Assembly (NCBI GenBank): GCA_963809485.1
Contig: CAWEJX010000007.1
Location: 224,001 to 288,000, forward strand
Direction: 5' to 3'
Origin: an uncultured Acidobacteriota bacterium
Lineage (GTDB): Bacteria; Acidobacteriota; UBA6911
DNA length: 64,000 nt
Both the position numbers and the translations under genes were made by a program. Positions 1 to 64,000 of this stretch are shown piece after piece. Numbering within the stretch: position 1 is the stretch's first letter; the number at the start of each line of letters is the position of its first letter. The notes under the pieces were generated by a model. That model saw nothing but the letters and a program-made list of their open reading frames with translations. It ran no database searches and was not told the origin of the DNA.

Positions 1-262
1 GAATTATGTCTATGAACCCGGCCAGGAAAGACCGGCGGCTGGTGAAGGCGCAGTCATCGGTATTGCGCAGCGTCGCGCCGACAAGGCCAAAATTGGAATC
101 CTTGAAGAACCGGGCTATTGCGGATGCGGCATCTTCTTCCCAGCAGAGGTCCAGTAGTTGAACCGCGTGGCCTGAAGCGTGCAGGGATTCGGCCAGGTAA
201 TCCAGGGCGATCGGCGCGACCGGCGGCTGCACGCGGTTCGTATTAACCAATGCAATTTGCAC
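1..262 (-). CDS. Cobalamin-dependent radical SAM protein, TsrM-like N-terminal B12-binding domain (partial, runs off window start)
   Basis: Manual translation from GTG at 262: MQIALVNTNRVQPPVAPIALDYLAESLHASGHAVQLLDLCWE...LVGATLRNTDDCAF. This resembles the B12-binding N-terminus of TsrM-type methylases. Not in the ORF track. Confidence 0.75.
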   Translation of the reverse strand, partial: MQIALVNTNRVQPPVAPIALDYLAESLHASGHAVQLLDLCWEEDAASAIARFFKDSNFGLVGATLRNTDDCAFTSRRSFLAGFIDII

Positions 263-304
263 TAAAAAATAGCCTCGAAGACCTGAAATGCCAAGCGATC
301 CCGG

Positions 305-1291
305 CTACCCCTGAGCGAGGATTTCCTTGAGCCTGCCCGCATAATCGCGGCTTTCGGCGTCCGGCGTAACAATCTCGATCTGGCCGGGAGTCCTGATCCC
401 CAGCCCCAATTCAACCGCGCGCGCCATCTGTTCCTGTTCGAAGATCTTTTTGGACATGATGGCTTCGTTGGAACCGTGATGCTTGAGGACTGCCAGCCCG
501 ACGGCATCTACGGCGATGCGGTCCGTCCCGGCAACGATAACGCCTGCCCGGACCAGCTTGCCCGTCATCGGCCCGCCGTCGACGAATATGTCCACGCCGT
601 CCATGAGGATCAGGTGCGGAGTGAACGCGTGATTCACTTCCGCGATCTTCGGCCTTATTGTGGCCATGTCCGCGTGCAGATCTGAAAATCTCGAGCTTTT
701 TTTTGTCACGCCCACCGCGAGCTTGAGGGAAATGCTGTGGACGCCGCCGAACTGGTGGGTTTTGAGGCAGCACGTCCAGAGAAGGTATTCGGCATCCACG
801 ACAGGTTTGGCCACGTCAAAACCGTTCTTCCAATGGCATCCGGGCGGATTGAAGTGAATCCAGGCATCGGCAGGAAGATCGTCAAAATTGACGACCGCAA
901 ATCCAAGCTCCTGAGCCAGCGCAGGAATTCCCTTCTGCTCCATGACGGCTTTGGTATTGCCGGGACCGCAGCTGTCCCCGACCGTAAGGCCTGCTGCGCC
1001 GCGGACCTTCATCTCATGGACGAGCTGCCGCAGCGTGTCGTTGTGCGTGGAGCCCGGAGCGGGATCGGCCGTGTTGAAATTAGGCTTGATGAGGACTTTT
1101 TTCCCTTTCGGCGATGGGAAAGAGGCCAGCTTCAGCACTTCCGCTATTCCTTTGGCCCGGTCTTCGGTTTTTATCAAAACTACCTTTGCCGTGCCTTCGG
1201 CCGCCATGGAAGCTCGTGGGAATACGCGTCCCAGCACGGAGATTGCCGCAGCACCGGCGGCAGATTGTTTCAGGAATTCGCGACGTTTCAT
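305..1291 (-). CDS. DUF362 family protein with Tat signal peptide
   Basis: MKRREFLK twin-arginine leader; VLIKPN, LKTH and D.IAVD motifs typical of DUF362. Confidence 0.85.
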   Translation of the reverse strand: MKRREFLKQSAAGAAAISVLGRVFPRASMAAEGTAKVVLIKTEDRAKGIAEVLKLASFPSPKGKKVLIKPNFNTADPAPGSTHNDTLRQLVHEMKVRGAAGLTVGDSCGPGNTKAVMEQKGIPALAQELGFAVVNFDDLPADAWIHFNPPGCHWKNGFDVAKPVVDAEYLLWTCCLKTHQFGGVHSISLKLAVGVTKKSSRFSDLHADMATIRPKIAEVNHAFTPHLILMDGVDIFVDGGPMTGKLVRAGVIVAGTDRIAVDAVGLAVLKHHGSNEAIMSKKIFEQEQMARAVELGLGIRTPGQIEIVTPDAESRDYAGRLKEILAQG

Positions 1292-1460
1292 GAAAAATTC
1301 TCCTTTGTCGGAATTCTAGCACGACCTCATTACGAAGACCCGGTTCATTGTTGCCCTAAATGCCTGATTGACCCGGGCCCACAGGCGTCCTATGATTTGA
1401 GTTCAAATACATCTATTGTTTCAATCAGGCGTTTAAACATAATTTGATGGATCGAGGCAG

Positions 1461-2324
1461 ATGCCTTTCACCACTCTGATAGCGGCCTCCGATTTGTTTC
1501 CCCATTTGAACAGCAGCGACTGGGCGATCATAGATTGCCGGTTTTCCCTGGACAATACGGCGCGGGGCGAGCGCGACTACCTGGAAGCCCATATACCCGG
1601 CGCAGTCTACGCTCATCTGGACCGCGACCTCTCGGGAAGGAAGATACCGGGAAAGACAGGCCGGCACCCGCTTCCCGAAATCCCGAGCTTCGTCGAAATT
1701 CTCTCGGCATGGGGCATCGATCCGGCTACGCAGGTTGTGGCTTACGACGACTCCGGCGGATCCACGGCTGCGCGCCTCTGGTGGATGCTGAAATGGCTGG
1801 GACACGAAGCGGCAGCTGTGCTCGACGGAGGCTGGGCATCCTGGCAAAAAATGGGGCTTCCTGCCCGCATTGGCTCCGAAAGCCGCGCCGTGAAACGCTT
1901 TGTGCCTCAGGAAAACCAGGGCAGTTACGTTACTGCAGGCCAGGTGCTCGAAATGCTCGGTAAGCCGCAGTGCCTGTTATTGGACGCGCGCAGCGCGCCA
2001 AGATACCGGGGCGAGGTTGAGCCAATTGATCCGGTGGCGGGGCATATTCCCGGAGCTGTTTCCGCGCCCTATGAACAGAATCTGACTCCCGAAGGCAGGT
2101 TTCTCGAGCCCGAAGTCCTGCGCAGGCGGTTCGAGCCGCTCGTGAAATCTGTTCCTGTGGAAAACGTGATCTGCTATTGTGGATCAGGGGTCACCGCGGC
2201 GCATAATCTTCTTGCCCTCGCCCATGCGGGCCTCGGAATGGGCAGGCTGTACGCGGGCTCCTGGAGCGAATGGATCGCCGGTCCCGAACGGCCCATCGCC
2301 AGAGGGGGCGAGAACGGGGATTAG
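1461..2324 (+). CDS. sseA: Two-domain rhodanese / 3-mercaptopyruvate sulfurtransferase (SseA-like)
   Basis: HIPGA motif twice, GRHPLP, active-site YCGSGVTA, C-terminal YAGSWSEW. Confidence 0.9.
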   Translation: MPFTTLIAASDLFPHLNSSDWAIIDCRFSLDNTARGERDYLEAHIPGAVYAHLDRDLSGRKIPGKTGRHPLPEIPSFVEILSAWGIDPATQVVAYDDSGGSTAARLWWMLKWLGHEAAAVLDGGWASWQKMGLPARIGSESRAVKRFVPQENQGSYVTAGQVLEMLGKPQCLLLDARSAPRYRGEVEPIDPVAGHIPGAVSAPYEQNLTPEGRFLEPEVLRRRFEPLVKSVPVENVICYCGSGVTAAHNLLALAHAGLGMGRLYAGSWSEWIAGPERPIARGGENGD

Positions 2325-2327
2325 GAT

Positions 2328-2696
2328 ATGGCATTTCCCAGGCATCACCATTTCAGGAAAAATCATCAGGACCGGTTCGGTCAAAGCCATTATCCGCATC
2401 ATCCGCAGCACCCGCAGCGTACTGCCCATCATCCGCATGCTCCGCATCGCCAGCCGCGGCAACCGCATCAAGGCCCCGAAGATCTCGTCCATCCCGAGCA
2501 TACGGGATCGGAATCGGCCTTTCTCAAGTCCCTGGTTGATTCGCATGCCAAGGTTACGGTCATGCTGAAGAACGGCGAGCGCCTGCAAGGCCATATCCGC
2601 TATTACGACCAGAATTGCTTCAGCCTCGGGCTCTCGGCTCATGGCCCCAGGCTTTTCCTGCGCAAGGACAGTGTCAGCTACATCGCAGAAGAATAG
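2328..2696 (+). CDS. Hfq/Sm-like RNA chaperone paralogue with His/Pro/Gln-rich N-terminal extension
   Basis: The C-terminal ~65 aa (FLKSLVDSHAKVTVMLKNGERLQGHIRYYDQNCFSL...LFLRKDSVSYI) fit Sm1/Sm2. AGGA RBS upstream. Low-complexity N-terminus. Confidence 0.75.
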   Translation: MAFPRHHHFRKNHQDRFGQSHYPHHPQHPQRTAHHPHAPHRQPRQPHQGPEDLVHPEHTGSESAFLKSLVDSHAKVTVMLKNGERLQGHIRYYDQNCFSLGLSAHGPRLFLRKDSVSYIAEE

Positions 2697-2831
2697 CCGC
2701 CCGGGAAATCCCGTAAGGTGATATTTACCTCTCCCATATTTCAGTGAGGATGGGGCTACAGATACGGCCGAAAGGCGAAATACCGGTTGGCGTTTTCCGG
2801 ACGGGTCTGGAGAGATCCGTCCATAAATTTT

Positions 2832-2870
2832 AACGCTGACACACGCCGATAAACGCTGATGCACGCTGAA
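2832..2870. repeat. 10-bp-period ACGCTGA/ACGCCGA tandem motif (dispersed family)
   Basis: acgctgacac acgccgataa acgctgatgc acgctgaaaa. The same motif recurs near 10649, 12776, 15266, 21045, 22840 and 27433-28241. Confidence 0.7.
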
Positions 2871-3125
2871 AAAATCTAAATTAATGCCATTTACTCAGCA
2901 GTTAATGTTATTTGGGTGGGGACGGCTGTCGAGAGACTTTCTCAAAACTGCCGGCGAGGTTCTCAGGACAGTCGTTTCGAGAGCGGCTCTGGAGACCCGT
3001 CCTCACTGATAGGGCGGGTGTGTAAAAGCTCTGTAAAAGAGCCTTTTCCCACGTTGAATCCGGCTTCGGCGAGTCATAAAATTCCTGCGCCAGATTTCGT
3101 CTGAAACAGGACTTGGGGAAAGATC

Positions 3126-5097
3126 GTGACACAGAACTCTACAGCACCGGGACACAAACGGAAACAGATCGTCGTCGTCCTCATCAAGCCGTCCAAATAC
3201 GATGATGAAGGATACGTAATACGGCATTTTCGCGGCGTTCTTCCAAGCAACACGCTCGCCTGCCTTTCCAGCCTGACCCAGGATGTCGCCAGACGGGAAC
3301 TGCTGGGCAGGGATGTGGATATACGGGTGGAGATCTACGACGACACCGTCCAGCCGATACCGATAAAGCGCATCATCCGGTCCAACCTGCTTCCCTTCCG
3401 CCGCACAATCGTGGCCCTGGCCGGGGTTCAATCCAACCAGTTCCCGCGGGCGGCGGATCTTGCCCGGAAATTCCGGGAGGGGGGATTGCAGGTACTCATC
3501 GGCGGATTTCACGTCAGCGGCATGCTTGCCTTGTCCCCGGGCATCTCACCGGAAATACAGGAACTGATCGACCTCGGGGTTACGGTGGTCAAAGGCGAGG
3601 TCGAGGAGACCTGGGGAGACCTGCTGCGGGACGCTGCCGAAGAAAATCTGCGGCCCATATACGATTTCCTGGATCAAAAACCGATCCTTTATGAACAGCC
3701 CATTCCCATGATTCAGCGGGAATACCTTAAAAGGTTCGTCATCTCGAATTTCGGCACCATCGACTGCAGCCGAGGCTGCCCGTTTAACTGCAGCTTCTGC
3801 ACAATTATCAATGTGCAGGGCCGGGAAATGCGTGTCCGATCCCCGGAGCTGCTGGCCCGGACGCTGCGCGATAATTATCGTCTCAATAAGATCTTTTTCT
3901 ATTTCTTCACCGACGACAATTTTGCGCGCAACAGCTCCTGGCGCGAGATTTTCCAAATGCTGATAGGCCTGCGGGAGAAAGAAAAGATTCCGATCCAGTT
4001 CATGATCCAGGTGGACACCCAGTCGCACAAAATTCCCGATTTCGTCAGCCTCGCCTCCCGCGCCGGCTGTTCGCAGGTATTTATCGGGATGGAAAGCATC
4101 AACCCGGAGAACCTCAAGGCAGCCGGGAAAATGCAGAACAAGGTTCAGGATTACAGGGAGCTGATATCCGCCTGGCACAACGCGAAAATAGCCACCCATG
4201 TCGCCTATATTTTCGGCTTCCCCTTCGATACGCCCGAGTCCATACGGGAAGATGTCCAGCGGCTTCAGAATGAGCTGGGAGTCGAGCAGGCTTCCTTCTT
4301 CATGCTGACGCCGCTACCCGGATCGCGGGATCATGCGCGCATGTTTCAGGACGGCGAGCCCATGAGCCCGGATCTGAATGAATACGATTCTTTCCACGAA
4401 ACGATCCGCCACCCGAATTTCGCGCCCGGAGAGCTGGAGGCGTCGTACCGCGAGGCCTGGAAGAATTTTTATTCCTTCGACTACATGCGCGATGTGCTTG
4501 CCCGCGCCAATCCCGAAAATTACTGGAGTATTTTCTGCGATTTCATCTGGTATAAAAATTCCGCGCTGATCGAGGGCGGGCATCCGATGATCCACGGCTT
4601 CTTCCGTCTCAAAGACCGGACCGACCGGAGACCCGGATTCGCGGTGGAATCCCGTTTCCGGCACTTTTTCAAGGCGCTTCCGCGAATTGCGGAGCCTTGC
4701 CCGCAGCTGGGCATCCCTGGTTCTGGAGATGGAGGAGCTTTGGCTGCAGACGCGCAAGCGCAGCGAAGCGGAGATCCGGCTGCTGGCCGAGATCCAGCGC
4801 CTGCGGCAGGAAGTCAACCGCAACCTGCGTTCGGCCGAGCTGCAGCTGGCTCATGCCAGGGCGCGCATCCACTTCCCCGAATTGCGGGTCCCTTCGAGGC
4901 TAGCGCTGGCATTCCGCAACCTGAACTTCCGCATGGCAAAGCGGGTCACATACTCCCGCGCCGATCTGCAGCAGTTCTGGAAAAGGGCGCGAACGAAAAC
5001 ACTCCTCGCCCGCCCGGACAAAGTTATCCTTAATTTCCTGAAGGACGTTCAGCTATTTCTGCTTTTTGTGCGCGACCTTGCGCGAACGGAGACATAG
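3126..5097 (+). pseudogene. B12-binding radical SAM protein with an apparent +1 frameshift at T5 run 4665-4669
   Basis: CPFNCSFC radical SAM motif and FFTDDNF. Removing one T gives ...RHFSRRFRELRSLARSW... and joins the 4687-5097 ORF; the current frame turns into non-protein-like sequence after RHFF. May be a sequencing error. Confidence 0.75.
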
Positions 5098-5175
5098 GCC
5101 CGATTCGGGATTCGAGAGGCCGGTTCCGGATTTCAAACGAATCCGAATTCGTATCTCGAATCCCGAGTTCCGAGC

Positions 5176-6093
5176 CTACTTTGCCCGCTCAGCCGAGAGG
5201 GATTTGTCCTTGGGGACGCTGAGGTATCCGCCTGCCTTATCCTTTTCAACCCAGTTGATCACGACTTCGTAGCGCACGCGATTCTGGCCCACAAGGAACT
5301 GCAGGGGTTCGTTGATGACCCGATCCTTCTTTTCGAGCTGGCTGTCATCGACCAGGACTTTCAGGTTGAATTTGCCCTTCTTGCGGTCCGTCTTGGTCAG
5401 AATGAGGCGTATGTCCTCAACCCGGATCACTTCGTTCTTCTTCGGAAGCGTGAACTCGGTGTAATTGCGTTCCCCTTTAAGACGAAGCTGGGCCAGTTCG
5501 GAGGCATTCTTTGCAACCGCGGCGGTGAGGCTGTCGCGTACATCCACCAGTTGCCTCTGGGTCCCTTCAAGGTCGCGCCGTGTGGCGTCCAGATCCGTTT
5601 TAACGGCAACAACCTGTGTTTTTACGCCGCCTACTTCAGTGTTCACCTGGCCGATCTTGCTGTCGGCTTCGCTCCTGGCAGCCTGGACCTGGGCATCCAC
5701 CTGCGAGGCATCGGCTTTTGTGGCCAAAGCCTGGGACAACTCTCGCTTGGTTTTCTGCCCCTCGGCCTGGATTTGTGCGGCCGTCTTCTTAAATTCGGCC
5801 TTGGTGGTGCCGACAGCTTCCTGGGCGCCTTCGAGATCCGTTTTCAAACTCGTTAACTGACCTGACAGGTTGGCTTCAGACAGCTTGTTGGCGTTTTCGA
5901 GCGTCTGCAATTGCTCGCTTATTTTCGCAAGCTGCGCCTGATTGGCCTTCCGGTACTGGGACCCGTCCCAGTAGAGATAAACGACGGCCAGAAGCAAAAG
6001 CAGAATAAGGACAAGCTTGACAGGTTCCGGTATCAGTCCTTTTTCCGATAAGGACTGTTTCGGAACGTTGGACGATGGATTCAGTGTACTCAT
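5176..6093 (-). CDS. Membrane-anchored coiled-coil hypothetical protein (acidobacterial type)
   Basis: ATG at 6093 with AGGAGG upstream; one TM segment, long heptad-rich stretch, C-terminal beta domain (GERNY.EF.L, INEPLQF). Confidence 0.75.
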   Translation of the reverse strand: MSTLNPSSNVPKQSLSEKGLIPEPVKLVLILLLLLAVVYLYWDGSQYRKANQAQLAKISEQLQTLENANKLSEANLSGQLTSLKTDLEGAQEAVGTTKAEFKKTAAQIQAEGQKTKRELSQALATKADASQVDAQVQAARSEADSKIGQVNTEVGGVKTQVVAVKTDLDATRRDLEGTQRQLVDVRDSLTAAVAKNASELAQLRLKGERNYTEFTLPKKNEVIRVEDIRLILTKTDRKKGKFNLKVLVDDSQLEKKDRVINEPLQFLVGQNRVRYEVVINWVEKDKAGGYLSVPKDKSLSAERAK

Positions 6094-6236
6094 TAAAACC
6101 TCCTGATTGGCGGGGGCTCTCAATGCACTTCTCCGCGCTGCATATAATAGGCCAAGGGACAGCAAAGATCAATGGAATGGCTTGCCCAAAGGGTAGCCGG
6201 AGAAAAGGACTTCTCCATCCTCACGCCGCCATATCT

Positions 6237-6536
6237 GGTTTCTGTTGCGAAACTCGGGTTTTGCGAAAAAGCCAATTTTTTCAACAGTCAATAGGATATT
6301 TGATTTTACATAGAAGCCGATAATTGGAGTCAGGCCGCGTAGCGGCCAGCTGAATTTAGCCAGGCCTTTTAAGGCCTGGATCGAAAGGAGTTATGTTTTC
6401 CGTCGCGTAGCGCCGGCTGAATCTCAGGCGGCGCTACGCGACGCGCTGCTCGCTATACCATGGTTCCCGGCCTTGAAAGGCCGGGCTAAAATCATAGTGC
6501 CGCTACGCGGCACAAACCAGTTTCGCGACAGAAACT
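6237..6536. mobile_element. 300-bp MITE (family A, copy 1) with TIRs, 4-bp TSD and internal GTAG-type REP palindromes
   Basis: Ends ggtttctgttgcgaaact and agtttcgcgacagaaact; flanking ATCT duplicated at 6233-6236 and 6537-6540; homologous copy at 58340-58639. Confidence 0.85.
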
Positions 6537-6634
6537 ATCTTGGATCGGCACAAGCTTTGGGGAATTCCGGAAGCTCGGGTTTGGTGGCAGGGAAAAAGGC
6601 CGGGGTTCGAAGCCCCCGGATTTCAGACCGGGCT

Positions 6635-7975
6635 CTATAGCTTCTCTTCCTGAAGCGCTACCCGGCCGTTCCGGGCTGCGGCTCTTCGTTTGGTGAAAAA
6701 GTAACCGATCAGCGCCGCGAGGATACTGGCGCCGACCCAAAGATTCAAAGTCGGCGACTTCTTGAAACCGAAATAGAGCATCACCCCGGACAGCAGCAGG
6801 TAGAACAGGGCGGCAACCAGAGCAGCGGCCGCCGGTCTCCCGTATTCTTTCCGCCTGAAGCAGATCCAGAAAAGTGAGAATACGGTCAGGGCGGAAAAAA
6901 GCGTAAGGATGGCGCCGACATTGTTGAGGACTTCCTGCAGCTGGTAGGCAAAGACAAGGAAAAGCGCGATAGCGCCCTGGAGTATTACGGCCCCCACGGG
7001 CGGCTTCCCTTCCTTCGCTTGCAGAATGCGCGGCAAAAAACCGTCCCTGGCCATGGCGGCATAGACGCGAGGCCCGAGGAACGTCATTGCGCTCACGGCG
7101 GAAATGAACGCGACAATAGCCAAGACCGACATGCACGCAGCGCCGAAGTCCCCGACCAGATTCTTCATGATCAGGTGCCCCAGGGTTATGCGCGCCGTCT
7201 CGTAGGTGAACACCACCTTGCACTGCTCCGGCGTGAGATTGGCTACAAAAACCCAGTTCACGAAAAGGTAAAGGACGCCGACAATTCCGCACCCCAGCAA
7301 CATGGCCCTGGGCACATCGCGTTTCGGGTCCCTGAATTCGGACGCCGCATAGATGGCGGCGTTCCACCCGCTAAAGGCGAAAGCGATGTAGAAGAGGTTC
7401 TGCATAAAAGGACCCAGGGGGAAGCTTTCAAACCGCGCGGGCGGCTGCCATTCCGGCCAGGTATTGCGCCCGCCGGCCAGGCCGACCGCTATGAAGCCGA
7501 CGACCAGCAGAATCTTAACCATCACAAGCACGTTCTGGGTATTCACGGAAAACCTGAGCCTGACCGCGTGCACCGAGGTAAGAAGCACGATCAGCAGTGC
7601 TGCGAACAGCTTCGGATCGATGCCGGCCGACAGAGTTTTGGCGAAGGCGCCCGCGGCAACGGCGTCGATGGCGATGGGGGCCGAGAATCCCAGAAGCAGG
7701 GACGCCCATCCGGCAAGATAGCCCAGCGCCGGATGCACCAGAGTCGAGAGATACTGATACTCTCCCCCTGATTTTGGAACAATCCGCGCAAGGCCCGCGT
7801 AGGCCCGCGCGCCCGCCAAAGCCAGAAAGGCCCCAATAGCCCAGGCAAGAAGAATCTGCCTGGGTGTCAGTTCCTGAGCCATGAACCCCGTGCTCAGGAA
7901 AACACCGGCGCCAATCATGTTGGCGATTACCATCCCCATCCCTGAGAACAATCCTAATCGATGATCTTTAGCCAA
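6635..7975 (-). CDS. APC family amino acid permease
   Basis: NMIGAGVF, SGGEYQY and FAFSGWNA motifs; multiple TM helices; probable TTG start at 7975 (the ORF-track extension overlaps the divergent gene). Confidence 0.88.
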   Translation of the reverse strand: MAKDHRLGLFSGMGMVIANMIGAGVFLSTGFMAQELTPRQILLAWAIGAFLALAGARAYAGLARIVPKSGGEYQYLSTLVHPALGYLAGWASLLLGFSAPIAIDAVAAGAFAKTLSAGIDPKLFAALLIVLLTSVHAVRLRFSVNTQNVLVMVKILLVVGFIAVGLAGGRNTWPEWQPPARFESFPLGPFMQNLFYIAFAFSGWNAAIYAASEFRDPKRDVPRAMLLGCGIVGVLYLFVNWVFVANLTPEQCKVVFTYETARITLGHLIMKNLVGDFGAACMSVLAIVAFISAVSAMTFLGPRVYAAMARDGFLPRILQAKEGKPPVGAVILQGAIALFLVFAYQLQEVLNNVGAILTLFSALTVFSLFWICFRRKEYGRPAAAALVAALFYLLLSGVMLYFGFKKSPTLNLWVGASILAALIGYFFTKRRAAARNGRVALQEEKL

Positions 7976-8170
7976 TGCGAACCTCTTCCCGTTCAGCTCA
8001 TCCGCGTGCCAGTCGTCCAATGGACGGGTATAAGGGTAACTGCAAACGGGTGGCGATGGAACGAAAAAAAGGACAATCATTTTGCCCGCCTTCTTCCCTG
8101 ACCGTCCGGAAATCCGCCCACTCGCCCAAAAACCTTGATCGCGCGGCCTATTCGAGGTTACCTTGAGAGC

Positions 8171-8911
8171 ATGATGAGAATACTGGGCATTACGGCGCAT
8201 CCGGATGACGAAGTCGGCGCTTTCGGGGGAACCCTGATGCTTTATCACTCGCGCGGGGTTGAAACTTATGTGATCTGTCTTACGCCGGGACAGGCTGCAA
8301 CCAACAGGGGACAGGCGCAATCGGATTCGGAACTTGCCTCGTTGCGCCGAGCGGAGTTTGCGGCTTCGTGCAGGATTCTGCAGGTTACGGAAGGCCGGGT
8401 CCTGGACTACCCCGACGGCGGGCTCAGCCGTGTGGATTTCTTCACTGCCGTCGCAGACCTGACCCGCTGCGTGCGCGAGATAAAGCCGAATATTATTTTG
8501 ACCATGGGACCGGAGGGTGCCATCACCGGACATCCCGATCATTCTATGGCATCTCTATTCGCCACCATGGCGTATCATTGGGCGGCGCGAACCGACCGCT
8601 ATCCCGAACAGCTTCGTAACGGGCTGGAGACGCATTGCTCCAGAAAGCTCTATTACTCCACGGCATCGTTCACCCTGAAGGACCGCCAGCCCGTATGCCC
8701 TCCCCCACGCACGGCAACCATCGATATCGCTCCCTTTCTGGAAAGAAAGATAGGGGCATTCCGAGCGCATGAGACACAGGGGCCGCTGATGCCCCGCATC
8801 GAGAAGACCATGCGCAAGTATGGCAGCCCGGAGTTGTTTCATCTGGCAGCTGCCAGCCAGCCGTCGGATACCGTAATCGAAACCGATCTGCTGGCAGGCA
8901 TATCGGAATAA
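8171..8911 (+). CDS. PIG-L/LmbE family deacetylase
   Basis: AHPDDE and GHPDH metal-binding motifs; C-terminal AHETQ. Confidence 0.9.
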   Translation: MMRILGITAHPDDEVGAFGGTLMLYHSRGVETYVICLTPGQAATNRGQAQSDSELASLRRAEFAASCRILQVTEGRVLDYPDGGLSRVDFFTAVADLTRCVREIKPNIILTMGPEGAITGHPDHSMASLFATMAYHWAARTDRYPEQLRNGLETHCSRKLYYSTASFTLKDRQPVCPPPRTATIDIAPFLERKIGAFRAHETQGPLMPRIEKTMRKYGSPELFHLAAASQPSDTVIETDLLAGISE

Positions 8912-9002
8912 ATGGCCGCAAAGGACGCTTTTCACGCGGAGGCTTCGGGCTGCCCCCGGAAATGGGTCCGATTTTGCGGTTGCCGCAAATCCAACATTCT
9001 GA

Positions 9003-9032
9003 TTGACATCGCCTAATCCGGCTCAGTAGTAT
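9003..9032 (+). promoter_or_regulatory. Sigma70-type promoter of csp
   Basis: TTGACA-N18-TAGTAT; inverted repeat ccggctc...gagccgg straddles the -10. Confidence 0.6.
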
Positions 9033-9057
9033 AGAGCCGGGTCCGGGTCCGGTGGCG

Positions 9058-9087
9058 GCCGCCAGAGGTATGGCGGCTTTTTATTTT
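9058..9087 (+). terminator. Intrinsic terminator-like hairpin inside csp 5' leader
   Basis: gccgcca-gaggta-tggcggc followed by tttttatttt. Confidence 0.6.
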
Positions 9088-9153
9088 CAGGCCGCGGATC
9101 CATAGACCGAACTGCCGGGAAAAGCATTAAGGTAGATAGGAGCAGGAATTCCC

Positions 9154-9363
9154 ATGGAAAAAGAGACTGGGAAAGTGAAGTGGTTTAATAATGCCAAGGG
9201 CTACGGATTTATCGAAAGAGCCACAGGCGGAGATGTATTCGTTCATCACACAGCAATTCAAATGAGTGGCTTCCGCACTTTAACCGAGGGAGAAACCGTT
9301 GAATTCACGGTAACGAGGGGCCCCAAAGGCCTGCAGGCGGAAAACGTTACAAAGCCTGAATAA
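9154..9363 (+). CDS. csp: Cold-shock protein
   Basis: GKVKWFNNAKGYGFI (RNP1) and DVFVHH (RNP2). Confidence 0.95.
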   Translation: MEKETGKVKWFNNAKGYGFIERATGGDVFVHHTAIQMSGFRTLTEGETVEFTVTRGPKGLQAENVTKPE

Positions 9364-9370
9364 TGGGTAT

Positions 9371-9400
9371 CCCTTCTGCGCTCGAAAGCGGGAGGGTTTT
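9371..9400 (+). terminator. Intrinsic terminator after csp
   Basis: cccttctgc...gcgggaggg followed by tttt. Confidence 0.6.
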
Positions 9401-9474
9401 GCCTGTTTGCCGCCGGATTGCCAAACGACAGCTGATGCCTTGAAGTTCCACCCAACATTTCCTGCGGGTACTCT

Positions 9475-10479
9475 TCAGAGGTTTTTGCGGAGGAATCTGC
9501 ACATCGCCCATCCGAGGACTATGTTGAAGGGAAACACCCCGGACGTATAGTGCCCGCAAGGCAGGGCGAAAGTGGAATGGGGAAGGCGGAATTTCCCGTA
9601 ATCGCGCAGAACCTCGAGCGAGAGGTCCGGCGGAAAGGTGTAATCATAAAGCGCGTGCACCAGAAGTGATTTTTGGCGGGTTCCTGCCAGCTTCCCGGCG
9701 TAGGCTTTCGGGCTGATCGGCATCCAGATGTCGCGCAGCTCTTCGAGAGTGATCTTCCCTTCCAGGCCCATACGCACATAGCGAGTCGAGAGCCCCCTCC
9801 AGACGACATCCGCAACATAGGGCGAGACATGATTTTGAACGCCGGCCCGCAGCCGGGGATCGTGCGCCAGGGTGATGAGCGCCACGCACGAACCGATGCT
9901 GGTTCCCAGTATGCCAAGCCTGCCGTATCCCCGGGACTCAAGCCAGTCCAGCGCAGCCCTGGAATCAACAACAGCCTGGCGGAAGGCCTGAAGCGTGCGG
10001 CCAAGGTTCGGCGACAACATGTAGTCGGCACGCGCCAGTCCTTCGGGCATTCTCAGATCATGGTAGGGCAGGCTCAGGCGCAGCGCCGAAAGACCGAATA
10101 AATTCAGCATGCGACAAAGCGCCATGTGGCTTTGCGCATCCGCGTTCCACTGCGGGAGGACCAGGACAGCGCGTCCATGCGATTTTGCAGGGAAATACCA
10201 GGCATGAACCATGTTGTTCCCGGGATAGGCAGTTGCCACCGGGCTGGTAAACGTCAGATGCCGCCCTTCGAGGCGCCAGTCCCGGACCGGTGCGTAGGAA
10301 TGGTAGGAATCGCTGTCTGCCAGGGCTTTCCGTGAAAAATCCATCAAAAACTGCTTCGGATCCCCAGTCGGGACATTTTGGGAAACAAACTCGAGTCCCC
10401 ATTCAAAGGAAAGAACCCTGCGGTTGCTATCCCTGTTCGAGAGGCTGAGTTCCCACGGGTAAAAAATGCGAGACAGCAC
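9475..10479 (-). CDS. Alpha/beta hydrolase (ABHD18/DUF2048-like)
   Basis: GTSIG nucleophile elbow; C-terminal Asp and CGHY His. Confidence 0.8.
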   Translation of the reverse strand: MLSRIFYPWELSLSNRDSNRRVLSFEWGLEFVSQNVPTGDPKQFLMDFSRKALADSDSYHSYAPVRDWRLEGRHLTFTSPVATAYPGNNMVHAWYFPAKSHGRAVLVLPQWNADAQSHMALCRMLNLFGLSALRLSLPYHDLRMPEGLARADYMLSPNLGRTLQAFRQAVVDSRAALDWLESRGYGRLGILGTSIGSCVALITLAHDPRLRAGVQNHVSPYVADVVWRGLSTRYVRMGLEGKITLEELRDIWMPISPKAYAGKLAGTRQKSLLVHALYDYTFPPDLSLEVLRDYGKFRLPHSTFALPCGHYTSGVFPFNIVLGWAMCRFLRKNL

Positions 10480-10761
10480 CGGCCCTCCCCCGGATGAAAA
10501 CCTGATAATCTAACAAACCGGCCAAGCCGGGGACAATTTTTTTATCGTCCGCAAGCCGCAAGTGCAAAGATTCAGTCAATCGCCCGGGCAAGATGGACTC
10601 CTGAACGCCGGCCCCCGAATCGGTGAAAGAGGACCTTCAACACCCATAACGCTGACGGACACCGGCAAAAACGCTGACCCACGCTGATACCAAAGGCGAA
10701 GACCGGCGCTCAAGAGACGATTGCGATGGTGTTTTCGGGGGCGGCATTTCGGAGGCGGCGC

Positions 10762-11772
10762 TTACTGGCGGCCCCTGAATATCGGCCGGGGCAAGTAATA
10801 ATAGCCTTGGCGGTAGCTTATCTTGCTCGCAGGCGGGAGGTACTCGACGGAAATTCTATGGTAGGAATCCGCAAGCAGGTTCTGGTTGGAGACATAGGTC
10901 AGGTAATATTTGCCCTTCAGCTCCCGGGCGACCTCTGCGTAAACATCCTTGATCTTGTCGTAATCCGCAGGGAAAAAGCACCGGCCTCCCGTTTTCTCGG
11001 CGAGCTCGGTCATCGCGGCTTCCCTCTTGCTGAAAAACTCGTCGATGTAATCCTCATTTTCGCCGAATAGCCGCCTGTAGATGTTTTCGAGCATTACTAC
11101 CCTTCGTTCCTGCTTTGCCTGCTGGCGCACAATGGTGGTCTTCGAAACGACGTAAAGCGATGCCTGCGATTGAACCACGGCAAGGGAGGCTTCCTGGAAA
11201 CTTACGCGGCTCTCGTTGTTCAGGCAATCCGTCAGCAGGATTATGGCCTTGCGCCCCTCGATGCCCTTGAGCTGATCCTGCGCCGCCACGAACATGGCAT
11301 CATAGAGCGAGGTCCGGAAACCGGACTTTGTTCTCTTGAGGGCTCTCCGGACCTTCTTCATGTCATTGGTCCAATCCAGAACCAGCTTTACTTCATCATC
11401 AAAAGTCAGGAGCGAAATCCGGTCTCCGGGTGAGAGCGATTCGGCAAAATCCTCGGCAGCGTCCTTGATTTTTTTCAGCTCATCTTTGCCGCTGCTGCTG
11501 GTATCCAAAAGAAGAACAGCCGAGACCGGGTTCGTGTCCACGCCGAAGCTGCGTATTTCCTGGATGGCCTGATCTTCCCAGACGCGGAAATCCCTTGCGT
11601 TGAGATCCGTAACCATTTTGCCCGAATCATCAAAAACGCTTATGGGGATCTTCACCAGGTTGACGGAGACCGAGAAAGCAGGGGCCGAATCCTGGAACCC
11701 GATCACGTTTTGCGCAGGCAAAAGAACGATAAGGGCTGTCAGGGCAAGCATAGGAGAGCGCATAATGATCAT
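10762..11772 (-). CDS. VWA domain-containing secreted protein (acidobacterial VWFA-related)
   Basis: Signal peptide, LLDTSSS MIDAS-like motif, TSLYDA, RKAIILLTD, TGG. Start may be 11763. Confidence 0.85.
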   Translation of the reverse strand: MIIMRSPMLALTALIVLLPAQNVIGFQDSAPAFSVSVNLVKIPISVFDDSGKMVTDLNARDFRVWEDQAIQEIRSFGVDTNPVSAVLLLDTSSSGKDELKKIKDAAEDFAESLSPGDRISLLTFDDEVKLVLDWTNDMKKVRRALKRTKSGFRTSLYDAMFVAAQDQLKGIEGRKAIILLTDCLNNESRVSFQEASLAVVQSQASLYVVSKTTIVRQQAKQERRVVMLENIYRRLFGENEDYIDEFFSKREAAMTELAEKTGGRCFFPADYDKIKDVYAEVARELKGKYYLTYVSNQNLLADSYHRISVEYLPPASKISYRQGYYYLPRPIFRGRQ

Positions 11773-11874
11773 TGTAGCAATTTCGCTCTCAAATGACAGG
11801 GGCCCCCGTGAATGGAAAAATCTGAAACAATGGGCCGGCTGTGGTATCTAACATGGAAGAAAGCAGGTGCAAGG

Positions 11875-12681
11875 GTGAAACATATCCGGATCATCATTCT
11901 GCTGCTGGCCGCGGGATTGTCCCAAAATATGGCTTACGTCCTGAGTCAGGAACCGCTTCCGGAAAATTCTCCATCTGTGCAGCACCGGGACAGCGCCCCG
12001 ACCCCGGAAGAGATCATCCGCAGCTTTGCAGCCAAAGAAACCGAGTTTTATGAAGCCTGGATGCAGTACACCTATCGTCAGACCGCCGAAGTGCGCGTCG
12101 TCTCGGTCAACGGCATGCCAAAACAGGAAAAAATGACCACTATTTCCGATGTGGTCTTCAAAGACGACGGCACGCGGGAAGTGCAGGTGCGCCGCAGGGC
12201 GGGGAACCTGCGCAGCGTGATCTACACCGTCCAGGATGAAGAAGTCATCGACAACCTGCAGCCCTTCGCCTTAACCGAAAAAGAATTGCCCAAGTACAAG
12301 CTGCAGTACCAGGGGAAGGAAAGGGTCGACGAACTTGACTGCTATGTTTTTTCCGTGACGCCCAAAAGCCTCAAGGGCGGAAAGCTCTATTTCGAGGGTA
12401 AGATCTGGGTGGACGACCAGGATCTGCAGATCGTGCGGACCGTCGGAAAGCCTGTACCGCAAAAGAAGAACAATCAGTTCCCTGCCTTCGAGACGATCCG
12501 CCAGATGGTCGACAAGAAATACTGGTTCCCGGTCTGGACTCACGCGGAGGACCGCCTGCGCTTTGATACGAACACGATTCAAATCGAGGAAACCATCAGC
12601 TACGAGGATTACAGGAGGTTCGCGGCAAAAACAACCATCCAGTATGAACCGGCTGTCAAGGCCCCCTCCACTCCCCAGTGA
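11875..12681 (+). CDS. Secreted hypothetical protein, LolA/lipoprotein-sorting-like fold (tentative)
   Basis: Signal peptide after GTG 11875; YFEGKIWVDDQDLQIVR motif. Confidence 0.6.
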   Translation: MKHIRIIILLLAAGLSQNMAYVLSQEPLPENSPSVQHRDSAPTPEEIIRSFAAKETEFYEAWMQYTYRQTAEVRVVSVNGMPKQEKMTTISDVVFKDDGTREVQVRRRAGNLRSVIYTVQDEEVIDNLQPFALTEKELPKYKLQYQGKERVDELDCYVFSVTPKSLKGGKLYFEGKIWVDDQDLQIVRTVGKPVPQKKNNQFPAFETIRQMVDKKYWFPVWTHAEDRLRFDTNTIQIEETISYEDYRRFAAKTTIQYEPAVKAPSTPQ

Positions 12682-12695
12682 CGCTCCCCCACGAA

Positions 12696-12935
12696 GTCAG
12701 GTACCTCCGGCAAAGCCGGAGGCTTGAAAGTTTTGAACCGCTCAAAGCCGTTGGACTAGTTACGCCGGCTTTGAACGCTGACGCACGCTGAACGGACGCC
12801 GACCCACGCCGACAAAAATCTATATATTTTTTCAGCGTACGTCAGCGTCATGTCAGCGTACGTCAGCGTTAAAAATACGGAGCTGTCAAACTCTTTGAGT
12901 CCCCCGGCAGAGCCGGAGGTTTACCAATGAAATTA
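12696..12935 (-). mobile_element. IS200/IS605-end MITE (family B, copy 1) with ACGCTGAC palindrome cargo
   Basis: Subterminal hairpins cctccggcaaagccggagg and ccccggcagagccggagg; ends TGAC and TAAT on the minus strand; no transposase; homologues at 15188 and 20966. Confidence 0.8.
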
Positions 12936-13021
12936 AACGGAATAGTTCGGGGATGCGGAGGTTGCAGATTTGCTGATTGCTTTTCCCCGCGGCCTCCGCG
13001 TCTCCGCGTAAGGATCATCGT

Positions 13022-14032
13022 TCAGATATGGAGTTCGAGGATGTCCCCGTCTTCAAGCGGGTGATTGCGCTCCACCATCTGGCCGTCGTACTTCACCGGA
13101 CGCCTGGATTTTTCGGAACTCCACACTTTGGCGAATTTGAGCGAGTGGACAAACTCCCGGTGCACGGCCCGCGCCGCATCCAGAACCGTGCTGCCGCGCT
13201 TCAGGACGAAGGGCGGGCTCGAGAGATCCGCCTTCTTGCCGGGTATTTTGGTGTGAATCCTCACGATGTCCAGCGCCTCGAACAGCGTGTTGCGCAGCGC
13301 CTCCAGCCCTTCGCCGGAAACCGCTGAAACCGCCAGGATCGGGAACCGGTTGCCGAAAAACTCCTTGAGAATGTCCAGGCTCTGCATCGCCCCTGCGGCA
13401 TCGTATTTGTTGGCCGCCAGGAGAGCGCGCCGGCTTTCAACCGGGCCTGACCCGGTATCGGATGCGGCGCCTCCGATGAGCTGTATCCGGGAATCCCCCA
13501 GAAGGGTCAGCACCTCGTCAATTTCATCCAGCAGCGCATCGGAGCTCAAGTCCGCGACCAGCAGCACAAGATCGCCCTGGCGCACAATCCCTCCCACCCA
13601 GGGCTCATAAAAGTTTGGATCGATGGCGGGCATATCGACCAGCTGAATTTTCACGTTTTCATAAGGCATCATGCCCGGTTGAGGCAGGCGTGTCGTGTAC
13701 GGGTAGTCCCCGATATCCGGCGCGGCGTTTGTCAGGCGGGCCATCAGCGAGGATTTGCCCGTGTTGGCCCCTCCGGCCAAAATCACCTGGCCCGCTCCGT
13801 CGCGCTGCACCGTGTACATCGCAGACGCCTTGGATGCGCCGTGCTTTTTCTGAGATTCGATGCGCAATTTGGCCAGCCGCCGCCGAATGTCCGCCCGCAT
13901 TTTTTCTGTCCCCTTGTGCTTGGGGATCAGGGCCATCATCTCTTCCAGCGCCTCGGTTTTTTCCTGCACCGTCACGGCTTCTTTGAAGCGCTGCTCGGCG
14001 GCCAGATATTGCGGTGTCAGGTTTGCCGGCAT
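13022..14032 (-). CDS. DRG-like OBG-family GTPase with C-terminal TGS domain
   Basis: MPANLTPQY start, PKHKGTE, G1 GGANTGKSS, G2 DYPYTT, G4 NKYD, TGS end LEDGDILELHI. Confidence 0.88.
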   Translation of the reverse strand: MPANLTPQYLAAEQRFKEAVTVQEKTEALEEMMALIPKHKGTEKMRADIRRRLAKLRIESQKKHGASKASAMYTVQRDGAGQVILAGGANTGKSSLMARLTNAAPDIGDYPYTTRLPQPGMMPYENVKIQLVDMPAIDPNFYEPWVGGIVRQGDLVLLVADLSSDALLDEIDEVLTLLGDSRIQLIGGAASDTGSGPVESRRALLAANKYDAAGAMQSLDILKEFFGNRFPILAVSAVSGEGLEALRNTLFEALDIVRIHTKIPGKKADLSSPPFVLKRGSTVLDAARAVHREFVHSLKFAKVWSSEKSRRPVKYDGQMVERNHPLEDGDILELHI

Positions 14033-14209
14033 GTCGCGCCCGCCCTCCCTTTACCACAATTATATCCGCTTTATGCTCCGGCAGAGCCGGTGCTTCTGGA
14101 GTCAGAGACCGGAAAAATTGACGGAATCGTTATCCAAACACCCGGGCCTGAGGTAATATAGCAGATGCCCGGCAGGCGGTTTGCGCCGGCCGGTAACAGG
14201 AGGACTACA

Positions 14210-15139
14210 GTGACATTGCCCAATTTCGCATTCTTCAAGGGCCGCATAATTCCATATTGCGACGCTAAAGTGGGTGTTCTTACTCATACTCTGAACTATG
14301 GCACAGGTGTATTCGGCGGCCTTCGCGCATATTGGAACGGTGACGAAAACCAGCTGTTTCTCTTCAGGCCTCACGATCACTATCGGCGCTTTCTCGAGTC
14401 GGCGAAGCTTTTGCTTATGGAACTGCCCTATTCCGAGGCGGAGATCGTGCAGTTCACCATGGACCTTCTCAAGGCCGAAGGATTCCGGACGGACGCCTAT
14501 ATACGGCCTCTCTGCTATTTCGCCGATGAGATCATCGGGGTACGGCTGCACAACCTGCACCCGGAACTCACGATCGTATCGATCCCGTTCGGATCCTACG
14601 TGGAAAATGAGGAAGGAAGCCACGTGACGGTTTCCTCCTGGCGGCGCATCGACGACAACATGATCCCCGCGCGCGGCAAAATTGCCGGCTCTTACGTGAA
14701 CTCCGCGTTTATCAAGACCGACGCTCAGCGCGCCGGCTTCGATGAAGCCATCGTGCTCAACCAGGACGGGCATGTCGCGGAGGGATCGGCGGAAAACTTT
14801 TTTATGGTGAGGAAAGGCGTCGTGTGCACGCCGCCCATAACGGACAACATTCTCGAGGGCATCACGCGGCGCACCGTCATGATGCTCTTGCGCGATGAAC
14901 TGAAGCTGGAGGTCGTGGAGCGCTCAATCGACAGAACGGAAATTTACCTGGCCGACGAAGCATTCTTCTGCGGGACCGGCGTCCAGGTAGCCGCTATCAC
15001 CGGCGTGGATCATCGCCCCATCGGCAACGGCAAAATGGGGGATGTCACCAGGAAGCTGAGGCAGGTGTATTTTGACGTCGTCCGGGGACGAACGGCGAAA
15101 TACCGCGAATTCTGCATCCCCGTATATTCCAAAGCCTGA
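14210..15139 (+). CDS. ilvE: Branched-chain amino acid aminotransferase
   Basis: LNYGTGVF, YIRP, EGSAENFF, ILEGITR, class IV PLP fold; GTG start after AGGAGG. Confidence 0.92.
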   Translation: MTLPNFAFFKGRIIPYCDAKVGVLTHTLNYGTGVFGGLRAYWNGDENQLFLFRPHDHYRRFLESAKLLLMELPYSEAEIVQFTMDLLKAEGFRTDAYIRPLCYFADEIIGVRLHNLHPELTIVSIPFGSYVENEEGSHVTVSSWRRIDDNMIPARGKIAGSYVNSAFIKTDAQRAGFDEAIVLNQDGHVAEGSAENFFMVRKGVVCTPPITDNILEGITRRTVMMLLRDELKLEVVERSIDRTEIYLADEAFFCGTGVQVAAITGVDHRPIGNGKMGDVTRKLRQVYFDVVRGRTAKYREFCIPVYSKA

Positions 15140-15187
15140 TCTGCACTCTTTGCAGGGGCGGCCGGAAGGCCGCCCGCATCCGAAAAA

Positions 15188-15418
15188 GCCAGGTACCTCC
15201 GGCAAAGCCGGAGGCTTGAAAGATTTGAACCGCTCAAAGCGGTTGGACTAGTTACGCCGGTCTTGAACGCTGACTTACGCGGGCAAAAGCCGATGAGGCG
15301 CTTCCGATCCCCGCCGAACAAATCGGCGTTTGTCAGCGCTTTTATCAGCGTTTCAAAATACGGAGCTGTCAAACTCTTTGAGTCCCCCGACAGAGCCGCG
15401 GGTTTGGCAATGTAATTA
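15188..15418 (-). mobile_element. IS200/IS605-end MITE (family B, copy 2)
   Basis: Same ends as 12696-12935; interior nearly identical to the copy at 20966. Confidence 0.8.
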
Positions 15419-15423
15419 ATTAT

Positions 15424-16893
15424 TCAGGACGGAAGCCTTCCATAAAGTTTGTTCAGCCCGCGCAGCCTGGAAGCAAGGACGGGCTGCAGCTGATCTTCCC
15501 TCATCCGCCAGCGCCAGTTCTTGCCCGTGGTGGACGGCGTGTTCATGCGGGCTTCCGATCCCAGGTCCAGCACATCCTGCATCGGCAGAATCGCCGTGTC
15601 TGCCGGGGACGCCAACGCCAGCCGGATGAAGTTCCAGACTGCATCTTTCAAGTCGCTGCCCATGTACTCGAGCGCCCGCTCTCTTTCCGCGCGATCCTCC
15701 GCGCTGAGGCCCTTCGCCGAAAACCATCCCCTGGTGGTGTCATTATCGTGAGTCCCGGTATATACGACGCAGTTGCGGATAAAATTGTAGGGCTTATTCG
15801 GATTGTCCGGCGATTCGTTCTCGAAGGCGAATTGAAGGATGCGCATTCCGGGAAGTTCCCAGCGGTCGCGCAACGCATAAACTTCCGGCGTGATGAAGCC
15901 AAGATCCTCGGCAATGAACGGGAGTTTCCCCAGGGCGCCTTGCAGCGCCTTGAAGAATTGATCGCCGGGACCTTTCACCCAGCGTCCCTCTTCCGCGGTT
16001 TTGCAGCCGGCAGGAATTTCATAGTACTTTTCAAATCCGCGGAAATGATCCAGGCGCATGATGTCGACCGTTTCGAGCATGGACCGAAGCCGGTCGATCC
16101 ACCAGCGGTATCCGGTCTGCTCCATCTCATCCCACCGATATAGGGGATTGCCCCAGCGCTGGCCCGTCTTGCTGAAATAATCCGGCGGCACGCCGGCAAC
16201 CACCCGCGGATTGCCATCGCTGCCGAGATCAAACAGTCCCGGGTTGGCCCAGACATCCGCGCTGTCATGGGCCACGAAAATCGGGATGTCGCCGACGATT
16301 TCAATCCCCAGGTCATTGCAATATTGTTTAAGGGCTTTCCACTGGCGGAAAAACTGGAACTGCATGAATTTATGTTCAAAGACGTCGCCGGCATCCGCGC
16401 GTATTTCCGGATTCCAGTCGGTCCAGGCAGCACCGGCATTTGCCTTCTTAAGAGCGGCAAACTCCGCGAAGGGATTCAGCCAGGGATCCTCATCGCTGCA
16501 AAACCGGAGAAACTCTTCCCGCAGAAGACCCGATTCGCGTCGGGAGAAAGCGGCGGCAGCCTTTCCAAGGAGCATTCTTCTGAAAGGAATAACCGTATCA
16601 TAATCGACGGCGGAGTCAGCGAAAAGCGGGGTATTCTTCAAATCTTCCGGGGAAAGCCAGCCTTCATCAACCAGCTTTTGAGGACTGATCAGAAGAGGAT
16701 TCCCCGCGATGCTGGAGTAAGCCTGGTAGGGCGAATTGCCCACACCCGGAAGCCCCAGCGGCAGTATCTGCCACAGCTGCTGACCGCTTTCCGCAAGAAA
16801 GTCGGCGAAACGATAGGCCCAGTGGCCCAGATCCCCGATGCCCCATTCACCGGGAAGCGAGGTGGGGTGGAGCAGAATACCGCTTTTGCGCAT
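15424..16893 (-). CDS. malQ: 4-alpha-glucanotransferase (amylomaltase, GH77)
   Basis: GILLHPTSLPG, GDIPIFV, RLDHFRGF, AEDLG, YTGTHDNDT. Confidence 0.95.
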   Translation of the reverse strand: MRKSGILLHPTSLPGEWGIGDLGHWAYRFADFLAESGQQLWQILPLGLPGVGNSPYQAYSSIAGNPLLISPQKLVDEGWLSPEDLKNTPLFADSAVDYDTVIPFRRMLLGKAAAAFSRRESGLLREEFLRFCSDEDPWLNPFAEFAALKKANAGAAWTDWNPEIRADAGDVFEHKFMQFQFFRQWKALKQYCNDLGIEIVGDIPIFVAHDSADVWANPGLFDLGSDGNPRVVAGVPPDYFSKTGQRWGNPLYRWDEMEQTGYRWWIDRLRSMLETVDIMRLDHFRGFEKYYEIPAGCKTAEEGRWVKGPGDQFFKALQGALGKLPFIAEDLGFITPEVYALRDRWELPGMRILQFAFENESPDNPNKPYNFIRNCVVYTGTHDNDTTRGWFSAKGLSAEDRAERERALEYMGSDLKDAVWNFIRLALASPADTAILPMQDVLDLGSEARMNTPSTTGKNWRWRMREDQLQPVLASRLRGLNKLYGRLPS

Positions 16894-16994
16894 GGTGTTT
16901 CAAAACCCGCCGCAAGCCATGACGAGCGCCGCCGGGCGGAGAATCGGCACGGGCCTGAACCGGCAATTCGTAATTCGTCACTCGTAATTCGAAA

Positions 16995-19742
16995 TTATGA
17001 ACAGCCGCTGGTGTCCCCGCAATTTATGCATTTATAGCAGGAGCCGTTGCGAACCATGATGCTCCCGCACGATGCGCAGGTCGGCGCGTCGTCCAGCGCA
17101 TACATGGATTTGAAGTCATTGAGCGGGTCCGCATCGGTTTTCGGCGCCGAGGTTTCATCCACCCCGGACAGGTTTGCCTTGCTCATCACATGGACGCCCG
17201 TCTGAAGCTGCTCTTCCGTGGTAAGGAATTTGGAGGCCAGCCATCGGAAGATATAGTCGACGGTGGATTTCGCGAAGCGAATTTCGGCATTTCCGGTGTG
17301 TCCGGAGGGTTCGAACCGGACGTGGGAAAACTTGTCGATGAGGACTTTCAGCGGAACCCCATACTGAAGCGCCAGGGAAATGGCCGTGGCAAAGGAGTCC
17401 ATCATGCCGGAAATGGCGCTCCCTTCCTTGGCCATCACCAGGAAGATTTCCCCGGGCTGCCCGTCGTCGTACATTCCCACGGTGATGTAGCCTTCGTGCC
17501 CGCCGATGCTGAATTTGTGGGTGATGGCTTTACGCTCGGGGGGGAGCTTGCGCCGGACCGGTTTGAATTTCGGAGTTTCCATCTCCTTGGCCTTCGTCCC
17601 GCGGGCCGCATTCAGCGGCTGCGTTCTTTTCGAGTTGTCGCGGTAGATGGCGATGGCCTTCACGCCCAGTTTCCATGCCTGCATGAACAGGTCGGCGATC
17701 TGGTCGGCGGTTATGTTTTCGGGTACATTCACGGTCTTCGAAATGGCGCCGGAAATGAACGGCTGGACCGCGCTCATCATTCTGATGTGCCCCATGTAGT
17801 GGATCGAGCGGGTTCCGCGCTGGGGTTTGAACGCACAATCGAACGCGGGCAGGTGCTCCGGCTTCACATTGGGAGCGCCTTCAATCATGCCGTTTTCGTC
17901 GATGTATGCCGTAACGGCGTTGATCTCGTTTTCGGTATATCCCAGCTTCGCGAGCGCAACGGGAACCGTGTGGTTCACGATCTTCATGACGCCGCCGCCC
18001 ACCATTTTTTTAAATTTCACCAGCGCCAGGTCCGGTTCCACGCCCGTCGTGTCGCAATCCATCATGAAACCGATGGTGCCGGTCGGCGCCAGAACCGTGG
18101 CCTGGGCGTTCCGGAAACCGTGCACGGTCCCTTCGAGCACCACCAGGTCCCAGCAATCCTGCGCCGCTTTCATGAGATTTGCGGGCACACGGTTCGGGTT
18201 GATGTTCTGAAGCGCCGCCCGGTGCATGCGCATGACCTCCAGGAAAGGTTCACGGTTGGAGGCGTAGGCCCAAAAAGCCCCCTTGACGGCCGCGATCCGC
18301 GCGGACTGAAGATACGATTCCCCCGTCATCAGGGCCGTGATCGCGGCGGCAAAGTCCCTGCCCTCATCGCTGTCGTAGGCCAGCCCGTTGTGCATCAGGA
18401 GCGCGCCCAGATTCGCGTAGCCCAGGCCCAGAGGGCGGAATTCGCGGCTGTTTTTGCCGATTTTTTCAGTCGGGTAGCTCGCATTGTCCACGATGATTTC
18501 CTGGGCTGAAATCATCACGTCCACCGCCCTGCGGAAACCTTCGACGTCAAAGCTGCCCTCCGCGTCCACAAACTTGAGCAGGTTGAAAGAGGCCAGGTTG
18601 CAGGCCGAGTCGTCCAGGAACATGTATTCGGAGCAGGGATTGGAGGCATTGATGCGGCCGCTGTTTTTGCAGGTGTGCCAGCGGTTAACGGTCGTATCGT
18701 ACTGCATTCCCGGATCGCCGCAAACATGGCACGACTCGGCGATTTTCCTGAGCAGCTCCCGGGCCGGATAGGTGTCGACGATCTGCCCCGCCGGCCGCTC
18801 CCGTGTCGCCAGGGTCCCATCCTGTTCGACCAGCCGCATGAATTCATCCGTAACGCGGACGCTGTTGTTCGCGTTCTGGAAAAAAATGCTCCCGTACGCT
18901 TCGCCGTCCACGGATCCGTCGTAGCCTGCCTCCATCAGGGTCCAGGCCTTCTTCTCCTCCTTCGCCTTGCACTCGATGAAATCCACGATGTCCGGATGAT
19001 CGATGTTGAGGATAACCATCTTCGCAGCCCGGCGGGTTTTTCCTCCGCTCTTGATGACGCCGGCGAATGCGTCAAATCCCTTCATGAAGCTTACAGGCCC
19101 GGATGCGATGCCTCCGCCCGAAAGCTTGGCCCTCGCGGAACGGAGCGGCGAAAAATTGGTCCCGGTGCCTGAACCGTATTTGAAGAGCCGGCCTTCGGTG
19201 CACGCGAGGTTCAGGATGGAGTCCATCGTATCTTCCACGGAATTGATAAAACAGGCGGAGCATTGAGGATTGGGCTCGATCCCGCAGTTGAACCAGACCG
19301 GCGAATTAAACGCGGCGTACTGGTTCAAGAGCAGAAACGCGAGTTCGTCATGAAAGCTCTGAGCATCGGCCGTCGAGGCGAAGTATCCTCCCTGAACGCC
19401 CCATTCGGTCAGCGTCCGGACCACGCGCTCGACCAGCTGCCGCACGCTCGTCTCCCTCTGCGGAGTTCCGATCTGCCCGTGGAAGTACTTCGAAACCACG
19501 ATGCTCGTGGCCGTCAGCGACCAGTTTTTGGGTATCTCCACGCCTTCCTGCTGAAAGATGGTTTCCCCTTTTTCATTGGTGATCGAGGCCGTTCGAATTT
19601 CCCACTCTACATCATCGTATGACGTCGAGCCTTCCCGCGTAAAATGGCGGACGAATTCGAGACCGTTGCCGGTTTTCTGCGAATCTGCGGGCAAAGCCAC
19701 AGAGGCAACACTTTCCATAGGCAACGATTTATTGCTGCTCAT
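16995..19742 (-). CDS. nrdJ: Vitamin B12-dependent class II ribonucleotide reductase with C-terminal TSCPD-like/Zn-ribbon region
   Basis: FNSPVWFN, PQCSACFI, ASNPCSEY, LAPTGTI, C-terminal Cys motifs; ATG 19742 with GGAGG. Confidence 0.95.
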   Translation of the reverse strand: MSSNKSLPMESVASVALPADSQKTGNGLEFVRHFTREGSTSYDDVEWEIRTASITNEKGETIFQQEGVEIPKNWSLTATSIVVSKYFHGQIGTPQRETSVRQLVERVVRTLTEWGVQGGYFASTADAQSFHDELAFLLLNQYAAFNSPVWFNCGIEPNPQCSACFINSVEDTMDSILNLACTEGRLFKYGSGTGTNFSPLRSARAKLSGGGIASGPVSFMKGFDAFAGVIKSGGKTRRAAKMVILNIDHPDIVDFIECKAKEEKKAWTLMEAGYDGSVDGEAYGSIFFQNANNSVRVTDEFMRLVEQDGTLATRERPAGQIVDTYPARELLRKIAESCHVCGDPGMQYDTTVNRWHTCKNSGRINASNPCSEYMFLDDSACNLASFNLLKFVDAEGSFDVEGFRRAVDVMISAQEIIVDNASYPTEKIGKNSREFRPLGLGYANLGALLMHNGLAYDSDEGRDFAAAITALMTGESYLQSARIAAVKGAFWAYASNREPFLEVMRMHRAALQNINPNRVPANLMKAAQDCWDLVVLEGTVHGFRNAQATVLAPTGTIGFMMDCDTTGVEPDLALVKFKKMVGGGVMKIVNHTVPVALAKLGYTENEINAVTAYIDENGMIEGAPNVKPEHLPAFDCAFKPQRGTRSIHYMGHIRMMSAVQPFISGAISKTVNVPENITADQIADLFMQAWKLGVKAIAIYRDNSKRTQPLNAARGTKAKEMETPKFKPVRRKLPPERKAITHKFSIGGHEGYITVGMYDDGQPGEIFLVMAKEGSAISGMMDSFATAISLALQYGVPLKVLIDKFSHVRFEPSGHTGNAEIRFAKSTVDYIFRWLASKFLTTEEQLQTGVHVMSKANLSGVDETSAPKTDADPLNDFKSMYALDDAPTCASCGSIMVRNGSCYKCINCGDTSGCS

Positions 19743-19866
19743 GAGAACAATCCTCCTTAACAAGGAACGATGATTCAGCGAAAAACGATCCTCAACGGGG
19801 CTTATTGCTCCACTCAAGAATGAGTCGCGTTTTACACGAATCCCAACCGCCCTGTCAATGAAAATA

Positions 19867-19914
19867 TCACTATATATGGTACTATGGGCAATAAAATACC
19901 ACAATATATTGCGC
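19867..19914. promoter_or_regulatory. Tandem NrdR boxes
   Basis: tcactatatatggtac (19867-19882) and ccacaatatattgcgc (19899-19914), 32 bp apart, match the acaCwAtATaTwGtg consensus upstream of nrdJ. Confidence 0.85.
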
Positions 19915-20068
19915 AAATTATTGATTCTTGGGGTTTTGGCGTTTCTCCCCGTCCGGAAAAATATCAGTCGGCAACGCAGGAATTCCGAGGGGGCAACACG
20001 CTGTTTGACAACCAGGGAAGTCTCATCCACAATGAAAGCCTGTTCGCTCGCCAGGATGGGGAAAAATC

Positions 20069-20869
20069 ATGATCCAGTATCTGGTATTCGACATTGAAAC
20101 GCGTGTGGATAAGGACCTCGTGAAGCAGATCTACGATCCGGAAAACTGTCTGACTCTGGACCAGGCTTACGACACCGCCCGGGACAAGCTTCTGGAGCGG
20201 AGCGGCCAGCAGAGCGACTTTTTCCCGGTCCCCTTTCATATACCCATTGCAGTCGCCACGCTGCACGCGGACGAGAACTATGGGATAAAGTCTCTGGGCT
20301 GCATGGGGCTCGACCGGTACTCCGAAGCGGATCTGGTTGCCAGGTTCTGGCAGGTTTTTGAAAACGTTCAGACCTTTGTGACCTTTAACGGCCGCGGATT
20401 CGATTTGCCGGTGATGGAGACCCGGGCATTCAAATATGGTATCCCGCTCCCGCGATATTTCGGCACGGGACATGAGCGGATCAACTATCGGGGAAACCGT
20501 TACAGCGACGCCTACCATATCGATTTGTGCGATTTTCTCTCCAATTATGGGGCTGTGCGCCGGAATTCGATCAACCTGTTTTGCAAGCTTATGGGGCTTC
20601 CCGGCAAGTACACGATAGCGGGCGAGGACGTGGAATACCTCTTTCGCCAGGGACGCCAGAAAGAAATCAACCAGTACTGCATGACGGATGTCCTGCAGAC
20701 CTACCTTCTTTTCCTGCGTGTCGAACTGCTGAGAGGCAAGTTGGACAGATCCGCCTATCAGGCAGCCGTGACCGCTGCCGGGGAGGACCTGACACAGCGC
20801 GCAAGCAGCGCCGGTTCCGAAAATTTCCTGCTGGACTTTCTCCAGCGATGGAACCAGTCCGAAGTTTGA
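20069..20869 (+). CDS. Stand-alone PolB-like 3'-5' exonuclease (DEDDy)
   Basis: ExoI FDIET, ExoII FNGRGFD, ExoIII YCMTD. Confidence 0.85.
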   Translation: MIQYLVFDIETRVDKDLVKQIYDPENCLTLDQAYDTARDKLLERSGQQSDFFPVPFHIPIAVATLHADENYGIKSLGCMGLDRYSEADLVARFWQVFENVQTFVTFNGRGFDLPVMETRAFKYGIPLPRYFGTGHERINYRGNRYSDAYHIDLCDFLSNYGAVRRNSINLFCKLMGLPGKYTIAGEDVEYLFRQGRQKEINQYCMTDVLQTYLLFLRVELLRGKLDRSAYQAAVTAAGEDLTQRASSAGSENFLLDFLQRWNQSEV

Positions 20870-20965
20870 TCCTCTTTGCCAAAGAGTGTTTTGCCGGGAA
20901 GCGACAGTAAGACTAGACCATAAGCCTTTATAAATCAACAGTATATGGAAGCCAGACTTCCTTCA

Positions 20966-21197
20966 GTCAGGTACCTCCGGCAAAGCCGGAGGCTTGAAAG
21001 ATTGGAACCGCTCAAAGCGGTTGGAGAAGTTACGCCGGTCTTGAACGCTGACTTACGCGGGTAAAAGCCGATGAGGCGCTCGCCGACTCTCGCCGAACAA
21101 ATCGGTGTTTGTCAGCGCTTTTATCAGCGTTTCAAAATACGGAACTGTCAAACTCTTTGAGTCCCCCGGCAGAGCCGGCGCTTTACCAATGTAATTA
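20966..21197 (-). mobile_element. IS200/IS605-end MITE (family B, copy 3)
   Basis: gtcaggtacctccggcaaagccggagg ... cccccggcagagccgg ... ccaatgtaatta. Confidence 0.8.
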
Positions 21198-21221
21198 TTG
21201 TCGGTTGCGCCGGATTCGCGA

Positions 21222-21701
21222 CTATTTATGCGAATTTTTGGATTTTCCGGAAATCTGTTTCTTTCCGTCTGCAAAAAAATTCCGCAGAAGCCTTATGGTG
21301 CGCGGGAGATCGGATTTTGGCACGACGATGTGATCGTTCCTGAAGGCGGAAACAGGGACGGAGCGAATGCTGGATTCGGTCAGGAGCGATCCTATCGCGG
21401 ACAGGTAACCGCTCGATATCAGCGAGAGCTTCACATCAAAACTGATCACCTTCATGGGGCCGATCACGTCGTATTTCTCAAATATCCTTTGCATTCTCAA
21501 CCATTTACGGCGCGGCAAGACCATCGTGATCACCTTCGGCTCCTGAATCACCACAGCAAAACGGGTGGTTGCGGGACGAAACCATTCGCCCGAAATAGCC
21601 TTGATGCCGACCGGCAAGTGAACGATGAAATAGTCCTCGGGAAACACGACTAAATTCGTTTGTGTCAGCAGTCCTTTAAGATCCGCAGAGAGCTCCGCCA
21701 T
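21222..21701 (-). CDS. ACT domain-containing protein
   Basis: GYLSAIGSLL...PVSAFRNDHIVV resembles ACT_7-type domains; ATG 21701 with AGGAG. Confidence 0.7.
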   Translation of the reverse strand: MAELSADLKGLLTQTNLVVFPEDYFIVHLPVGIKAISGEWFRPATTRFAVVIQEPKVITMVLPRRKWLRMQRIFEKYDVIGPMKVISFDVKLSLISSGYLSAIGSLLTESSIRSVPVSAFRNDHIVVPKSDLPRTIRLLRNFFADGKKQISGKSKNSHK

Positions 21702-21836
21702 AAATCTCCTTTTACCGCGAATTGGAAGACATAATAGCACCGGAGATCGGGCGATAAAAGCCTAAACCAAGAGGCTTCGCTGCGCATCGAAGCTTCGCGC
21801 CATAAAGCCGTAAAACTTGTGAAGACAGAAATTAGA

Positions 21837-22469
21837 TCAATGCCCGCGGGAGGAGCTGTATTTTTTTTCGCCCGCCCGGATCGCAACCTTGAGAGAATTT
21901 TCATCCGGCGCGACCGGGCAGCTGAACGTGGGATTATAGGCGCAATACGGATTGTAGGCACGGTTGAAATCCAGGTCGTAAACTCCCGAGGTATTCTCCT
22001 TAAGGTCGATATAGCGGCCCGAGCCATAGGTCTCGCGCCCCGAAGTGGAGTCCCGGAACGGGATAAAAAGATAGGGGCCGCCTTCGGGCGCATCGTCGAG
22101 CCTGTAAGCCTGAAGCCGGCACTCCTGATTCCATATCTGAAAACTGAAGAAGCCGTAACGCAGGCCGCTGCGTATTTCGCCGGTGTTGGTACCCAGCCGC
22201 ACCTGTTCCGGGCTGGAGTATCGCTGCAGCCGCACGGTAAATCTTAAACCGGGATCCAAAGGGTAGTAATCGAGGCCTTTGAAGCCGGGCCTGTCCTCCG
22301 GAAGAATCGGCGAGTCTTCTGCCTTAAAGGTCGCGTCTTTGGCCGCCCTTTCCTTAAGAACCGCGTCCACGAACACTGAGGGCTCCCTGCCTGCGGTGTC
22401 CGTTTTTGCACAAGCCGTCAGCATCACAAGAAGAATGGCAATCACAGGAGCTGCAAATCCAGGCTTCAT
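21837..22469 (-). CDS. DUF1684 family lipoprotein
   Basis: Lipobox LTAC; ETYGSGRY and LDFNRAYNPYCAY..FSCP motifs. Confidence 0.9.
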   Translation of the reverse strand: MKPGFAAPVIAILLVMLTACAKTDTAGREPSVFVDAVLKERAAKDATFKAEDSPILPEDRPGFKGLDYYPLDPGLRFTVRLQRYSSPEQVRLGTNTGEIRSGLRYGFFSFQIWNQECRLQAYRLDDAPEGGPYLFIPFRDSTSGRETYGSGRYIDLKENTSGVYDLDFNRAYNPYCAYNPTFSCPVAPDENSLKVAIRAGEKKYSSSRGH

Positions 22470-22608
22470 ACGAGACTACCTCCAGGTGTTACCCGGCTGA
22501 TAGTATCAGGATGGGAGCCCTTCTGACAAATTCCCTGCCGACCTGCCCTGGCCCTAAAAATGTATCCGGCCCGGCACCTTCCGGCATGCAAAAAAAATAA
22601 ATAAAAAA

Positions 22609-22636
22609 GCAACCTTTGGGGCACGGTTGCCGTCTA
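22609..22636 (+). promoter_or_regulatory. ECF-sigma-type promoter
   Basis: GCAACC-N16-CGTCTA preceded by an A-tract (22590-22608). Confidence 0.6.
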
Positions 22637-22640
22637 TAGG

Positions 22641-22723
22641 GTTACATTCAACCCCAATTGAACAACACCGCTGTTGGGGCGACGGGAATGCAAACGGACT
22701 CTCATTCCTGCCGCCCCCTTTTT
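22641..22723 (+). ncRNA. Candidate ~83-nt small RNA
   Basis: Lies between an ECF-like promoter and a 15-bp GC stem terminator (22676-22717, then ctttttt run); no ORF. Confidence 0.5.
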
Positions 22724-23082
22724 ATTCAACGACCTCAGCAAAGCCCGGCGCATGACTGCAAACTATTCCAGACGGTATGCTGAGATTCTGAGGCATTAGC
22801 TATCGATCTGCCCTGACCTTAACATCTGTGGTCAGTGTTCATCAGCGTCTTTATCAGCGTAATTCGGCGTCATCTCACGCTGGTGTTGCCGAACTCCAAA
22901 AGCCGTCCGGAGACGCCGAGAAACAAGCTTTGCCTTATTTTATATATCTCCGCCGCTTTTTGCCGATTCAGTAAGTCGGCTGACAATGAAGGCTACAGGC
23001 TCGAAGGCGCAAGCAGAAAAAGCTTTCCCGGCGCAAATACATGCGTTGTTTGTACAGGGAAGCCGGGGATTCCAATTTGCAA

Positions 23083-23111
23083 TTGACACCCCTGGGAGCT
23101 TTCGATAGTCT
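23083..23111 (+). promoter_or_regulatory. Sigma70-type promoter
   Basis: TTGACA-N17-TAGTCT upstream of the 23145 ORF. Confidence 0.65.
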
Positions 23112-23144
23112 TCAATAACTATTTTTTTGTGATTAGGAGCGACC

Positions 23145-24458
23145 ATGCCCTCCGCGCAAGATTGTGCCGAAAGGCTTCGCGAACAAGCCTACAGGACGCT
23201 CTTACCGCAGATCCGGGATCTGGAGCAGGAGCTGCAAAACTTCAGCAATTCTCTTTCGTCCGGCGTCGATCAGATCGAGCGAAGGCTGGATGCTTTGCGC
23301 AAAATTGAGCTGCCCACGACTGAAGCCATCCTCAGCGAAGTACTGGAGGAAGTGAAGCTTCAAAAAGAGCATGACGCGGGCTCTCTGGTTGCGTTTGCAT
23401 ACGGCTTGCGCCGGAAAGAGACTCAGGAAGAAATCCTCACGTTTCTCCTCGACAACGCCCAAAGGTATTTTTCGCGCGTGGCTCTTTTTGCGGTCCGGGG
23501 AGACCGATTTTTAGGTTGGTCGTCCAGGGGTTATTCCGACGCAAAAGCCAGGGAAATAGGTTCCTGTGAATTTCCGCGCTCCGAATGCCGGCAATTGGAG
23601 GATGCTCTCGGGAGTGAAAATCCGGTGACGGCCTCTGAATTGCCGGACAATCATAGCCCTCTGAGTTTGCTCCAGGATCAGACCGGGGAGCCATGGCATT
23701 TGATGCCGCTGCGCGCCCTGCAGCGGCCGGTTGCGCTTCTGCTGGCCAGCGGGAATGGAATTGCACCTTCCGGCGCCGATGCCCTCGCGGTTCTGGCCGA
23801 ACTGACATCGCTGCGGCTGGAAAACCTGGCTCTCAAGGTTCTGTACGAACTGACGGCCGGAAAACCTGAAACAGCGCCCCAGCCTTTGAGAGAAGAGGTC
23901 GCGGCAGCAGCTACGGAATCGACCGAGACATTCGCGCCTATTCCGTCGGCCCCTCCGGCCATGGCCCAGGAGGAAGCCGCGGTACAAGCCGCGCCTGCAC
24001 CGGAAGCCGTCTTCGAAGAGGAACCCGTCGAAGCGCCGGAAGCAGAGACCATCCCGGTTTCGGCTGCCGCTCAGTCGAGTGCCCCTCAGGAGGAAATTCC
24101 GGTTGAGGCAGCCGCCGCGATTCCGGCCCCGGAGCCGGCCAAATTTCAGCCACAGGCATTTCAACCGGCCGGCGAGGAGGAAAAGCTTCACGCGGATGCA
24201 AAGAGATTTGCACGCCTGCTGGTTTCCGAAATCAAGCTCTACAATGAACACCACGTTATGGAAGGCCGGGAAAACCGGGATCTCTACCTCAGGCTGAAGC
24301 GCGATATCGACCGAAGCCGTGAGATGTACGAAAAGCGCGTTTCGCCCACGGTTGCCAGGAAAATTGACTACTTCCACGATGAAATCATTCGAATACTCGG
24401 AGATAACGACTCCACCACACTCGGGAGCGACTATCCGGGTCCTCGTGTCGAAAGCTAG
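23145..24458 (+). CDS. Hypothetical protein: coiled coil, GAF-like domain, Pro/Ala/Glu linker, C-terminal helical domain
   Basis: AGGAG RBS; C-terminal AKRFARLLVSEIKLYNE motif. Confidence 0.7.
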   Translation: MPSAQDCAERLREQAYRTLLPQIRDLEQELQNFSNSLSSGVDQIERRLDALRKIELPTTEAILSEVLEEVKLQKEHDAGSLVAFAYGLRRKETQEEILTFLLDNAQRYFSRVALFAVRGDRFLGWSSRGYSDAKAREIGSCEFPRSECRQLEDALGSENPVTASELPDNHSPLSLLQDQTGEPWHLMPLRALQRPVALLLASGNGIAPSGADALAVLAELTSLRLENLALKVLYELTAGKPETAPQPLREEVAAAATESTETFAPIPSAPPAMAQEEAAVQAAPAPEAVFEEEPVEAPEAETIPVSAAAQSSAPQEEIPVEAAAAIPAPEPAKFQPQAFQPAGEEEKLHADAKRFARLLVSEIKLYNEHHVMEGRENRDLYLRLKRDIDRSREMYEKRVSPTVARKIDYFHDEIIRILGDNDSTTLGSDYPGPRVES

Positions 24459-24467
24459 AAACCAGAA

Positions 24468-26687
24468 GTGCACGTAAGAAGGGTTTTTTCGGGATACCAA
24501 CGCCGGCAATGGCTGAGTGTACGGCTTTGCATCGCCACAGCCTTCCTCAGCATATTGCTCCCTGCCGGAATCACCGATGCTCCCGGCGTGACCAGGAAGG
24601 GTGCGCCGCAGCCCTCCGCGTCGATCTCCCGGAAGCCTCAGACCGACCGGGCTGCCTTGACAGCGGCATCAGGCGCGCTGAAGCGCGGAGTGGATCTCTA
24701 CCTCGCCAGCCAATATGCCTCAGCTCTCGAAAGCCTGCCCGGCGAACAGGAGGCTTCCGCAAGCCTGCTCGGCGATTACATCCTGCTCTATAGAGGCAGA
24801 GCCAATCTCAAGCTGGAGCGGCGCCAGGAAGCTCTAAACAGTTTCCGTTTGCTGGAAAAGCAATTCCCCGATTCGCCTCTCCTGAAGGACGCTCTGACAG
24901 GGCAGTGCCAGGCACTGTTAAAGCTTGATGATCCGCGCGCCGCTCTGGCAATCCTGAGCAGCAGCAAGTTTGATCCCGATGCCGAATCGACCTATTTAAA
25001 GGCTCAGGCCCATCAGGCGGCGGGTGAAAAAGAAGAAGCCGTCGAACTGTATCTGCGGGTCTATTCCCGATATCCCGACTCCGGATTTTCGCCGCTTGCA
25101 GAACGCAGCCTCGTTTCGCTGTCCCCAAAGGCGCTTACGGGCAACCGCAACTATGCCGCCCGCCTGCAGAGAGCGGAGAATCTCATCAAAGCTGCGAATG
25201 CCCGCGGGGCGCGCCTCCTGCTTCTGGCGCTGGGCAAGGTGCCCGCTCCCGATTCGCCCAGCTCCGAAAGAAGGAATCTGCTTTTGGCGGAAGCGGAATA
25301 CCGCCTGGGAAGAGCCTCAACAGCTCTCACTTACCTTCGCAAAGTGACGGCCGAAGACTCCGCGCTGCACGCAAGGGCCATATACCTGGAGGGGGCCTGC
25401 TACCGGAAACTCGAAAGGGAAGAGGCAATGCTTGCAGCGCGGGATAAAGCGCTGAAGTTATACCCCTATTCCCCGGATACCCAGGAGCTTTGTTATTCTG
25501 TCGCTGCCTATTTTGATCTGAACTACAAAAATGCGAAAGCATCCGAAGCCTACGGGCTTCTCTATAAAGCTTTCCCAAAAAGCCGCCACGCGGATCGCGC
25601 GTTGTGGAAGGGCGCAATACTCGCCTACCAGTCCAGGCAATATGGGGAAGCGGCCCTGGGATTCTGGAATTATTTGATTTCCCATCCGAGCCCTAACCAG
25701 GCCGGTCCGGCGCTTTACTGGTTGGGTCGCTGCTATCAGAGCCTGACCGATTATGAGAACGCGAAGTATTTCTATGGCCGGGCCCGGGCTTTGGCCAACG
25801 AAAGCTACTACGGCCAGCGGGCTCGTGAGGCGGCTTCAGCTCTGCAGCAGGCCCTGGACGGCAAAGCCGCCCGGATTTCGGGAATCGATTTCGCCCAGGT
25901 GGTGCGTATATGCGACAGCATGCAGTATCCTCCGGTTTCCATCCCGGAACCCGGAGAAATTGCAGCCCTGTTTGTCAGCCGTGCATCCGCCCTGGCAGAG
26001 GCGGACCTTGAGGATTTTTCGATTTCCGAGTTGCGCTGGGGAAGCCGCCGCTATCCCCAGGAGGCCGGTGCCCTGAATTATGAAATGTCCCGCATCTGCG
26101 ACTCCAGGGAGGATCATAACGGCGCGATCGCGGGATTGCGCAGGGTGTTTCCGGACTATGTCACTCGCCCTGCCTCTTCGTTGCCCGATGAAGTCTGGCA
26201 GCTCCTCTACCCCATTCGGCATTGGGAAATTATTTCCTCCCGTGCCGTCGACCAAAAATTGGATCCGGGCCTGATTCTTGGGGTCATTCGGCAGGAATCC
26301 GGATTTGAAGAAAAAGCGAGATCCAGGGCCAATGCCCGCGGCCTGATGCAGATCATCCCTTCCACCGGCCGGAAGCTGGCCCGTCAGGCTCGAATCCCGC
26401 GATACAGCGTCGCAAAGCTATATCAGGCCGAAACCAATATCACGCTTGGAACCAGATTCCTCGCCTCTCTGGTTCAGACATACGGCGCCCTCGAGCTTGC
26501 TCTGGCTGCCTATAATGCCGGGGGTTCCCGCGTGGACCGCTGGCTTGCCGAATTCGGCCGGGACGATATGGCGCTCTTTGTCGAACAGATCCCTTTCAGC
26601 GAGACGCGAAACTATGTCATGCAGGCTTTGAGCAACAAAGCCCGTTATGATTTAATGACATCGTCTGCCAGCACTGGAGCGCGGTGA
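24468..26687 (+). CDS. slt: Soluble lytic transglycosylase with TPR repeats
   Basis: IRQES catalytic Glu, ARGLMQIIPST, AAYNAG, IPFSETRNYV. Confidence 0.9.
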   Translation: MHVRRVFSGYQRRQWLSVRLCIATAFLSILLPAGITDAPGVTRKGAPQPSASISRKPQTDRAALTAASGALKRGVDLYLASQYASALESLPGEQEASASLLGDYILLYRGRANLKLERRQEALNSFRLLEKQFPDSPLLKDALTGQCQALLKLDDPRAALAILSSSKFDPDAESTYLKAQAHQAAGEKEEAVELYLRVYSRYPDSGFSPLAERSLVSLSPKALTGNRNYAARLQRAENLIKAANARGARLLLLALGKVPAPDSPSSERRNLLLAEAEYRLGRASTALTYLRKVTAEDSALHARAIYLEGACYRKLEREEAMLAARDKALKLYPYSPDTQELCYSVAAYFDLNYKNAKASEAYGLLYKAFPKSRHADRALWKGAILAYQSRQYGEAALGFWNYLISHPSPNQAGPALYWLGRCYQSLTDYENAKYFYGRARALANESYYGQRAREAASALQQALDGKAARISGIDFAQVVRICDSMQYPPVSIPEPGEIAALFVSRASALAEADLEDFSISELRWGSRRYPQEAGALNYEMSRICDSREDHNGAIAGLRRVFPDYVTRPASSLPDEVWQLLYPIRHWEIISSRAVDQKLDPGLILGVIRQESGFEEKARSRANARGLMQIIPSTGRKLARQARIPRYSVAKLYQAETNITLGTRFLASLVQTYGALELALAAYNAGGSRVDRWLAEFGRDDMALFVEQIPFSETRNYVMQALSNKARYDLMTSSASTGAR

Positions 26688-26820
26688 GAAATTCGGGCGG
26701 GAGAACCGTCCTCCCGGGCAACTTGCGAATTCAGGATTACGGGCATCCAGGCAACAGCCGGATACGCTGCGCCGGTTGAGATTGCATGGAAAGCGAAGGA
26801 ACCGTTGAGAGGATCCACCT

Positions 26821-27438
26821 TTGTGGAACCAACCATATCCGGATGATGACCGCAAGTTGATCGCCCGATGCCAGGCAGGAGATTCACTGGCTTTCGAGGA
26901 ACTGGTCGCGAAGTATCAGCAAACGGTTCTGAATCTTGTTTATCACTATATCGGCCCCCGCGGCGAAATCGAGGATGCAGCGCAGAAAATCCTCGTCAAA
27001 GTATATTTCTCCCTTCCAAAGTTCGACAACAAGCGGCCTTTTTTCCCGTGGCTGTACCGCATTGCGATTAACCAGTGTTACGACGAAATCAGGAGGGCCA
27101 GACGCCATAAAACCCACACATTCACGGAGCTGGACCTTGAAGACCCGGAAAGCATAGAGAGGCTGATCCGTCAAGCCGAGTCCCCGCACCATTCGGATGA
27201 AAACCGCCAGGAAATGCAGGCCCTTCTGCATCGGATGCTGGACCAGTTGCCGGATCAGCAGCGAACGGCTATCGTGCTGCGCGATATCGAGACGGTCCCC
27301 TACTCCCAGGTAGCCGCAATACTGAAGTGCACGGAACAGGCCGCCAGGCTGAAGGTTTTCCGGGCGCGGGCGCGGCTGAAGAAACTGGTGGAAAAAGCCC
27401 TGCAAGCCAAAGATCCGCCGCCCAATGCATCCCGGTAA
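26821..27438 (+). CDS. ECF RNA polymerase sigma factor
   Basis: AFEELVAKYQ, FFPWLYRIAIN, region 4 helix-turn-helix ending FRARARL. Confidence 0.9.
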   Translation: MWNQPYPDDDRKLIARCQAGDSLAFEELVAKYQQTVLNLVYHYIGPRGEIEDAAQKILVKVYFSLPKFDNKRPFFPWLYRIAINQCYDEIRRARRHKTHTFTELDLEDPESIERLIRQAESPHHSDENRQEMQALLHRMLDQLPDQQRTAIVLRDIETVPYSQVAAILKCTEQAARLKVFRARARLKKLVEKALQAKDPPPNASR

Positions 27439-28241
27439 CGCTGACTTACGCTGATAAAAACCCGACGTACGCTGACCTTGAAAAATTTATATGTGTTTTT
27501 TCAGCGTTGGTCAGCCTATGTCGGCGCAAGTCAGCGTTTATTTCCGGAACGGTAACGCTGACTTACGCTGACAAAAACCTGACGTACGCTGACCTTGAAA
27601 AATTTATATGTGTTTTTTCAGCGTTGGTCAGCTGATGTCGGCGCAAGTCAGCGTTTATTTCCGGCACCGGTAACGCTGACTTACGCTGACAAAAACCCGA
27701 CGTACGCCGACCTTGAAAAATTTATATGTGTTTTTTCAGCGTTGGTCAGCCTATGTCGGCGCAAGTCAGCGTTTATTTCCGGAACGGTAACGCTGACTTA
27801 CGCTGACAAAAACCTGACGTACGCTGACCTTGAAAAATTTATATGTGTTTTTTCAGCGTTGGTCAGCTGATGTCGGCGCAAGTCAGCGTTTATTTCCGGC
27901 ACGGTAACGCTGACTTACGCTGACAAAAACCCGACGTACGCCGAACTTGAAAAATTTATATGTGTTTTTTCAGCGTTGGTCAGCCCATGTCGGCGCAAGT
28001 CAGCGTTTATTTCCGGCACGGTAACGCTGACTTACGCTGACAAAAACCCGACGTACGCCGAACTTGAAAAACTCATATGTGTTTTTTCAGCGTTGGTCAG
28101 CCTATGTCGGCGTAAGTCAGCGTTTATTTCCGGCCTGGTAACGCTGACTTACGCTGACAAAAACCTGACATACGCCGAACTTGAAAAACTCATATGTGTT
28201 TTTCCAGCGTTGGTCAGCTGATGTCGGCGTAAGTCAGCGTT
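27433..28241. repeat. Tandem array of seven ~117-bp palindromic (hairpin) units
   Basis: Unit starts at 27433, 27550, 27668, 27785, 27902, 28019 and 28136; each has acgctgacttacgctgac...gtcggcgcaagtcagcgt arms. Confidence 0.92.
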
Positions 28242-29526
28242 CAGTGACGTTTTGTAGAGCAGCCCAGAAGCCGGGGAAGCTGACGTCGGCGCACTCCGCA
28301 TCGTGAATGCGCGTCTCTCCCTGGGCTGAAAGCGCCGCAACGGCAAACGCCATCGCGATCCGGTGATCGCCCCGCGTATCTATGTCGGCCCCATGCAGGT
28401 GCCGGCCTCCGCAGATCACGAGGCCGTCCGGCTTTTCCTCGACGCCGGCGCCCATGGCGCGCAGGTTCGTGGCCAGAGCGGAGATCCTGTCGCTTTCCTT
28501 CACGCGCAGCTCCCGGGCATCGGAGATTTCGAGCCCTCCCGCCTGCGCTCCCAGAACGGCCAGCACGGGAATCTCGTCGATAAGGGCCGCCGCCAGGCTG
28601 CCCCGGATCGCGGGAAGCTGGCGCTCCAGAAGGGCCGGGCTGTGCCGGACCCTCAAGTCACCGCGAGGCTCGCCTGCTTCTTCCGTCTCTTTTTCGATCT
28701 CGAGGTTCAGGCCCGCTTCCAGAACATAATCCAGCAACTCACGCCGCCGCCGGTTCAGACCCGCTCCCGGTATACGCAGATCCGATTCCGGGACTATGGC
28801 TGCGGCTGCCAGAAAGAATGCCGCGCCCGAAAGATCGCCGGGGACCGCGAGATGGCGCGCCTTCAGGACAGGTTCCGGATCAACTTCGATCCAATTTCCT
28901 TCGACACGGAGCGTTCCGCCGAACTCTTTCAGCGCAATTTCGGTGTGATCGCGCGTGGGGATGGTCTCCTCCACCGCCGTCGGTTTATCCGCATACAGGC
29001 CCGCCAGGAGCACGCACGATTTCACCTGTGCGCTCGGCACCGGAAGCCGGTAGCGCATTCCCCTCAGAACTCCTCCCCGTATTTTCAGCGGCGGCAGCCC
29101 GCGCTCCCTCGACTCCAGCACTGCGCCCATTTCCCGGAGGGGCTGGATGATTCGCGCCATCGGCCTGCCGGACAGCGACGAATCTCCCGTAATCACGGAT
29201 TCAAAGGGATGGCCGGCGAGAATGCCGGAGAGCAGGCGGATCGTCGTGCCGGAATTGCCCGCATCGAGGACGCGGCCGGGGGCGCGCAAGCCCCGAAGCC
29301 CGCGTCCGCGGATCGTGACCGTTTCGCCGGATTCCCGGACATCGACTCCGAGGGCTCGCAGGCATTCGAGCGTGCTGTGGCAGTCCCGGCTTGCGGCAAA
29401 GTGGTCGATCACCGATGTGCCTTCGGCGATGGCGCCAAGCAGGGCATAGCGGTGCGAAATGGATTTGTCTCCCGGGAGCTGGACTTCTCCGGAAACTGAA
29501 TTCGCTGAGTTGAGCGCCTGGATCAT
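28234..29526 (-). CDS. aroA: 3-phosphoshikimate 1-carboxyvinyltransferase
   Basis: [33 protein letters not shown]. Confidence 0.96.
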
Positions 29527-31607
29527 GTGGATGACTCGGTTGGAGCCGTGAATTCCAGAGCCATGTTCTTCAGCTTTTTGACCTGGTCCCGGAGCGCCGC
29601 AGCCTTTTCAAACTCGAATACCTTGGCAGCCTCGCGCATTTCCTTCTCCAGGCGCTTTATCTCAAGCTCCAGTTCTTCGGCGGAGTTGTAATGGGTAGCC
29701 TCTTCCGCAATTTCGGGAAGCTCATAATAGTCGCCCTCGTAGATCCGTATCAGATCCGGGTCGAGGGGCTTGATGATGGACTGAGGGATGATGCCGTTTT
29801 CCTCGTTGTAGCGCTGCTGCGCCGCCCGCCGGCGGTTGGTCTCCTCCATGGCGGATTGCATGGATCCGGTCACCACATCGGCGTACAGGATAGCTTTGCC
29901 GTTGACGTGGCGGGCTGCACGTCCGATGGTTTGTATCAGCGAGGTCGTGGACCTGAGGAATCCTTCCTTGTCGGCATCCAGGATGGCCACGAGCGAGACC
30001 TCAGGCAGATCCAGCCCTTCCCGCAGAAGGTTTATGCCGATCAGGGCATCGAATTCCCCCGCCCGCAGGGCTCTCAGGATCTTGATGCGTTCCAGGGTTT
30101 CCACTTCGGAATGGAGATAGCGCACCCGCAATCCCAGCTCCGTGTAATATTCGGCGAGATCTTCAGCCATGCGCTTGGTCAGGGTCGTGACAAGCACCCG
30201 CTCATTGCATTCCGCCCGGCGGCGTATCTCTTCCATGAGATTGTCGACCTGGCCGGAAACGGGGCGCACCTCGATCTGAGGATCGGTCAAACCGGTCGGC
30301 CGCACAAGTTGCTCTACCACGACACCCGCCGATCTGGTGAGCTCGTATGGACCCGGCGTGGCGGAAACATAAATCACCTGGTTCAGCCGGTTCTCGAATT
30401 CGGCGAAATTTAGCGGCCGGTTATCCATAGCCGAAGGCAGCCGGAAGCCATATTTGACCAAAATCTCCTTCCGGGATCGGTCTCCAAAATACATCCCGCG
30501 CACCTGGGGGATCGTCGCATGGCTCTCGTCCACAAACAGCAGCCAGTCGCGGGGTATGTAGTCGATCAGCGTCGGCGGAGGTTCCCCCGGCTGGCGGCCC
30601 GTCAGGTGGCGCGAATAGTTCTCGATCCCGCGGCAGTAGCCGAGTTCCCGCATCATTTCGAGGTCGAACATAGTGCGCTGGTGAAGCCGGCGCGCTTCCA
30701 GCAGCTTGTTTTCCTGCTCCAGCCTGCCCCGCCATTCCTCCAGCTCTTCCCGGATGCTGTCCATTGCGCTCAGGATCTGCTCCCTGGGCTGGACGTAGTG
30801 GGATTTCGGGTAAATAGGCAGGCGGTCGTGCTTTTTCAGGGTGCGCCCCGTTACCGGGTCGATCTGGGCGATGGACTCGATCTCGTCGCCGAACATCTCG
30901 ATGCGGATGGCATAGTCCTCATAAGATGGAAACACCTCCACGACATCTCCGCGCGCCCGGAAGGAGCCCCTTTCCAGGCCGTAGTCCTGGCGGGAATACT
31001 GCATATCAACCAGGCGGCCCAGGATCGCGTCGCGGCGTATCTTCTGCCCTTTTTCCAGGAAGATCAGCATCCCATAGTACGCTTCCGGCGAGCCGAGCCC
31101 GTAGATGCATGAAACGCTCGCGACGATGATGCAGTCCCGGCGCTCGAAGAGGGAGCGGGTTGCCGAATGGCGCAGCCGGTCGATTTCGTCGTTGATCAGG
31201 GCGTCTTTTTCAATATAGGTGTCCGTGGCGGCGATATAGGCTTCCGGCTGATAGTAGTCGTAGTACGAAACAAAATACTCCACGGCGTTTTCGGGGAAAA
31301 ACGACCTGAACTCCCGGTAAAGCTGTGCGGCGAGCGTCTTGTTGTGGGCAAGGACAAGAGCGGGCCGCTGCAGAGCCTCGATAGTCTTGGCCATGGTGAA
31401 GGTCTTGCCGGATCCCGTAACTCCAAGCAGCACCTGGTGTTTGGCCCCATCCCGGACTCCCTGGACCAGCTGTTCGATGGCCTCGGCCTGGTTGCCGCGA
31501 AGCTCGAAGGGATTGTTGATGTGAAACTGGGACGAATGAATGAGAGCCCTTCCATAGGAGATGTCGGAGTAGGTAAGGTCTTTGTCTGGGGCAGGTTTCC
31601 TTGGCAT
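29523..31607 (-). CDS. uvrB: Excinuclease ABC subunit B
   Basis: [36 protein letters not shown]-terminal UVR domain. Start uncertain. Confidence 0.96.
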
Positions 31608-31888
31608 TTGGCTGTTTCGAAAATAATTATTATACCTCTTCCTTCGGGTCTTTGAGTCTTCGAGGTATATTTAGTGGCTCAAGCTTTTACAGGAGACAGG
31701 AATTTACAGGAAAAAAGAGCCGGAAGCCGGGAGTCGGAAGCTGTTTTACGGTCAGGTGCATATATCAGCCGGCCCTGTGGGGGTTTTGGCTGCCGGACAA
31801 ACATCCCTGCACTCAGGCTTCCGGGTTGCGCGGCTTACGAGCAGATGAGGCCGCCGCACGATGCGCGACGAAAAGAGGATATAGGGGA

Positions 31889-33688
31889 TTGAGTGACAAA
31901 AACCATATAAGGAATTTTTCCATCATCGCGCATATCGACCACGGCAAATCGACCCTGGCGGATCGCCTGCTGGAACGGACCGGCGCGCTTACCAAGCGTG
32001 AGATGTCGGACCAGGTTCTGGATGCCATGGATCTGGAGCGGGAGCGCGGCATCACCATTAAAGCGCACTCCGTCCGTCTGAATTACTGTGCCGCAAACGG
32101 CGAGGACTATATCCTCAACCTGATCGACACGCCGGGGCACGTAGATTTCTCCTATGAAGTCTCCCGGAGCCTTTCAGCCTGCGAGGGCGCACTGCTCGTC
32201 GTGGACGCTTCCCAGGGCGTCGAGGCTCAGACCCTCGCCAACACCTACCTGGCCCTGGATCACCACCTCGAGATCGTGCCCGTCATCAACAAAATCGATT
32301 TGCCGGGCGCGGAAATCCCGCGCATCAGGGACCAGATAGAAAATATCATCGGGCTGGACGCCAAGGACGCCATTCTTGCCAGCGCCAAGGAGGGAATCGG
32401 CACCGAAGAAATCCTTGAGGCGATCGTGCACCGGCTGCCTCCGCCGCAGGGTGAGTATGACCGGCCGCTGAAGGCTTTGATTTTCGACTCCTGGTTCGAT
32501 TCCTATCGGGGAGTGATCGTGCAGGTGCGCGTCATCGACGGCACGCTGCGCAAGGGGCAGAAGATCCGGATGGTCGCAACCGCCCAGGTCTTCACCGTCG
32601 AGCAGGTGGGCGTCCTCACCCCCAAGCTCCTGGAGGTGGAGGAGCTGTCGGTGGGGGAGGTGGGTTATGTGATCGCCAACATCAAGCGTGTCGCCGACAC
32701 ACGCATCGGGGACACCGTCACGGAGGACGCCCGGCCGACGCCCGAGCCTTTCCCCGGATTCCAGGAAGTGAAGCCCATGGTTTTTGCGGGGCTCTACCCG
32801 ACCGACAATGCTTACTATGAGGCTCTCCGCGACGCTCTCTCGAAGCTGCAGCTGAATGATTCGGCCTTTTATTATGAACCGGACACATCGGGCGCCCTGG
32901 GATTCGGATTCCGCTGCGGCTTTCTCGGACTGCTGCACATGGAGATCGTGCAGGAACGCCTGGAGCGCGAATTCAACCTTTCATTGATCACTACGGCTCC
33001 GGGGGTGCGGTACCGTATTACGACGCACAAAGGCGAAACGTTTGAAATTCACAATCCCTCGAAGCTTCCGGAAGCAGGCGAGATCGCCAAATTCGAAGAG
33101 CCGATGATCAAGGCCATGATTCTCACCAACGACGAGTACGTCGGACCGATTCTCAAACTGGCCGAGGAAAAACGCGGAGTGCAGAAGGGCTTCGAATACA
33201 TCACGAAGAACCGGGTCCTGATCACCTACGAGCTCCCGCTGAACGAGATCGTCCTGGATTTTTACGACCGGATGAAATCGGCATCCAGAGGCTATGCCTC
33301 TCTGGACTACCATTTTTGCGGATACCAGGAATCCCGTCTGGTCCGGCTGGATATCCTGGTGTCCGGAGAGCCGGTGGATGCGCTCTCCCTGATTGTTCAT
33401 CAGGACACGTCCGTGGTTCGGGGGAGAGCCCTGGCAGCAAAAATGAAGGAGCTGATTCCCCGGCAAATGTTCGAGGTTGTCATACAGGCTGCCATCGGCA
33501 ACAAAATCCTGGCGCGTGAAGTGGTCCGGCCCATGCGGAAGAACGTGCTGGCAAAGTGCTACGGGGGCGACATCACGAGAAAAAGAAAGCTGCTGGAAAA
33601 ACAAAAGGAAGGCAAAAAGCGGATGAAGCGTCTGGGCAAGGTCGAAATTCCGCAGGAAGCGTTCCTGGCAATCCTAAAAGTGGAGTGA
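31889..33688 (+). CDS. lepA: Translation elongation factor 4
   Basis: [45 protein letters not shown]; TTG start at 31889. Confidence 0.97.
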
Positions 33689-33833
33689 AGTCTAGCCGAG
33701 GAAAAGAAGCCGGGAAAAAAGGAATCATGAAGTCTGTACTTCAGTTTTAAACTGGGAACTCTGAACTGGAAACTGAATTTCTTGAACCATTCAGATATAC
33801 AATTTCCCAGGTAATTGACCGGCCAATCGCTGC

Positions 33834-34982
33834 CTATTTTTCTTCTCCAGCCGATCCTGAAGGGTGGAGTTTTTTCAGTTTGCTTGACACCTTGGCAAGC
33901 CGATTGATGAGGCGCTGCATTGTAAGCTGTTGTTTTGAAGCGTTGAGGCCTCGCCGATTCATTTCGAGGAAGTGCATCGCATCGGCAATGCACTGGAGAG
34001 CACGGATATGAGGGTGTACGGATTGGTTACGGGGATTGCTGCGTTGCGGCAGCTGGTAGAGGTTGGCCAGGTTGGCTCGGGCCGAACTATATTCGCGTTG
34101 TAGATCTACCTGACTCACCTCTACATAACGCATTGTCATTTCGATTTTTGTATGTCCGAGGAGTGTTTTGACTGCAGGCAGGCTGGCGCCGCCGCGGAGC
34201 ATCTCGGTCGCAAAAGTATGTCTCATTTGATGCGTCGTGATTCGGGACGCACTGCAGTTTGCTTTTCGGGCCGCTTTCCTGATCATCGCGACCATTTGGC
34301 TATACGAAGGACGGGAGCCATCTTCGCGCATTAGCAAGAAGGTGGATAATTTTCTGGCCTTAGCCGGGGCTCGATTGCGCAAATCATCGAGGTGTTCAAT
34401 AAGACTACGGCTATGGGCGTCCAAGGGAACCAATCTTTCCGTATGCATCTTGCCGAGAGGGACGCGGATTGCCCACTGTTGATCGCCCAGATCCCGGAAG
34501 CAATCGACTGCGAGATTCAAACATTCACCAACGCGCATACCGGTGGCACGCATGAGAAGCAGCGCAGTTGCTTCAACGGTGCCTTTTTTGCGGAGTTCTT
34601 CGCAAATGAGGCGATCATCTTCGGGCGAGAGGGGCCGGGGAAGGTACTTGTCCAGGTGTGGGAAGTCTCGGCGAACGATGAGGTTTTCTCTTATTCGGTC
34701 TATTCCTTCATCGGCAAGGTCGCGAAGGCACTTGCGTAGCTCATAGAGTTGGTGGAGACGGGTGCAGGTTCGGGAGCTGGCCAAAGTTGAGATCCATCCG
34801 AGGATATGCGGATCCCGCCTGAGTTGGGAGAGCTTATGAATCTCGGGGTGGTTTTGTTTGAGGAAGCGCATGAAGCCATTCAAAGTGCTTCGATACCGAT
34901 ACATCGTGTTTGGCCTGTGAACAATAGCAAGACTCTGAAGATAGGAATCGAAGATCTGTTGAATAGTGCGCGGTTTACTCAT
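33834..34982 (-). CDS. Tyrosine recombinase/integrase (second of pair) with C-terminal extension
   Basis: GMRVGE (R), GK, HQMRH, LLGH, TMRY; ATG 34982 overlaps the upstream integrase end. Confidence 0.9.
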   Translation of the reverse strand: MSKPRTIQQIFDSYLQSLAIVHRPNTMYRYRSTLNGFMRFLKQNHPEIHKLSQLRRDPHILGWISTLASSRTCTRLHQLYELRKCLRDLADEGIDRIRENLIVRRDFPHLDKYLPRPLSPEDDRLICEELRKKGTVEATALLLMRATGMRVGECLNLAVDCFRDLGDQQWAIRVPLGKMHTERLVPLDAHSRSLIEHLDDLRNRAPAKARKLSTFLLMREDGSRPSYSQMVAMIRKAARKANCSASRITTHQMRHTFATEMLRGGASLPAVKTLLGHTKIEMTMRYVEVSQVDLQREYSSARANLANLYQLPQRSNPRNQSVHPHIRALQCIADAMHFLEMNRRGLNASKQQLTMQRLINRLAKVSSKLKKLHPSGSAGEEK

Positions 34983-36033
34983 CGAAGGAAGCACTCCGGA
35001 GTTGGGCCAACGCTTGCGATCGCTTTTCGACGGCGCGGTGATATTCCCGCCAGACATCCTGGGGAGACAATTCCACGTAGAGCATGGTCGTGTGAATCTG
35101 AGAATGACCCATGAGTCGCATCAGTGCGGGTACTGAAACGCCGGCACGGATCATGTCGGCACCGAAGGTGTGGCGGAACCGATGCGGGTGGGCGTTGATC
35201 GTTTGAGTCGCACGTCGATGGTGACGAAACAACGAACGCAGGCCGGCGGATGTCATCGGTTGGCCGCGCCGCCATCCCTTGAGAGAAAGAAACAGGAGGG
35301 GCGACCCGAAAGCAGGCCGTTCGAATTCGAGATAACGCCTAAGAACCCGAATGATCGCATCTGCCAATGGCAGAACCCGCTGTCTGTTTCCTTTGCCACG
35401 AACAAAGATCTGAGTCTCGGAAAGCCGCAAATCTTCGAGCCGGAGTTGGATCGTTTCATGGGAACGCAGGCCGTTAAAAAGCATCAATCCCACGAGACTG
35501 AGGTCACGGAAGGTGCGAAAGCTGGACCAGAAACGTGAAACTTCATCAGGCTGGAGGGGGATGACGACTTTTCGAGGTTGTCGTAACCGCAGTCCCGCGA
35601 TTGCGGTGCTGGGTTTTCCTATGCCCATTGGACTTCGTCTCTTGTATCGGGTTTGCACACTGGCGCGAGTTCTGGGGACTTCCTTCTGGTAGTAGAATCG
35701 GTACAGGGATCGGACAACCACCAAACGATGATTGACCGTAGGCGGCGACGGCTTGGGTTCGTTTTCAAGTTGGTATCGAACGTAATCGAGCAGACGAAGC
35801 TCGTTGAGAGTGGATAGACTCGGCCAGCGAGAACCGTGTAACCACCAACGGACGAAGTTCAACAGATCGAACCCATACGAGCGCAAGGAACGGACGGAAA
35901 GGTTGCGCAGGTACTGGGCATCCAGAAAATCATTGATGAAACGGACCGGCTGGTCCTTAGAATCCAAGAGTTGATAGGGAGACATGCCCGCAGGGCCGGA
36001 TGGGTAACGAATGAGATGAAAAGGCGGGGTCAT
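34975..36033 (-). CDS. Tyrosine recombinase/integrase (first of pair)
   Basis: GLRSHE (R), GKG, HRFRH, LMGH, TMLY; ATGA overlap with the primase stop. Confidence 0.9.
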   Translation of the reverse strand: MTPPFHLIRYPSGPAGMSPYQLLDSKDQPVRFINDFLDAQYLRNLSVRSLRSYGFDLLNFVRWWLHGSRWPSLSTLNELRLLDYVRYQLENEPKPSPPTVNHRLVVVRSLYRFYYQKEVPRTRASVQTRYKRRSPMGIGKPSTAIAGLRLRQPRKVVIPLQPDEVSRFWSSFRTFRDLSLVGLMLFNGLRSHETIQLRLEDLRLSETQIFVRGKGNRQRVLPLADAIIRVLRRYLEFERPAFGSPLLFLSLKGWRRGQPMTSAGLRSLFRHHRRATQTINAHPHRFRHTFGADMIRAGVSVPALMRLMGHSQIHTTMLYVELSPQDVWREYHRAVEKRSQALAQLRSASFDE

Positions 36034-37037
36034 ACACATTGTGCTTCCTCCAGACATCTTGTGAAATCAGCAGCGGTGGCTCCGGAAACAAAGAAACTAT
36101 TGGGATCATGGTTTTCCGGAAGCGGTACGATCTTCGATTGCAGACCGGCCTCCCGGAGTTGCCGTGCCAGTTTCAAAGCAGCGCGTTGACCGGCAGCATT
36201 CGTATCCGAGTCAAAAGCAATGAAGATCTGTCTATTGAGATCGTCGCATAGTTGGGCAAACTGCTTGCCTGTCAGGTGGCAGCCGAGAGCGCTGGTTGTA
36301 TTGCGAAAGCCAGCCTGCCAGAGAACCGCAAGATCGAAAAGGCCTTCCACCAGGATAACGTTGGGAGCATTGTGAATCGACTCCCATGCGACCAGGCCGA
36401 TCCTAACACGAGGCAGAAATCGATGTGGCGGCGGGGGACCGATGCTGCGTCCGTACAGATTGACGATGCGGTTCTGATCGAGACAAGGAAAGACGATGCG
36501 GTGAAAGAAGGTGTCATGCCCCTTTTGATTTATCAATCCAAGATTCACGAGCCGGTCGTAATTGTGGCCGCATACCGATAACAGGTGCCCACGCAAACTG
36601 CCGCCTGGCGCATAGCCCAATCGAAGGTGACGTAATATCTCTGGATCCCGCAATCCGCGTTGGTGAAGATAGTTCATCGCTTCCTGGTGGTGCTGCAACT
36701 GATACTGGTAAAAAGCGACCGTATCGCGGAGGAGGTCGTCATCACCCCTGAGCTTGTCCCATTCTCCGGCCAGCCGTGCGACGCTATCGCGGAAAGAAAG
36801 GTTGAAGTAGACCTGGACGAAGCGAATCAAGTCGCCGCCATAGCCACAGCCATGGCAGTGAAAAAGATTTTTCTCGGCGTTGACATAGAACGACGGCTGG
36901 GTCTCGGAGTGCAGCGGGCACAATCCAACATATTCGTTCCCTGAACCCACAGGACGGCCAGTCCAATTGAGGCGTTTGAGATAATCCAACAGTGGAAGAT
37001 CGCGCTTAAGTTTTTCCACTTCCTTGCAGTTTGCCAT
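36030..37037 (-). CDS. DnaG-like primase (CHC2 zinc finger + TOPRIM), lacking the C-terminal helicase-binding domain
   Basis: GLCPLH..PSF...FHCHGC, VEGLFD, FDSD; GGAGG before ATG 37037. Confidence 0.88.
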   Translation of the reverse strand: MANCKEVEKLKRDLPLLDYLKRLNWTGRPVGSGNEYVGLCPLHSETQPSFYVNAEKNLFHCHGCGYGGDLIRFVQVYFNLSFRDSVARLAGEWDKLRGDDDLLRDTVAFYQYQLQHHQEAMNYLHQRGLRDPEILRHLRLGYAPGGSLRGHLLSVCGHNYDRLVNLGLINQKGHDTFFHRIVFPCLDQNRIVNLYGRSIGPPPPHRFLPRVRIGLVAWESIHNAPNVILVEGLFDLAVLWQAGFRNTTSALGCHLTGKQFAQLCDDLNRQIFIAFDSDTNAAGQRAALKLARQLREAGLQSKIVPLPENHDPNSFFVSGATAADFTRCLEEAQCV

Positions 37038-37420
37038 CAGAGCCTCCGGACGGGAACGCCTGTTCGGCCGCAAATGATGCAGGCGATACGTTCGAGAGGG
37101 TTTGCTCTCGCAGATCCGACGTTCCCTGACTTTGATGGATCGATCCTGACATTACTGTCTTGGCTTCTGGAACCCTGATACGTCACGCTTTTTTTATTGG
37201 ACTGGCGCAGACGATAGTTGCGCTGGTGGTCTCGATGGTCGAGTTTGCCTAAGGGACTTTGCCGGTAGCGTCTATTCGCTTCGCGCAGTTGGTGCCGGCG
37301 GGCGCGGTCCCGACATGCCTGACTGCAGTAGTGCTGTCCGCGATCGCAGTGACTGCAGATATGGAATATCTTGCCGCACCCCGCGGCATGGCAAGATCGT
37401 TGCCGGAGGATGAGTTCCAG
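37037..37420 (-). CDS. Cys-rich, basic putative Zn-finger protein (not in ORF track; CTG start or a 1-nt error near 37421)
   Basis: Open frame LELILRQRSCHAAGCGKIFHICSHCDRGQHYCSQACRDRARRHQLREANRRYRQS...CIICGR; its TGA overlaps the primase ATG (TGATG). Confidence 0.72.
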   Translation of the reverse strand: MELILRQRSCHAAGCGKIFHICSHCDRGQHYCSQACRDRARRHQLREANRRYRQSPLGKLDHRDHQRNYRLRQSNKKSVTYQGSRSQDSNVRIDPSKSGNVGSARANPLERIACIICGRTGVPVRRL

Positions 37421-37494
37421 GGGCCAATCGTCCTTTCCCGAAGGCGGGACTCGACAACGGCCCCCATGTCATGGCACGCTAAAGACGACTTTGG

Positions 37495-37562
37495 TTCTGG
37501 GAGCTTTAACCGGGCTCTTGGAATTTAGCCTCGATCGTTACAGCGGTCGGGGCTTTCTTTTT
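37495..37562 (+). ncRNA. Candidate structured antisense RNA in the element leader
   Basis: Two adjacent 12-bp stems that need G-U pairs and so fold on the + strand only (37495-37523 and 37527-37554), followed by ttcttttt. Confidence 0.55.
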
Positions 37563-37881
37563 CCGCCTTTCACGCCGCCACGATATCACCACCAGGGCTC
37601 AAGAAATCTATTGCAGTTACCCAGAAGCAAAGAACACGGCTGAATAAAAGAGAAACCAGCTGAAAGAAAAAATAGGCAGCCACTCCTGGGCTGGTTTAGA
37701 AAAAACGACATTTTGGCCGGTTAATAGGTAAGTATCTTTTACATGGTTTTTGATATTGTTATACCCTATACCGATGTCTGAACGCCGTTGGAGGCATTCG
37801 GGCGTGGCAGCTCAAATAAGATATAAGGACGGTCCTTCATCCGGCCGATCAGAAGGGCATTCCATGGGGGAACCAAGGCAT

Positions 37882-38268
37882 ATGCGACCTAAATACCTCA
37901 TCCTGCGGGATTGCCAGGGCAAAGGGCTCTTTGGCTGTCTGTTGTCGCTTGTCCTGATGGGAGTGGCGATCTTCCTGGCTATCAAGCTCGGCCCCATGTA
38001 TTACGCGAACTACAACCTGGAAGCCGACGTCGAAACCGAAGCAAGCCGCGCAGGAGCCCGTTTCCTCGACAATGACACGATCATCAACGACATCCTGGTC
38101 ATGGCGAAAAAAAACGAAATTAGGCTCACGAAGGAAAACGTCACCGTGGAGCGTTTTGCCGGCCAGATCCACATCGAGATACGCTATGCCGTTCCGGCCG
38201 ATTTCTTGTTCTTCAAGCGGGACATGAATTTTGAAATATCGGCTTCGAGCTTCATCGGCACATTGTGA
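37882..38268 (+). CDS. Small membrane protein, DUF4845-like
   Basis: Pilin-like hydrophobic N-terminus QGKGLFGCLL...KLGPMYY; located after lepA as DUF4845 genes often are. Confidence 0.6.
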   Translation: MRPKYLILRDCQGKGLFGCLLSLVLMGVAIFLAIKLGPMYYANYNLEADVETEASRAGARFLDNDTIINDILVMAKKNEIRLTKENVTVERFAGQIHIEIRYAVPADFLFFKRDMNFEISASSFIGTL

Positions 38269-38480
38269 CGCTTCAGCCTCCCCGGCCATCGCCCGATTCT
38301 TGATACATACTTAAGCAACCGCGTATCCAAGGAATTTACGAAAAGCTCTTACGAACCGCAGAATGTCGAATAATGAATGATGAATTTCGAAGTCCGGCCC
38401 AAACTTCTGCGGTTCGACATTCGTCATTCGATATTCGTATTTGCTGCCTCGCCGGCAGAACCGGGGGATAGCCCTGCATA

Positions 38481-39156
38481 TTAGGTAGCATACACAACCT
38501 CAAGACCCATCATGTCGGCCAGCTCCTGCATCTCCCGGGTATAATCCCCGTATACCATGGATAGATGGCTTCCAAAATCGCTCAGCTTACGCAAGCATTC
38601 CCGGGCATCAGGAACTTTTAAATGGGCTGCCAGCGAACAACCGATCAGGGTGCCTTTGTTGAAGCCGGTGCAGCCAATAACTTCGCCCTTTGCGAGATAC
38701 ATCTTTGTCCGGCTCCAGCCTGGCCAGCCGTTCCGGATGAATCCAGAAGTCTTCGGAATACTCCAGGAGCACCGGGTCCAGCAACTGCATATCCGGGCCC
38801 AGGTTTTCTCTGAGTTCTTTTGCAAATTCCTTCACACCGGTTTCCGCGTCGGCCCTCTCCTGCTCCGGTGTCCTGCCGTATGCCAGGCTCCACCATGCCG
38901 CCACGTCGATCATGTTTTCAGTCTTAGCCGACTTCGGCCTTTCTCCGACTGAAGGCCGGCACGGCCCTAAACAAACATCGGTATGGATGATGGGAGAATA
39001 GACCGGTTTGACGGCAAGTTTGATATCCAGAGGACGGTCTATCGGTCCTTTGGCAAATTCAGTCCGCTGCGGAGGATCCTTCGCATTCGCAGAATTTGAA
39101 AGCACCAGGGATCCTGCAGCAACGCCGACGCTTCCCAGAAAATCCCGTCTTTTCAT
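38481..39156 (-). pseudogene. Tat-exported L-fucose/L-arabinose isomerase-like protein, internally deleted and out of frame
   Basis: The N-terminal frame (MKRRDFL...) and a C-terminal frame (GC...V.DAR...FGSHLSMVYGDY...L...MGLEV) meet near 38700. Confidence 0.6.
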
Positions 39157-39218
39157 GATTCATTCTCCAAGTGAGGTTTGGAAAAGCTGATCGTAAATTC
39201 TCGTGCCAATGAGTCCTG

Positions 39219-39995
39219 CTACTGCTTGACGGCGGTATACGTGGTGGTGGCGCCTTGCACCTTGTTCTCCCTCCTGATAGACATGGTCTTCCCGTCAGCG
39301 GACACTGTATCGTGAATCACGCTCACAATCTTCCCGTCCTGTTTAATGGTTGAAACGATCGAGCGGTCGTCTGCCTTTGTCAGCGAGACCGTAATGCCGG
39401 GAGGAACCCCTTTGATCGGATAGTCCTTGCCGTCAAATTTTACATCGAACAATTCGCCGGTGGAATCCGAGTACATCAAGCCATCGCCTGTGCTTTTAAA
39501 CGTGAATGTCAGTGCGTTTTCTGAAGCCTCAACCTTCTGTATGCGCCAGGAGCCTGAGGCAGCATGCGATCCCGATGGACCGGCGGCGACGCGGATATAA
39601 CTTTCCTTCGCCGTAATCGGCTGCTTGCTTGCAAGAGGGTACTCGGTGTACTCAAGCGTGGTGGTTTTGCCGTCTGGAGAAACGGCGCTCCTGGACGACT
39701 CGACAACTCTCCCATCCTTTTTGCCAACGGTCTCCACTATTCTGTCGTTTACGACCTTGACAGCCAACGTGTCGAGGTCTTTGGATCCGGGCACAGCCTG
39801 GTCTGTGCCGTCAGCTTTGACGTTGATCTTCGGCACCGCGCTGGGGATTTGAAACCTTCCGTCCTGCAGCACGATAACCGTAGGCTTGTCCGGGAATTTG
39901 GCCGTGTTCAGGTCAACCCTCCAGGTGCCGTCAAACGGACTTTGTGCTGCCCAGGCGAAGACCGGCAGCAGCATTGAAAGCCATAATCTCTTCAT
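39219..39995 (-). CDS. Secreted protein with duplicated beta-barrel (lipocalin-like) domain
   Basis: Signal peptide; two repeats G.W...DG.D...KDG..V.....VS.DGKT. Confidence 0.75.
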   Translation of the reverse strand: MKRLWLSMLLPVFAWAAQSPFDGTWRVDLNTAKFPDKPTVIVLQDGRFQIPSAVPKINVKADGTDQAVPGSKDLDTLAVKVVNDRIVETVGKKDGRVVESSRSAVSPDGKTTTLEYTEYPLASKQPITAKESYIRVAAGPSGSHAASGSWRIQKVEASENALTFTFKSTGDGLMYSDSTGELFDVKFDGKDYPIKGVPPGITVSLTKADDRSIVSTIKQDGKIVSVIHDTVSADGKTMSIRRENKVQGATTTYTAVKQ

Positions 39996-40033
39996 TTTCT
40001 TTCCCCTTTCTGAGTGAAATGTGTTTTTTGAGA

Positions 40034-40261
40034 CTACGGGATCGTAATAAACGGACATCCTGGGACAGAGTCGATCAGCGCCGACATAAGGCGCAGTACC
40101 AGGACAGTCCCGCAAACCAGAACGATAAAACATGCGACGATGAACCAAAGGAGAAAGGCGTTCAGTATCCAGGCTGCCAGGCGTCTGGCATCAGGCGCTT
40201 GTATCTGCCAGCGCTGCCTCAGCGCCTCGCCGATCGGGATCAGATCTCCTTCATCCGGCAT
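40034..40261 (-). CDS. Small hypothetical membrane protein
   Basis: 75-aa ORF with one long hydrophobic helix, co-oriented in the cluster. Confidence 0.4.
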   Translation of the reverse strand: MPDEGDLIPIGEALRQRWQIQAPDARRLAAWILNAFLLWFIVACFIVLVCGTVLVLRLMSALIDSVPGCPFITIP

Positions 40262-40311
40262 GCGATCTCCAGAGTTGTTTCACAGACGCTGTGTAAAAAC
40301 CGTAGAGCCGA

Positions 40312-40512
40312 TCATTCTTCGGGCTCCTCTTCCGGTCCGTTCCGTTTTTTGTCTATCCTGGCGAGGATGCCCCAGAGTTCCTCGATTGTGTCAAACGCCC
40401 GCTTCCCTTCCGTGCCTACCTGTTCGACCGTTCCCACAAACCGGTGGGCACTGCGCCTGTTATGGCGGTAGATCCGGACAATGTAATCGTCCGAGAAAGC
40501 CGATCGCGTCAT
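40312..40512 (-). CDS. Small hypothetical protein downstream of MalT-like regulator
   Basis: YIVRIYR...VG.VE.VG....AF...EELW.IL pattern; co-oriented with the regulator. Confidence 0.6.
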   Translation of the reverse strand: MTRSAFSDDYIVRIYRHNRRSAHRFVGTVEQVGTEGKRAFDTIEELWGILARIDKKRNGPEEEPEE

Positions 40513-40547
40513 GGGGCTAATAAAAACCCGGATGACTCACAGATGGC

Positions 40548-43500
40548 TCACAGATTGGAGGAAGCGATGAAATTTTCTTTGATTTTTTTGTAGAGCTTCT
40601 CGGTTCCCGGGGAGGGAGTAATTCCGAGTACGAAGGAAAGGGTTTGCTTGCAGCGCATGTACATCGACAGGGCTTCGCTTTTCTGGCCGAGGTGAAGATG
40701 GCACTCCATGGCGTGCCGGTAGAGTTCCTCGGCCAGATTATCCAGGTCCAGGCCCTTTTGATAGCAGTCAAGGGCGTCCTGCCACCTGCCGGTCTGCTCG
40801 TACAGGCCGCCCAGCCACTTGATGTTTCCAAGGAACTTCGTCCTCAAACGCTCCCGCAGCGATAGAGCCCAGGGTTCATCGGTCTCGCCGGCCAGGAAGT
40901 GTCCGGCGTAAATCCCCATGGCCCTCTGAGCCGCATGAAAGGCGCGTTCGGTTTCCCTTTCAGTTTTCGCAAGATCGACGAACCTTTCGAAGACCCGTAG
41001 ATCGACCCAGCACTGCCGGTCATCCAAAGTGAGGCGGCCGTCGCGCAGCTGCAGAGCCTGCGGACATCCCAGAAGGGCCCGCAAGCGCTGCAGGTTCACC
41101 TCAAAGGAATGATGCGCCGCATCCCCCTCGGCCTCGGGCCACAGGATATCGGCAATCGCCTCCTCCCTCACACCTTTCCCGCCGAGAGCAAGCAGGACCT
41201 TCAGGAGGTCGAGCGGCTTCTTCCTGGCCTTCCGCGAAAACTCGATGGCTTCCCCATCCCGATGGATTTCGAATCGTCCAAGAGTGTAGATCCTGATCGC
41301 CCAAGGCCACTTGTCAATTTCCAGAGGGGGCGTGTCGGGCAAAAGATGGAGGGTCCGGACAAGTTCCTGAACATACGGCACTTCGATATCATGTTCCAGC
41401 GCCTTTGCGCACAAGCGCGCGAGCACGGCCGGCTGCCAATGGAGCATGATCGTCTTGTACTGATGCTCCACTCCTATTTTCATCGCAGACCGGAGCGCCC
41501 CCACCGCCCGCTTTTCTTTCTCTGCATCGAACAGAAAGTGCGCTTCATCGAGCAGGGAAAAATAGGCGAAATAGGGAGAGCTTCCCATTTTGGAAATAAT
41601 CCGTTTGGTCTTCGAGACCTGGAGAAGGGCCGCCTCATGGTCCCCTTTCGCATGCCGGATTTTGGCGATGAGCTGGCGAATGAGGATTTCGGGGATTGGA
41701 GTAGAGCATTCCTGGCTCATCTGCAGCGCTTTCTCAGCAAGAGCGAGGGCATGATGCAATTTGCCGCCAAGGAAGTGAATCCATCCCGAAATGTATGGAT
41801 GCATATTGGACATGGCGCGCGGCGTTCTAGAGGCGATGGCTTCCATCTTTTGAAGGAACTGCTCAGCCAGTGCCGTATCGTTCATGGACAGAGCCGCGGA
41901 AGACGCCAGTGCGTAGACAAAAGCATCCTGTATATGAATCCCATTCTTTCCCGCCAGTTCGATCACTTCTCCGGCCAAAACAATTGCGGACTGAAGCTCG
42001 GAGGACTGAAACAGCTTCGGCCTCATTTCCGTGACTTTCCAGACAATCAAGGACAGGGGGGTGGCGGAAATGGAGAGCGTCATCGCTTTCGCCTGCTTCA
42101 CCAGAGGGTGCATATTGCCCAAATCCCCGAGCCAGAAGAAGTACGTGACGCTATTTGAGATCGCCTGAAGCCGCAGGCTGTCATCACCTATTTCCGACAG
42201 CAGCCCCACAGCCCGATCCAGCCACTTCCGCACATTCGGGCGGGGCGGAATGGCCCAGGTAAAAAGCCCGACCACGCTTGCCGCTACCCGGGCCTCAATC
42301 TCAGGAGAAGGGAATACCGGGTGGTCGCGAAGCCGGGTCTCGAACCATTCAAACCACGAGGTCAGAGGGGTGAAGTTGTCCCACGCGAGAAGTATGCTGT
42401 CGACCGCGCCGGACCAGGCGAGAAGCGTTCCGGTCACGTCGTTTTGAGCCTCGAAAAGATGAAAGGCCTTTTCGAAACAGGCCGTGCTTTGCAGCGGGCT
42501 TTGGGGCATGAAGCACACGGCCCTCCAGTAGAGAAGCCAGGGAGATGTACTCAGGCCTTCAGGAGGCATTGCCGCCAGCCATTTTTCGACGACCTTGTAC
42601 CTGCCCTGAGAGATAAGCGCCGGCGCCTGAGCAAGGATGAAACGGGCCAGGTTGTTCCAATCCGTTGTCTGGATAAGAAGCTCCGCCGCACCCTCGGTAT
42701 CTCCCGACGACTCGAGCAGGCGCGCCGTCTTGGCCAAAATGGCCGTAATCTGAGCTGGCGTCATTTCGCTTCTGGCGCGGCTTACAAGAAATTCCCTCAA
42801 GAGCTGATGGTAACGAAAGACCGGTTCCGGAGAATGGTCCCGTTCGGTGAAATAGCTGTTTCGCGTCAGCCGGGAAAGAATAGCGGCTGCATTCGAAAGG
42901 CCGGTGAGTTCTTTGGCCATGCTCACTGTGATTCTGGGCAGGAAAGCCGTTTTGAGCAGGAACACTTGCAGTTCCCTGTCGATTCGGGCGAAGAACTGAG
43001 TTCCAAAATAGTCGATAATATCTTCGCGGCTCAACTTGCCGGGTTCGTCACGGAAGATTTGCACTTTCATGCTCTCCAGCATGAGCACCAATCCCGCAAC
43101 CCATCCATCTGCATCCAGGTGGAGTCGCCTTATGTTTTCCAGGGGAATCTCCCGTCCCCTCAAACGTGCGATTCCCGCCGTTTCCTCGATGGTGAGGCGG
43201 AGATCGTCCCACCCCAGCAGGTTCATGGCGCCGTTCGCCCGCAAGCGGGTGAGGGCTTGGGGAAAGGCATGACGGCTGATCACAATTATATTGATCCCCT
43301 CCGGTATGGCTTCGAACGCCTTGCCCATCACTTCGTGAAGCTGGGAATCATCGGACGTCGAGTGATAGTTGTCGAAAACCAGAAGGTAGCCGTGCTTAAG
43401 CCTGCCGAAAAGGTTCTCAAAAAAACGCAGCGCAAAAACCGGGACACCCCCCTGCAAATATTCCGGAGTGAGCAGCGGCATCGGTTTCCGGATTCTGGGT

Positions 43501-43838
43501 GCAGCCTTCTTCCCCGCCAGTCCCAAATAATAAAAGAAAGTGGCGGGGTCGCCGTCTCCTTCGTCCATCCGGTACCAGAGATACCGAGCCTTGCGTTCCT
43601 TGAGATAGCTCGCGATGAGCGTCGTTTTGCCTGAACCTGCAGGGCCGGAAACCCAGATCAGAGGCCTGTTTCTTTTTTCGTCAAGGGCGCGAAAAAGCCT
43701 CTCGCGGGGGAAAAATGCCTCTATCCGGGGAAGCGTGACTTTTGCCAGAGAAAGGTCGTTCACCCGGTAGACTTCGCCGATGCTTCTCCGGCCGAGTCGC
43801 TCATCGACGCGATAATGACCCATTTTCCTGCCGGTCAT
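40548..43838 (-). CDS. MalT-like STAND ATPase transcriptional regulator with C-terminal wHTH/BTAD (SARP-type) region
   Basis: GPAGSGKTT, LVFDNYH, GWVAGL, FRYHQL, I.TLG.F, LWPEA and BTAD helices. Confidence 0.88.
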   Translation of the reverse strand: MTGRKMGHYRVDERLGRRSIGEVYRVNDLSLAKVTLPRIEAFFPRERLFRALDEKRNRPLIWVSGPAGSGKTTLIASYLKERKARYLWYRMDEGDGDPATFFYYLGLAGKKAAPRIRKPMPLLTPEYLQGGVPVFALRFFENLFGRLKHGYLLVFDNYHSTSDDSQLHEVMGKAFEAIPEGINIIVISRHAFPQALTRLRANGAMNLLGWDDLRLTIEETAGIARLRGREIPLENIRRLHLDADGWVAGLVLMLESMKVQIFRDEPGKLSREDIIDYFGTQFFARIDRELQVFLLKTAFLPRITVSMAKELTGLSNAAAILSRLTRNSYFTERDHSPEPVFRYHQLLREFLVSRARSEMTPAQITAILAKTARLLESSGDTEGAAELLIQTTDWNNLARFILAQAPALISQGRYKVVEKWLAAMPPEGLSTSPWLLYWRAVCFMPQSPLQSTACFEKAFHLFEAQNDVTGTLLAWSGAVDSILLAWDNFTPLTSWFEWFETRLRDHPVFPSPEIEARVAASVVGLFTWAIPPRPNVRKWLDRAVGLLSEIGDDSLRLQAISNSVTYFFWLGDLGNMHPLVKQAKAMTLSISATPLSLIVWKVTEMRPKLFQSSELQSAIVLAGEVIELAGKNGIHIQDAFVYALASSAALSMNDTALAEQFLQKMEAIASRTPRAMSNMHPYISGWIHFLGGKLHHALALAEKALQMSQECSTPIPEILIRQLIAKIRHAKGDHEAALLQVSKTKRIISKMGSSPYFAYFSLLDEAHFLFDAEKEKRAVGALRSAMKIGVEHQYKTIMLHWQPAVLARLCAKALEHDIEVPYVQELVRTLHLLPDTPPLEIDKWPWAIRIYTLGRFEIHRDGEAIEFSRKARKKPLDLLKVLLALGGKGVREEAIADILWPEAEGDAAHHSFEVNLQRLRALLGCPQALQLRDGRLTLDDRQCWVDLRVFERFVDLAKTERETERAFHAAQRAMGIYAGHFLAGETDEPWALSLRERLRTKFLGNIKWLGGLYEQTGRWQDALDCYQKGLDLDNLAEELYRHAMECHLHLGQKSEALSMYMRCKQTLSFVLGITPSPGTEKLYKKIKENFIASSNL

Positions 43839-44213
43839 GGGGGTCACTCCCTCCAAGCCGCCATTCTGAACAAAGCGATAAGACGAAAATTGAAATTGGG
43901 TCGATTATAACGCCCATGAATTCACAATCAACCCGAATCCGCTATCCGGATCCCGACTCGCCCGCAAATCGGGACTCACACGGCGCTTCCCGCCTGCATC
44001 TCCAGCCGCCTTTTCGCATAAGCCCCGGATGTCACGCCAACCGGAATTACCCGAACCTGATTCCGGCCCTCAGTGGCGCAGAAAACGCTGCGCACCAAAT
44101 CCATAGCCCGGCTTTTGCCGACCCAGATTAGAGGGCGTGGACCTGGGCAAGGCCCGGCGCGGCGACGATGCAAAGCCGCTTGTCTTGATTGGATGTTCCT
44201 GCAGGGCTAAGAT

Positions 44214-45128
44214 GTGAGTATGGAGGTCTCCCACAGAAGGGCATTCCCGGTATTGCGGGCGCGGGTACTGTACGCGAAACCATTACCCAGAGTTTGCCTG
44301 GCCTTGCTTGCTGTTTTTGCGGCGCTGGTTTGCGCCGGGTGCCCGCCCAAGGTAGCCCGGGTCAAGGTGTCGAGCGAGGACATCATCCGCTCCAACGAAG
44401 CTTCCAGGGAAGGTGACGTCGCTTTTGCGCGCAAGGATTTTTACGCCGCGCTGATCAAGTATCTCGAAGCCAGCCGGTTGAATCCCAATAATGAATTCAT
44501 CTTCAACCGGGTGGGAATCACCTATTCCCAGTTGCACTACTATCAGGAAGCGAGCGTCGCCTTTCAGCGCTCGATGGCGCTCAATCTCAAATATCCCTAT
44601 TCCGTCAACAACCTCGGTTCCGTCTATTTCGCTCTCAAAGATCTCAAGAAGGCGGAGAAGTATTTCAGAAAAGCCGTCCGCATGAAGGAAGACGAGCCTT
44701 CTTTCCATATGAACCTGGGATCGCTGTACTTTGAGAGGAGGAAGTTCGACCTCGCGATGGCCGCGTGGCAGAGAGGCCTGACCCTGGACCCCGAGATTTT
44801 GACCAAAAACAGCAGCGTCAGCCTGATAGGAGGCAGCACTCCATCCAAGGAGAGGAGCTATTATCTGGCCCGCCTGTTCGCTTCCGCGGGCAACGTGACC
44901 AGGGCCATAGAAAGCCTCCAGCAGGCGTTTACCGACGGATGGTCCGAAATTGCCGCTATTGAAAAGCAGCCCGACTTCGATCGCATACGCAAGGATGAGC
45001 GGTTCGTCGAGTTTCTTAAAAACCTCGAGGTCCTGATCAGACTTAGGGAGAGCGGCGCATCCGGCGATTCGCAAGGCGTTGCGCTCGAAAAGCGGGCGCC
45101 TGACGGCGGCGCGCAGAAACCGCAATAG
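44214..45128 (+). CDS. TPR repeat (lipo)protein
   Basis: Lipobox-like CAGC; NNLGSVY and MNLGSLY TPR motifs. Confidence 0.8.
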   Translation: MSMEVSHRRAFPVLRARVLYAKPLPRVCLALLAVFAALVCAGCPPKVARVKVSSEDIIRSNEASREGDVAFARKDFYAALIKYLEASRLNPNNEFIFNRVGITYSQLHYYQEASVAFQRSMALNLKYPYSVNNLGSVYFALKDLKKAEKYFRKAVRMKEDEPSFHMNLGSLYFERRKFDLAMAAWQRGLTLDPEILTKNSSVSLIGGSTPSKERSYYLARLFASAGNVTRAIESLQQAFTDGWSEIAAIEKQPDFDRIRKDERFVEFLKNLEVLIRLRESGASGDSQGVALEKRAPDGGAQKPQ

Positions 45129-45132
45129 CGGC

Positions 45133-46104
45133 TTATACGCCGCCGGCGGTTCTGCCGGAGAGCTCGATCATCCAGGCCGCCAGCAGCGGCAGCATAATTT
45201 CGTGATGACCGGTGAGGGGAATGCCCCGTCCCCCGTTTTTTAGCGGCCTTTTGAGAACGTTTTCCGTCGGCCGGTAATGCTGGATGAAATCAAGGTTCGC
45301 GGTGGTGAAGTTCTGCAGCGGCCGGCCGCTGTTTCGCACGAGCGTTACGCTTTTTAAGAATACCTCCGGCAAAACCACGGCGGAACCGCAGTTCAAATAA
45401 ACACCTCCTTCGTTCAATTCCGCCACGAGGCCTGCAAAAAGACGAAAATCCCGGTGGCTGCCCAATCCGATCGCTTCCGGAGAGACGTGGGGATGATTGT
45501 GGATAATGTCCGCCCCTATGGTCACATGAACCGTTACGGGAATGCCGATCCGGTAGGCCTGGAGGACAAGGCTGTATTCGCCATAGGCCGGTTTCATGCC
45601 GGCAAGATGCCGGCCCAGCGATTCGCCTATGCCAAGCCCGTCTGCCACGCCCTCGCGAATGGCCTGGTTGATGCCTTGTCCCGTTTCCTCGGCCATGCCG
45701 AAGGCTCCCGTCTGGAGCTGGGCGTCCACGTCTTCGCTGGTAGACCCGATCAGGGCAATTTCATAATCATGAATGATACCCGATCCGTTCAGCGCCAGGC
45801 CCGACATCAGCCCGCGCCTCATCAGATCGATGAGGATCGGGGAAAGGCCCGTTTTGATGACGTGCCCGCCGGCGCCCCAGAGTATAGCCCTGCCGGCTGC
45901 CTGAGCCCTCAGGACGGCATGGGCGAGCTCCCTGAGATTCTGAGCCCCCAGGATGGAAGGAAAGGTTTCCAGAAATTCCGCAACGCTTCCGCCTTTTGTA
46001 TGGGGTCTGCCAAAGCTCCCCACCGCAACCTTGCTCGAGCGGCTGCGTAGTGGATAGGTTTGTATTCTGTCGAGGCCGAAAGGTTTCGTGCGGTATTTGG
46101 ACAT
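45133..46104 (-). CDS. Deoxyhypusine synthase-like protein (GSU2086-type family)
   Basis: GGHVIKTG, GSAVVLPEVFLK, GHHEIMLPLL. Confidence 0.7.
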   Translation of the reverse strand: MSKYRTKPFGLDRIQTYPLRSRSSKVAVGSFGRPHTKGGSVAEFLETFPSILGAQNLRELAHAVLRAQAAGRAILWGAGGHVIKTGLSPILIDLMRRGLMSGLALNGSGIIHDYEIALIGSTSEDVDAQLQTGAFGMAEETGQGINQAIREGVADGLGIGESLGRHLAGMKPAYGEYSLVLQAYRIGIPVTVHVTIGADIIHNHPHVSPEAIGLGSHRDFRLFAGLVAELNEGGVYLNCGSAVVLPEVFLKSVTLVRNSGRPLQNFTTANLDFIQHYRPTENVLKRPLKNGGRGIPLTGHHEIMLPLLAAWMIELSGRTAGGV

Positions 46105-46110
46105 GATCGA

Positions 46111-46695
46111 TCACAGTCCTTTCATGTTTTCATCCGTCAACTGGCATAGAAGGTGGCCGACCATGATGTGAACTTCCTGAATTCGCGCAGACAGTTGGTG
46201 CGGGACATTCAGGTTATATCGAACCCTGGATGCCAGCCGCCCGCCATCCCTGCCGGTCAGGCCGACAGTGACCATCCCAAGCTCCTCTGCGGCCTCGGTT
46301 GCGCGCAGCACATTGGGGGAGTTTCCGCTCGTTGATAGCGCAAATGCGATATCGCCCTTGCAGCCCAGCGCGCGCACCTGACGGACAAAAACCTGCTCGA
46401 ACCCGTAATCGTTTCCCACTGCCGTCAGAACCGACGTATCCGTAGTCAGCGCGACGGCGGGCATCGGCCGCCGTTCCCGCTGGAACCTGCCAACCCATTC
46501 GGCGGCCAGGTGCTGGGCGTCCGCCGCGCTGCCGCCATTTCCGTAGAGGAGCATCTTGTTGCCGTTCTCCAGCGCCGAACAGATTTCCCGCACAATCCGG
46601 GCAATGAGCTCTTCGTTGTCGCGGAAAAAAGCCCTCTGGAGCTCCAGGCTCTCAGCCACAGTTTTTCGGATGGTTTCGATCATGGACTCAAACAT
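46111..46695 (-). CDS. gmhA: D-sedoheptulose 7-phosphate isomerase
   Basis: GNGGSAADAQH, GNDYG, STSGNS, RIQEVH. Confidence 0.95.
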   Translation of the reverse strand: MFESMIETIRKTVAESLELQRAFFRDNEELIARIVREICSALENGNKMLLYGNGGSAADAQHLAAEWVGRFQRERRPMPAVALTTDTSVLTAVGNDYGFEQVFVRQVRALGCKGDIAFALSTSGNSPNVLRATEAAEELGMVTVGLTGRDGGRLASRVRYNLNVPHQLSARIQEVHIMVGHLLCQLTDENMKGL

Positions 46696-46799
46696 CGGTC
46701 AGCCTGTGAGGGATGTCAAGTCATAAAAAACGGATTCGAAATTCGGAATTCGAGTCTGTGAGAAACCGGGGCCGCGGTCTTTCAATACTTTGGCGCGGA

Positions 46800-46828
46800 T
46801 TGACTCGCATGCCCCTATCTGTTAGATT
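46800..46828 (+). promoter_or_regulatory. Sigma70-type promoter of secA
   Basis: TTGACT-N17-TAGATT. Confidence 0.6.
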
Positions 46829-46860
46829 AGGCCATTTATAGCCTCTGGAGAACTTCTCCA

Positions 46861-49530
46861 ATGTTCGGTGCGATTCTCACCAAAATAGTCGGCAGCAAAA
46901 ACGATCGCGATCTGAAGCAGATAACTCCTATCGTTCAGCGCATCAGCGACCTTGAAGCCGAGATGGCGCAGCGGTCCGACGTCGAGCTGGCCGGGCTTAC
47001 GCCCAAATTCCGCGAGCGCCTTGCCAACGGGGAGGCCCTGGACGACATCCTCCCGGAAGCTTTCGCGGCCGTGCGGGAGGTCGGCAAGCGAACCCTGAAC
47101 ATGAGACACTTCGATGTCCAGCTTATCGGTGGAGTCGTCCTCCACCGGGGGCGCATAGCCGAGATGAAAACCGGTGAAGGGAAAACGCTGGTCGCCACGC
47201 TGCCGGCCTACCTGAATGCGCTGGAAGGAAAAGGCGTTCACATCGTCACCGTCAACGACTACCTGGCCGGACGCGACGCCGAATGGATGGGCAAAATTTA
47301 CCAGGCGCTCGGTTTGACCGTAGGCTGCGTCCAGCACCCCCTGACGGACGAAGAACGCAAGACCGCGTACGCCTACGACATCACTTACGGCACGAACAAC
47401 GAACTGGGATTCGATTACCTCCGCGACAACATGAAGTATGAGCTGAAGGATTGTGTCCAGCGGGGATTCAACTTCGCCATCGTCGACGAAGTGGATTCCA
47501 TCCTCATCGATGAGGCGAGGACACCGCTCATCATTTCAGGGCCCGCCGAGGAATCCACAGACAAATACTTTAAAGTGGACCGGATCGTGCCCAGGCTGAG
47601 GCGGGACATCGATTACCAGGTGGACGAGAAGGCCAGGACGGTGAACCTGACCGAGGAGGGGGTTGAGAAGGCCGAGAAGCTGCTCAATGTCGGCAACCTG
47701 TTCGAGCCGCAGAATATGGACTGGGTCCACCATACCTACCAGGCCCTGAAAGCCCATCTGCTTTTCAAGCGGGATGTGGACTACATGGTCAAGGACGGGG
47801 AAGTGGTCATCGTCGACGAATTCACCGGCAGGCTGATGCCGGGACGGCGGTACAGCGACGGTTTGCACCAGGCGCTCGAAGCCAAGGAAAACGTCAAAAT
47901 CGAGCGGGAAAACCAGACCCTCGCCACGATCACTTTTCAGAACTATTTCCGCATGTACAAAAAGCTGTCCGGCATGACCGGAACCGCTGAAACCGAGGCG
48001 GAGGAGTTCTATAAAATATACAAGCTGGAAGTGAATGTAATCCCCACCAACAGAACCCTCATCCGCACGGAATTCCCGGACATCATCTACCGGACGGAGC
48101 GTGAGAAGTACAACGCCGTCGTCGAGGAAATCAAGGATTTATATGAGAGGGGCCGGCCCGTCCTGGTAGGGACGATCTCGATTGAAAAATCGGAGAAGCT
48201 GAGCGTATTGCTGAAAAGGCAGGGCATTCCCCATGTCGTTTTGAATGCCAAATACCACGCCAAGGAAGCGGAAATAGTCGCGCAGGCCGGCCGCAGAAAG
48301 GCTGTCACGATCGCCACCAACATGGCAGGGCGCGGGACGGACATCCTCCTGGGGGGTAATCCCGAGTTTCTCACACTGCAGGCGCTGCGTGAGAAAGGCC
48401 TGGACGCCTCGACAATGCCCAAGGAGGAGTACGAACGCATCCGAAACCATTGGACGGAGGTCTGCCCCAAAGAACACGACGCGGTGGTCGGGCTGGGCGG
48501 GCTGCACATCCTCGGGACGGAGCGCCACGAGGCGCGGCGCATCGACAACCAGCTGCGCGGACGGTCCGGCAGGCAGGGAGATCCGGGCTCATCCAGGTTC
48601 TATCTTTCATTGGAAGATGACCTCATGAGGATCTTCGCCAGCGACCGCATTTCGGGCATCATGCAATCGCTGGGGATGGAAGAAGGCGTCCCGATCGAAA
48701 GCAAACTCATCACGCGCCAGATCGAAAGAGCCCAGAAACAGGTGGAAGCCAGGAATTTCGAAATCCGCAAACACCTCCTGGAATACGACGACGTAATGAA
48801 CAAGCAGCGGGAAGCGATTTACGCGATCAGGCGGGAGCTTCTGGAGGGGGCGGATCAGAGAGAATATATCCTGGAACTGGCCAACGACATCATGAGCGAT
48901 CTGCTGGACAGGCACACTCCCAGGGAAAAGCCTGTCGATACCTGGGACCTGGAGGGCCTTCGCGTCAGCGCCGGAAACCAGTTTGGCTTCGACATGGCTC
49001 AGCTCGGCATCGATGGCAAGGATGCGGGCTATCAGGAACTCGCGGGAAAACTGCTGGATAATGTCCGGAAGATTTACGAGGACAAGGAGAAGCGGTTCGG
49101 CACGGAATATATCAGGTTCCAGGAACGCATGATCATGCTGCAGGTCCTGGACATGCAGTGGAAAGACCACCTGTATAATCTCGATCATTTGAAGGAAGGC
49201 ATCGGCCTTCGCGGTTACGGTCAGCGGGATCCACTCATAGAATATAAAAAAGAAAGCTTCGACATGTTTGAAGCGCTGCGGACCCGCATAGAGGAGGAAA
49301 CGATCCGTTTTCTCTATCTTTTCGAGCCGATAAGCAGGGAAGAACAGAATGCCCGCGAACGGGAGCGCGAGGACGCGCGCCGGAAAGCTCAAAGGCAGCA
49401 GGACCTGGTTTACAGCGCAGGGGATTCGGCCTCCGCAGCCCCTGCAAAACGGGAAATGGCCAAAGTCGGAAGAAACGATCCTTGCCCGTGCGGCAGCGGC
49501 AAAAAATTCAAGAAATGTCACGGTGCGTAG
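46861..49530 (+). CDS. secA: Preprotein translocase ATPase SecA
   Basis: [28 protein letters not shown]-terminal [22 protein letters not shown]. Confidence 0.98.
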
Positions 49531-49536
49531 GGCTGA

Positions 49537-51060
<1,524 letters not shown>

Positions 51061-51286
51061 CCCAGACAAATTACGAATGACGAATGACGAATCAAAAAGC
51101 CTTAAATAGAGCTTCTTCCATATAACTAAATCTGTAATCTGTCTGTCCCGGCATGGCTTTCCAGGAGCATTCACAGGATGTCTGTTTCAATTCGTAAATC
51201 GTCACTCGTAATTCGTAATTTTGTTTAGACTTTTCCACTCATACACAAATCCTTAAACATAGCTCCCTGTTTCGAGGAATCCATTA

Positions 51287-51862
51287 ATGGCAGAAACCGA
51301 GGAAGCTGTCCGACGATTTCTCGAGGGGGAAGAAGAGGCTTTCGATCGGATTGTGCGGCGCTGGGAGAGGAAGGTTTACAACCTTGCCTGGCGCATGCTT
51401 GGCAACCGAGAAGACGCCCAGGATGTAACTCAGGAAACTTTTCTTTCCATCTTCAAGTCAATAAAGAATTTGCGGGATCCGGACAGATTTTCGGCTTGGC
51501 TGTATCAGATCACCCTGAATCATTGTCGGGCCAGGTGGAAATCACGCGCCTCGAATTTGGCCGTCGAGGATTCACTTTCCTCAGAGGCCGGAGAGGAAGG
51601 AGAAAACCCTTTATCCGCGCTGTCGGCTCCGGCGAAAGCCGATTCATTGGAGGCCATGGACCTGATACGGAAAGCATTGGCCGGCCTCAGCGAGGATCAC
51701 CGAACCGCCGTGATTCTAAAGGAGTATATGGGGCTCAGCCTCGAGGAGTTGGCGCAGGTCATGGGATGCCCTCTTTCCACGGCGAAGTCGCGCCTTTACC
51801 ATGGGCTCCGGGAAGTGCAGGAAAACCTGATTCGCCTCGGAATTAAGCCTCGCTCTCAGTAG
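51287..51862 (+). CDS. ECF RNA polymerase sigma factor
   Basis: DAQDVTQETF, FSAWLYQI, STAKSRLYHG. Confidence 0.9.
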   Translation: MAETEEAVRRFLEGEEEAFDRIVRRWERKVYNLAWRMLGNREDAQDVTQETFLSIFKSIKNLRDPDRFSAWLYQITLNHCRARWKSRASNLAVEDSLSSEAGEEGENPLSALSAPAKADSLEAMDLIRKALAGLSEDHRTAVILKEYMGLSLEELAQVMGCPLSTAKSRLYHGLREVQENLIRLGIKPRSQ

Positions 51863-51930
51863 AGGCAGCCTCCCGGCCGCCGTTGCATGATGAGAAGCGA
51901 TAAACAGACATTTAACAAGGAACGATCGCC

Positions 51931-52482
51931 ATGCGCTGTGAAGAAATCCAGGAACGTTTCGTGGAAGCCCTGTATGATGAGTACAGCGGTTCACCGGAAA
52001 GTGCTGATTTAAGAGAACATTTGCGAACTTGCGCCGCCTGCCGCGCTGAACTGGACGAATTGAAACAGACACGGAAGTCATTGGGGCTCTGGAGGGACGA
52101 GCCTCCCCTGCAAAGCATTGCCGTGGCAGGACGGAAACCTCTTGTCCCTGCCGCATCCGGATGGGGATATCTGCGCTATGCAGCCATAGCGGCTTTGGCC
52201 GTGATATCTCTTTTAGCCATTGCAAATACGCAAGTTAAATGGAACAAGGAGGAATTTTCCTTCAGCGCGCGCCTGTGGCCGGCACCTGAAAGCGGGAAAG
52301 ATTACTATACAAAGGACGAAGTTCGCGACCTCCTCAAGCGGTCCCTGGAAGACAGTGAATCCCGCACAAACGAAACCAATTACCTGATGATGCAGAAAGT
52401 GCTGGACACGGTCGAGCAGGATCGATGGATGGACCTGAACCTGATCCGCAACACAGGGGGCAGGTATCAGAATAAAAACTGA
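51931..52482 (+). CDS. Anti-sigma factor (zf-HC2) with TM helix
   Basis: MRC...HLRTCAAC ZAS motif. Confidence 0.85.
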   Translation: MRCEEIQERFVEALYDEYSGSPESADLREHLRTCAACRAELDELKQTRKSLGLWRDEPPLQSIAVAGRKPLVPAASGWGYLRYAAIAALAVISLLAIANTQVKWNKEEFSFSARLWPAPESGKDYYTKDEVRDLLKRSLEDSESRTNETNYLMMQKVLDTVEQDRWMDLNLIRNTGGRYQNKN

Positions 52483-52511
52483 CTGCTTTTGGGCTCAACA
52501 GGCATATATTC

Positions 52512-53114
52512 ATGGGAGAACCTGGAGTGATCAAAATTGCTTGGATAAAACGACTTGTCACCGCTCTTTTGCTTGCGGCGATTACGGGATCGCCGGCGCA
52601 GGCTGCCGGCGCAAAACAGGAGGATACGAGACAGGAATATGTCTCTGCCCTCCAGGACATCCTGCGATTCGAAGGGATCATTAACGACGTGATCAACAGC
52701 AGTTTCAGCACAAGCCCGTTTGCCGTCGTCCAGAAGCCGAAGGGCGCTTATCTGCAGGGGTACGGCGTCAGTTTTGCATTTCTCGTCAATATTCACCGGG
52801 CCGTGAAGCGCACGCCGTTCGGCACCATCCGGCCCAAAAACGAACCGACCCAGGAGCTGAAAAAGCAGCGAATAGAGGAGTTGAAAGAAAAGCTGATACG
52901 GGTGCTTCAAGATAATGGAGAAAACTTCCGGATACTCCGAAAAGAAGAATATGTCACAATTATAGCTTACCTGGAGGACTGGAATCTTCCGGACGAGCCA
53001 AGCTCGAACAAAACGATCGTTCTGAGCGCGCTCAAGAAGGATCTGGATGAATTCGCACGGCGAAGCGATCGCTTGAAGGAATTCAAACAAAGGATGAAAA
53101 TCGTTGAGTATTAG
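52512..53114 (+). CDS. Secreted hypothetical protein
   Basis: Signal peptide; GAYLQGYGVSF; overlaps the gspE start. Confidence 0.7.
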   Translation: MGEPGVIKIAWIKRLVTALLLAAITGSPAQAAGAKQEDTRQEYVSALQDILRFEGIINDVINSSFSTSPFAVVQKPKGAYLQGYGVSFAFLVNIHRAVKRTPFGTIRPKNEPTQELKKQRIEELKEKLIRVLQDNGENFRILRKEEYVTIIAYLEDWNLPDEPSSNKTIVLSALKKDLDEFARRSDRLKEFKQRMKIVEY

Positions 53115-54831
53115 ACTTGAAGCTCTAAAATCCAAGAAGCTCATCGGCCAGGTCTTCCTGGAACGCGGCCTGATCGATGAGGAGGAATTGAGGACCGCCC
53201 TGAACCTGCAGGCGGATTCGCGCGAAAAATTAGGCAAACTTCTGGTGGATCTCGGATATGTCTCCGAAAGAGACTGCCTCGCCATCGTATCCGAGCATCT
53301 CGGGATCCCGGCGATGTCCGCAGCCGACTATCCGCCGGTACCGGTGATCGAAAACCTGCTCACGTTTCGTTTCATGAAACAGTGCAAATTCGTGCCGATC
53401 GCCCTCGAAAACAACGTGCTGACGCTGGCGATGACGGATCCTCTGGACAACGCCACGCTGGATGCGGTCCGACAGTCGACCGGCTACCAGGTAAGGGGCA
53501 TCCTGGGCGCCGAAAGCGAGATCATGGATATTCTTGAAAAATTCTATGGTTCCGCAGCCAGCACCCTTGGAAGGATCATCGAGGGCATCGATGACGGAAA
53601 TATCGAGAACCTCCCGGATGAGATCGAGGATATCGAGCAATTAAAGGACCTCGCGTCCGAAGCCCCCGTGATACGTCTTGTCAATCTCCTGATATCCAAG
53701 GCGATCGAAAATCGCGCGAGCGACATCCACATCGAACCGTTTGAAAAGGACCTGAAGGTGCGCTACCGGATCGACGGTATCCTTCACGACGTCGAGTCGC
53801 CACCCAAAAAGCTGAAAGCGGCTCTGATAAGCCGCGTGAAAATCATGTCCAAGCTGAATATCGCGGAGCGCCGGCTTCCCCAGGACGGAAGGATCAAGCT
53901 GAAGGTCCTGGGAAAGGACATCGACCTGCGTGTTTCGACCTTGCCGACCCTTTACGGGGAGAGCGTGGTCATGCGAATTCTGGACAAGAGCAATACCAGT
54001 CTTTACGATATACGCCGCCTCGGCTTCCCCGAAGACTCACTCAAGGAATTCGAGTCGCTCATACGCCGCCCTCACGGGATTTTTCTGGTCACCGGCCCCA
54101 CGGGCAGCGGCAAAACCACCACGCTGTACAGCGCCCTGAGCACGATCAATCTGCCGGACAAGAAAATCATCACTATCGAAGATCCTATCGAGTACCAGAT
54201 CGACGGAGTGAACCAGATTCACGTGAACGCGCAGATCGGGTTGACGTTTGCGGCCGGCCTGCGGCACATAGTGCGGCAGGATCCCGACGTCATCATGATC
54301 GGGGAAATCCGCGATCTGGAAACGGCCGAGATAGCCATTCGGGCAGCGCTGACCGGGCACCTGGTGTTTTCCACGCTGCACACCAACGACGCTCCGAGCG
54401 CCATAACCCGTCTGGTGGATATGGGAGCGGAGGATTATCTCATCGCCTCTTCCCTGCTGGGGGTGCTGGCGCAGCGCCTGGTCCGGGTTATCTGTCCTGA
54501 CTGCAGGACGGAAGTTCACCCTGTTCCTGAAATGCTGGATGAGATCGGGTTCAGACGCGGCGACCCGAGAAGCGGTCCAGACCGCTTCTATGAAGGGCGC
54601 GGGTGCGAAAGATGCAGCAACACGGGATTTGTCGGCAGAGTCGGCATTTATGAGCTGATGCCGATCAATGACGATATCCGCAAGCTGACCGTGGCCAAAG
54701 CGGATTCGAACCAGATCCTGAAGAAAGCGATCGAAAACGGAATGCGGTCACTCAGGGATGACGGCTGGCTCAAGGTTCGCAAGGGGATCACGAGCATTGC
54801 CGAAGTTCTGCGCGTGACCCAGGAATCCTGA
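53104..54831 (+). CDS. gspE: Type II secretion ATPase
   Basis: MshEN-like N-terminus, ASDIHIEP, GPTGSGKTT, RQDPD, tetracysteine motif. Confidence 0.93.
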   Translation: MSIRLEALKSKKLIGQVFLERGLIDEEELRTALNLQADSREKLGKLLVDLGYVSERDCLAIVSEHLGIPAMSAADYPPVPVIENLLTFRFMKQCKFVPIALENNVLTLAMTDPLDNATLDAVRQSTGYQVRGILGAESEIMDILEKFYGSAASTLGRIIEGIDDGNIENLPDEIEDIEQLKDLASEAPVIRLVNLLISKAIENRASDIHIEPFEKDLKVRYRIDGILHDVESPPKKLKAALISRVKIMSKLNIAERRLPQDGRIKLKVLGKDIDLRVSTLPTLYGESVVMRILDKSNTSLYDIRRLGFPEDSLKEFESLIRRPHGIFLVTGPTGSGKTTTLYSALSTINLPDKKIITIEDPIEYQIDGVNQIHVNAQIGLTFAAGLRHIVRQDPDVIMIGEIRDLETAEIAIRAALTGHLVFSTLHTNDAPSAITRLVDMGAEDYLIASSLLGVLAQRLVRVICPDCRTEVHPVPEMLDEIGFRRGDPRSGPDRFYEGRGCERCSNTGFVGRVGIYELMPINDDIRKLTVAKADSNQILKKAIENGMRSLRDDGWLKVRKGITSIAEVLRVTQES

Positions 54832-54924
54832 TGCCTGTTGGTGAAAAACTGTCGCAAATGATGCAAATCTCACAGAAAATCGGCCTTGATATAGGGTAAT
54901 CTGTGGCTTTTTCCGCAGGTGGTT

Positions 54925-56145
54925 ATGCCGGCGTACACCTATAAAGCGAGCACCATGGAGGGAAAGATCGTTGAGGGCGTTATGGAGGCCCAGGACGACG
55001 GAACCGTTTCCCTGAAGCTCCAGGAAATGGGACTGCTCCCGGTCCGTATCGACTCGACCGGTCGCCAAACCCTTCTGAACCGGGAAATCGAGTGGCCGTG
55101 GAAACGCAAAAAGATCAAGCACAAGGACCTTCTGGTTTTCACCCATGAGCTGCACACGCTCGTCCGGTCCGGCTTCCCCCTGGACCGCAGCCTTGCGATT
55201 CTGGGCCAGCTTGCCGAAAGCCCGGCCATGGCCGCGGTGATCCAGGATGTGCTGAAAGAAGTCAAAGGAGGCAAATCTTTTTCCGAGGCTTTGGGAAAAT
55301 ACCCGGCGGTTTTTCCCAAGGTATATGTGAACATGGTGAAAGCGGGCGAGGCCGGAGGAGCGCTGGAGGAGATACTCGCGCGCCTGGCTTCCTATTTGGA
55401 AACCAGCGACGAACTGCGGTCTTACATCCTCGGAGCCATGATTTATCCCGTGCTGCTGTCCGTCGTCGGCATCGTGAGCGTCACCATCCTGACGCTCTTT
55501 GTGGTTCCCAGGTTTGCCTCAATTTTTCAGGACATGGGAGTGCCGCTGCCCTTGCCCATGGCGATCCTTAAGGGCTTGAGTTCCTTCCTCTCCGGGTATT
55601 GGTGGCTTGTCCTTGTCGCGCTGATCCTTGCGGGCTACTACTTTAAACGCTTCAGGGAGAGCGAGCAGGGGCGTCTGAAACTGGACCGGTGGCTGCTTCG
55701 CATCCCTCTCGTCGGGGCCGTGCTGCGAAAGGTCGAGGTGGCGCGTTTTTCGCGGTCCCTGGGGACTCTGCTGCACGGCGGAGTGCCGCTTCTTCAGGCC
55801 ATGACGATCGTGCGCGAGATTATCGGCAACCAGAGCATCGCCATGGCTGTCGAGCCCATCCGCAATGGCATTAAGAAGGGGGAAGGGATCGCGCAGCCGA
55901 TGAAGCAAAGCGCGGTTTTCCCGCCCCTGGCAATGCATCTGATCGAGGTGGGAGAGGAATCCGGGAAACTCGACAGCATGCTGATCCAGGTCGGGGAAGT
56001 CTATGATGTCGAAGTTCGCAACAGCATCAAAAACCTGATCGCGTTTTTCGAGCCGGCGCTCATCCTGCTTATGGGCATCATTATCGGAACCATCGTGGTT
56101 TCCATGCTCATGGCAATATTCAGCATCAACGATATACCGCTATAA
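54925..56145 (+). CDS. gspF: Type II secretion inner-membrane platform protein
   Basis: GEAGG.L, AMIYP, GEESG.L duplicated T2SSF domains. Confidence 0.93.
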   Translation: MPAYTYKASTMEGKIVEGVMEAQDDGTVSLKLQEMGLLPVRIDSTGRQTLLNREIEWPWKRKKIKHKDLLVFTHELHTLVRSGFPLDRSLAILGQLAESPAMAAVIQDVLKEVKGGKSFSEALGKYPAVFPKVYVNMVKAGEAGGALEEILARLASYLETSDELRSYILGAMIYPVLLSVVGIVSVTILTLFVVPRFASIFQDMGVPLPLPMAILKGLSSFLSGYWWLVLVALILAGYYFKRFRESEQGRLKLDRWLLRIPLVGAVLRKVEVARFSRSLGTLLHGGVPLLQAMTIVREIIGNQSIAMAVEPIRNGIKKGEGIAQPMKQSAVFPPLAMHLIEVGEESGKLDSMLIQVGEVYDVEVRNSIKNLIAFFEPALILLMGIIIGTIVVSMLMAIFSINDIPL

Positions 56146-56196
56146 GAATTGACGATTTTCGGTTGACGGTCGCAGCTTCCGGATTGGGAGGTAAAT

Positions 56197-56619
56197 ATGC
56201 ATGGAGACTTTGATGAGCGCAGGTCCGAGAGAGGATTTTCACTCATAGAGCTGATTGTCGTGCTGGTGATTCTCGGCCTGCTGGCGGCGGTCGTGGCGCC
56301 CAACGTGTACCAGAAGCTCGCAAAGGGCAAGGACCAGATTGCAAAGATTCAGATCAAGGAACTTGAGGGCGCCTTGCAGCTGTATTCGTTTGATATGGGC
56401 CGTTACCCGGATTCGGGCGAGGGATTGGAAGCTTTGATACGGAATCCCGGGAGCGTGGATTCCTGGAAGGGGCCTTACCTGGCAAAGGAGCTGCCCAAAG
56501 ATCCCTGGGGAAGGCTTTACATGTATCGAAGCCCCGGGACGCATGGAGATTTTGATCTGTTTTCCTTGGGAGCGGACGGCGCCGAAGGCGGCGAGGATGA
56601 TATCTGCAGCTGGAAGTGA
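56197..56619 (+). CDS. gspG: Major pseudopilin
   Basis: GFSLIE prepilin motif; W.GPYL, PKDPWG, SLGADG. Confidence 0.93.
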   Translation: MHGDFDERRSERGFSLIELIVVLVILGLLAAVVAPNVYQKLAKGKDQIAKIQIKELEGALQLYSFDMGRYPDSGEGLEALIRNPGSVDSWKGPYLAKELPKDPWGRLYMYRSPGTHGDFDLFSLGADGAEGGEDDICSWK

Positions 56620-56620
56620 C

Positions 56621-57103
56621 ATGAAACCTGCGCGAAACCAGGGATTTACCCTTTTGGAACTGATGATGGTCGTGCTGGTGATCGCGCTGGTGCTGGCTGT
56701 TTCCTATCCATCGCTCTCGCGAGGCTCGACAGCCCTTCATCTGCGGGCCACCGGGCGCGACGTTCTGAATGCCTTCCGGTATGCCCGGGAGAAAGCGGTC
56801 ACCGAACAGACCGGAATGAGGGTCACGGTGGATCCACAGAAACAGGAACTGGTTTTGACCAATGACCTTGGCGAGGGAAGCCGTAAATACGTGCCCCCTC
56901 ATGACGTAAGGTTCCAGCGAATTGCCCTGGGAGGAAGCGAGATTGTGGACCGCTCGATGGTGGTGCGTTTTCTTCCCAACGGCAGTTCGGATCACGCAGA
57001 GATACTTTTGAGATCGGACACAGGCTCTCTTCTCAGGGTCATTACCGATCCCATAACCGGAGGCGCCCGCATCGAATCCGGTTCCGGAGAAAATCGGCCG
57101 TGA
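56621..57103 (+). CDS. gspH: Minor pseudopilin
   Basis: GFTLLE; F.PNGS motif. Confidence 0.8.
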   Translation: MKPARNQGFTLLELMMVVLVIALVLAVSYPSLSRGSTALHLRATGRDVLNAFRYAREKAVTEQTGMRVTVDPQKQELVLTNDLGEGSRKYVPPHDVRFQRIALGGSEIVDRSMVVRFLPNGSSDHAEILLRSDTGSLLRVITDPITGGARIESGSGENRP

Positions 57104-57597
57104 ATTGCTCAAGCAGGCGAAAAGGCCGCGAATTTCACAAAGCGGTCCGAGGCGGATCGGGGCATCCGGGCAGTGCCGGCTTTACGCTGCTCGAGGTGCT
57201 GGTGGCTCTGACAGTGCTGGCGGTAGGCGCGGCACTTACGATGTCCCTGATTTCCGGATCGCTGGGCAACATCCGGAAGGTGCAGTTGCGGACACGCACC
57301 GTCGAGCATGCACAGTCGGTCATGGAACTTGCCCTGCTCGACGACTCCATTCAGCAGCCTACCGCGTTCACAGGCGATTTCGAGGATGGGACCCGGTGGT
57401 CCGTCCGCGTCGAGGATTATTTTTTGCCGGAGGCTCTGCAAATACCGGAACAGGCGCTTCAGAATATGCCGGTCAAGCTCCTCCACTATACCGTCGAAAT
57501 GATCGGTCCGGATTCCATGGCGCCCGATTATCGATTGCAGACCTTGAAGCTGGTGCGCGTGCAGTCGGAAAATCAACCTGCGAGGTTGCCGCAATGA
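57100..57597 (+). CDS. gspI: Minor pseudopilin
   Basis: GFTLLEVLVAL; position in cluster. Confidence 0.78.
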   Translation: MNCSSRRKGREFHKAVRGGSGHPGSAGFTLLEVLVALTVLAVGAALTMSLISGSLGNIRKVQLRTRTVEHAQSVMELALLDDSIQQPTAFTGDFEDGTRWSVRVEDYFLPEALQIPEQALQNMPVKLLHYTVEMIGPDSMAPDYRLQTLKLVRVQSENQPARLPQ

Positions 57598-58337
57598 TCC
57601 TCTCAAACAAGCGTTCAGGAAAATCCGAGGGAGGATTCACGCTGCTGGAAATGCTCATTGCGGTGACTCTTGTCGCCCTGATGGCCGTCGGCCTCTGGGC
57701 CGTATTCACCATAAGCGTCCGCTCCTGGTCCCGAGGCACCCAATTCATCGATGCCAATCAGCGGCACCGGAGCATTCTGGACATGGTTCGAAAACAGCTG
57801 GCCTCAGCCTACGGCCTGTATGGCGAAGCTGAGCAGGAGGAAACCGAACAGGGATCCGCGTCGACCCCGGTGTTGATTTTCAGCGGTGCGCAGGACTCTC
57901 TACGCTTTATCAGTCTGAATTCCCTGCAATTTCAGGAGAGCCCGGGCCTGACTCTTGTTTCCTACGAGGTTGCCCGCGATCTCCAGGGCGACTACGCCCT
58001 GGTCGAGAAGGAAGCGCGCTATCTGGGACAGGCCCCCGGTGAGGAAATCGCCGTCATTCAGAACAGGGCGATTCCCATCTTTGAAAACCTGTCCAGCTGC
58101 ATCTTCGAGTATTTCGATCCGGGCAGCGGCGACAATCCTCCCAGGTGGGTCAGGGAGTGGAATGCGCAGGATATGGGACAGTTGCCCCTGGCCGTTTCGA
58201 TGACTATGATATCCAGGGGCCGTGACGGCAAATCATTGAGCCGGCACATAGTCGTGCCTATCCAGGCAAAGGTCAGCAATTACCGCAGGAATGTCACGAA
58301 TCCATTCGGCGGCAGAAGAGGGGGAGTAATGCAGTAG
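57594..58337 (+). CDS. gspJ: Minor pseudopilin
   Basis: ATG 57594 overlaps the gspI stop; GFTLLEMLIA; C-terminal W..EW...LPLAV. Confidence 0.8.
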   Translation: MILSNKRSGKSEGGFTLLEMLIAVTLVALMAVGLWAVFTISVRSWSRGTQFIDANQRHRSILDMVRKQLASAYGLYGEAEQEETEQGSASTPVLIFSGAQDSLRFISLNSLQFQESPGLTLVSYEVARDLQGDYALVEKEARYLGQAPGEEIAVIQNRAIPIFENLSSCIFEYFDPGSGDNPPRWVREWNAQDMGQLPLAVSMTMISRGRDGKSLSRHIVVPIQAKVSNYRRNVTNPFGGRRGGVMQ

Positions 58338-58339
58338 TT

Positions 58340-58639
58340 AGTTTCTATCGCGGAACTCGGTTTTTGCGAGGATACCGGATTCTATAGCAGTCGACAGGAT
58401 ATTTGATATTACATGGAAGCCGGAAATTGGAGCCAGGCCGCGTAGCGGCCAGTTGAATTTAGCCGGGCCTTTTAAGGCCTGGATCTGAAGGAGTTAGGAT
58501 TTCCGTCGCGTAGCGACGGTTGAATCTCAGGAGTCGCTACGCGACGCGCTGTTCCAAATACCATGAGTCCCGGCCTTAAAAGGCCGGGCTAAAGTCATAG
58601 TGCCGCTACGCGGCACAAATCAGTTTCGCCACAGAAACC
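58340..58639. mobile_element. 300-bp MITE (family A, copy 2) between gspJ and gspK
   Basis: TIRs agtttctatcgcggaact and agtttcgccacagaaacc; TSD AGTT at 58336-58339 and 58640-58643; colinear with 6237-6536. Confidence 0.85.
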
Positions 58640-58668
58640 AGTTAGTGGTTAATTGTTGGCGAGGGGCG

Positions 58669-59694
58669 ATGAAGGGTAATTTGAGCGAGAGGCCGGGGAA
58701 GCAGGAGGAGCGGGGAGTGATATTGATTGCGCTGCTGTGGATCCTGACTGCATTGTCCGTCATTGCGTTGAGCTTTTCGAGGGAGAGTTTTGTGGAAGTG
58801 GCCGCAGCCCGGAATGCGCAATCGATGGAAGACTCCTATTTCGTGGCGCGAGCCGGAATCGCAACAACCATATACCGGCTGGTGCAAAAGAGGTTTTACC
58901 CGGTTTCTCAGGGCGTGCAGCTTCAGGACACGACCGATGCGATGGACTTGGGAGTTGTGACCGGTCAGCTTGGCGGAGGGGTCTACAGGATCGATATCCA
59001 GGACGAATCGGGTAAAATAAACCTGAATACGGTCCAGGAAGAACAGATGCGCGCCCTGGCTACGGCTTCGGGAATCGATGAGAACGATGCGGGCATTATT
59101 GCCGATTCAATCCTGGACTGGCGCGACACCGATAAACTGCACCGGATCAACGGGGCCGAGGATGACTATTACGAAACACTGGATCCTCCCTACAAGGCCA
59201 GGAACGGAAGGTTTGAAACTGTTGAGGAGTTGCTTCTCGTGAGGGGAGTACGCACGGAATATTTTTACGGCTATCCCGTGAGGCTTCCTGACGGCTCGAT
59301 CGGGTATAAATATGGGCTTTCCCGCTATTGTACGGTTTACTCGCCGAGAAGCCAGGTTAACGTCAACTTTGCGCCTCTGCCGGTCCTTCAGTCTGTGCCC
59401 GGCATGTCTCCGGATGCCGCTCAAGCGATTTATGCCCGGAGGCTGGTCAAGCCGTTCAAGACAATCGAGGAAATAACGCGTGAGCTTTCGGTGAACATAG
59501 CCACGAATTCGCGGCCATTTCTCTCCACGGACCAGACGGGCATCTACACTCTCACGGCTTCCGCGCATTCGCAGCGTTCCAAGGCGCGGCGCGTCCTGCG
59601 CACGGTGATTGCCCTCGACCGCTCGGAGAAAACGCAATATCGGACCCTTTATTGGAACGAAAATGTTCCCGATTATGAAGGCGTAAAACCATGA
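58669..59694 (+). CDS. gspK: Minor pseudopilin GspK
   Basis: RGVILIALLW, DESGKINLN, ILDWRD, ELLLVRG. Confidence 0.9.
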   Translation: MKGNLSERPGKQEERGVILIALLWILTALSVIALSFSRESFVEVAAARNAQSMEDSYFVARAGIATTIYRLVQKRFYPVSQGVQLQDTTDAMDLGVVTGQLGGGVYRIDIQDESGKINLNTVQEEQMRALATASGIDENDAGIIADSILDWRDTDKLHRINGAEDDYYETLDPPYKARNGRFETVEELLLVRGVRTEYFYGYPVRLPDGSIGYKYGLSRYCTVYSPRSQVNVNFAPLPVLQSVPGMSPDAAQAIYARRLVKPFKTIEEITRELSVNIATNSRPFLSTDQTGIYTLTASAHSQRSKARRVLRTVIALDRSEKTQYRTLYWNENVPDYEGVKP

Positions 59695-61088
59695 TTTACC
59701 TCAAAACCGGAATCGGGATCGAGCTGCGGGGCGAGGATATGCTGATCTCCGCCCTTCAAAGCAATTTCGCCGGCGAAGTGTTCACGCATTTCAAGCGCAT
59801 TGCGGAATACCGCCAGCGCGACAAGGAAGGACTGCGGAGAGAAATCGCTTTCTTTTTCAAGTCAAAGGGGCTCAGCAAAGAAAACATCGTGCTGGGGATT
59901 CCCCGCAGCGACATCGTGATGCGCCACCTGGATCTGCCCGCAGAAGTCGCGGATAACCTCAAACAGGTTATCCAGTATCAGGTGCAGTCGTTCGAGCCTA
60001 CCGAAGAGGAGCGGTCCTACTACGACTATACCGTGCTCGAGGGGACCGGCAGCAAAAAGAGGCTCTCCGTCCTGCTTGCCATGGTGAAGAAATCCCTTCT
60101 CGACGAGCATCTTCAGCTTCTGCTCGTTCTCGGGATCAAGCCCGTCGCGGTGATCGGAAGCTCCATGGCGCTTTCGAACCTGTTTTCCAGGAAGCAAAAG
60201 GACCTGCGCAACAAAATATACTTTCTTGCGGACCTGACTCCAACTTCCCTCGAGCTCCTGGCTTTGCGGGATGGGGCGTATGTTTACTCCCGCGGGGTTT
60301 CCAAGGAAATCGGCCAGAGCTGGAGCGATCTGATACTGCGCGAAGTTAACGAGGCGGCATCCAAAATCAGGCTTGGGCCCGAGGATGCCCTGGAAAAGAT
60401 CGTTCTCGCCGGGGAAGCTTCGGAAACGGCGCTGGGAGAACTGGAAGCCGACGTGCCCGCCTGCGAGCTTCTGAAAAACTCGGTCAAATTCGAGGCGCCC
60501 GGAGACAATGCGCTTCATTTCCAGGAGGCGGCCTGCTCGCTGGGATTGGCCTACGCCGGAATAGCGCGCGGGCTTCCTGTCAGGATGAACTTCCTGCCCG
60601 ATGAGCTGCGCCGGCGTCAGACACGCTGGGCTTATGTGCCGGCTTTTATTCTGGGCCTGATCATCGTGGCCCTGTTGGCGGCCCTTGGTTTTCACCGCAT
60701 GATCCAGAACCGGGCCCTGATCCAAAGGCTCGATCAGGAAATTTTGTCCTTGAAGGCGCCGGTGGAAAGGGTTCAATCGCTCCAAAGACGCTCGGATGCC
60801 ACGGAAACCAGGATCCGGGCCATCGAGGAAGTTTTCCGAAAGAAAGATATGAACCTGGAGGTTTTGAGGGAGCTGACCTCGATACTTCCTGCCGATACTT
60901 TTTTGAGCACCTACACCTATCGGGACGGAATCATACAAATGGCCGGTTCCAGCGGTTCCGCTCCCGACCTGATCTCGAAGCTTGAAAAATCTCCGCTGCT
61001 GAAAGATGTCACTCAAAAGGGCCAGATTTTCAGAGACGCGCAGACGGGGAAGGAACGGTTCAATTTTGAGGCAAAACTGGAGAGATAA
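59691..61088 (+). CDS. gspL: GspL-like protein (PilM-like actin fold + TM + PilN-like domain)
   Basis: MNFLP motif before a TM helix; ferredoxin-like periplasmic end; cluster position. Confidence 0.75.
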   Translation: MIYLKTGIGIELRGEDMLISALQSNFAGEVFTHFKRIAEYRQRDKEGLRREIAFFFKSKGLSKENIVLGIPRSDIVMRHLDLPAEVADNLKQVIQYQVQSFEPTEEERSYYDYTVLEGTGSKKRLSVLLAMVKKSLLDEHLQLLLVLGIKPVAVIGSSMALSNLFSRKQKDLRNKIYFLADLTPTSLELLALRDGAYVYSRGVSKEIGQSWSDLILREVNEAASKIRLGPEDALEKIVLAGEASETALGELEADVPACELLKNSVKFEAPGDNALHFQEAACSLGLAYAGIARGLPVRMNFLPDELRRRQTRWAYVPAFILGLIIVALLAALGFHRMIQNRALIQRLDQEILSLKAPVERVQSLQRRSDATETRIRAIEEVFRKKDMNLEVLRELTSILPADTFLSTYTYRDGIIQMAGSSGSAPDLISKLEKSPLLKDVTQKGQIFRDAQTGKERFNFEAKLER

Positions 61089-61091
61089 GCC

Positions 61092-61679
61092 GTGAAGGTT
61101 ACGCCAAGAGAAAAAAAGGTCATTGCCCTGGCTGCCGTTATCGCCGCCGTCGTAATGGTTTATTTTGCCGTCGACAAGCTGCTTCCGGACGGTGAAGATC
61201 TCTCTCAGACCGTGGAACTCAAGAAGAAAATGCTTCTCAAGCAGCGGGAGACCCTTGGCCGTGAAGAAACCTACAAACAGCGCCTGGAGCAGTACGCGGA
61301 GCACCTCCGGCAGGATCTGACCAAGCTGTTGCCCGGCGACAGCCCGAATGTGGCGAGCGCCGAACTTCAGAAGATACTCAAGGAGTTTGCGGATCAGAGC
61401 TCTGTGGAAATAACCCAGCGGAACACCCTGCCGGCCAAAAAGGCCGAGAACGGTATCCAGCGCGTTTCCGTGCGCATTGAGACAAATTGCACGCCCGAAG
61501 AACTGGTGCAGTTCCTGGCTGCGGTCGAAAATTACGAAAAATTTCTGACGATCGACGAATTCACGATCACGGGCTTCAGGAACCAGCGAAGATATGACAT
61601 ACGGCCCAGCCTGACGATTTCGGGTTACATCCACGCGGAGGAGAAGGAACCCGAAAAGAAGGCGGAAACCGGAGCCTAG
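61092..61679 (+). CDS. gspM: GspM/PilO-like protein
   Basis: REK followed by a TM helix and coiled coil; L..FL..VE motif. Confidence 0.75.
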   Translation: MKVTPREKKVIALAAVIAAVVMVYFAVDKLLPDGEDLSQTVELKKKMLLKQRETLGREETYKQRLEQYAEHLRQDLTKLLPGDSPNVASAELQKILKEFADQSSVEITQRNTLPAKKAENGIQRVSVRIETNCTPEELVQFLAAVENYEKFLTIDEFTITGFRNQRRYDIRPSLTISGYIHAEEKEPEKKAETGA

Positions 61680-61748
61680 CGGAGGCAGCCGGAAGGCCGC
61701 CCTGATTGTAACGCTCGAACACGGAGTTGCCTTAAGGAAGAGGCTGAC

Positions 61749-62618
61749 ATGAGCAAAAAATGGATCGCCATCAACCTGCTGCTGCTTGCAGTCGCGGGAG
61801 CGCTTGCACGGCAGCTTTATGTTTCGGTGCTGCGATTCAATGCGGAAAATAATCTGGCGAAAATACAGCCTGTCCGGGACATGAAGCAGAAGATGACCCA
61901 GGAAAGGCCGCTGCCCAAAATAGCGCCGGCCAAAAAGTATGCCGCAGCGGATTTTGCCGTCATCCCGGAAAAGAACATTTTCGCGGAATCCCGAAGCAAG
62001 GAAGACAAGGTGGAGGAAACCGCTCCTCCGGAACCCCCGCCGCTGGCGCAAAAGCCCATTCTGGTTGGGATCACCATATCCGGCACCCAGCGAATGGCCG
62101 CCATCATCGAGCCGGCAGGCTCGCAGCAAAATCAGAACCGCCGGGCCCAGAACAAACGCATCGGGGACGTTTATCATGGGTACACGATTACGGACATAAC
62201 TTCGGACCGTATCGTGCTCGAAAGCGGCACGCGGAAGGAAATCATTCCTCTTCACGAAGGCTCCAAGCGGAGCCGTGGGGGAAAAACTTCGGTGGTCGCG
62301 ACTCGTGTGGTCTCCATCGGCACAGGAGGAGGAGGCGGCGGGAGCATCCCGGTCTATGTTGTTTCGGAAACCGCCGGCGCAGCAAAGCCGACTGCAGCGC
62401 CCGGAGCGCCGCCGGTGCCTCCCGGCGCAGGCCAACAGGCAGGCAGACTGCCTGCCGGAACAACCGCCCGGCCGGCAGCGGCAGTTGCCCCTCAGCAGCC
62501 GGCAACGCCTGCGCAGCAACGGCCCGCGCAGACGCCCGGGACAGAAGGAACCGATACGCAAAGAGGCCGGGTCATACGGACCCCCTTCGGCAACATTGTC
62601 CGTCCCGACCGGAATTAG
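61749..62618 (+). CDS. GspC/PilP-like T2SS accessory protein
   Basis: TM helix, NIF motif, LVGI...A.I....GD..GY.I..I..DRIVL HR-like domain, Pro/Ala tail. Confidence 0.65.
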   Translation: MSKKWIAINLLLLAVAGALARQLYVSVLRFNAENNLAKIQPVRDMKQKMTQERPLPKIAPAKKYAAADFAVIPEKNIFAESRSKEDKVEETAPPEPPPLAQKPILVGITISGTQRMAAIIEPAGSQQNQNRRAQNKRIGDVYHGYTITDITSDRIVLESGTRKEIIPLHEGSKRSRGGKTSVVATRVVSIGTGGGGGGSIPVYVVSETAGAAKPTAAPGAPPVPPGAGQQAGRLPAGTTARPAAAVAPQQPATPAQQRPAQTPGTEGTDTQRGRVIRTPFGNIVRPDRN

Positions 62619-62856
62619 CTATGGATATTTTAGATCTGAAGCATAAGGGAGTTTCCGTAGGGCATTGCAGGACGCAGCCGGGATTTCACCAGGATAAAAC
62701 CGGCTGGGAACCCGTTCCCGATGGCAAGTCCGGGACAGTATGGGTTTCAGGATAGGAATGCTGGCATTGCACCGGCGCCGGATGCGTTCAGGTCCGACGG
62801 GAAGGCGTTGTCAGGATATTGGGTGTTTGCAGCGACTCTCCAAGAGAGGAAGCGTT

Positions 62857-64000
62857 ATGGCCATGATTGTCAATAGATCCCGGAGCGCGATACTTGTGAT
62901 TTTCGCCTCCCTGCTGATGACAGGCAGTTTCTCCCCGGCGGCTGTTCAGGACTCGAACCCCCAGCCGCTTTCGGAACAAGAGAGAAAGGAAGCGCTGGAG
63001 CGCCTGACAAAGCAGATACAAAAGACACAGGCAGAGTCGGGGCAATCGGAAACCGCGATGCCGAGGGTTCGCGCGACAAAGGCGGCCGTGCGCACCGTTG
63101 AGCCCAATCCTCAGGCCGCACCGAGTGCCGCCCAGGCCAAGCCTCAGACGCCAGCGCCCGCTCCCGTCCCTCCCGGAACTCCAAGCCCCGCTCCGTCCGC
63201 TGCGCCCAGCCCTGCTCCGCCTCCCACTCCTATCCCGAGCCCCGTTCCGCGTGATGGAGGCAGAGTTCAGCTGAGCTATGAGAACGCGGACCTCTACGAT
63301 TTCATCAATCAGATCGCCAGCACCCTGGGGCTTACTCCGATCGTGATCGATCCGGATGTGAAGGGGAGCGTTACCATTCAGAGTTCGGCGCCCATGTCCA
63401 AAGACGATGTGCTGCCGCTTTTCAACATGATCCTCAAGAACAACAATGCGGCGCTCGTCAAGGACGGCAACATCTATCAAATCGTGCCGATCTCTTCGGC
63501 GTTGAAGAAGGGCGTCGAATTCATCGAAGTGCTGCCTCCGCCGGCCCAGGGCGGAACCGATCAGGAAAAATCTTCCGGGAAAAAACCTGCCGCGTCTGCC
63601 CCGAAGGCCCCTGTGTCCGCTGCCAGAGCCCAGCAGGAAACGGATCTTTCCAAAGCCCCACGGCTGGCAACTCACGTGATACGGGTTGAGTTCGTTCCCG
63701 TAAAAGACCTGATCGAACCCATCAAGCTGTTCATGACCGAAGGCGGCGTCATCATGCCTTACGAGCGTCTGAACATGCTCATAATCACCGATTACACCGA
63801 CAGCGCCGACAGAGTGCTTCAGATCGTGCGAATGCTCGACGACAGTTACCTGGACCCCGATCTGGTCGAGATGATCAAGATAAAAAACTACGGCTCCGCC
63901 GACCTCTGCGAGGACCTGAAAAAGATCTTCGGCTCCGGGACCAAGGACTCTGCAACCGGCATTTCCTTCGTATCGTTGGACCGCCATAATGCGATTTTTG
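62857..64000 (+). CDS. gspD: Type II secretion secretin, N-terminal part (runs off window end)
   Basis: Manual translation: signal peptide, Pro-rich linker, N0 domain VQLSYENADLYDFINQI...IDPDVKGSVTI. Absent from the ORF track because there is no stop in the window. Confidence 0.85.
   Translation, partial: MAMIVNRSRSAILVIFASLLMTGSFSPAAVQDSNPQPLSEQERKEALERLTKQIQKTQAESGQSETAMPRVRATKAAVRTVEPNPQAAPSAAQAKPQTPAPAPVPPGTPSPAPSAAPSPAPPPTPIPSPVPRDGGRVQLSYENADLYDFINQIASTLGLTPIVIDPDVKGSVTIQSSAPMSKDDVLPLFNMILKNNNAALVKDGNIYQIVPISSALKKGVEFIEVLPPPAQGGTDQEKSSGKKPAASAPKAPVSAARAQQETDLSKAPRLATHVIRVEFVPVKDLIEPIKLFMTEGGVIMPYERLNMLIITDYTDSADRVLQIVRMLDDSYLDPDLVEMIKIKNYGSADLCEDLKKIFGSGTKDSATGISFVSLDRHNAIF

What the first reader, a model, noticed from the sequence alone, without database searches (positions are those of the whole stretch)
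33809..37731. Compact primase + twin tyrosine-recombinase mobile element with a reconstructable circular junction
Seen: four translationally coupled genes (Zn-finger ORF, CHC2/TOPRIM primase without a helicase-binding tail, Int1, Int2). Both integrases keep the R-K-H-R-H-Y catalytic set. AGGTAA is repeated at both borders. Joining the ends gives TTGGCCGGTTAAT-AGGTA-ATTGACCGGCCAA, two 13-bp arms (12/13 identical) around a short core. Established: this is the layout of a tyrosine-recombinase att site; RIT elements have three recombinases and Tn554 has two plus TnpC, and neither is known to me to carry a primase. Inference: an IS-sized, cargo-free element that excises as a circle and uses its own primase for replication or copy-out transposition. 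The predicted empty site (...tttccc AGGTAA gtatc...) lacks matching arms, suggesting relaxed target choice. I cannot place it in a named family.
Basis: partly seen in the sequence, partly recalled or inferred. Interest (0 to 1): 0.85.

Follow-up and report, generated by a model that had tools for sequence, protein, structure and literature searches.

The report
Small primase-carrying tyrosine-recombinase transposon
This is a real, recently mobile 3.9-kb jumping element that carries only two recombinases, its own DNA primase and a small zinc-finger gene, and it belongs to a large family in soil bacteria that I could not find described in print.

Summary
Window 33811-37732 (3,922 bp) recurs 100% identical on another contig of the same genome, between unrelated flanks.

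The element encodes, on the minus strand:
- a Cys-rich protein
- a 335-aa DnaG-type primase with no helicase-binding domain
- two Xer-like tyrosine recombinases, both with R-K-H-R-H-Y

Its ends are 13-bp inverted arms next to a 7-bp overlap. These arms recur at the termini of about 4-kb relatives: at least 512 loci, with primase-IntA adjacent in 76 of 80 examined.

Across 45 insertions, the two overlap copies agree at positions 1-4 (41-44 of 45) but at positions 5-7 in only 14-22. So homology is needed on one side only.

The recombinase pair matches the short and long recombinases of actinobacterial "Tn554-related" elements. The primase, the arms and the lack of TnpC set this family apart.

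Mobility is shown. The circular intermediate and the primase's role are inferred: no junction was found in reads or contigs. Ten literature searches found no description.

In this element the zinc-finger gene is frameshifted.

The parts
33811..37732 (-). Whole element as defined by identity between the two copies in this genome (3,922 bp). By att logic the element proper ends at 37731.
   Evidence: 100% identity to G000:C4:215000-218921. Identity stops at both borders and the flanks are unrelated.
33808..33814 (.). Overlap copy on the IntB side (CAGGTAA on the + strand, TTACCTG in gene orientation). This copy is target-derived.
   Evidence: It is continuous with the flank in the empty site of G006:C81. 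Bases 33808-33810 differ between the two copies.
33815..33827 (.). 13-bp arm at the IntB-side end (TTGACCGGCCAAT on the + strand).
   Evidence: Read. The same arm lies at the matching terminus of relatives.
33834..34982 (-). IntB, second tyrosine recombinase (382 aa from ATG 34982; the longest ORF reaches 35057).
   Evidence: Pfam Phage_integrase 6e-31. Nearest solved relatives are Xer-type. R-K-H-R-H-Y in 57 of 57 relatives. Best match is the long recombinase of Tn554-like pairs.
34975..36039 (-). IntA, first tyrosine recombinase (354 aa from ATG 36039; the longest ORF reaches 36057).
   Evidence: Pfam Phage_integrase 2.3e-31. XerC-like 4a8e at 1.6e-23 and XerD 1a0p. Catalytic residues conserved. 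Best match is the short recombinase of Tn554-like pairs, 35-37% identity.
36030..37037 (-). DnaG-type primase, 335 aa: CHC2 zinc ribbon, primase core and Toprim, with no helicase-binding C-terminal domain.
   Evidence: Pfam. NCBIfam dnaG domain 2.9e-53, below its cut-off. PHROG primase 6e-53. Zinc ligands and the Toprim E and DxD are invariant in 20 relatives.
37040..37468 (-). Open frame of the Cys-rich (zinc-finger) protein. No canonical start codon. One base is missing near 37423 relative to the intact relative L033. The ATG at 37467 now opens a 72-codon out-of-frame ORF (37249-37467).
   Evidence: Translations. DNA alignment with L033. 315 homologues, all unnamed. Six N-terminal conserved Cys plus a C-terminal CxxC. 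No Pfam, PHROG or solved-structure match.
37469..37711 (-). Non-coding stretch between the upstream end and the first gene. Presumed promoter or control region.
   Evidence: No ORF with homologues. No unusual single-strand fold (z 0.38 and -0.52). No promoter consensus hit here. The function is inferred only.
37712..37724 (.). 13-bp arm at the upstream end (TTTGGCCGGTTAA on the + strand). It is inverted relative to the other arm, 11 of 13 in this register.
   Evidence: Read. Conserved at the matching terminus of relatives.
37725..37731 (.). Overlap copy carried by the element (TAGGTAA on the + strand, TTACCTA in gene orientation).
   Evidence: Identical in both copies. In relatives this copy is constant within a lineage while the other varies.

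Best explanation
This is an autonomous, cargo-free, site-selective transposon driven by a pair of tyrosine recombinases.

Shown: it has moved recently as an exact 3.9-kb unit. It inserts without duplicating new sequence, at sites that share the first four or more bases of a 7-bp overlap. That overlap lies between two 13-bp inverted arms when the ends are brought together.

Inferred: IntA and IntB bind the arms and recombine the joined ends, on a circular or figure-eight intermediate, with a chromosomal site. Homology is needed only on the side of the overlap next to the IntB-end arm. In finished insertions the upstream end keeps the element's overlap and the IntB end keeps the target's overlap. 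The simplest reading is one productive strand exchange at that side, giving a Holliday junction that DNA synthesis completes when the overlaps differ, rather than a second homology-dependent exchange.

More speculative: the element's DnaG-type primase has no helicase-binding domain. I propose it provides the priming for that synthesis, either second-strand synthesis or copying of the intermediate, which would make the element a self-priming replicative (copy-out-like) transposon. The small zinc-binding protein would be a DNA-binding accessory factor.
For: Mobility:
- Two copies are 100% identical with unrelated flanks.
- The empty site is in G006:C81, with flanks 92% identical.
- In 8 further genus members the two flanks lie 157-271 bp apart on one contig, against 4,214 bp here.
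- In other genomes copies are 97-99.9% identical over about 3.98-4.0 kb only.

Recombinases: both are Xer-like and keep all catalytic residues across 64 and 57 non-identical relatives.

Site logic:
- Arms were found at both termini in 57 of 64 loci that had primase and IntB.
- Across 45 distinct insertions the two overlap copies agree at positions 1-7 in 42, 44, 42, 41, 21, 14 and 22 cases.
- In the two largest lineages (8 copies each) the upstream overlap never varies. The other differs from it at positions 5-7 in 15 of 16.
- In the window, the IntB-side overlap is continuous with the empty-site sequence.

Replication link:
- The primase sits directly upstream of IntA in 76 of 80 loci.
- Its zinc ligands and Toprim acidic residues are invariant.
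- In a primase-less relative in the same genus, the same slot holds a 105-aa ORF matching a phage 'replication initiation protein' family (phrog_19658, E 1.1e-6).

Precedent: strand-biased exchange followed by replication is proposed for the SE elements and suggested for Tn554 (passages of PMC10214605). Small elements pairing a priming enzyme with an integrase or resolvase were proposed as replicative transposons (passages of PMC2579912).
Against: No circular or head-to-tail junction was seen anywhere. The junction motif had 0 matches in the own genome and 0 in the 113 loci held at that point. Of the 80 metagenome loci fetched from 119 matching stretches, only one lies beside a recombinase remnant, and it is ambiguous.

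The empty site in a relative is an ancestral state. It does not tell cut-out from copy-out.

The one-sided overlap pattern could also arise from a homology-independent second exchange with biased repair, or from a longer arm and a short crossover region.

Primase-less relatives with the same arms exist (also the Mycobacterium plasmid locus L234), so the recombination module works without this primase.

The element has no helicase, polymerase or initiator, so any replication depends on the host.

In this particular element the zinc-finger gene is frameshifted in both copies. Either that protein's N-terminus is dispensable, or these copies moved with help.
Confidence: 0.55

Rival explanations
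1. Conservative excision and reintegration. IntA and IntB exchange both strand pairs, as in phage or IME integration, and release a double-stranded circle. The primase only helps that circle persist or be copied before it reintegrates. It plays no part in resolving recombination.
For: The ends form a textbook core site: two inverted arms around a 7-bp overlap. 11 of the 45 insertions have 7 of 7 overlap identity, where a full two-strand exchange is possible. Both recombinases are catalytically intact. Primase-less relatives share the same arms.
Against: Most insertions have mismatches at overlap positions 5-7. By established knowledge of tyrosine recombinases, such mismatches block the second exchange in most characterised systems. 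The upstream overlap never takes the target's bases within a lineage; random segregation of a heteroduplex would give this about half the time. A 4-kb circle with a primase but no initiator or helicase is not an obvious replicon.
Confidence: 0.28
2. The primase is not part of the transposition machinery. It is a passenger that benefits the element or host in another way, for example damage tolerance, countering host defence, or priming for a helper element. The recombinase pair alone moves the DNA.
For: Relatives with the same arms and recombinase pair lack a primase. The complex prediction for IntA with the primase gave no verdict, so nothing ties the proteins together physically.
Against: Primase and IntA are adjacent and overlapping in 76 of 80 loci, across relatives down to about 53% primase identity. 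The unit stays about 4 kb, with no other cargo ever added. This is the behaviour of a core gene. In the primase-less relative the same slot holds another replication-type protein.
Confidence: 0.1
3. It is a minimal phage satellite or integrative plasmid remnant (integrase plus primase, as in P4-like satellites). On this reading it relies on a helper phage or plasmid for spread and is not a transposon.
For: Integrase-plus-primase modules are typical of P4-like satellites (recalled knowledge). The primase matches phage primase families.
Against: It is only 3.9 kb, with no helicase domain, capsid, packaging or regulatory genes. It is multi-copy within single genomes, with up to 4 of the fetched loci from one genome assembly. 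Insertions lie in intergenic or repeat sequence, not at a tRNA or single att site. No family member occurs in 72,556 plasmid records; the best primase match there is 32% identical.
Confidence: 0.03

Closest known systems
Actinobacterial 'Tn554-related' tnpAB(C) elements (Van Houdt et al. 2012, PMC3414803, passages read) and Tn554 itself
   Same: Two adjacent same-strand tyrosine recombinases in the same order. IntA matches the short member (35-37% identity, E 1e-54 to 1e-59) and IntB the long member (29-30%, E 1e-31 to 1e-38), each far better than the cross-matches. A Mycobacterium plasmid example carries near-identical arms around the pair. Both kinds are compact and occur as identical copies at several sites.
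   Different: There is no TnpC-like gene: only 6 bp lie between the IntB stop codon and the end arm. IntB has no long N-terminal extension (382 aa against 484 and 651 aa in the two compared, and 611-828 aa in the paper). A primase and a zinc-binding gene precede the pair. The transfer of a 6-bp donor-flank fingerprint reported for Tn554 and SEs (PMC10214605 passages) is not seen; here one overlap copy is constant and the other belongs to the target. I could not compare with Tn554's own proteins, because no record was available.
RIT (recombinase in trio) elements
   Same: Small (about 3.5 kb), cargo-free units made only of overlapping tyrosine-recombinase genes. They have inverted repeats at the ends and several identical copies per genome (passages of PMC3414803 and PMC10214605).
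   Different: RITs have three recombinases and no primase. Similarity to a Bradyrhizobium trio is weaker than to the Tn554-like pair: IntA 30% (2e-22) to the third member, IntB 24% (3e-11).
SE (strand-biased circularizing integrative elements) and GInt islands
   Same: Both are multi-recombinase transposons. For SEs, single-strand exchange plus replication (copy-out) is the proposed route (PMC10214605, abstract and passages). This is the nearest model for how the present element may work.
   Different: SEs and GInts have four core genes, including a catalytically dead recombinase-fold protein and Srap or GinD. They carry cargo (median 15.7 kb) and are reported in Gamma- and Betaproteobacteria. 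Here both recombinases are active-type, and the NCBIfam trio models score far below their cut-offs (21.7 bits against 600; 27.8 against 340).
TV-Pol elements: small units pairing a priming polymerase with a resolvase or integrase (Iyer, Abhiman, Aravind 2008, PMC2579912, passages read)
   Same: The same idea: a roughly 4-kb unit of a priming enzyme plus a site-specific recombinase, proposed to be a replicative transposon.
   Different: The priming enzyme is unrelated (TV-Pol, not a DnaG/Toprim primase). The recombinases differ, and no recombinase pair or defined arms are described in the passages I read.

Membership tests
Tn554-related tnpAB(C) elements | Two adjacent, co-oriented tyrosine recombinases, both with catalytic motifs, homologous to the short and long partners | tested here: met
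   Best matches run IntA to short and IntB to long in Mycobacterium and Rhodococcus plasmid pairs. Catalytic residues are conserved.
Tn554-related tnpAB(C) elements | One partner abnormally long (611-828 aa), with an N-terminal extension of over 400 aa | tested here: not met
   IntB is 382 aa (407 at most). Relatives are 370-392 aa.
Tn554-related tnpAB(C) elements | A TnpC-like third gene downstream of the pair (absent from some members, according to the paper) | tested here: not met
   The IntB stop codon occupies 33834-33836 and the arm ends at 33827. There is no room for a gene.
Tn554 / SE type of movement | About 6 bp of the donor's left flank is carried into the new site, so both junction cores vary between copies | tested here: not met
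   The upstream overlap is constant within lineages (8 of 8 and 8 of 8). The other overlap is continuous with the target.
RIT elements | Three consecutive tyrosine-recombinase genes (ritA, ritB, ritC) | tested here: not met
   Only two recombinase genes. The third large gene is a primase.
SE / GInt | Four core genes, including a recombinase-fold protein lacking the catalytic residues, plus Srap or GinD | tested here: not met
   Both recombinases keep R-K-H-R-H-Y. GmtY and GmtZ models score far below their cut-offs.
P4-like satellites / PICI-type islands | Integrase plus primase-helicase with regulatory and capsid-hijacking genes, about 10 kb or more, at a fixed att site | tested here: not met
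   No helicase domain. The element is 3.9 kb with four genes and has several unrelated insertion sites. The defining features are recalled, not taken from a call.
Tyrosine-recombinase core site (what it works like) | Two inverted recombinase-binding arms around a 6-8-bp overlap shared with the target | tested here: met
   13-bp arms and a 7-bp overlap sit at the termini. Target identity is 6 of 7 and 4 of 7 here, and 41-44 of 45 at positions 1-4 across the family. Binding and cleavage positions are not testable with these tools.

The most novel reading that the evidence does not exclude
This would be a large, undescribed family of about 4-kb bacterial transposons in which a tyrosine-recombinase pair is hard-wired to a dedicated DnaG-type primase. 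The recombinases make a single strand exchange at a 4-bp homology, and the element's own primase starts the DNA synthesis that completes transposition. That would be a self-priming, copy-out tyrosine-recombinase transposon. Its target specificity could be reprogrammed through the overlap sequence: different lineages use GTCG, TCGGC, TCTCGG, TGAG and TTAC.
Probability: 0.3. Interest if true: 0.85.

Novelty: new variant of a known kind. Interest (0 to 1): 0.72.

Why it matters
Transposons driven by tyrosine recombinases are the least understood class of bacterial transposons. For RIT and Tn554-like elements the movement has not been worked out. For SEs a replicative "copy-out" route is proposed, but the source of the DNA synthesis is unknown (PMC10214605 passages).

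This family offers a very small system: four genes, defined 13-bp arms and a readable 7-bp overlap. A replication enzyme is a conserved core gene, so the link between recombination and DNA synthesis can be tested directly by mutating one gene.

The lineage-specific overlap also suggests that target choice is set by a few bases of the element's own DNA. That would interest anyone studying, or wishing to use, programmable site-specific insertion.

The family is also a marker of unrecognised mobile DNA in Acidobacteriota and other soil bacteria. Its genes are currently annotated only as 'DNA primase', 'integrase' and 'hypothetical protein'.

Tried and rejected
Circle junction in public reads. One search found four runs, each holding only 5-15% of the sampled words, all kept as contigs. 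Laid on the stretch they gave sparse pieces, no joint between the two ends, and nothing bridging either border. One contig of X4 stops at 33814 and runs on with six bases like the right flank. That is too short to count as an empty site.

Junction motif (two 9-base arm cores with a gap of 8-16 or 8-14):
- own genome: 0 matches
- the 113 loci held at that point: 0
78 have no element gene nearby, one (L180) holds a distant recombinase about 4.4 kb away, and one (L191) lies beside a truncated IntB. This shows neither a circle nor its absence.

Empty site for the second copy. It was not found in the 5 relatives searched. Only one flank is conserved in each.

Complex prediction of IntA with the primase. 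No verdict, so it counts neither way.

Zinc-finger protein:
- The AlphaFold model has mean pLDDT 73.
- Foldseek against PDB gave no match at E <= 0.001, only weak zinc-finger rows.
- The protein atlas gave only unnamed clusters.
- No Pfam, NCBIfam or PHROG family matched.

Upstream non-coding end. No unusual single-strand structure. Promoter and terminator scans were at chance level. There were no Rfam hits in window 30000-42000.

Plasmid records. No family member was found; the best primase match is 32% identical.

Considered and dropped:
- BIM elements. According to PMC3414803 they are one recombinase plus an unrelated protein, not a recombinase pair.
- A DDE-type IS. No such gene is present.
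- A segmental duplication. The flanks differ from the first base outside the element.

NBU1's primase-like excision gene is recalled only. The paper (PMC94366) is not held, and a review I read in passages does not mention it.

Supplementary tables of PMC3414803 and PMC10214605 were not seen. They may list elements that bear on novelty.

Full report
**What is there.** The interval holds four minus-strand reading frames and little else.
- Both downstream genes match Phage_integrase plus the SAM-like N-domain in Pfam (E 6e-31 and 2.3e-31).
- The gene before them matches the CHC2 zinc ribbon, the DnaG catalytic-core N-domain and Toprim, with no helicase-binding domain.
- From the database copy and its relatives, the primase is 335 aa, starting at ATG 37037.
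- Gene junctions overlap. The zinc-finger stop and primase start form TGATG. The primase stop overlaps the IntA start (ATG 36039 or 36033). The IntA stop and IntB start form ATGAGTAA.

**The recombinases.** Both are 'simple' Xer-like tyrosine recombinases.
- The best NCBIfam hits are XerC, XerD and XerA models, far below their cut-offs.
- The nearest solved structures are XerC-like 4a8e, XerD 1a0p and XerA 5hxy.
- R-K-H-R-H-Y is present in both. In relatives, IntA keeps R, K, H and R in 64 of 64 non-identical sequences and the last H and Y in 62 of 64 (two are truncated). IntB keeps all six in 57 of 57.

**It is mobile.** A DNA search of the window's own genome found a second copy at G000:C4:215000-218921. 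It is 100% identical over window 33811-37732 (3,922 bp).
- Identity stops at both borders and the flanks are unrelated.
- In a same-genus genome, G006, the two flanks (92% identical to the window's) meet on contig C81 at one copy of AGGTAAG.
- In eight more genus members, the lepA end and the downstream gene lie 157-271 bp apart on one contig, against 4,214 bp in the window.
- No empty allele was found for the second copy in the five relatives searched.

**The zinc-finger gene is damaged here.** Its frame is open for 143 codons (37040-37468) but has no ATG, GTG or TTG before 37186.
- The closest intact relative (L033) starts at an ATG that corresponds to window 37467. The window lacks one base near 37423, so that ATG now opens a 72-codon out-of-frame ORF.
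- Both copies carry the change, since they are identical.
- A short contig of a public run covers 37235-37476 with no difference. That run may not be independent of the assembly.
- Most of the 35 aligned homologues start about 12 residues before the first cysteine, so the lost part is an N-terminal extension that many members lack.
- Either the protein is made from an unusual start, or it is dispensable or supplied in trans, or these copies are decaying. I cannot tell which.
- The family has 315 database proteins, all unnamed. It has six N-terminal conserved cysteines (five of them invariant), a very basic helical hairpin and a C-terminal CxxC. It has no Pfam, PHROG or solved-structure relative.

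**A large family.** I searched one genome per species with an alignment of 20 primase relatives.
512 were confirmed and the best 80 were fetched.
- By record title, 74 of the 80 are Acidobacteriota MAGs. The other six are Alphaproteobacteria (three short contigs) and one Acidimicrobiia MAG (three long contigs).
- IntA lies directly downstream of the primase in 76 of 80, and IntB follows in 71 of 80. The misses are mostly contig ends or interruptions, and two loci have the primase alone.
- The gene upstream of the primase comes in two kinds. The Cys-rich protein seen here occurs in 6 loci. A DUF6431 zinc-ribbon protein occurs in 69 (PF20020, E 5e-10). Three loci have neither and two have too little DNA.
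- Copies within one genome are 97-99.9% identical over about 3.98-4.0 kb and unrelated beyond. These are compact units, not fragments of islands.
- The family is patchy. In an even sample of the window's phylum, only 2 of 401 genomes (the window's own included) hold a close primase relative at E <= 1e-80. MAGs often lose repeats, so this is a floor.
- No member is in 72,556 plasmid records.

**The ends.** In gene orientation the IntB-side end reads: arm ATTGGCCGGTCAA, then TTACCTG. The upstream end reads: TTACCTA, then arm TTAACCGGCCAAA.
- Near-identical arms lie at the matching termini of relatives. They were found at both termini in 57 of 64 loci that had primase and IntB.
- Next to each arm is a 7-bp stretch. 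Its first bases form the 'direct repeat', and its sequence is specific to a lineage: GTCG, TCGGC, TCTCGG, TGAG, CTCATGG, GTTCCAG, and TTAC in the window and L033.
- Over 45 distinct insertions the two 7-bp copies agree at positions 1-7 in 42, 44, 42, 41, 21, 14 and 22 cases.
- Within a lineage the upstream copy is constant (GTCGAAA in 8 of 8, GTCGATT in 8 of 8). The IntB-side copy varies and differs from it at positions 5-7 in 15 of 16.
- In the window, the IntB-side copy is continuous with the empty-site sequence.
- The window's two targets share 6 of 7 and 4 of 7 bases with the element's overlap.
- So this is not a target-site duplication made by staggered cuts. It is the shared core of a site-specific recombination, with homology needed only at the four bases next to the IntB-end arm.
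- In the GTCG lineages the flanks also resemble the arms. In the window they do not.

**Relation to known elements.**
- The best plasmid matches to IntA (33-37% identity) are in Rhodococcus, Mycobacterium and Dietzia, where a short recombinase is followed by a long one. Van Houdt et al. 2012 call these 'Tn554-related' tnpAB(C) elements (passages of PMC3414803).
- The matches are specific. IntA pairs with the short partner (E 1e-54 to 1e-59) and IntB with the long partner (E 1e-31 to 1e-38). Both are much better than the cross-matches or the matches to a Bradyrhizobium RIT trio.
- One Mycobacterium plasmid example has near-identical arms around the pair.
- A same-genus genome, G012, holds two copies of a 3,464-bp relative with the same arms, a shorter Cys-rich gene, IntA and IntB, but no primase. 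In the primase's place is a 105-aa ORF that matches a phage 'replication initiation protein' family (E 1.1e-6).
- So the arms and the recombinase pair form an old module. The slot upstream of it holds a replication-type gene, and in this family that gene is a primase.
- The family fails the tests for Tn554-like elements (no TnpC, no long partner, no donor-flank fingerprint), for RIT (two recombinases, not three) and for SE or GInt (no dead recombinase-fold protein).
- The table of tyrosine-recombinase transposon groups in Idola et al. 2023 lists ICE/IME, SE, GInt, RIT and Tn554-related, none with a primase (passages of PMC10214605).
- Ten full-text searches found no description of a primase with a recombinase pair.
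- The idea of a small element pairing a priming enzyme with an integrase or resolvase as a replicative transposon is in print for the unrelated TV-Pol elements (passages of PMC2579912).
- Subscription papers (for example Ricker et al. 2013 on RIT), ISfinder and supplementary tables could not be checked.

**How it most likely works.**
- Shown: precise movement of a 3.9-kb unit, an intact recombinase pair, a core-site layout, and one-sided homology.
- Inferred: the ends are joined, as a circle or a figure-eight, and recombined with a site that shares the first four overlap bases. Mismatches at positions 5-7 should block a second homology-dependent exchange. The upstream overlap always stays with the element. 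So I favour one strand exchange, completed by DNA synthesis.
- Speculative: the primase has no helicase-binding domain, like the primases that convert transferred single strands to duplex (recalled knowledge). I propose it supplies the priming.
- I put about 0.55 on this reading as a whole and about 0.95 on 'autonomous tyrosine-recombinase transposon'.
- The main rival is conservative excision and reintegration, with the primase serving the free circle (0.28).
- No junction was seen, and the complex prediction gave no verdict. The intermediate and the primase's role remain untested.

**Verdict.** It is a new variant within the tyrosine-recombinase transposons, related through its recombinase pair to Tn554-like elements and distinguished by a core primase.

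Noticed in passing
window 33735-33814; other copies in L003-L010: The element sits in the last bases of a short repeat of about 75-90 nt (tandem AACTGGRAACT motifs) that has at least 8 other copies in this genome. Five of the eight copies checked (L003, L004, L005, L006, L008) end in GAGTA or TAGTA, four of these in GAGTAA or GAGTAG. In gene orientation the four copies that read ...GTAA here share the TTAC core and could be further targets. No Rfam family matched three of them.
   Followed up: partly
window 38353-38436: A second short repeat family of about 84 nt has many copies across the genus: dozens of matches at 75-92% identity in G000, G001, G002, G006, G007, G015 and others.
   Followed up: no
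L023 (G006:C81) 30-75, 1234-1281, 1386-1432: There are three copies of the Acido-Lenti-1 RNA motif (RF01687) near the empty site in the relative. Two score above the gathering score (49.4 and 42.5 bits). None reached the threshold in window 30000-42000.
   Followed up: partly
L113 (G012:C1) 6123-9585 and 10460-13922: Two 99.9% identical copies of a 3,464-bp primase-less relative lie only 874 bp apart in the same orientation. Each has a Cys-rich gene, a 105-aa replication-initiator-like ORF, IntA and IntB.
   Followed up: partly
L083 and L098, right flanks: Two copies from one MAG have different left flanks but identical sequence for at least 30 bp beyond the IntB-side end. They may have inserted into a repeated sequence, or the copies may have recombined.
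   Followed up: no
L034 / L035, IntA: The IntA gene of this member contains an internal stop codon, so some family copies are decaying.
   Followed up: no
L234 (Mycobacterium sp. plasmid) 3822-7232: A Tn554-like pair (short recombinase, long recombinase, small downstream ORF) is bounded by arms nearly identical to those of the window's element. This extends the arm motif to Actinomycetota plasmids.
   Followed up: partly
L042 and L053: In these two loci the family's primase is not followed by the recombinase pair. In L053 unrelated genes on the other strand follow it. They are probably remnants.
   Followed up: partly

Follow-up and report, generated by a model that had tools for sequence, protein, structure and literature searches.

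The leader of a small mobile element in the 64,000-nucleotide stretch of DNA analysed here (the window) probably contains a gene for a cis-antisense RNA of about 76 nt. As judged from sequence comparison, this gene would form part of a portable control cassette that damps expression of the element operon. The class of mechanism is known, the RNA family is absent from Rfam 15, and sharing of such a unit between two element classes was not found in the literature searched. An earlier sequence-only reading had proposed either a plasmid-style countertranscript controlling the primase operon or an RNA that recognizes the element ends. The countertranscript reading is supported, its promoter, two stems and strand bias being conserved; plasmid-style control of the primase proved too narrow a description, because the cassette belongs to a zinc-finger ORF and also precedes istA in other elements.

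The element (33811..37732, − strand; 3,922 bp, or 3.9 kb) comprises a zinc-finger ORF, a primase and two tyrosine recombinases, with a GTAA core at both ends. The left end (33811..33826, + strand) consists of the GTAA core and a 12-bp inverted repeat, and the right end (37713..37731, + strand) of the 12-bp inverted repeat, TAG and the GTAA core; both were read from the sequence and recur as the far-end motif and the end motif, respectively, in homologues. A GTAA core beside a 12-bp inverted repeat is the layout expected of tyrosine recombinase sites. A second copy, 100% identical, was located on another contig (G000:C4:215000-218921), giving two copies in the genome, and an empty site was found in a related genome (G006:C81). 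The four genes lie on the − strand and each overlaps the next: the zinc-finger/basic-helix ORF (37037..37420; about 127 amino acids, probable CTG start, stop overlapping the primase ATG), a DnaG-like primase assigned by domain match (36030..37037; CHC2 zinc finger and Toprim), tyrosine recombinase 1 (34975..36057; PF00589, E = 2.3e-31) and tyrosine recombinase 2 (33834..35057; PF00589, E = 6e-31), the true start of which is probably near 34980. A lepA homologue (+ strand) lies immediately upstream of the element. Between lepA and the left end, a short repeat (33750-33805) has many copies in the genome, including a cluster on C19.

The element lacks istA and istB and so does not belong to the IS21 family; it contains no IS110-family recombinase, both enzymes being PF00589 tyrosine recombinases. 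Resemblances to RIT (recombinase-in-trio) elements are the size (about 3.5-4 kb), an overlap between the tyrosine recombinase genes, terminal inverted repeats that are short, and the occurrence of identical copies. RIT elements, however, have three adjacent recombinases, whereas the window element has two, together with a primase and a swappable first ORF. No description of an element family with a primase and two tyrosine recombinases was found in the literature searched.

The two consecutive 12-bp stems reported earlier on the + strand were recovered with their loops, TAACC and TACA, and with the eight G–U pairs claimed (five in stem 1 and three in stem 2). Stem-loop 1 (37493..37525) has its 12-bp core at 37495-37523, is extended to 14 bp by RNAfold, and is G–U rich and variable in sequence. 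Stem-loop 2 (37527..37554) is conserved, covarying and terminator-like; it is followed by a T run (37555..37563, + strand; TTCTTTTT at 37555-37562) that corresponds to a pyrimidine-rich tail in homologues. Strand-specific folding, also claimed earlier, was borne out by RNAfold: the + strand of 37481-37562 gave −34.1 kcal/mol (z = −4.74, with none of 200 shuffles as low) against −14.6 kcal/mol (z = −0.97) for the − strand. With its start placed from the −10 box and its end from the T run, the predicted antisense RNA spans 37487..37563 (+ strand; about 76 nt); the corresponding distance from the predicted start to the end of stem 2 was 65-79 nt in 18 loci. Of these 18 loci, only the window and L014 have 6-7 T among the 8 positions of the T run; the remaining 16 have 1-5. 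The tail is pyrimidine-rich throughout, and the weak T run leaves the 3′ end of the RNA unsure.

A terminator scan detected stem 2 and the T run on the + strand. Together they make a good intrinsic terminator in the window, and the element lies just downstream of lepA; the unit might thus be an insulator, in which an outward promoter and a terminator stop + strand read-through (here from lepA) without any control of the element. We consider this improbable: a promoter just 44-55 nt upstream of the terminator hairpin would make little sense, nor would a conserved extra hairpin, and the T run is poor in most homologues.

Searches with Rfam 15 returned no family at the gathering threshold for window positions 33000-39000 (best 21.9 bits against 58) and, for 10 homologous loci, a match to an unrelated group II intron alone. 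Stem 2 scored 19.7 bits against P22 sar (RF00262; gathering score 43 bits, E = 2.7, 28 nt matched), an RNA of similar size and two-hairpin plan. A group II intron domain was seen at L024:3971-4191, downstream of a homologous element.

The weak promoter-like TCGACA-N18-CACGCT described earlier at 37451-37480 (+ strand) is present and falls under the cut-off of a simple promoter scan. The putative antisense promoter, which follows a pattern seen in homologues, consists of a −35 box (TCGACA, 37451-37456), an 18-nt spacer and a −10 box (CACGCT, 37475-37480), and is accompanied by a TG extension (37472-37473) that the earlier reading had not mentioned. Across the 12.07 million positions of this genome, 38 matches to the full pattern were counted (3 per million). 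For comparison, 37 leaders were picked by homology of the zinc-finger protein alone; the set includes near-copies, and three loci of one genome were left unparsed. The search on the antisense strand required a −35-like hexamer separated by 16-19 nt from nAnnnT. A sigma70-like pattern (TNGACR, 17/18 nt, TGnCAnnnT) was present in 26/37 leaders, the passing promoters lying 79-108 nt (mostly 92-96 nt) upstream of the protein motif. The 11 of 37 loci that fail the pattern count against the antisense-RNA reading. Three misses (L149, L151 and L157) retain the −35 box and the TG and lack the final T; four others (L145, L146, L155 and L160) carry the zinc-finger ORF in front of unrelated genes with the whole RNA leader missing, the next genes presumably resembling those for an ArdC-type antirestriction protein or conjugation-type genes.

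A less redundant set of 18 passing loci has spacers of 17 nt (13 loci) or 18 nt (five loci); 17 of the 18 carry TG at −15/−14, and every one has C at −12. GAC, A−11 and T−7 are not independent evidence, since the search pattern demanded them. A perfect TTGACA −35 box was found in L131-L133. The C at −12 is unusual for a sigma70 −10 box and may reflect a constraint on the sense strand. In several loci the antisense −35 box doubles as part of the hairpin around the ribosome-binding site (RBS) of the mRNA.

When homologous leaders were aligned and examined for covariation, the stems were found to be conserved and stem 2 to covary; promoter, stems and strand bias persist across loci with a mean column identity of about 57%. 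Hairpins lie downstream of the antisense promoter in 22/22 loci folded, as a tandem pair in 18 closer loci and as one long hairpin in four distant IS21 loci. In a count over 20 loci anchored on an invariant CG step, 93.75% of the cells of stem 2 were paired and double changes occurred in 9/12 pairs, counts that do not represent independent events because kin share changes. This anchored count was relied on because the model-fitted count, which was far above shuffled and slid controls, includes mirror-strand matches and one-base register shifts. RNAalifold on the raw MAFFT alignment yielded three pairs only, the stems being misregistered there.

Wobble pairs of stem 2, read on the antisense strand of the 20 loci, comprised 18 G–U against two A–C. 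Folding was better on the antisense strand for stem 1 in 16/18 loci, despite its variable sequence, and for stem 2 in 14/18. Stem 2 has a CCCG/CGGG core of strongly conserved sequence, and the ORF downstream encodes a basic, cysteine-rich protein; both would suit inverted repeats that act as DNA sites, either as an operator for the zinc-finger protein between the promoters or as single-strand hairpins for the primase. Such sites are nevertheless a poor explanation, to which we give little credence, because the half-site spacing varies with the hairpin loops (3-9 nt), the G–T wobble is one-sided and the unit occurs in IS21 elements, which have no primase. For this last reason the idea of hairpins serving as an origin for the primase was likewise rejected.

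In 388 kb of sequence, a covariance model (R1) built from eight loci outside the window's group recovered window positions 37449-37568 (+ strand, E = 0.0019), two close kin of the window and IS21 leaders. Searched over 151 genomes, it matched in five; the 13 strong matches (E below 1e-6, three genomes) all lie beside matches to the zinc-finger ORF. The model is weak for the window's group and missed both window copies in the whole-genome search. Nor were the distant IS21 leaders L127, L128, L134 and L138 found by R1; these keep the antisense promoter and have a single long hairpin, whose inner loop region contains CCGCCAAG/CTTGGCGG.

On the opposite strand, a sense −10 box with a TG extension (TATCGT, 37580..37585, − strand) would place the mRNA start near 37574. 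In 20 of the 27 loci listed, a sense TAnnnT stands 17-27 nt upstream of stem 2, with no consistent −35 box alongside in these 27; the misses are L140 and L141 (TATTGA), L151 (hairpin mis-picked) and the four distant IS21 loci. A second upstream −10-like box (TATTTT, 37669..37674, − strand) may be a relic of a box common to elements with other first ORFs.

The start of the zinc-finger ORF is predicted to be hidden in an mRNA hairpin covering the RBS (37420..37465, − strand), which overlaps the antisense −35 box. The start region was largely paired in 21/21 leaders folded, at an RBS opening cost of 9.5-24.9 kcal/mol, and the hairpin arms change together in the window, L014 and L015. The predicted antisense RNA falls 48-69 nt short of the start codon in these 21 loci (about 66 nt in the window) and overlaps the Shine–Dalgarno (SD) sequence or start codon in none of them. 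The distance from the stop of the zinc-finger ORF to the next start is about −20 to +37 nt in primase loci and, to the istA start, about −14 to +9 nt in most readable IS21 loci; this overlap or near-abutment suggests translational coupling.

Homologues of the zinc-finger ORF start with ATG, GTG or TTG. The protein matched no Pfam or NCBIfam family at cut-off, its structural model (mean pLDDT 74.5) had no Foldseek match at E = 0.001 (best VIA Z 3.3), and its Atlas neighbours were all hypothetical. A role as an activator would be no more than an analogy with phage Mu Com.

We infer that two promoters about 100 bp apart fire towards each other. The − strand promoter would start the element mRNA near 37574, with a leader of about 150 nt ending in the hairpin that hides the start of the zinc-finger ORF. 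The + strand promoter would make the two-hairpin RNA, fully complementary to approximately nt 10-87 of this leader. The RNA may pair with the leader first by loop–loop contact and then as a long duplex, which would lower expression of the whole operon, the more so as copies accumulate. Among the sequencing runs listed, no RNA run was seen to hold the sequence, a result that counts neither for nor against a transcript. Among the candidate blocking steps, our first choice is loss of a standby site at which ribosomes would enter upstream, because the RNA does not cover the RBS; decay triggered by the duplex comes next, and then collision of the promoters, and these effects may add up.

No specific switch of the RBS hairpin on pairing was seen in equilibrium folds. 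When the antisense-covered region was blocked, the RBS opening cost rose in 12/21 loci (mean 1.5 kcal/mol); in none of 15 loci was the rise beyond tail-shuffled controls. Two further devices were rejected: long-range 'anti-anti-SD' pairing of a conserved 5′ GGCGG with the RBS hairpin (probability at most 0.06 in 18/21 loci), and an antisense-induced terminator in the mRNA, there being no U run behind the RBS hairpin.

The missing switch would also fit transcriptional collision in cis, with the hairpins mattering mainly as structure of the mRNA leader and the short RNA a by-product. The convergent −10 boxes about 100 bp apart agree with this, as does the stable fold of the sense leader, which in some loci surpasses that of the antisense strand. 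We nevertheless hold collision as the main effect to be unlikely, since the wobble pairs favour the antisense strand by 18 to 2 and stem 1 folds better there in 16/18 loci, a bias that points to selection on the antisense product itself.

The preferred reading, an antisense brake that travels as a cassette, draws on comparison of the wider element family. At least 5,998 primase homologues were counted among 8,000 candidates scored. The sample drawn for comparison combined the best 80 of 562 confirmed metagenome loci with a handful of viral and genome-derived ones. Throughout this sample the order primase–Int1–Int2 is kept wherever the contig is long enough. The first ORF varies: of the 88 oriented loci in this combined sample, 59 have a DUF6431-like ORF, 11 the zinc-finger type of the window (with L056 added by eye) and two a third type, and the remaining 16 are unassigned, mostly because they are cut by contig ends. 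The third type (L045 and L048) is cysteine-rich, sits on the same element backbone and has no Pfam match at E = 1. The upstream end motif is present in 59/62 testable loci and the downstream (far) one in 38/43 testable homologues of the same sample; in the family the 12-bp end repeat is near-invariant and the core variable, at 6-7 nt.

DUF6431-type leaders (for example L043, L024 and L016) carry a different head of similar logic: a sense TATTCT box, a purine-rich SD-like tract and one long hairpin precede an ORF that in most loci has an apparent ACG start, with GTG or ATG there in others. In 53/56 of these loci an antisense TTG is spaced 17 nt from TGnGATAAA; TTG alone is independent in this count, the TG/GA part having served as the anchor. 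Their hairpin has no strand bias (26/55), and some of the sense loops are UUGGCA or UUGGCG, like the ColIb-P9 target loop in a reference title. Homology of the antisense RNA to this hairpin was rejected, as the covariance model gave no match in about 28 such loci.

The zinc-finger ORF and its cassette also precede istA of IS21 elements, in named plasmids in 4/5 records opened, and the IS21 branch that carries the cassette reaches plasmids of Pseudomonadota. The ORF was found in 14/401 genomes of the phylum of the Bryobacterales genome behind L001. In a quick maximum-likelihood primase tree (71 rows) the zinc-finger type changes five times, and well-supported branches force at least four gains or losses. 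In the zinc-finger tree the recombinase-linked and IS21-linked rows do not form two clean groups; the recombinase label changes three times, one change being forced by strong branches, so that one origin is compatible with this tree. By eye, L019 shares sequence with DUF6431-type leaders up to the expected start of their hairpin, from which point the zinc-finger cassette takes over.

The occurrence of the cassette before unrelated IS21 transposons makes a portable antisense brake, and not a guide RNA, the most likely interpretation. A more far-reaching version, which we put forward tentatively and with some doubt, is that the promoters, antisense RNA, RBS hairpin and zinc-finger ORF constitute an interchangeable head with a history of repeated moves between DDE (IS21) elements and those with tyrosine recombinases and a primase. 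Its variable loops would define incompatibility groups, one RNA silencing unrelated transposons with the same head, and the zinc-finger protein would be a counter-acting, RNA-binding activator of the leader.

A guide function, in which loop 1 of the RNA would bring the zinc-finger protein or the recombinases to the ends of the element, had been suggested earlier by an 8-nt identity. The identity is real: TTAACCGG (37506-37513) is identical to 8 nt in the − strand reading of the right-end repeat, with p = 0.022 against shuffles of this RNA alone, before correction for the many possible comparisons. Loop 2 moreover contains TTAC, complementary to the GTAA core. The idea is already largely refuted and we consider it scarcely credible. 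The six other testable elements with ends on the contig, including the 83%-identical L014, showed matches of 4-6 nt only (p = 0.41-1.0). Loop 1 does not covary with the terminal repeat but changes independently of it, the end being near-invariant (59/62 in the best-80-of-562 sample) while the loops vary. In the combined sample, 59 family elements have the same ends with another first cassette. The RNA also occurs in IS21 elements, which are moved by a different enzyme, and TTAC stays in loop 2 both there and in L015, whose core differs. The covariation of loops with the donor end or target that characterizes bridge and seekRNA-type RNAs was thus absent from the loci compared.

Plasmid R1 (CopA/tap-repA), I-complex plasmids (RNAI/Inc) and pT181 have structured antisense RNAs of 70-90 nt, located upstream of a leader ORF adjoining a replication-type gene. 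Such plasmid countertranscripts provide the leader-ORF layout (PMC10724649 and PMC4374534, as far as the available text goes), and a structured antisense RNA and a leader ORF abutting the controlled gene are common to both systems. The window element differs in being chromosomal, and IS21 carriers of the cassette lack a primase, so that control of a plasmid initiator does not describe it; no antisense-induced terminator was found here, and the leader ORF encodes a conserved 127-amino-acid zinc-finger protein.

Direct precedents for a cis-antisense repressor are IS10 RNA-OUT and IS200 art200, according to the accessible part of PMC4513863. As described there, art200 is a 90-nt antisense RNA to the tnpA 5′ UTR; it resembles the predicted RNA in being a short cis-antisense RNA that has a promoter of its own and faces a transposon leader in which a hairpin hides the SD sequence, and in having a good −35 and a poor −10 box. 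It covers the 5′ UTR plus codons one to three, whereas the predicted RNA ends 48-69 nt upstream of the start, and sequence, element and first gene differ. RNA-OUT is one hairpin that blocks 30S binding directly (PMC4513863, same portion); the present unit, in contrast, would place a pair of hairpins upstream of the RBS, with a leader ORF preceding the transposition genes. A promoter of its own opposite the mRNA leader and a short structured RNA with a fold apparently selected on the antisense strand are the features that it would share with both. For the proposed standby mechanism, the consulted part of PMC5934652 describes IstR-1, which blocks a standby site about 100 nt upstream of a structured RBS on tisB; the antisense target likewise lies well upstream of a stably structured RBS. 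The tisB/IstR-1 system differs as a toxin–antitoxin locus with non-overlapping genes, and the standby site in the window leader is a proposal only.

No paper on this antisense RNA, cassette or element family was found in a literature search that covered few subscription journals and did not extend to ISfinder. The available portions of two papers on Solibacter mobile elements (PMC3469429 and PMC3174227) mention phage integrases and not this unit, and 'primase' does not occur in that of PMC3174227. A Paracoccus survey notes, in the part available, extra IS21 ORFs of unknown, probably regulatory role (PMC3281130); the cassette would account for the unannotated ORF preceding istA.

Antisense brakes have been described for few insertion sequences only, and the unit would add a new RNA family, carried both by an element family of very large size (at least 5,998 homologues of the primase) and by an IS21 branch. 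If the cassette is swappable, the control of transposition would evolve modularly, apart from the transposition enzyme, and mutual repression could arise within one cell between elements of different classes. The cassettes would also offer natural sense–antisense pairs for synthetic RNA switches.

Other repeats were seen in the window. At 27315-28252 a 117-bp unit with an inverted repeat inside it recurs about seven times in tandem, and this array is REP/BIME-like; related palindromic units occur at 2831, 10647, 12770, 15187 and 20965. A 298-bp repeat with nested inverted repeats is present at 6238-6535 and 58341-58638 (86% identity).
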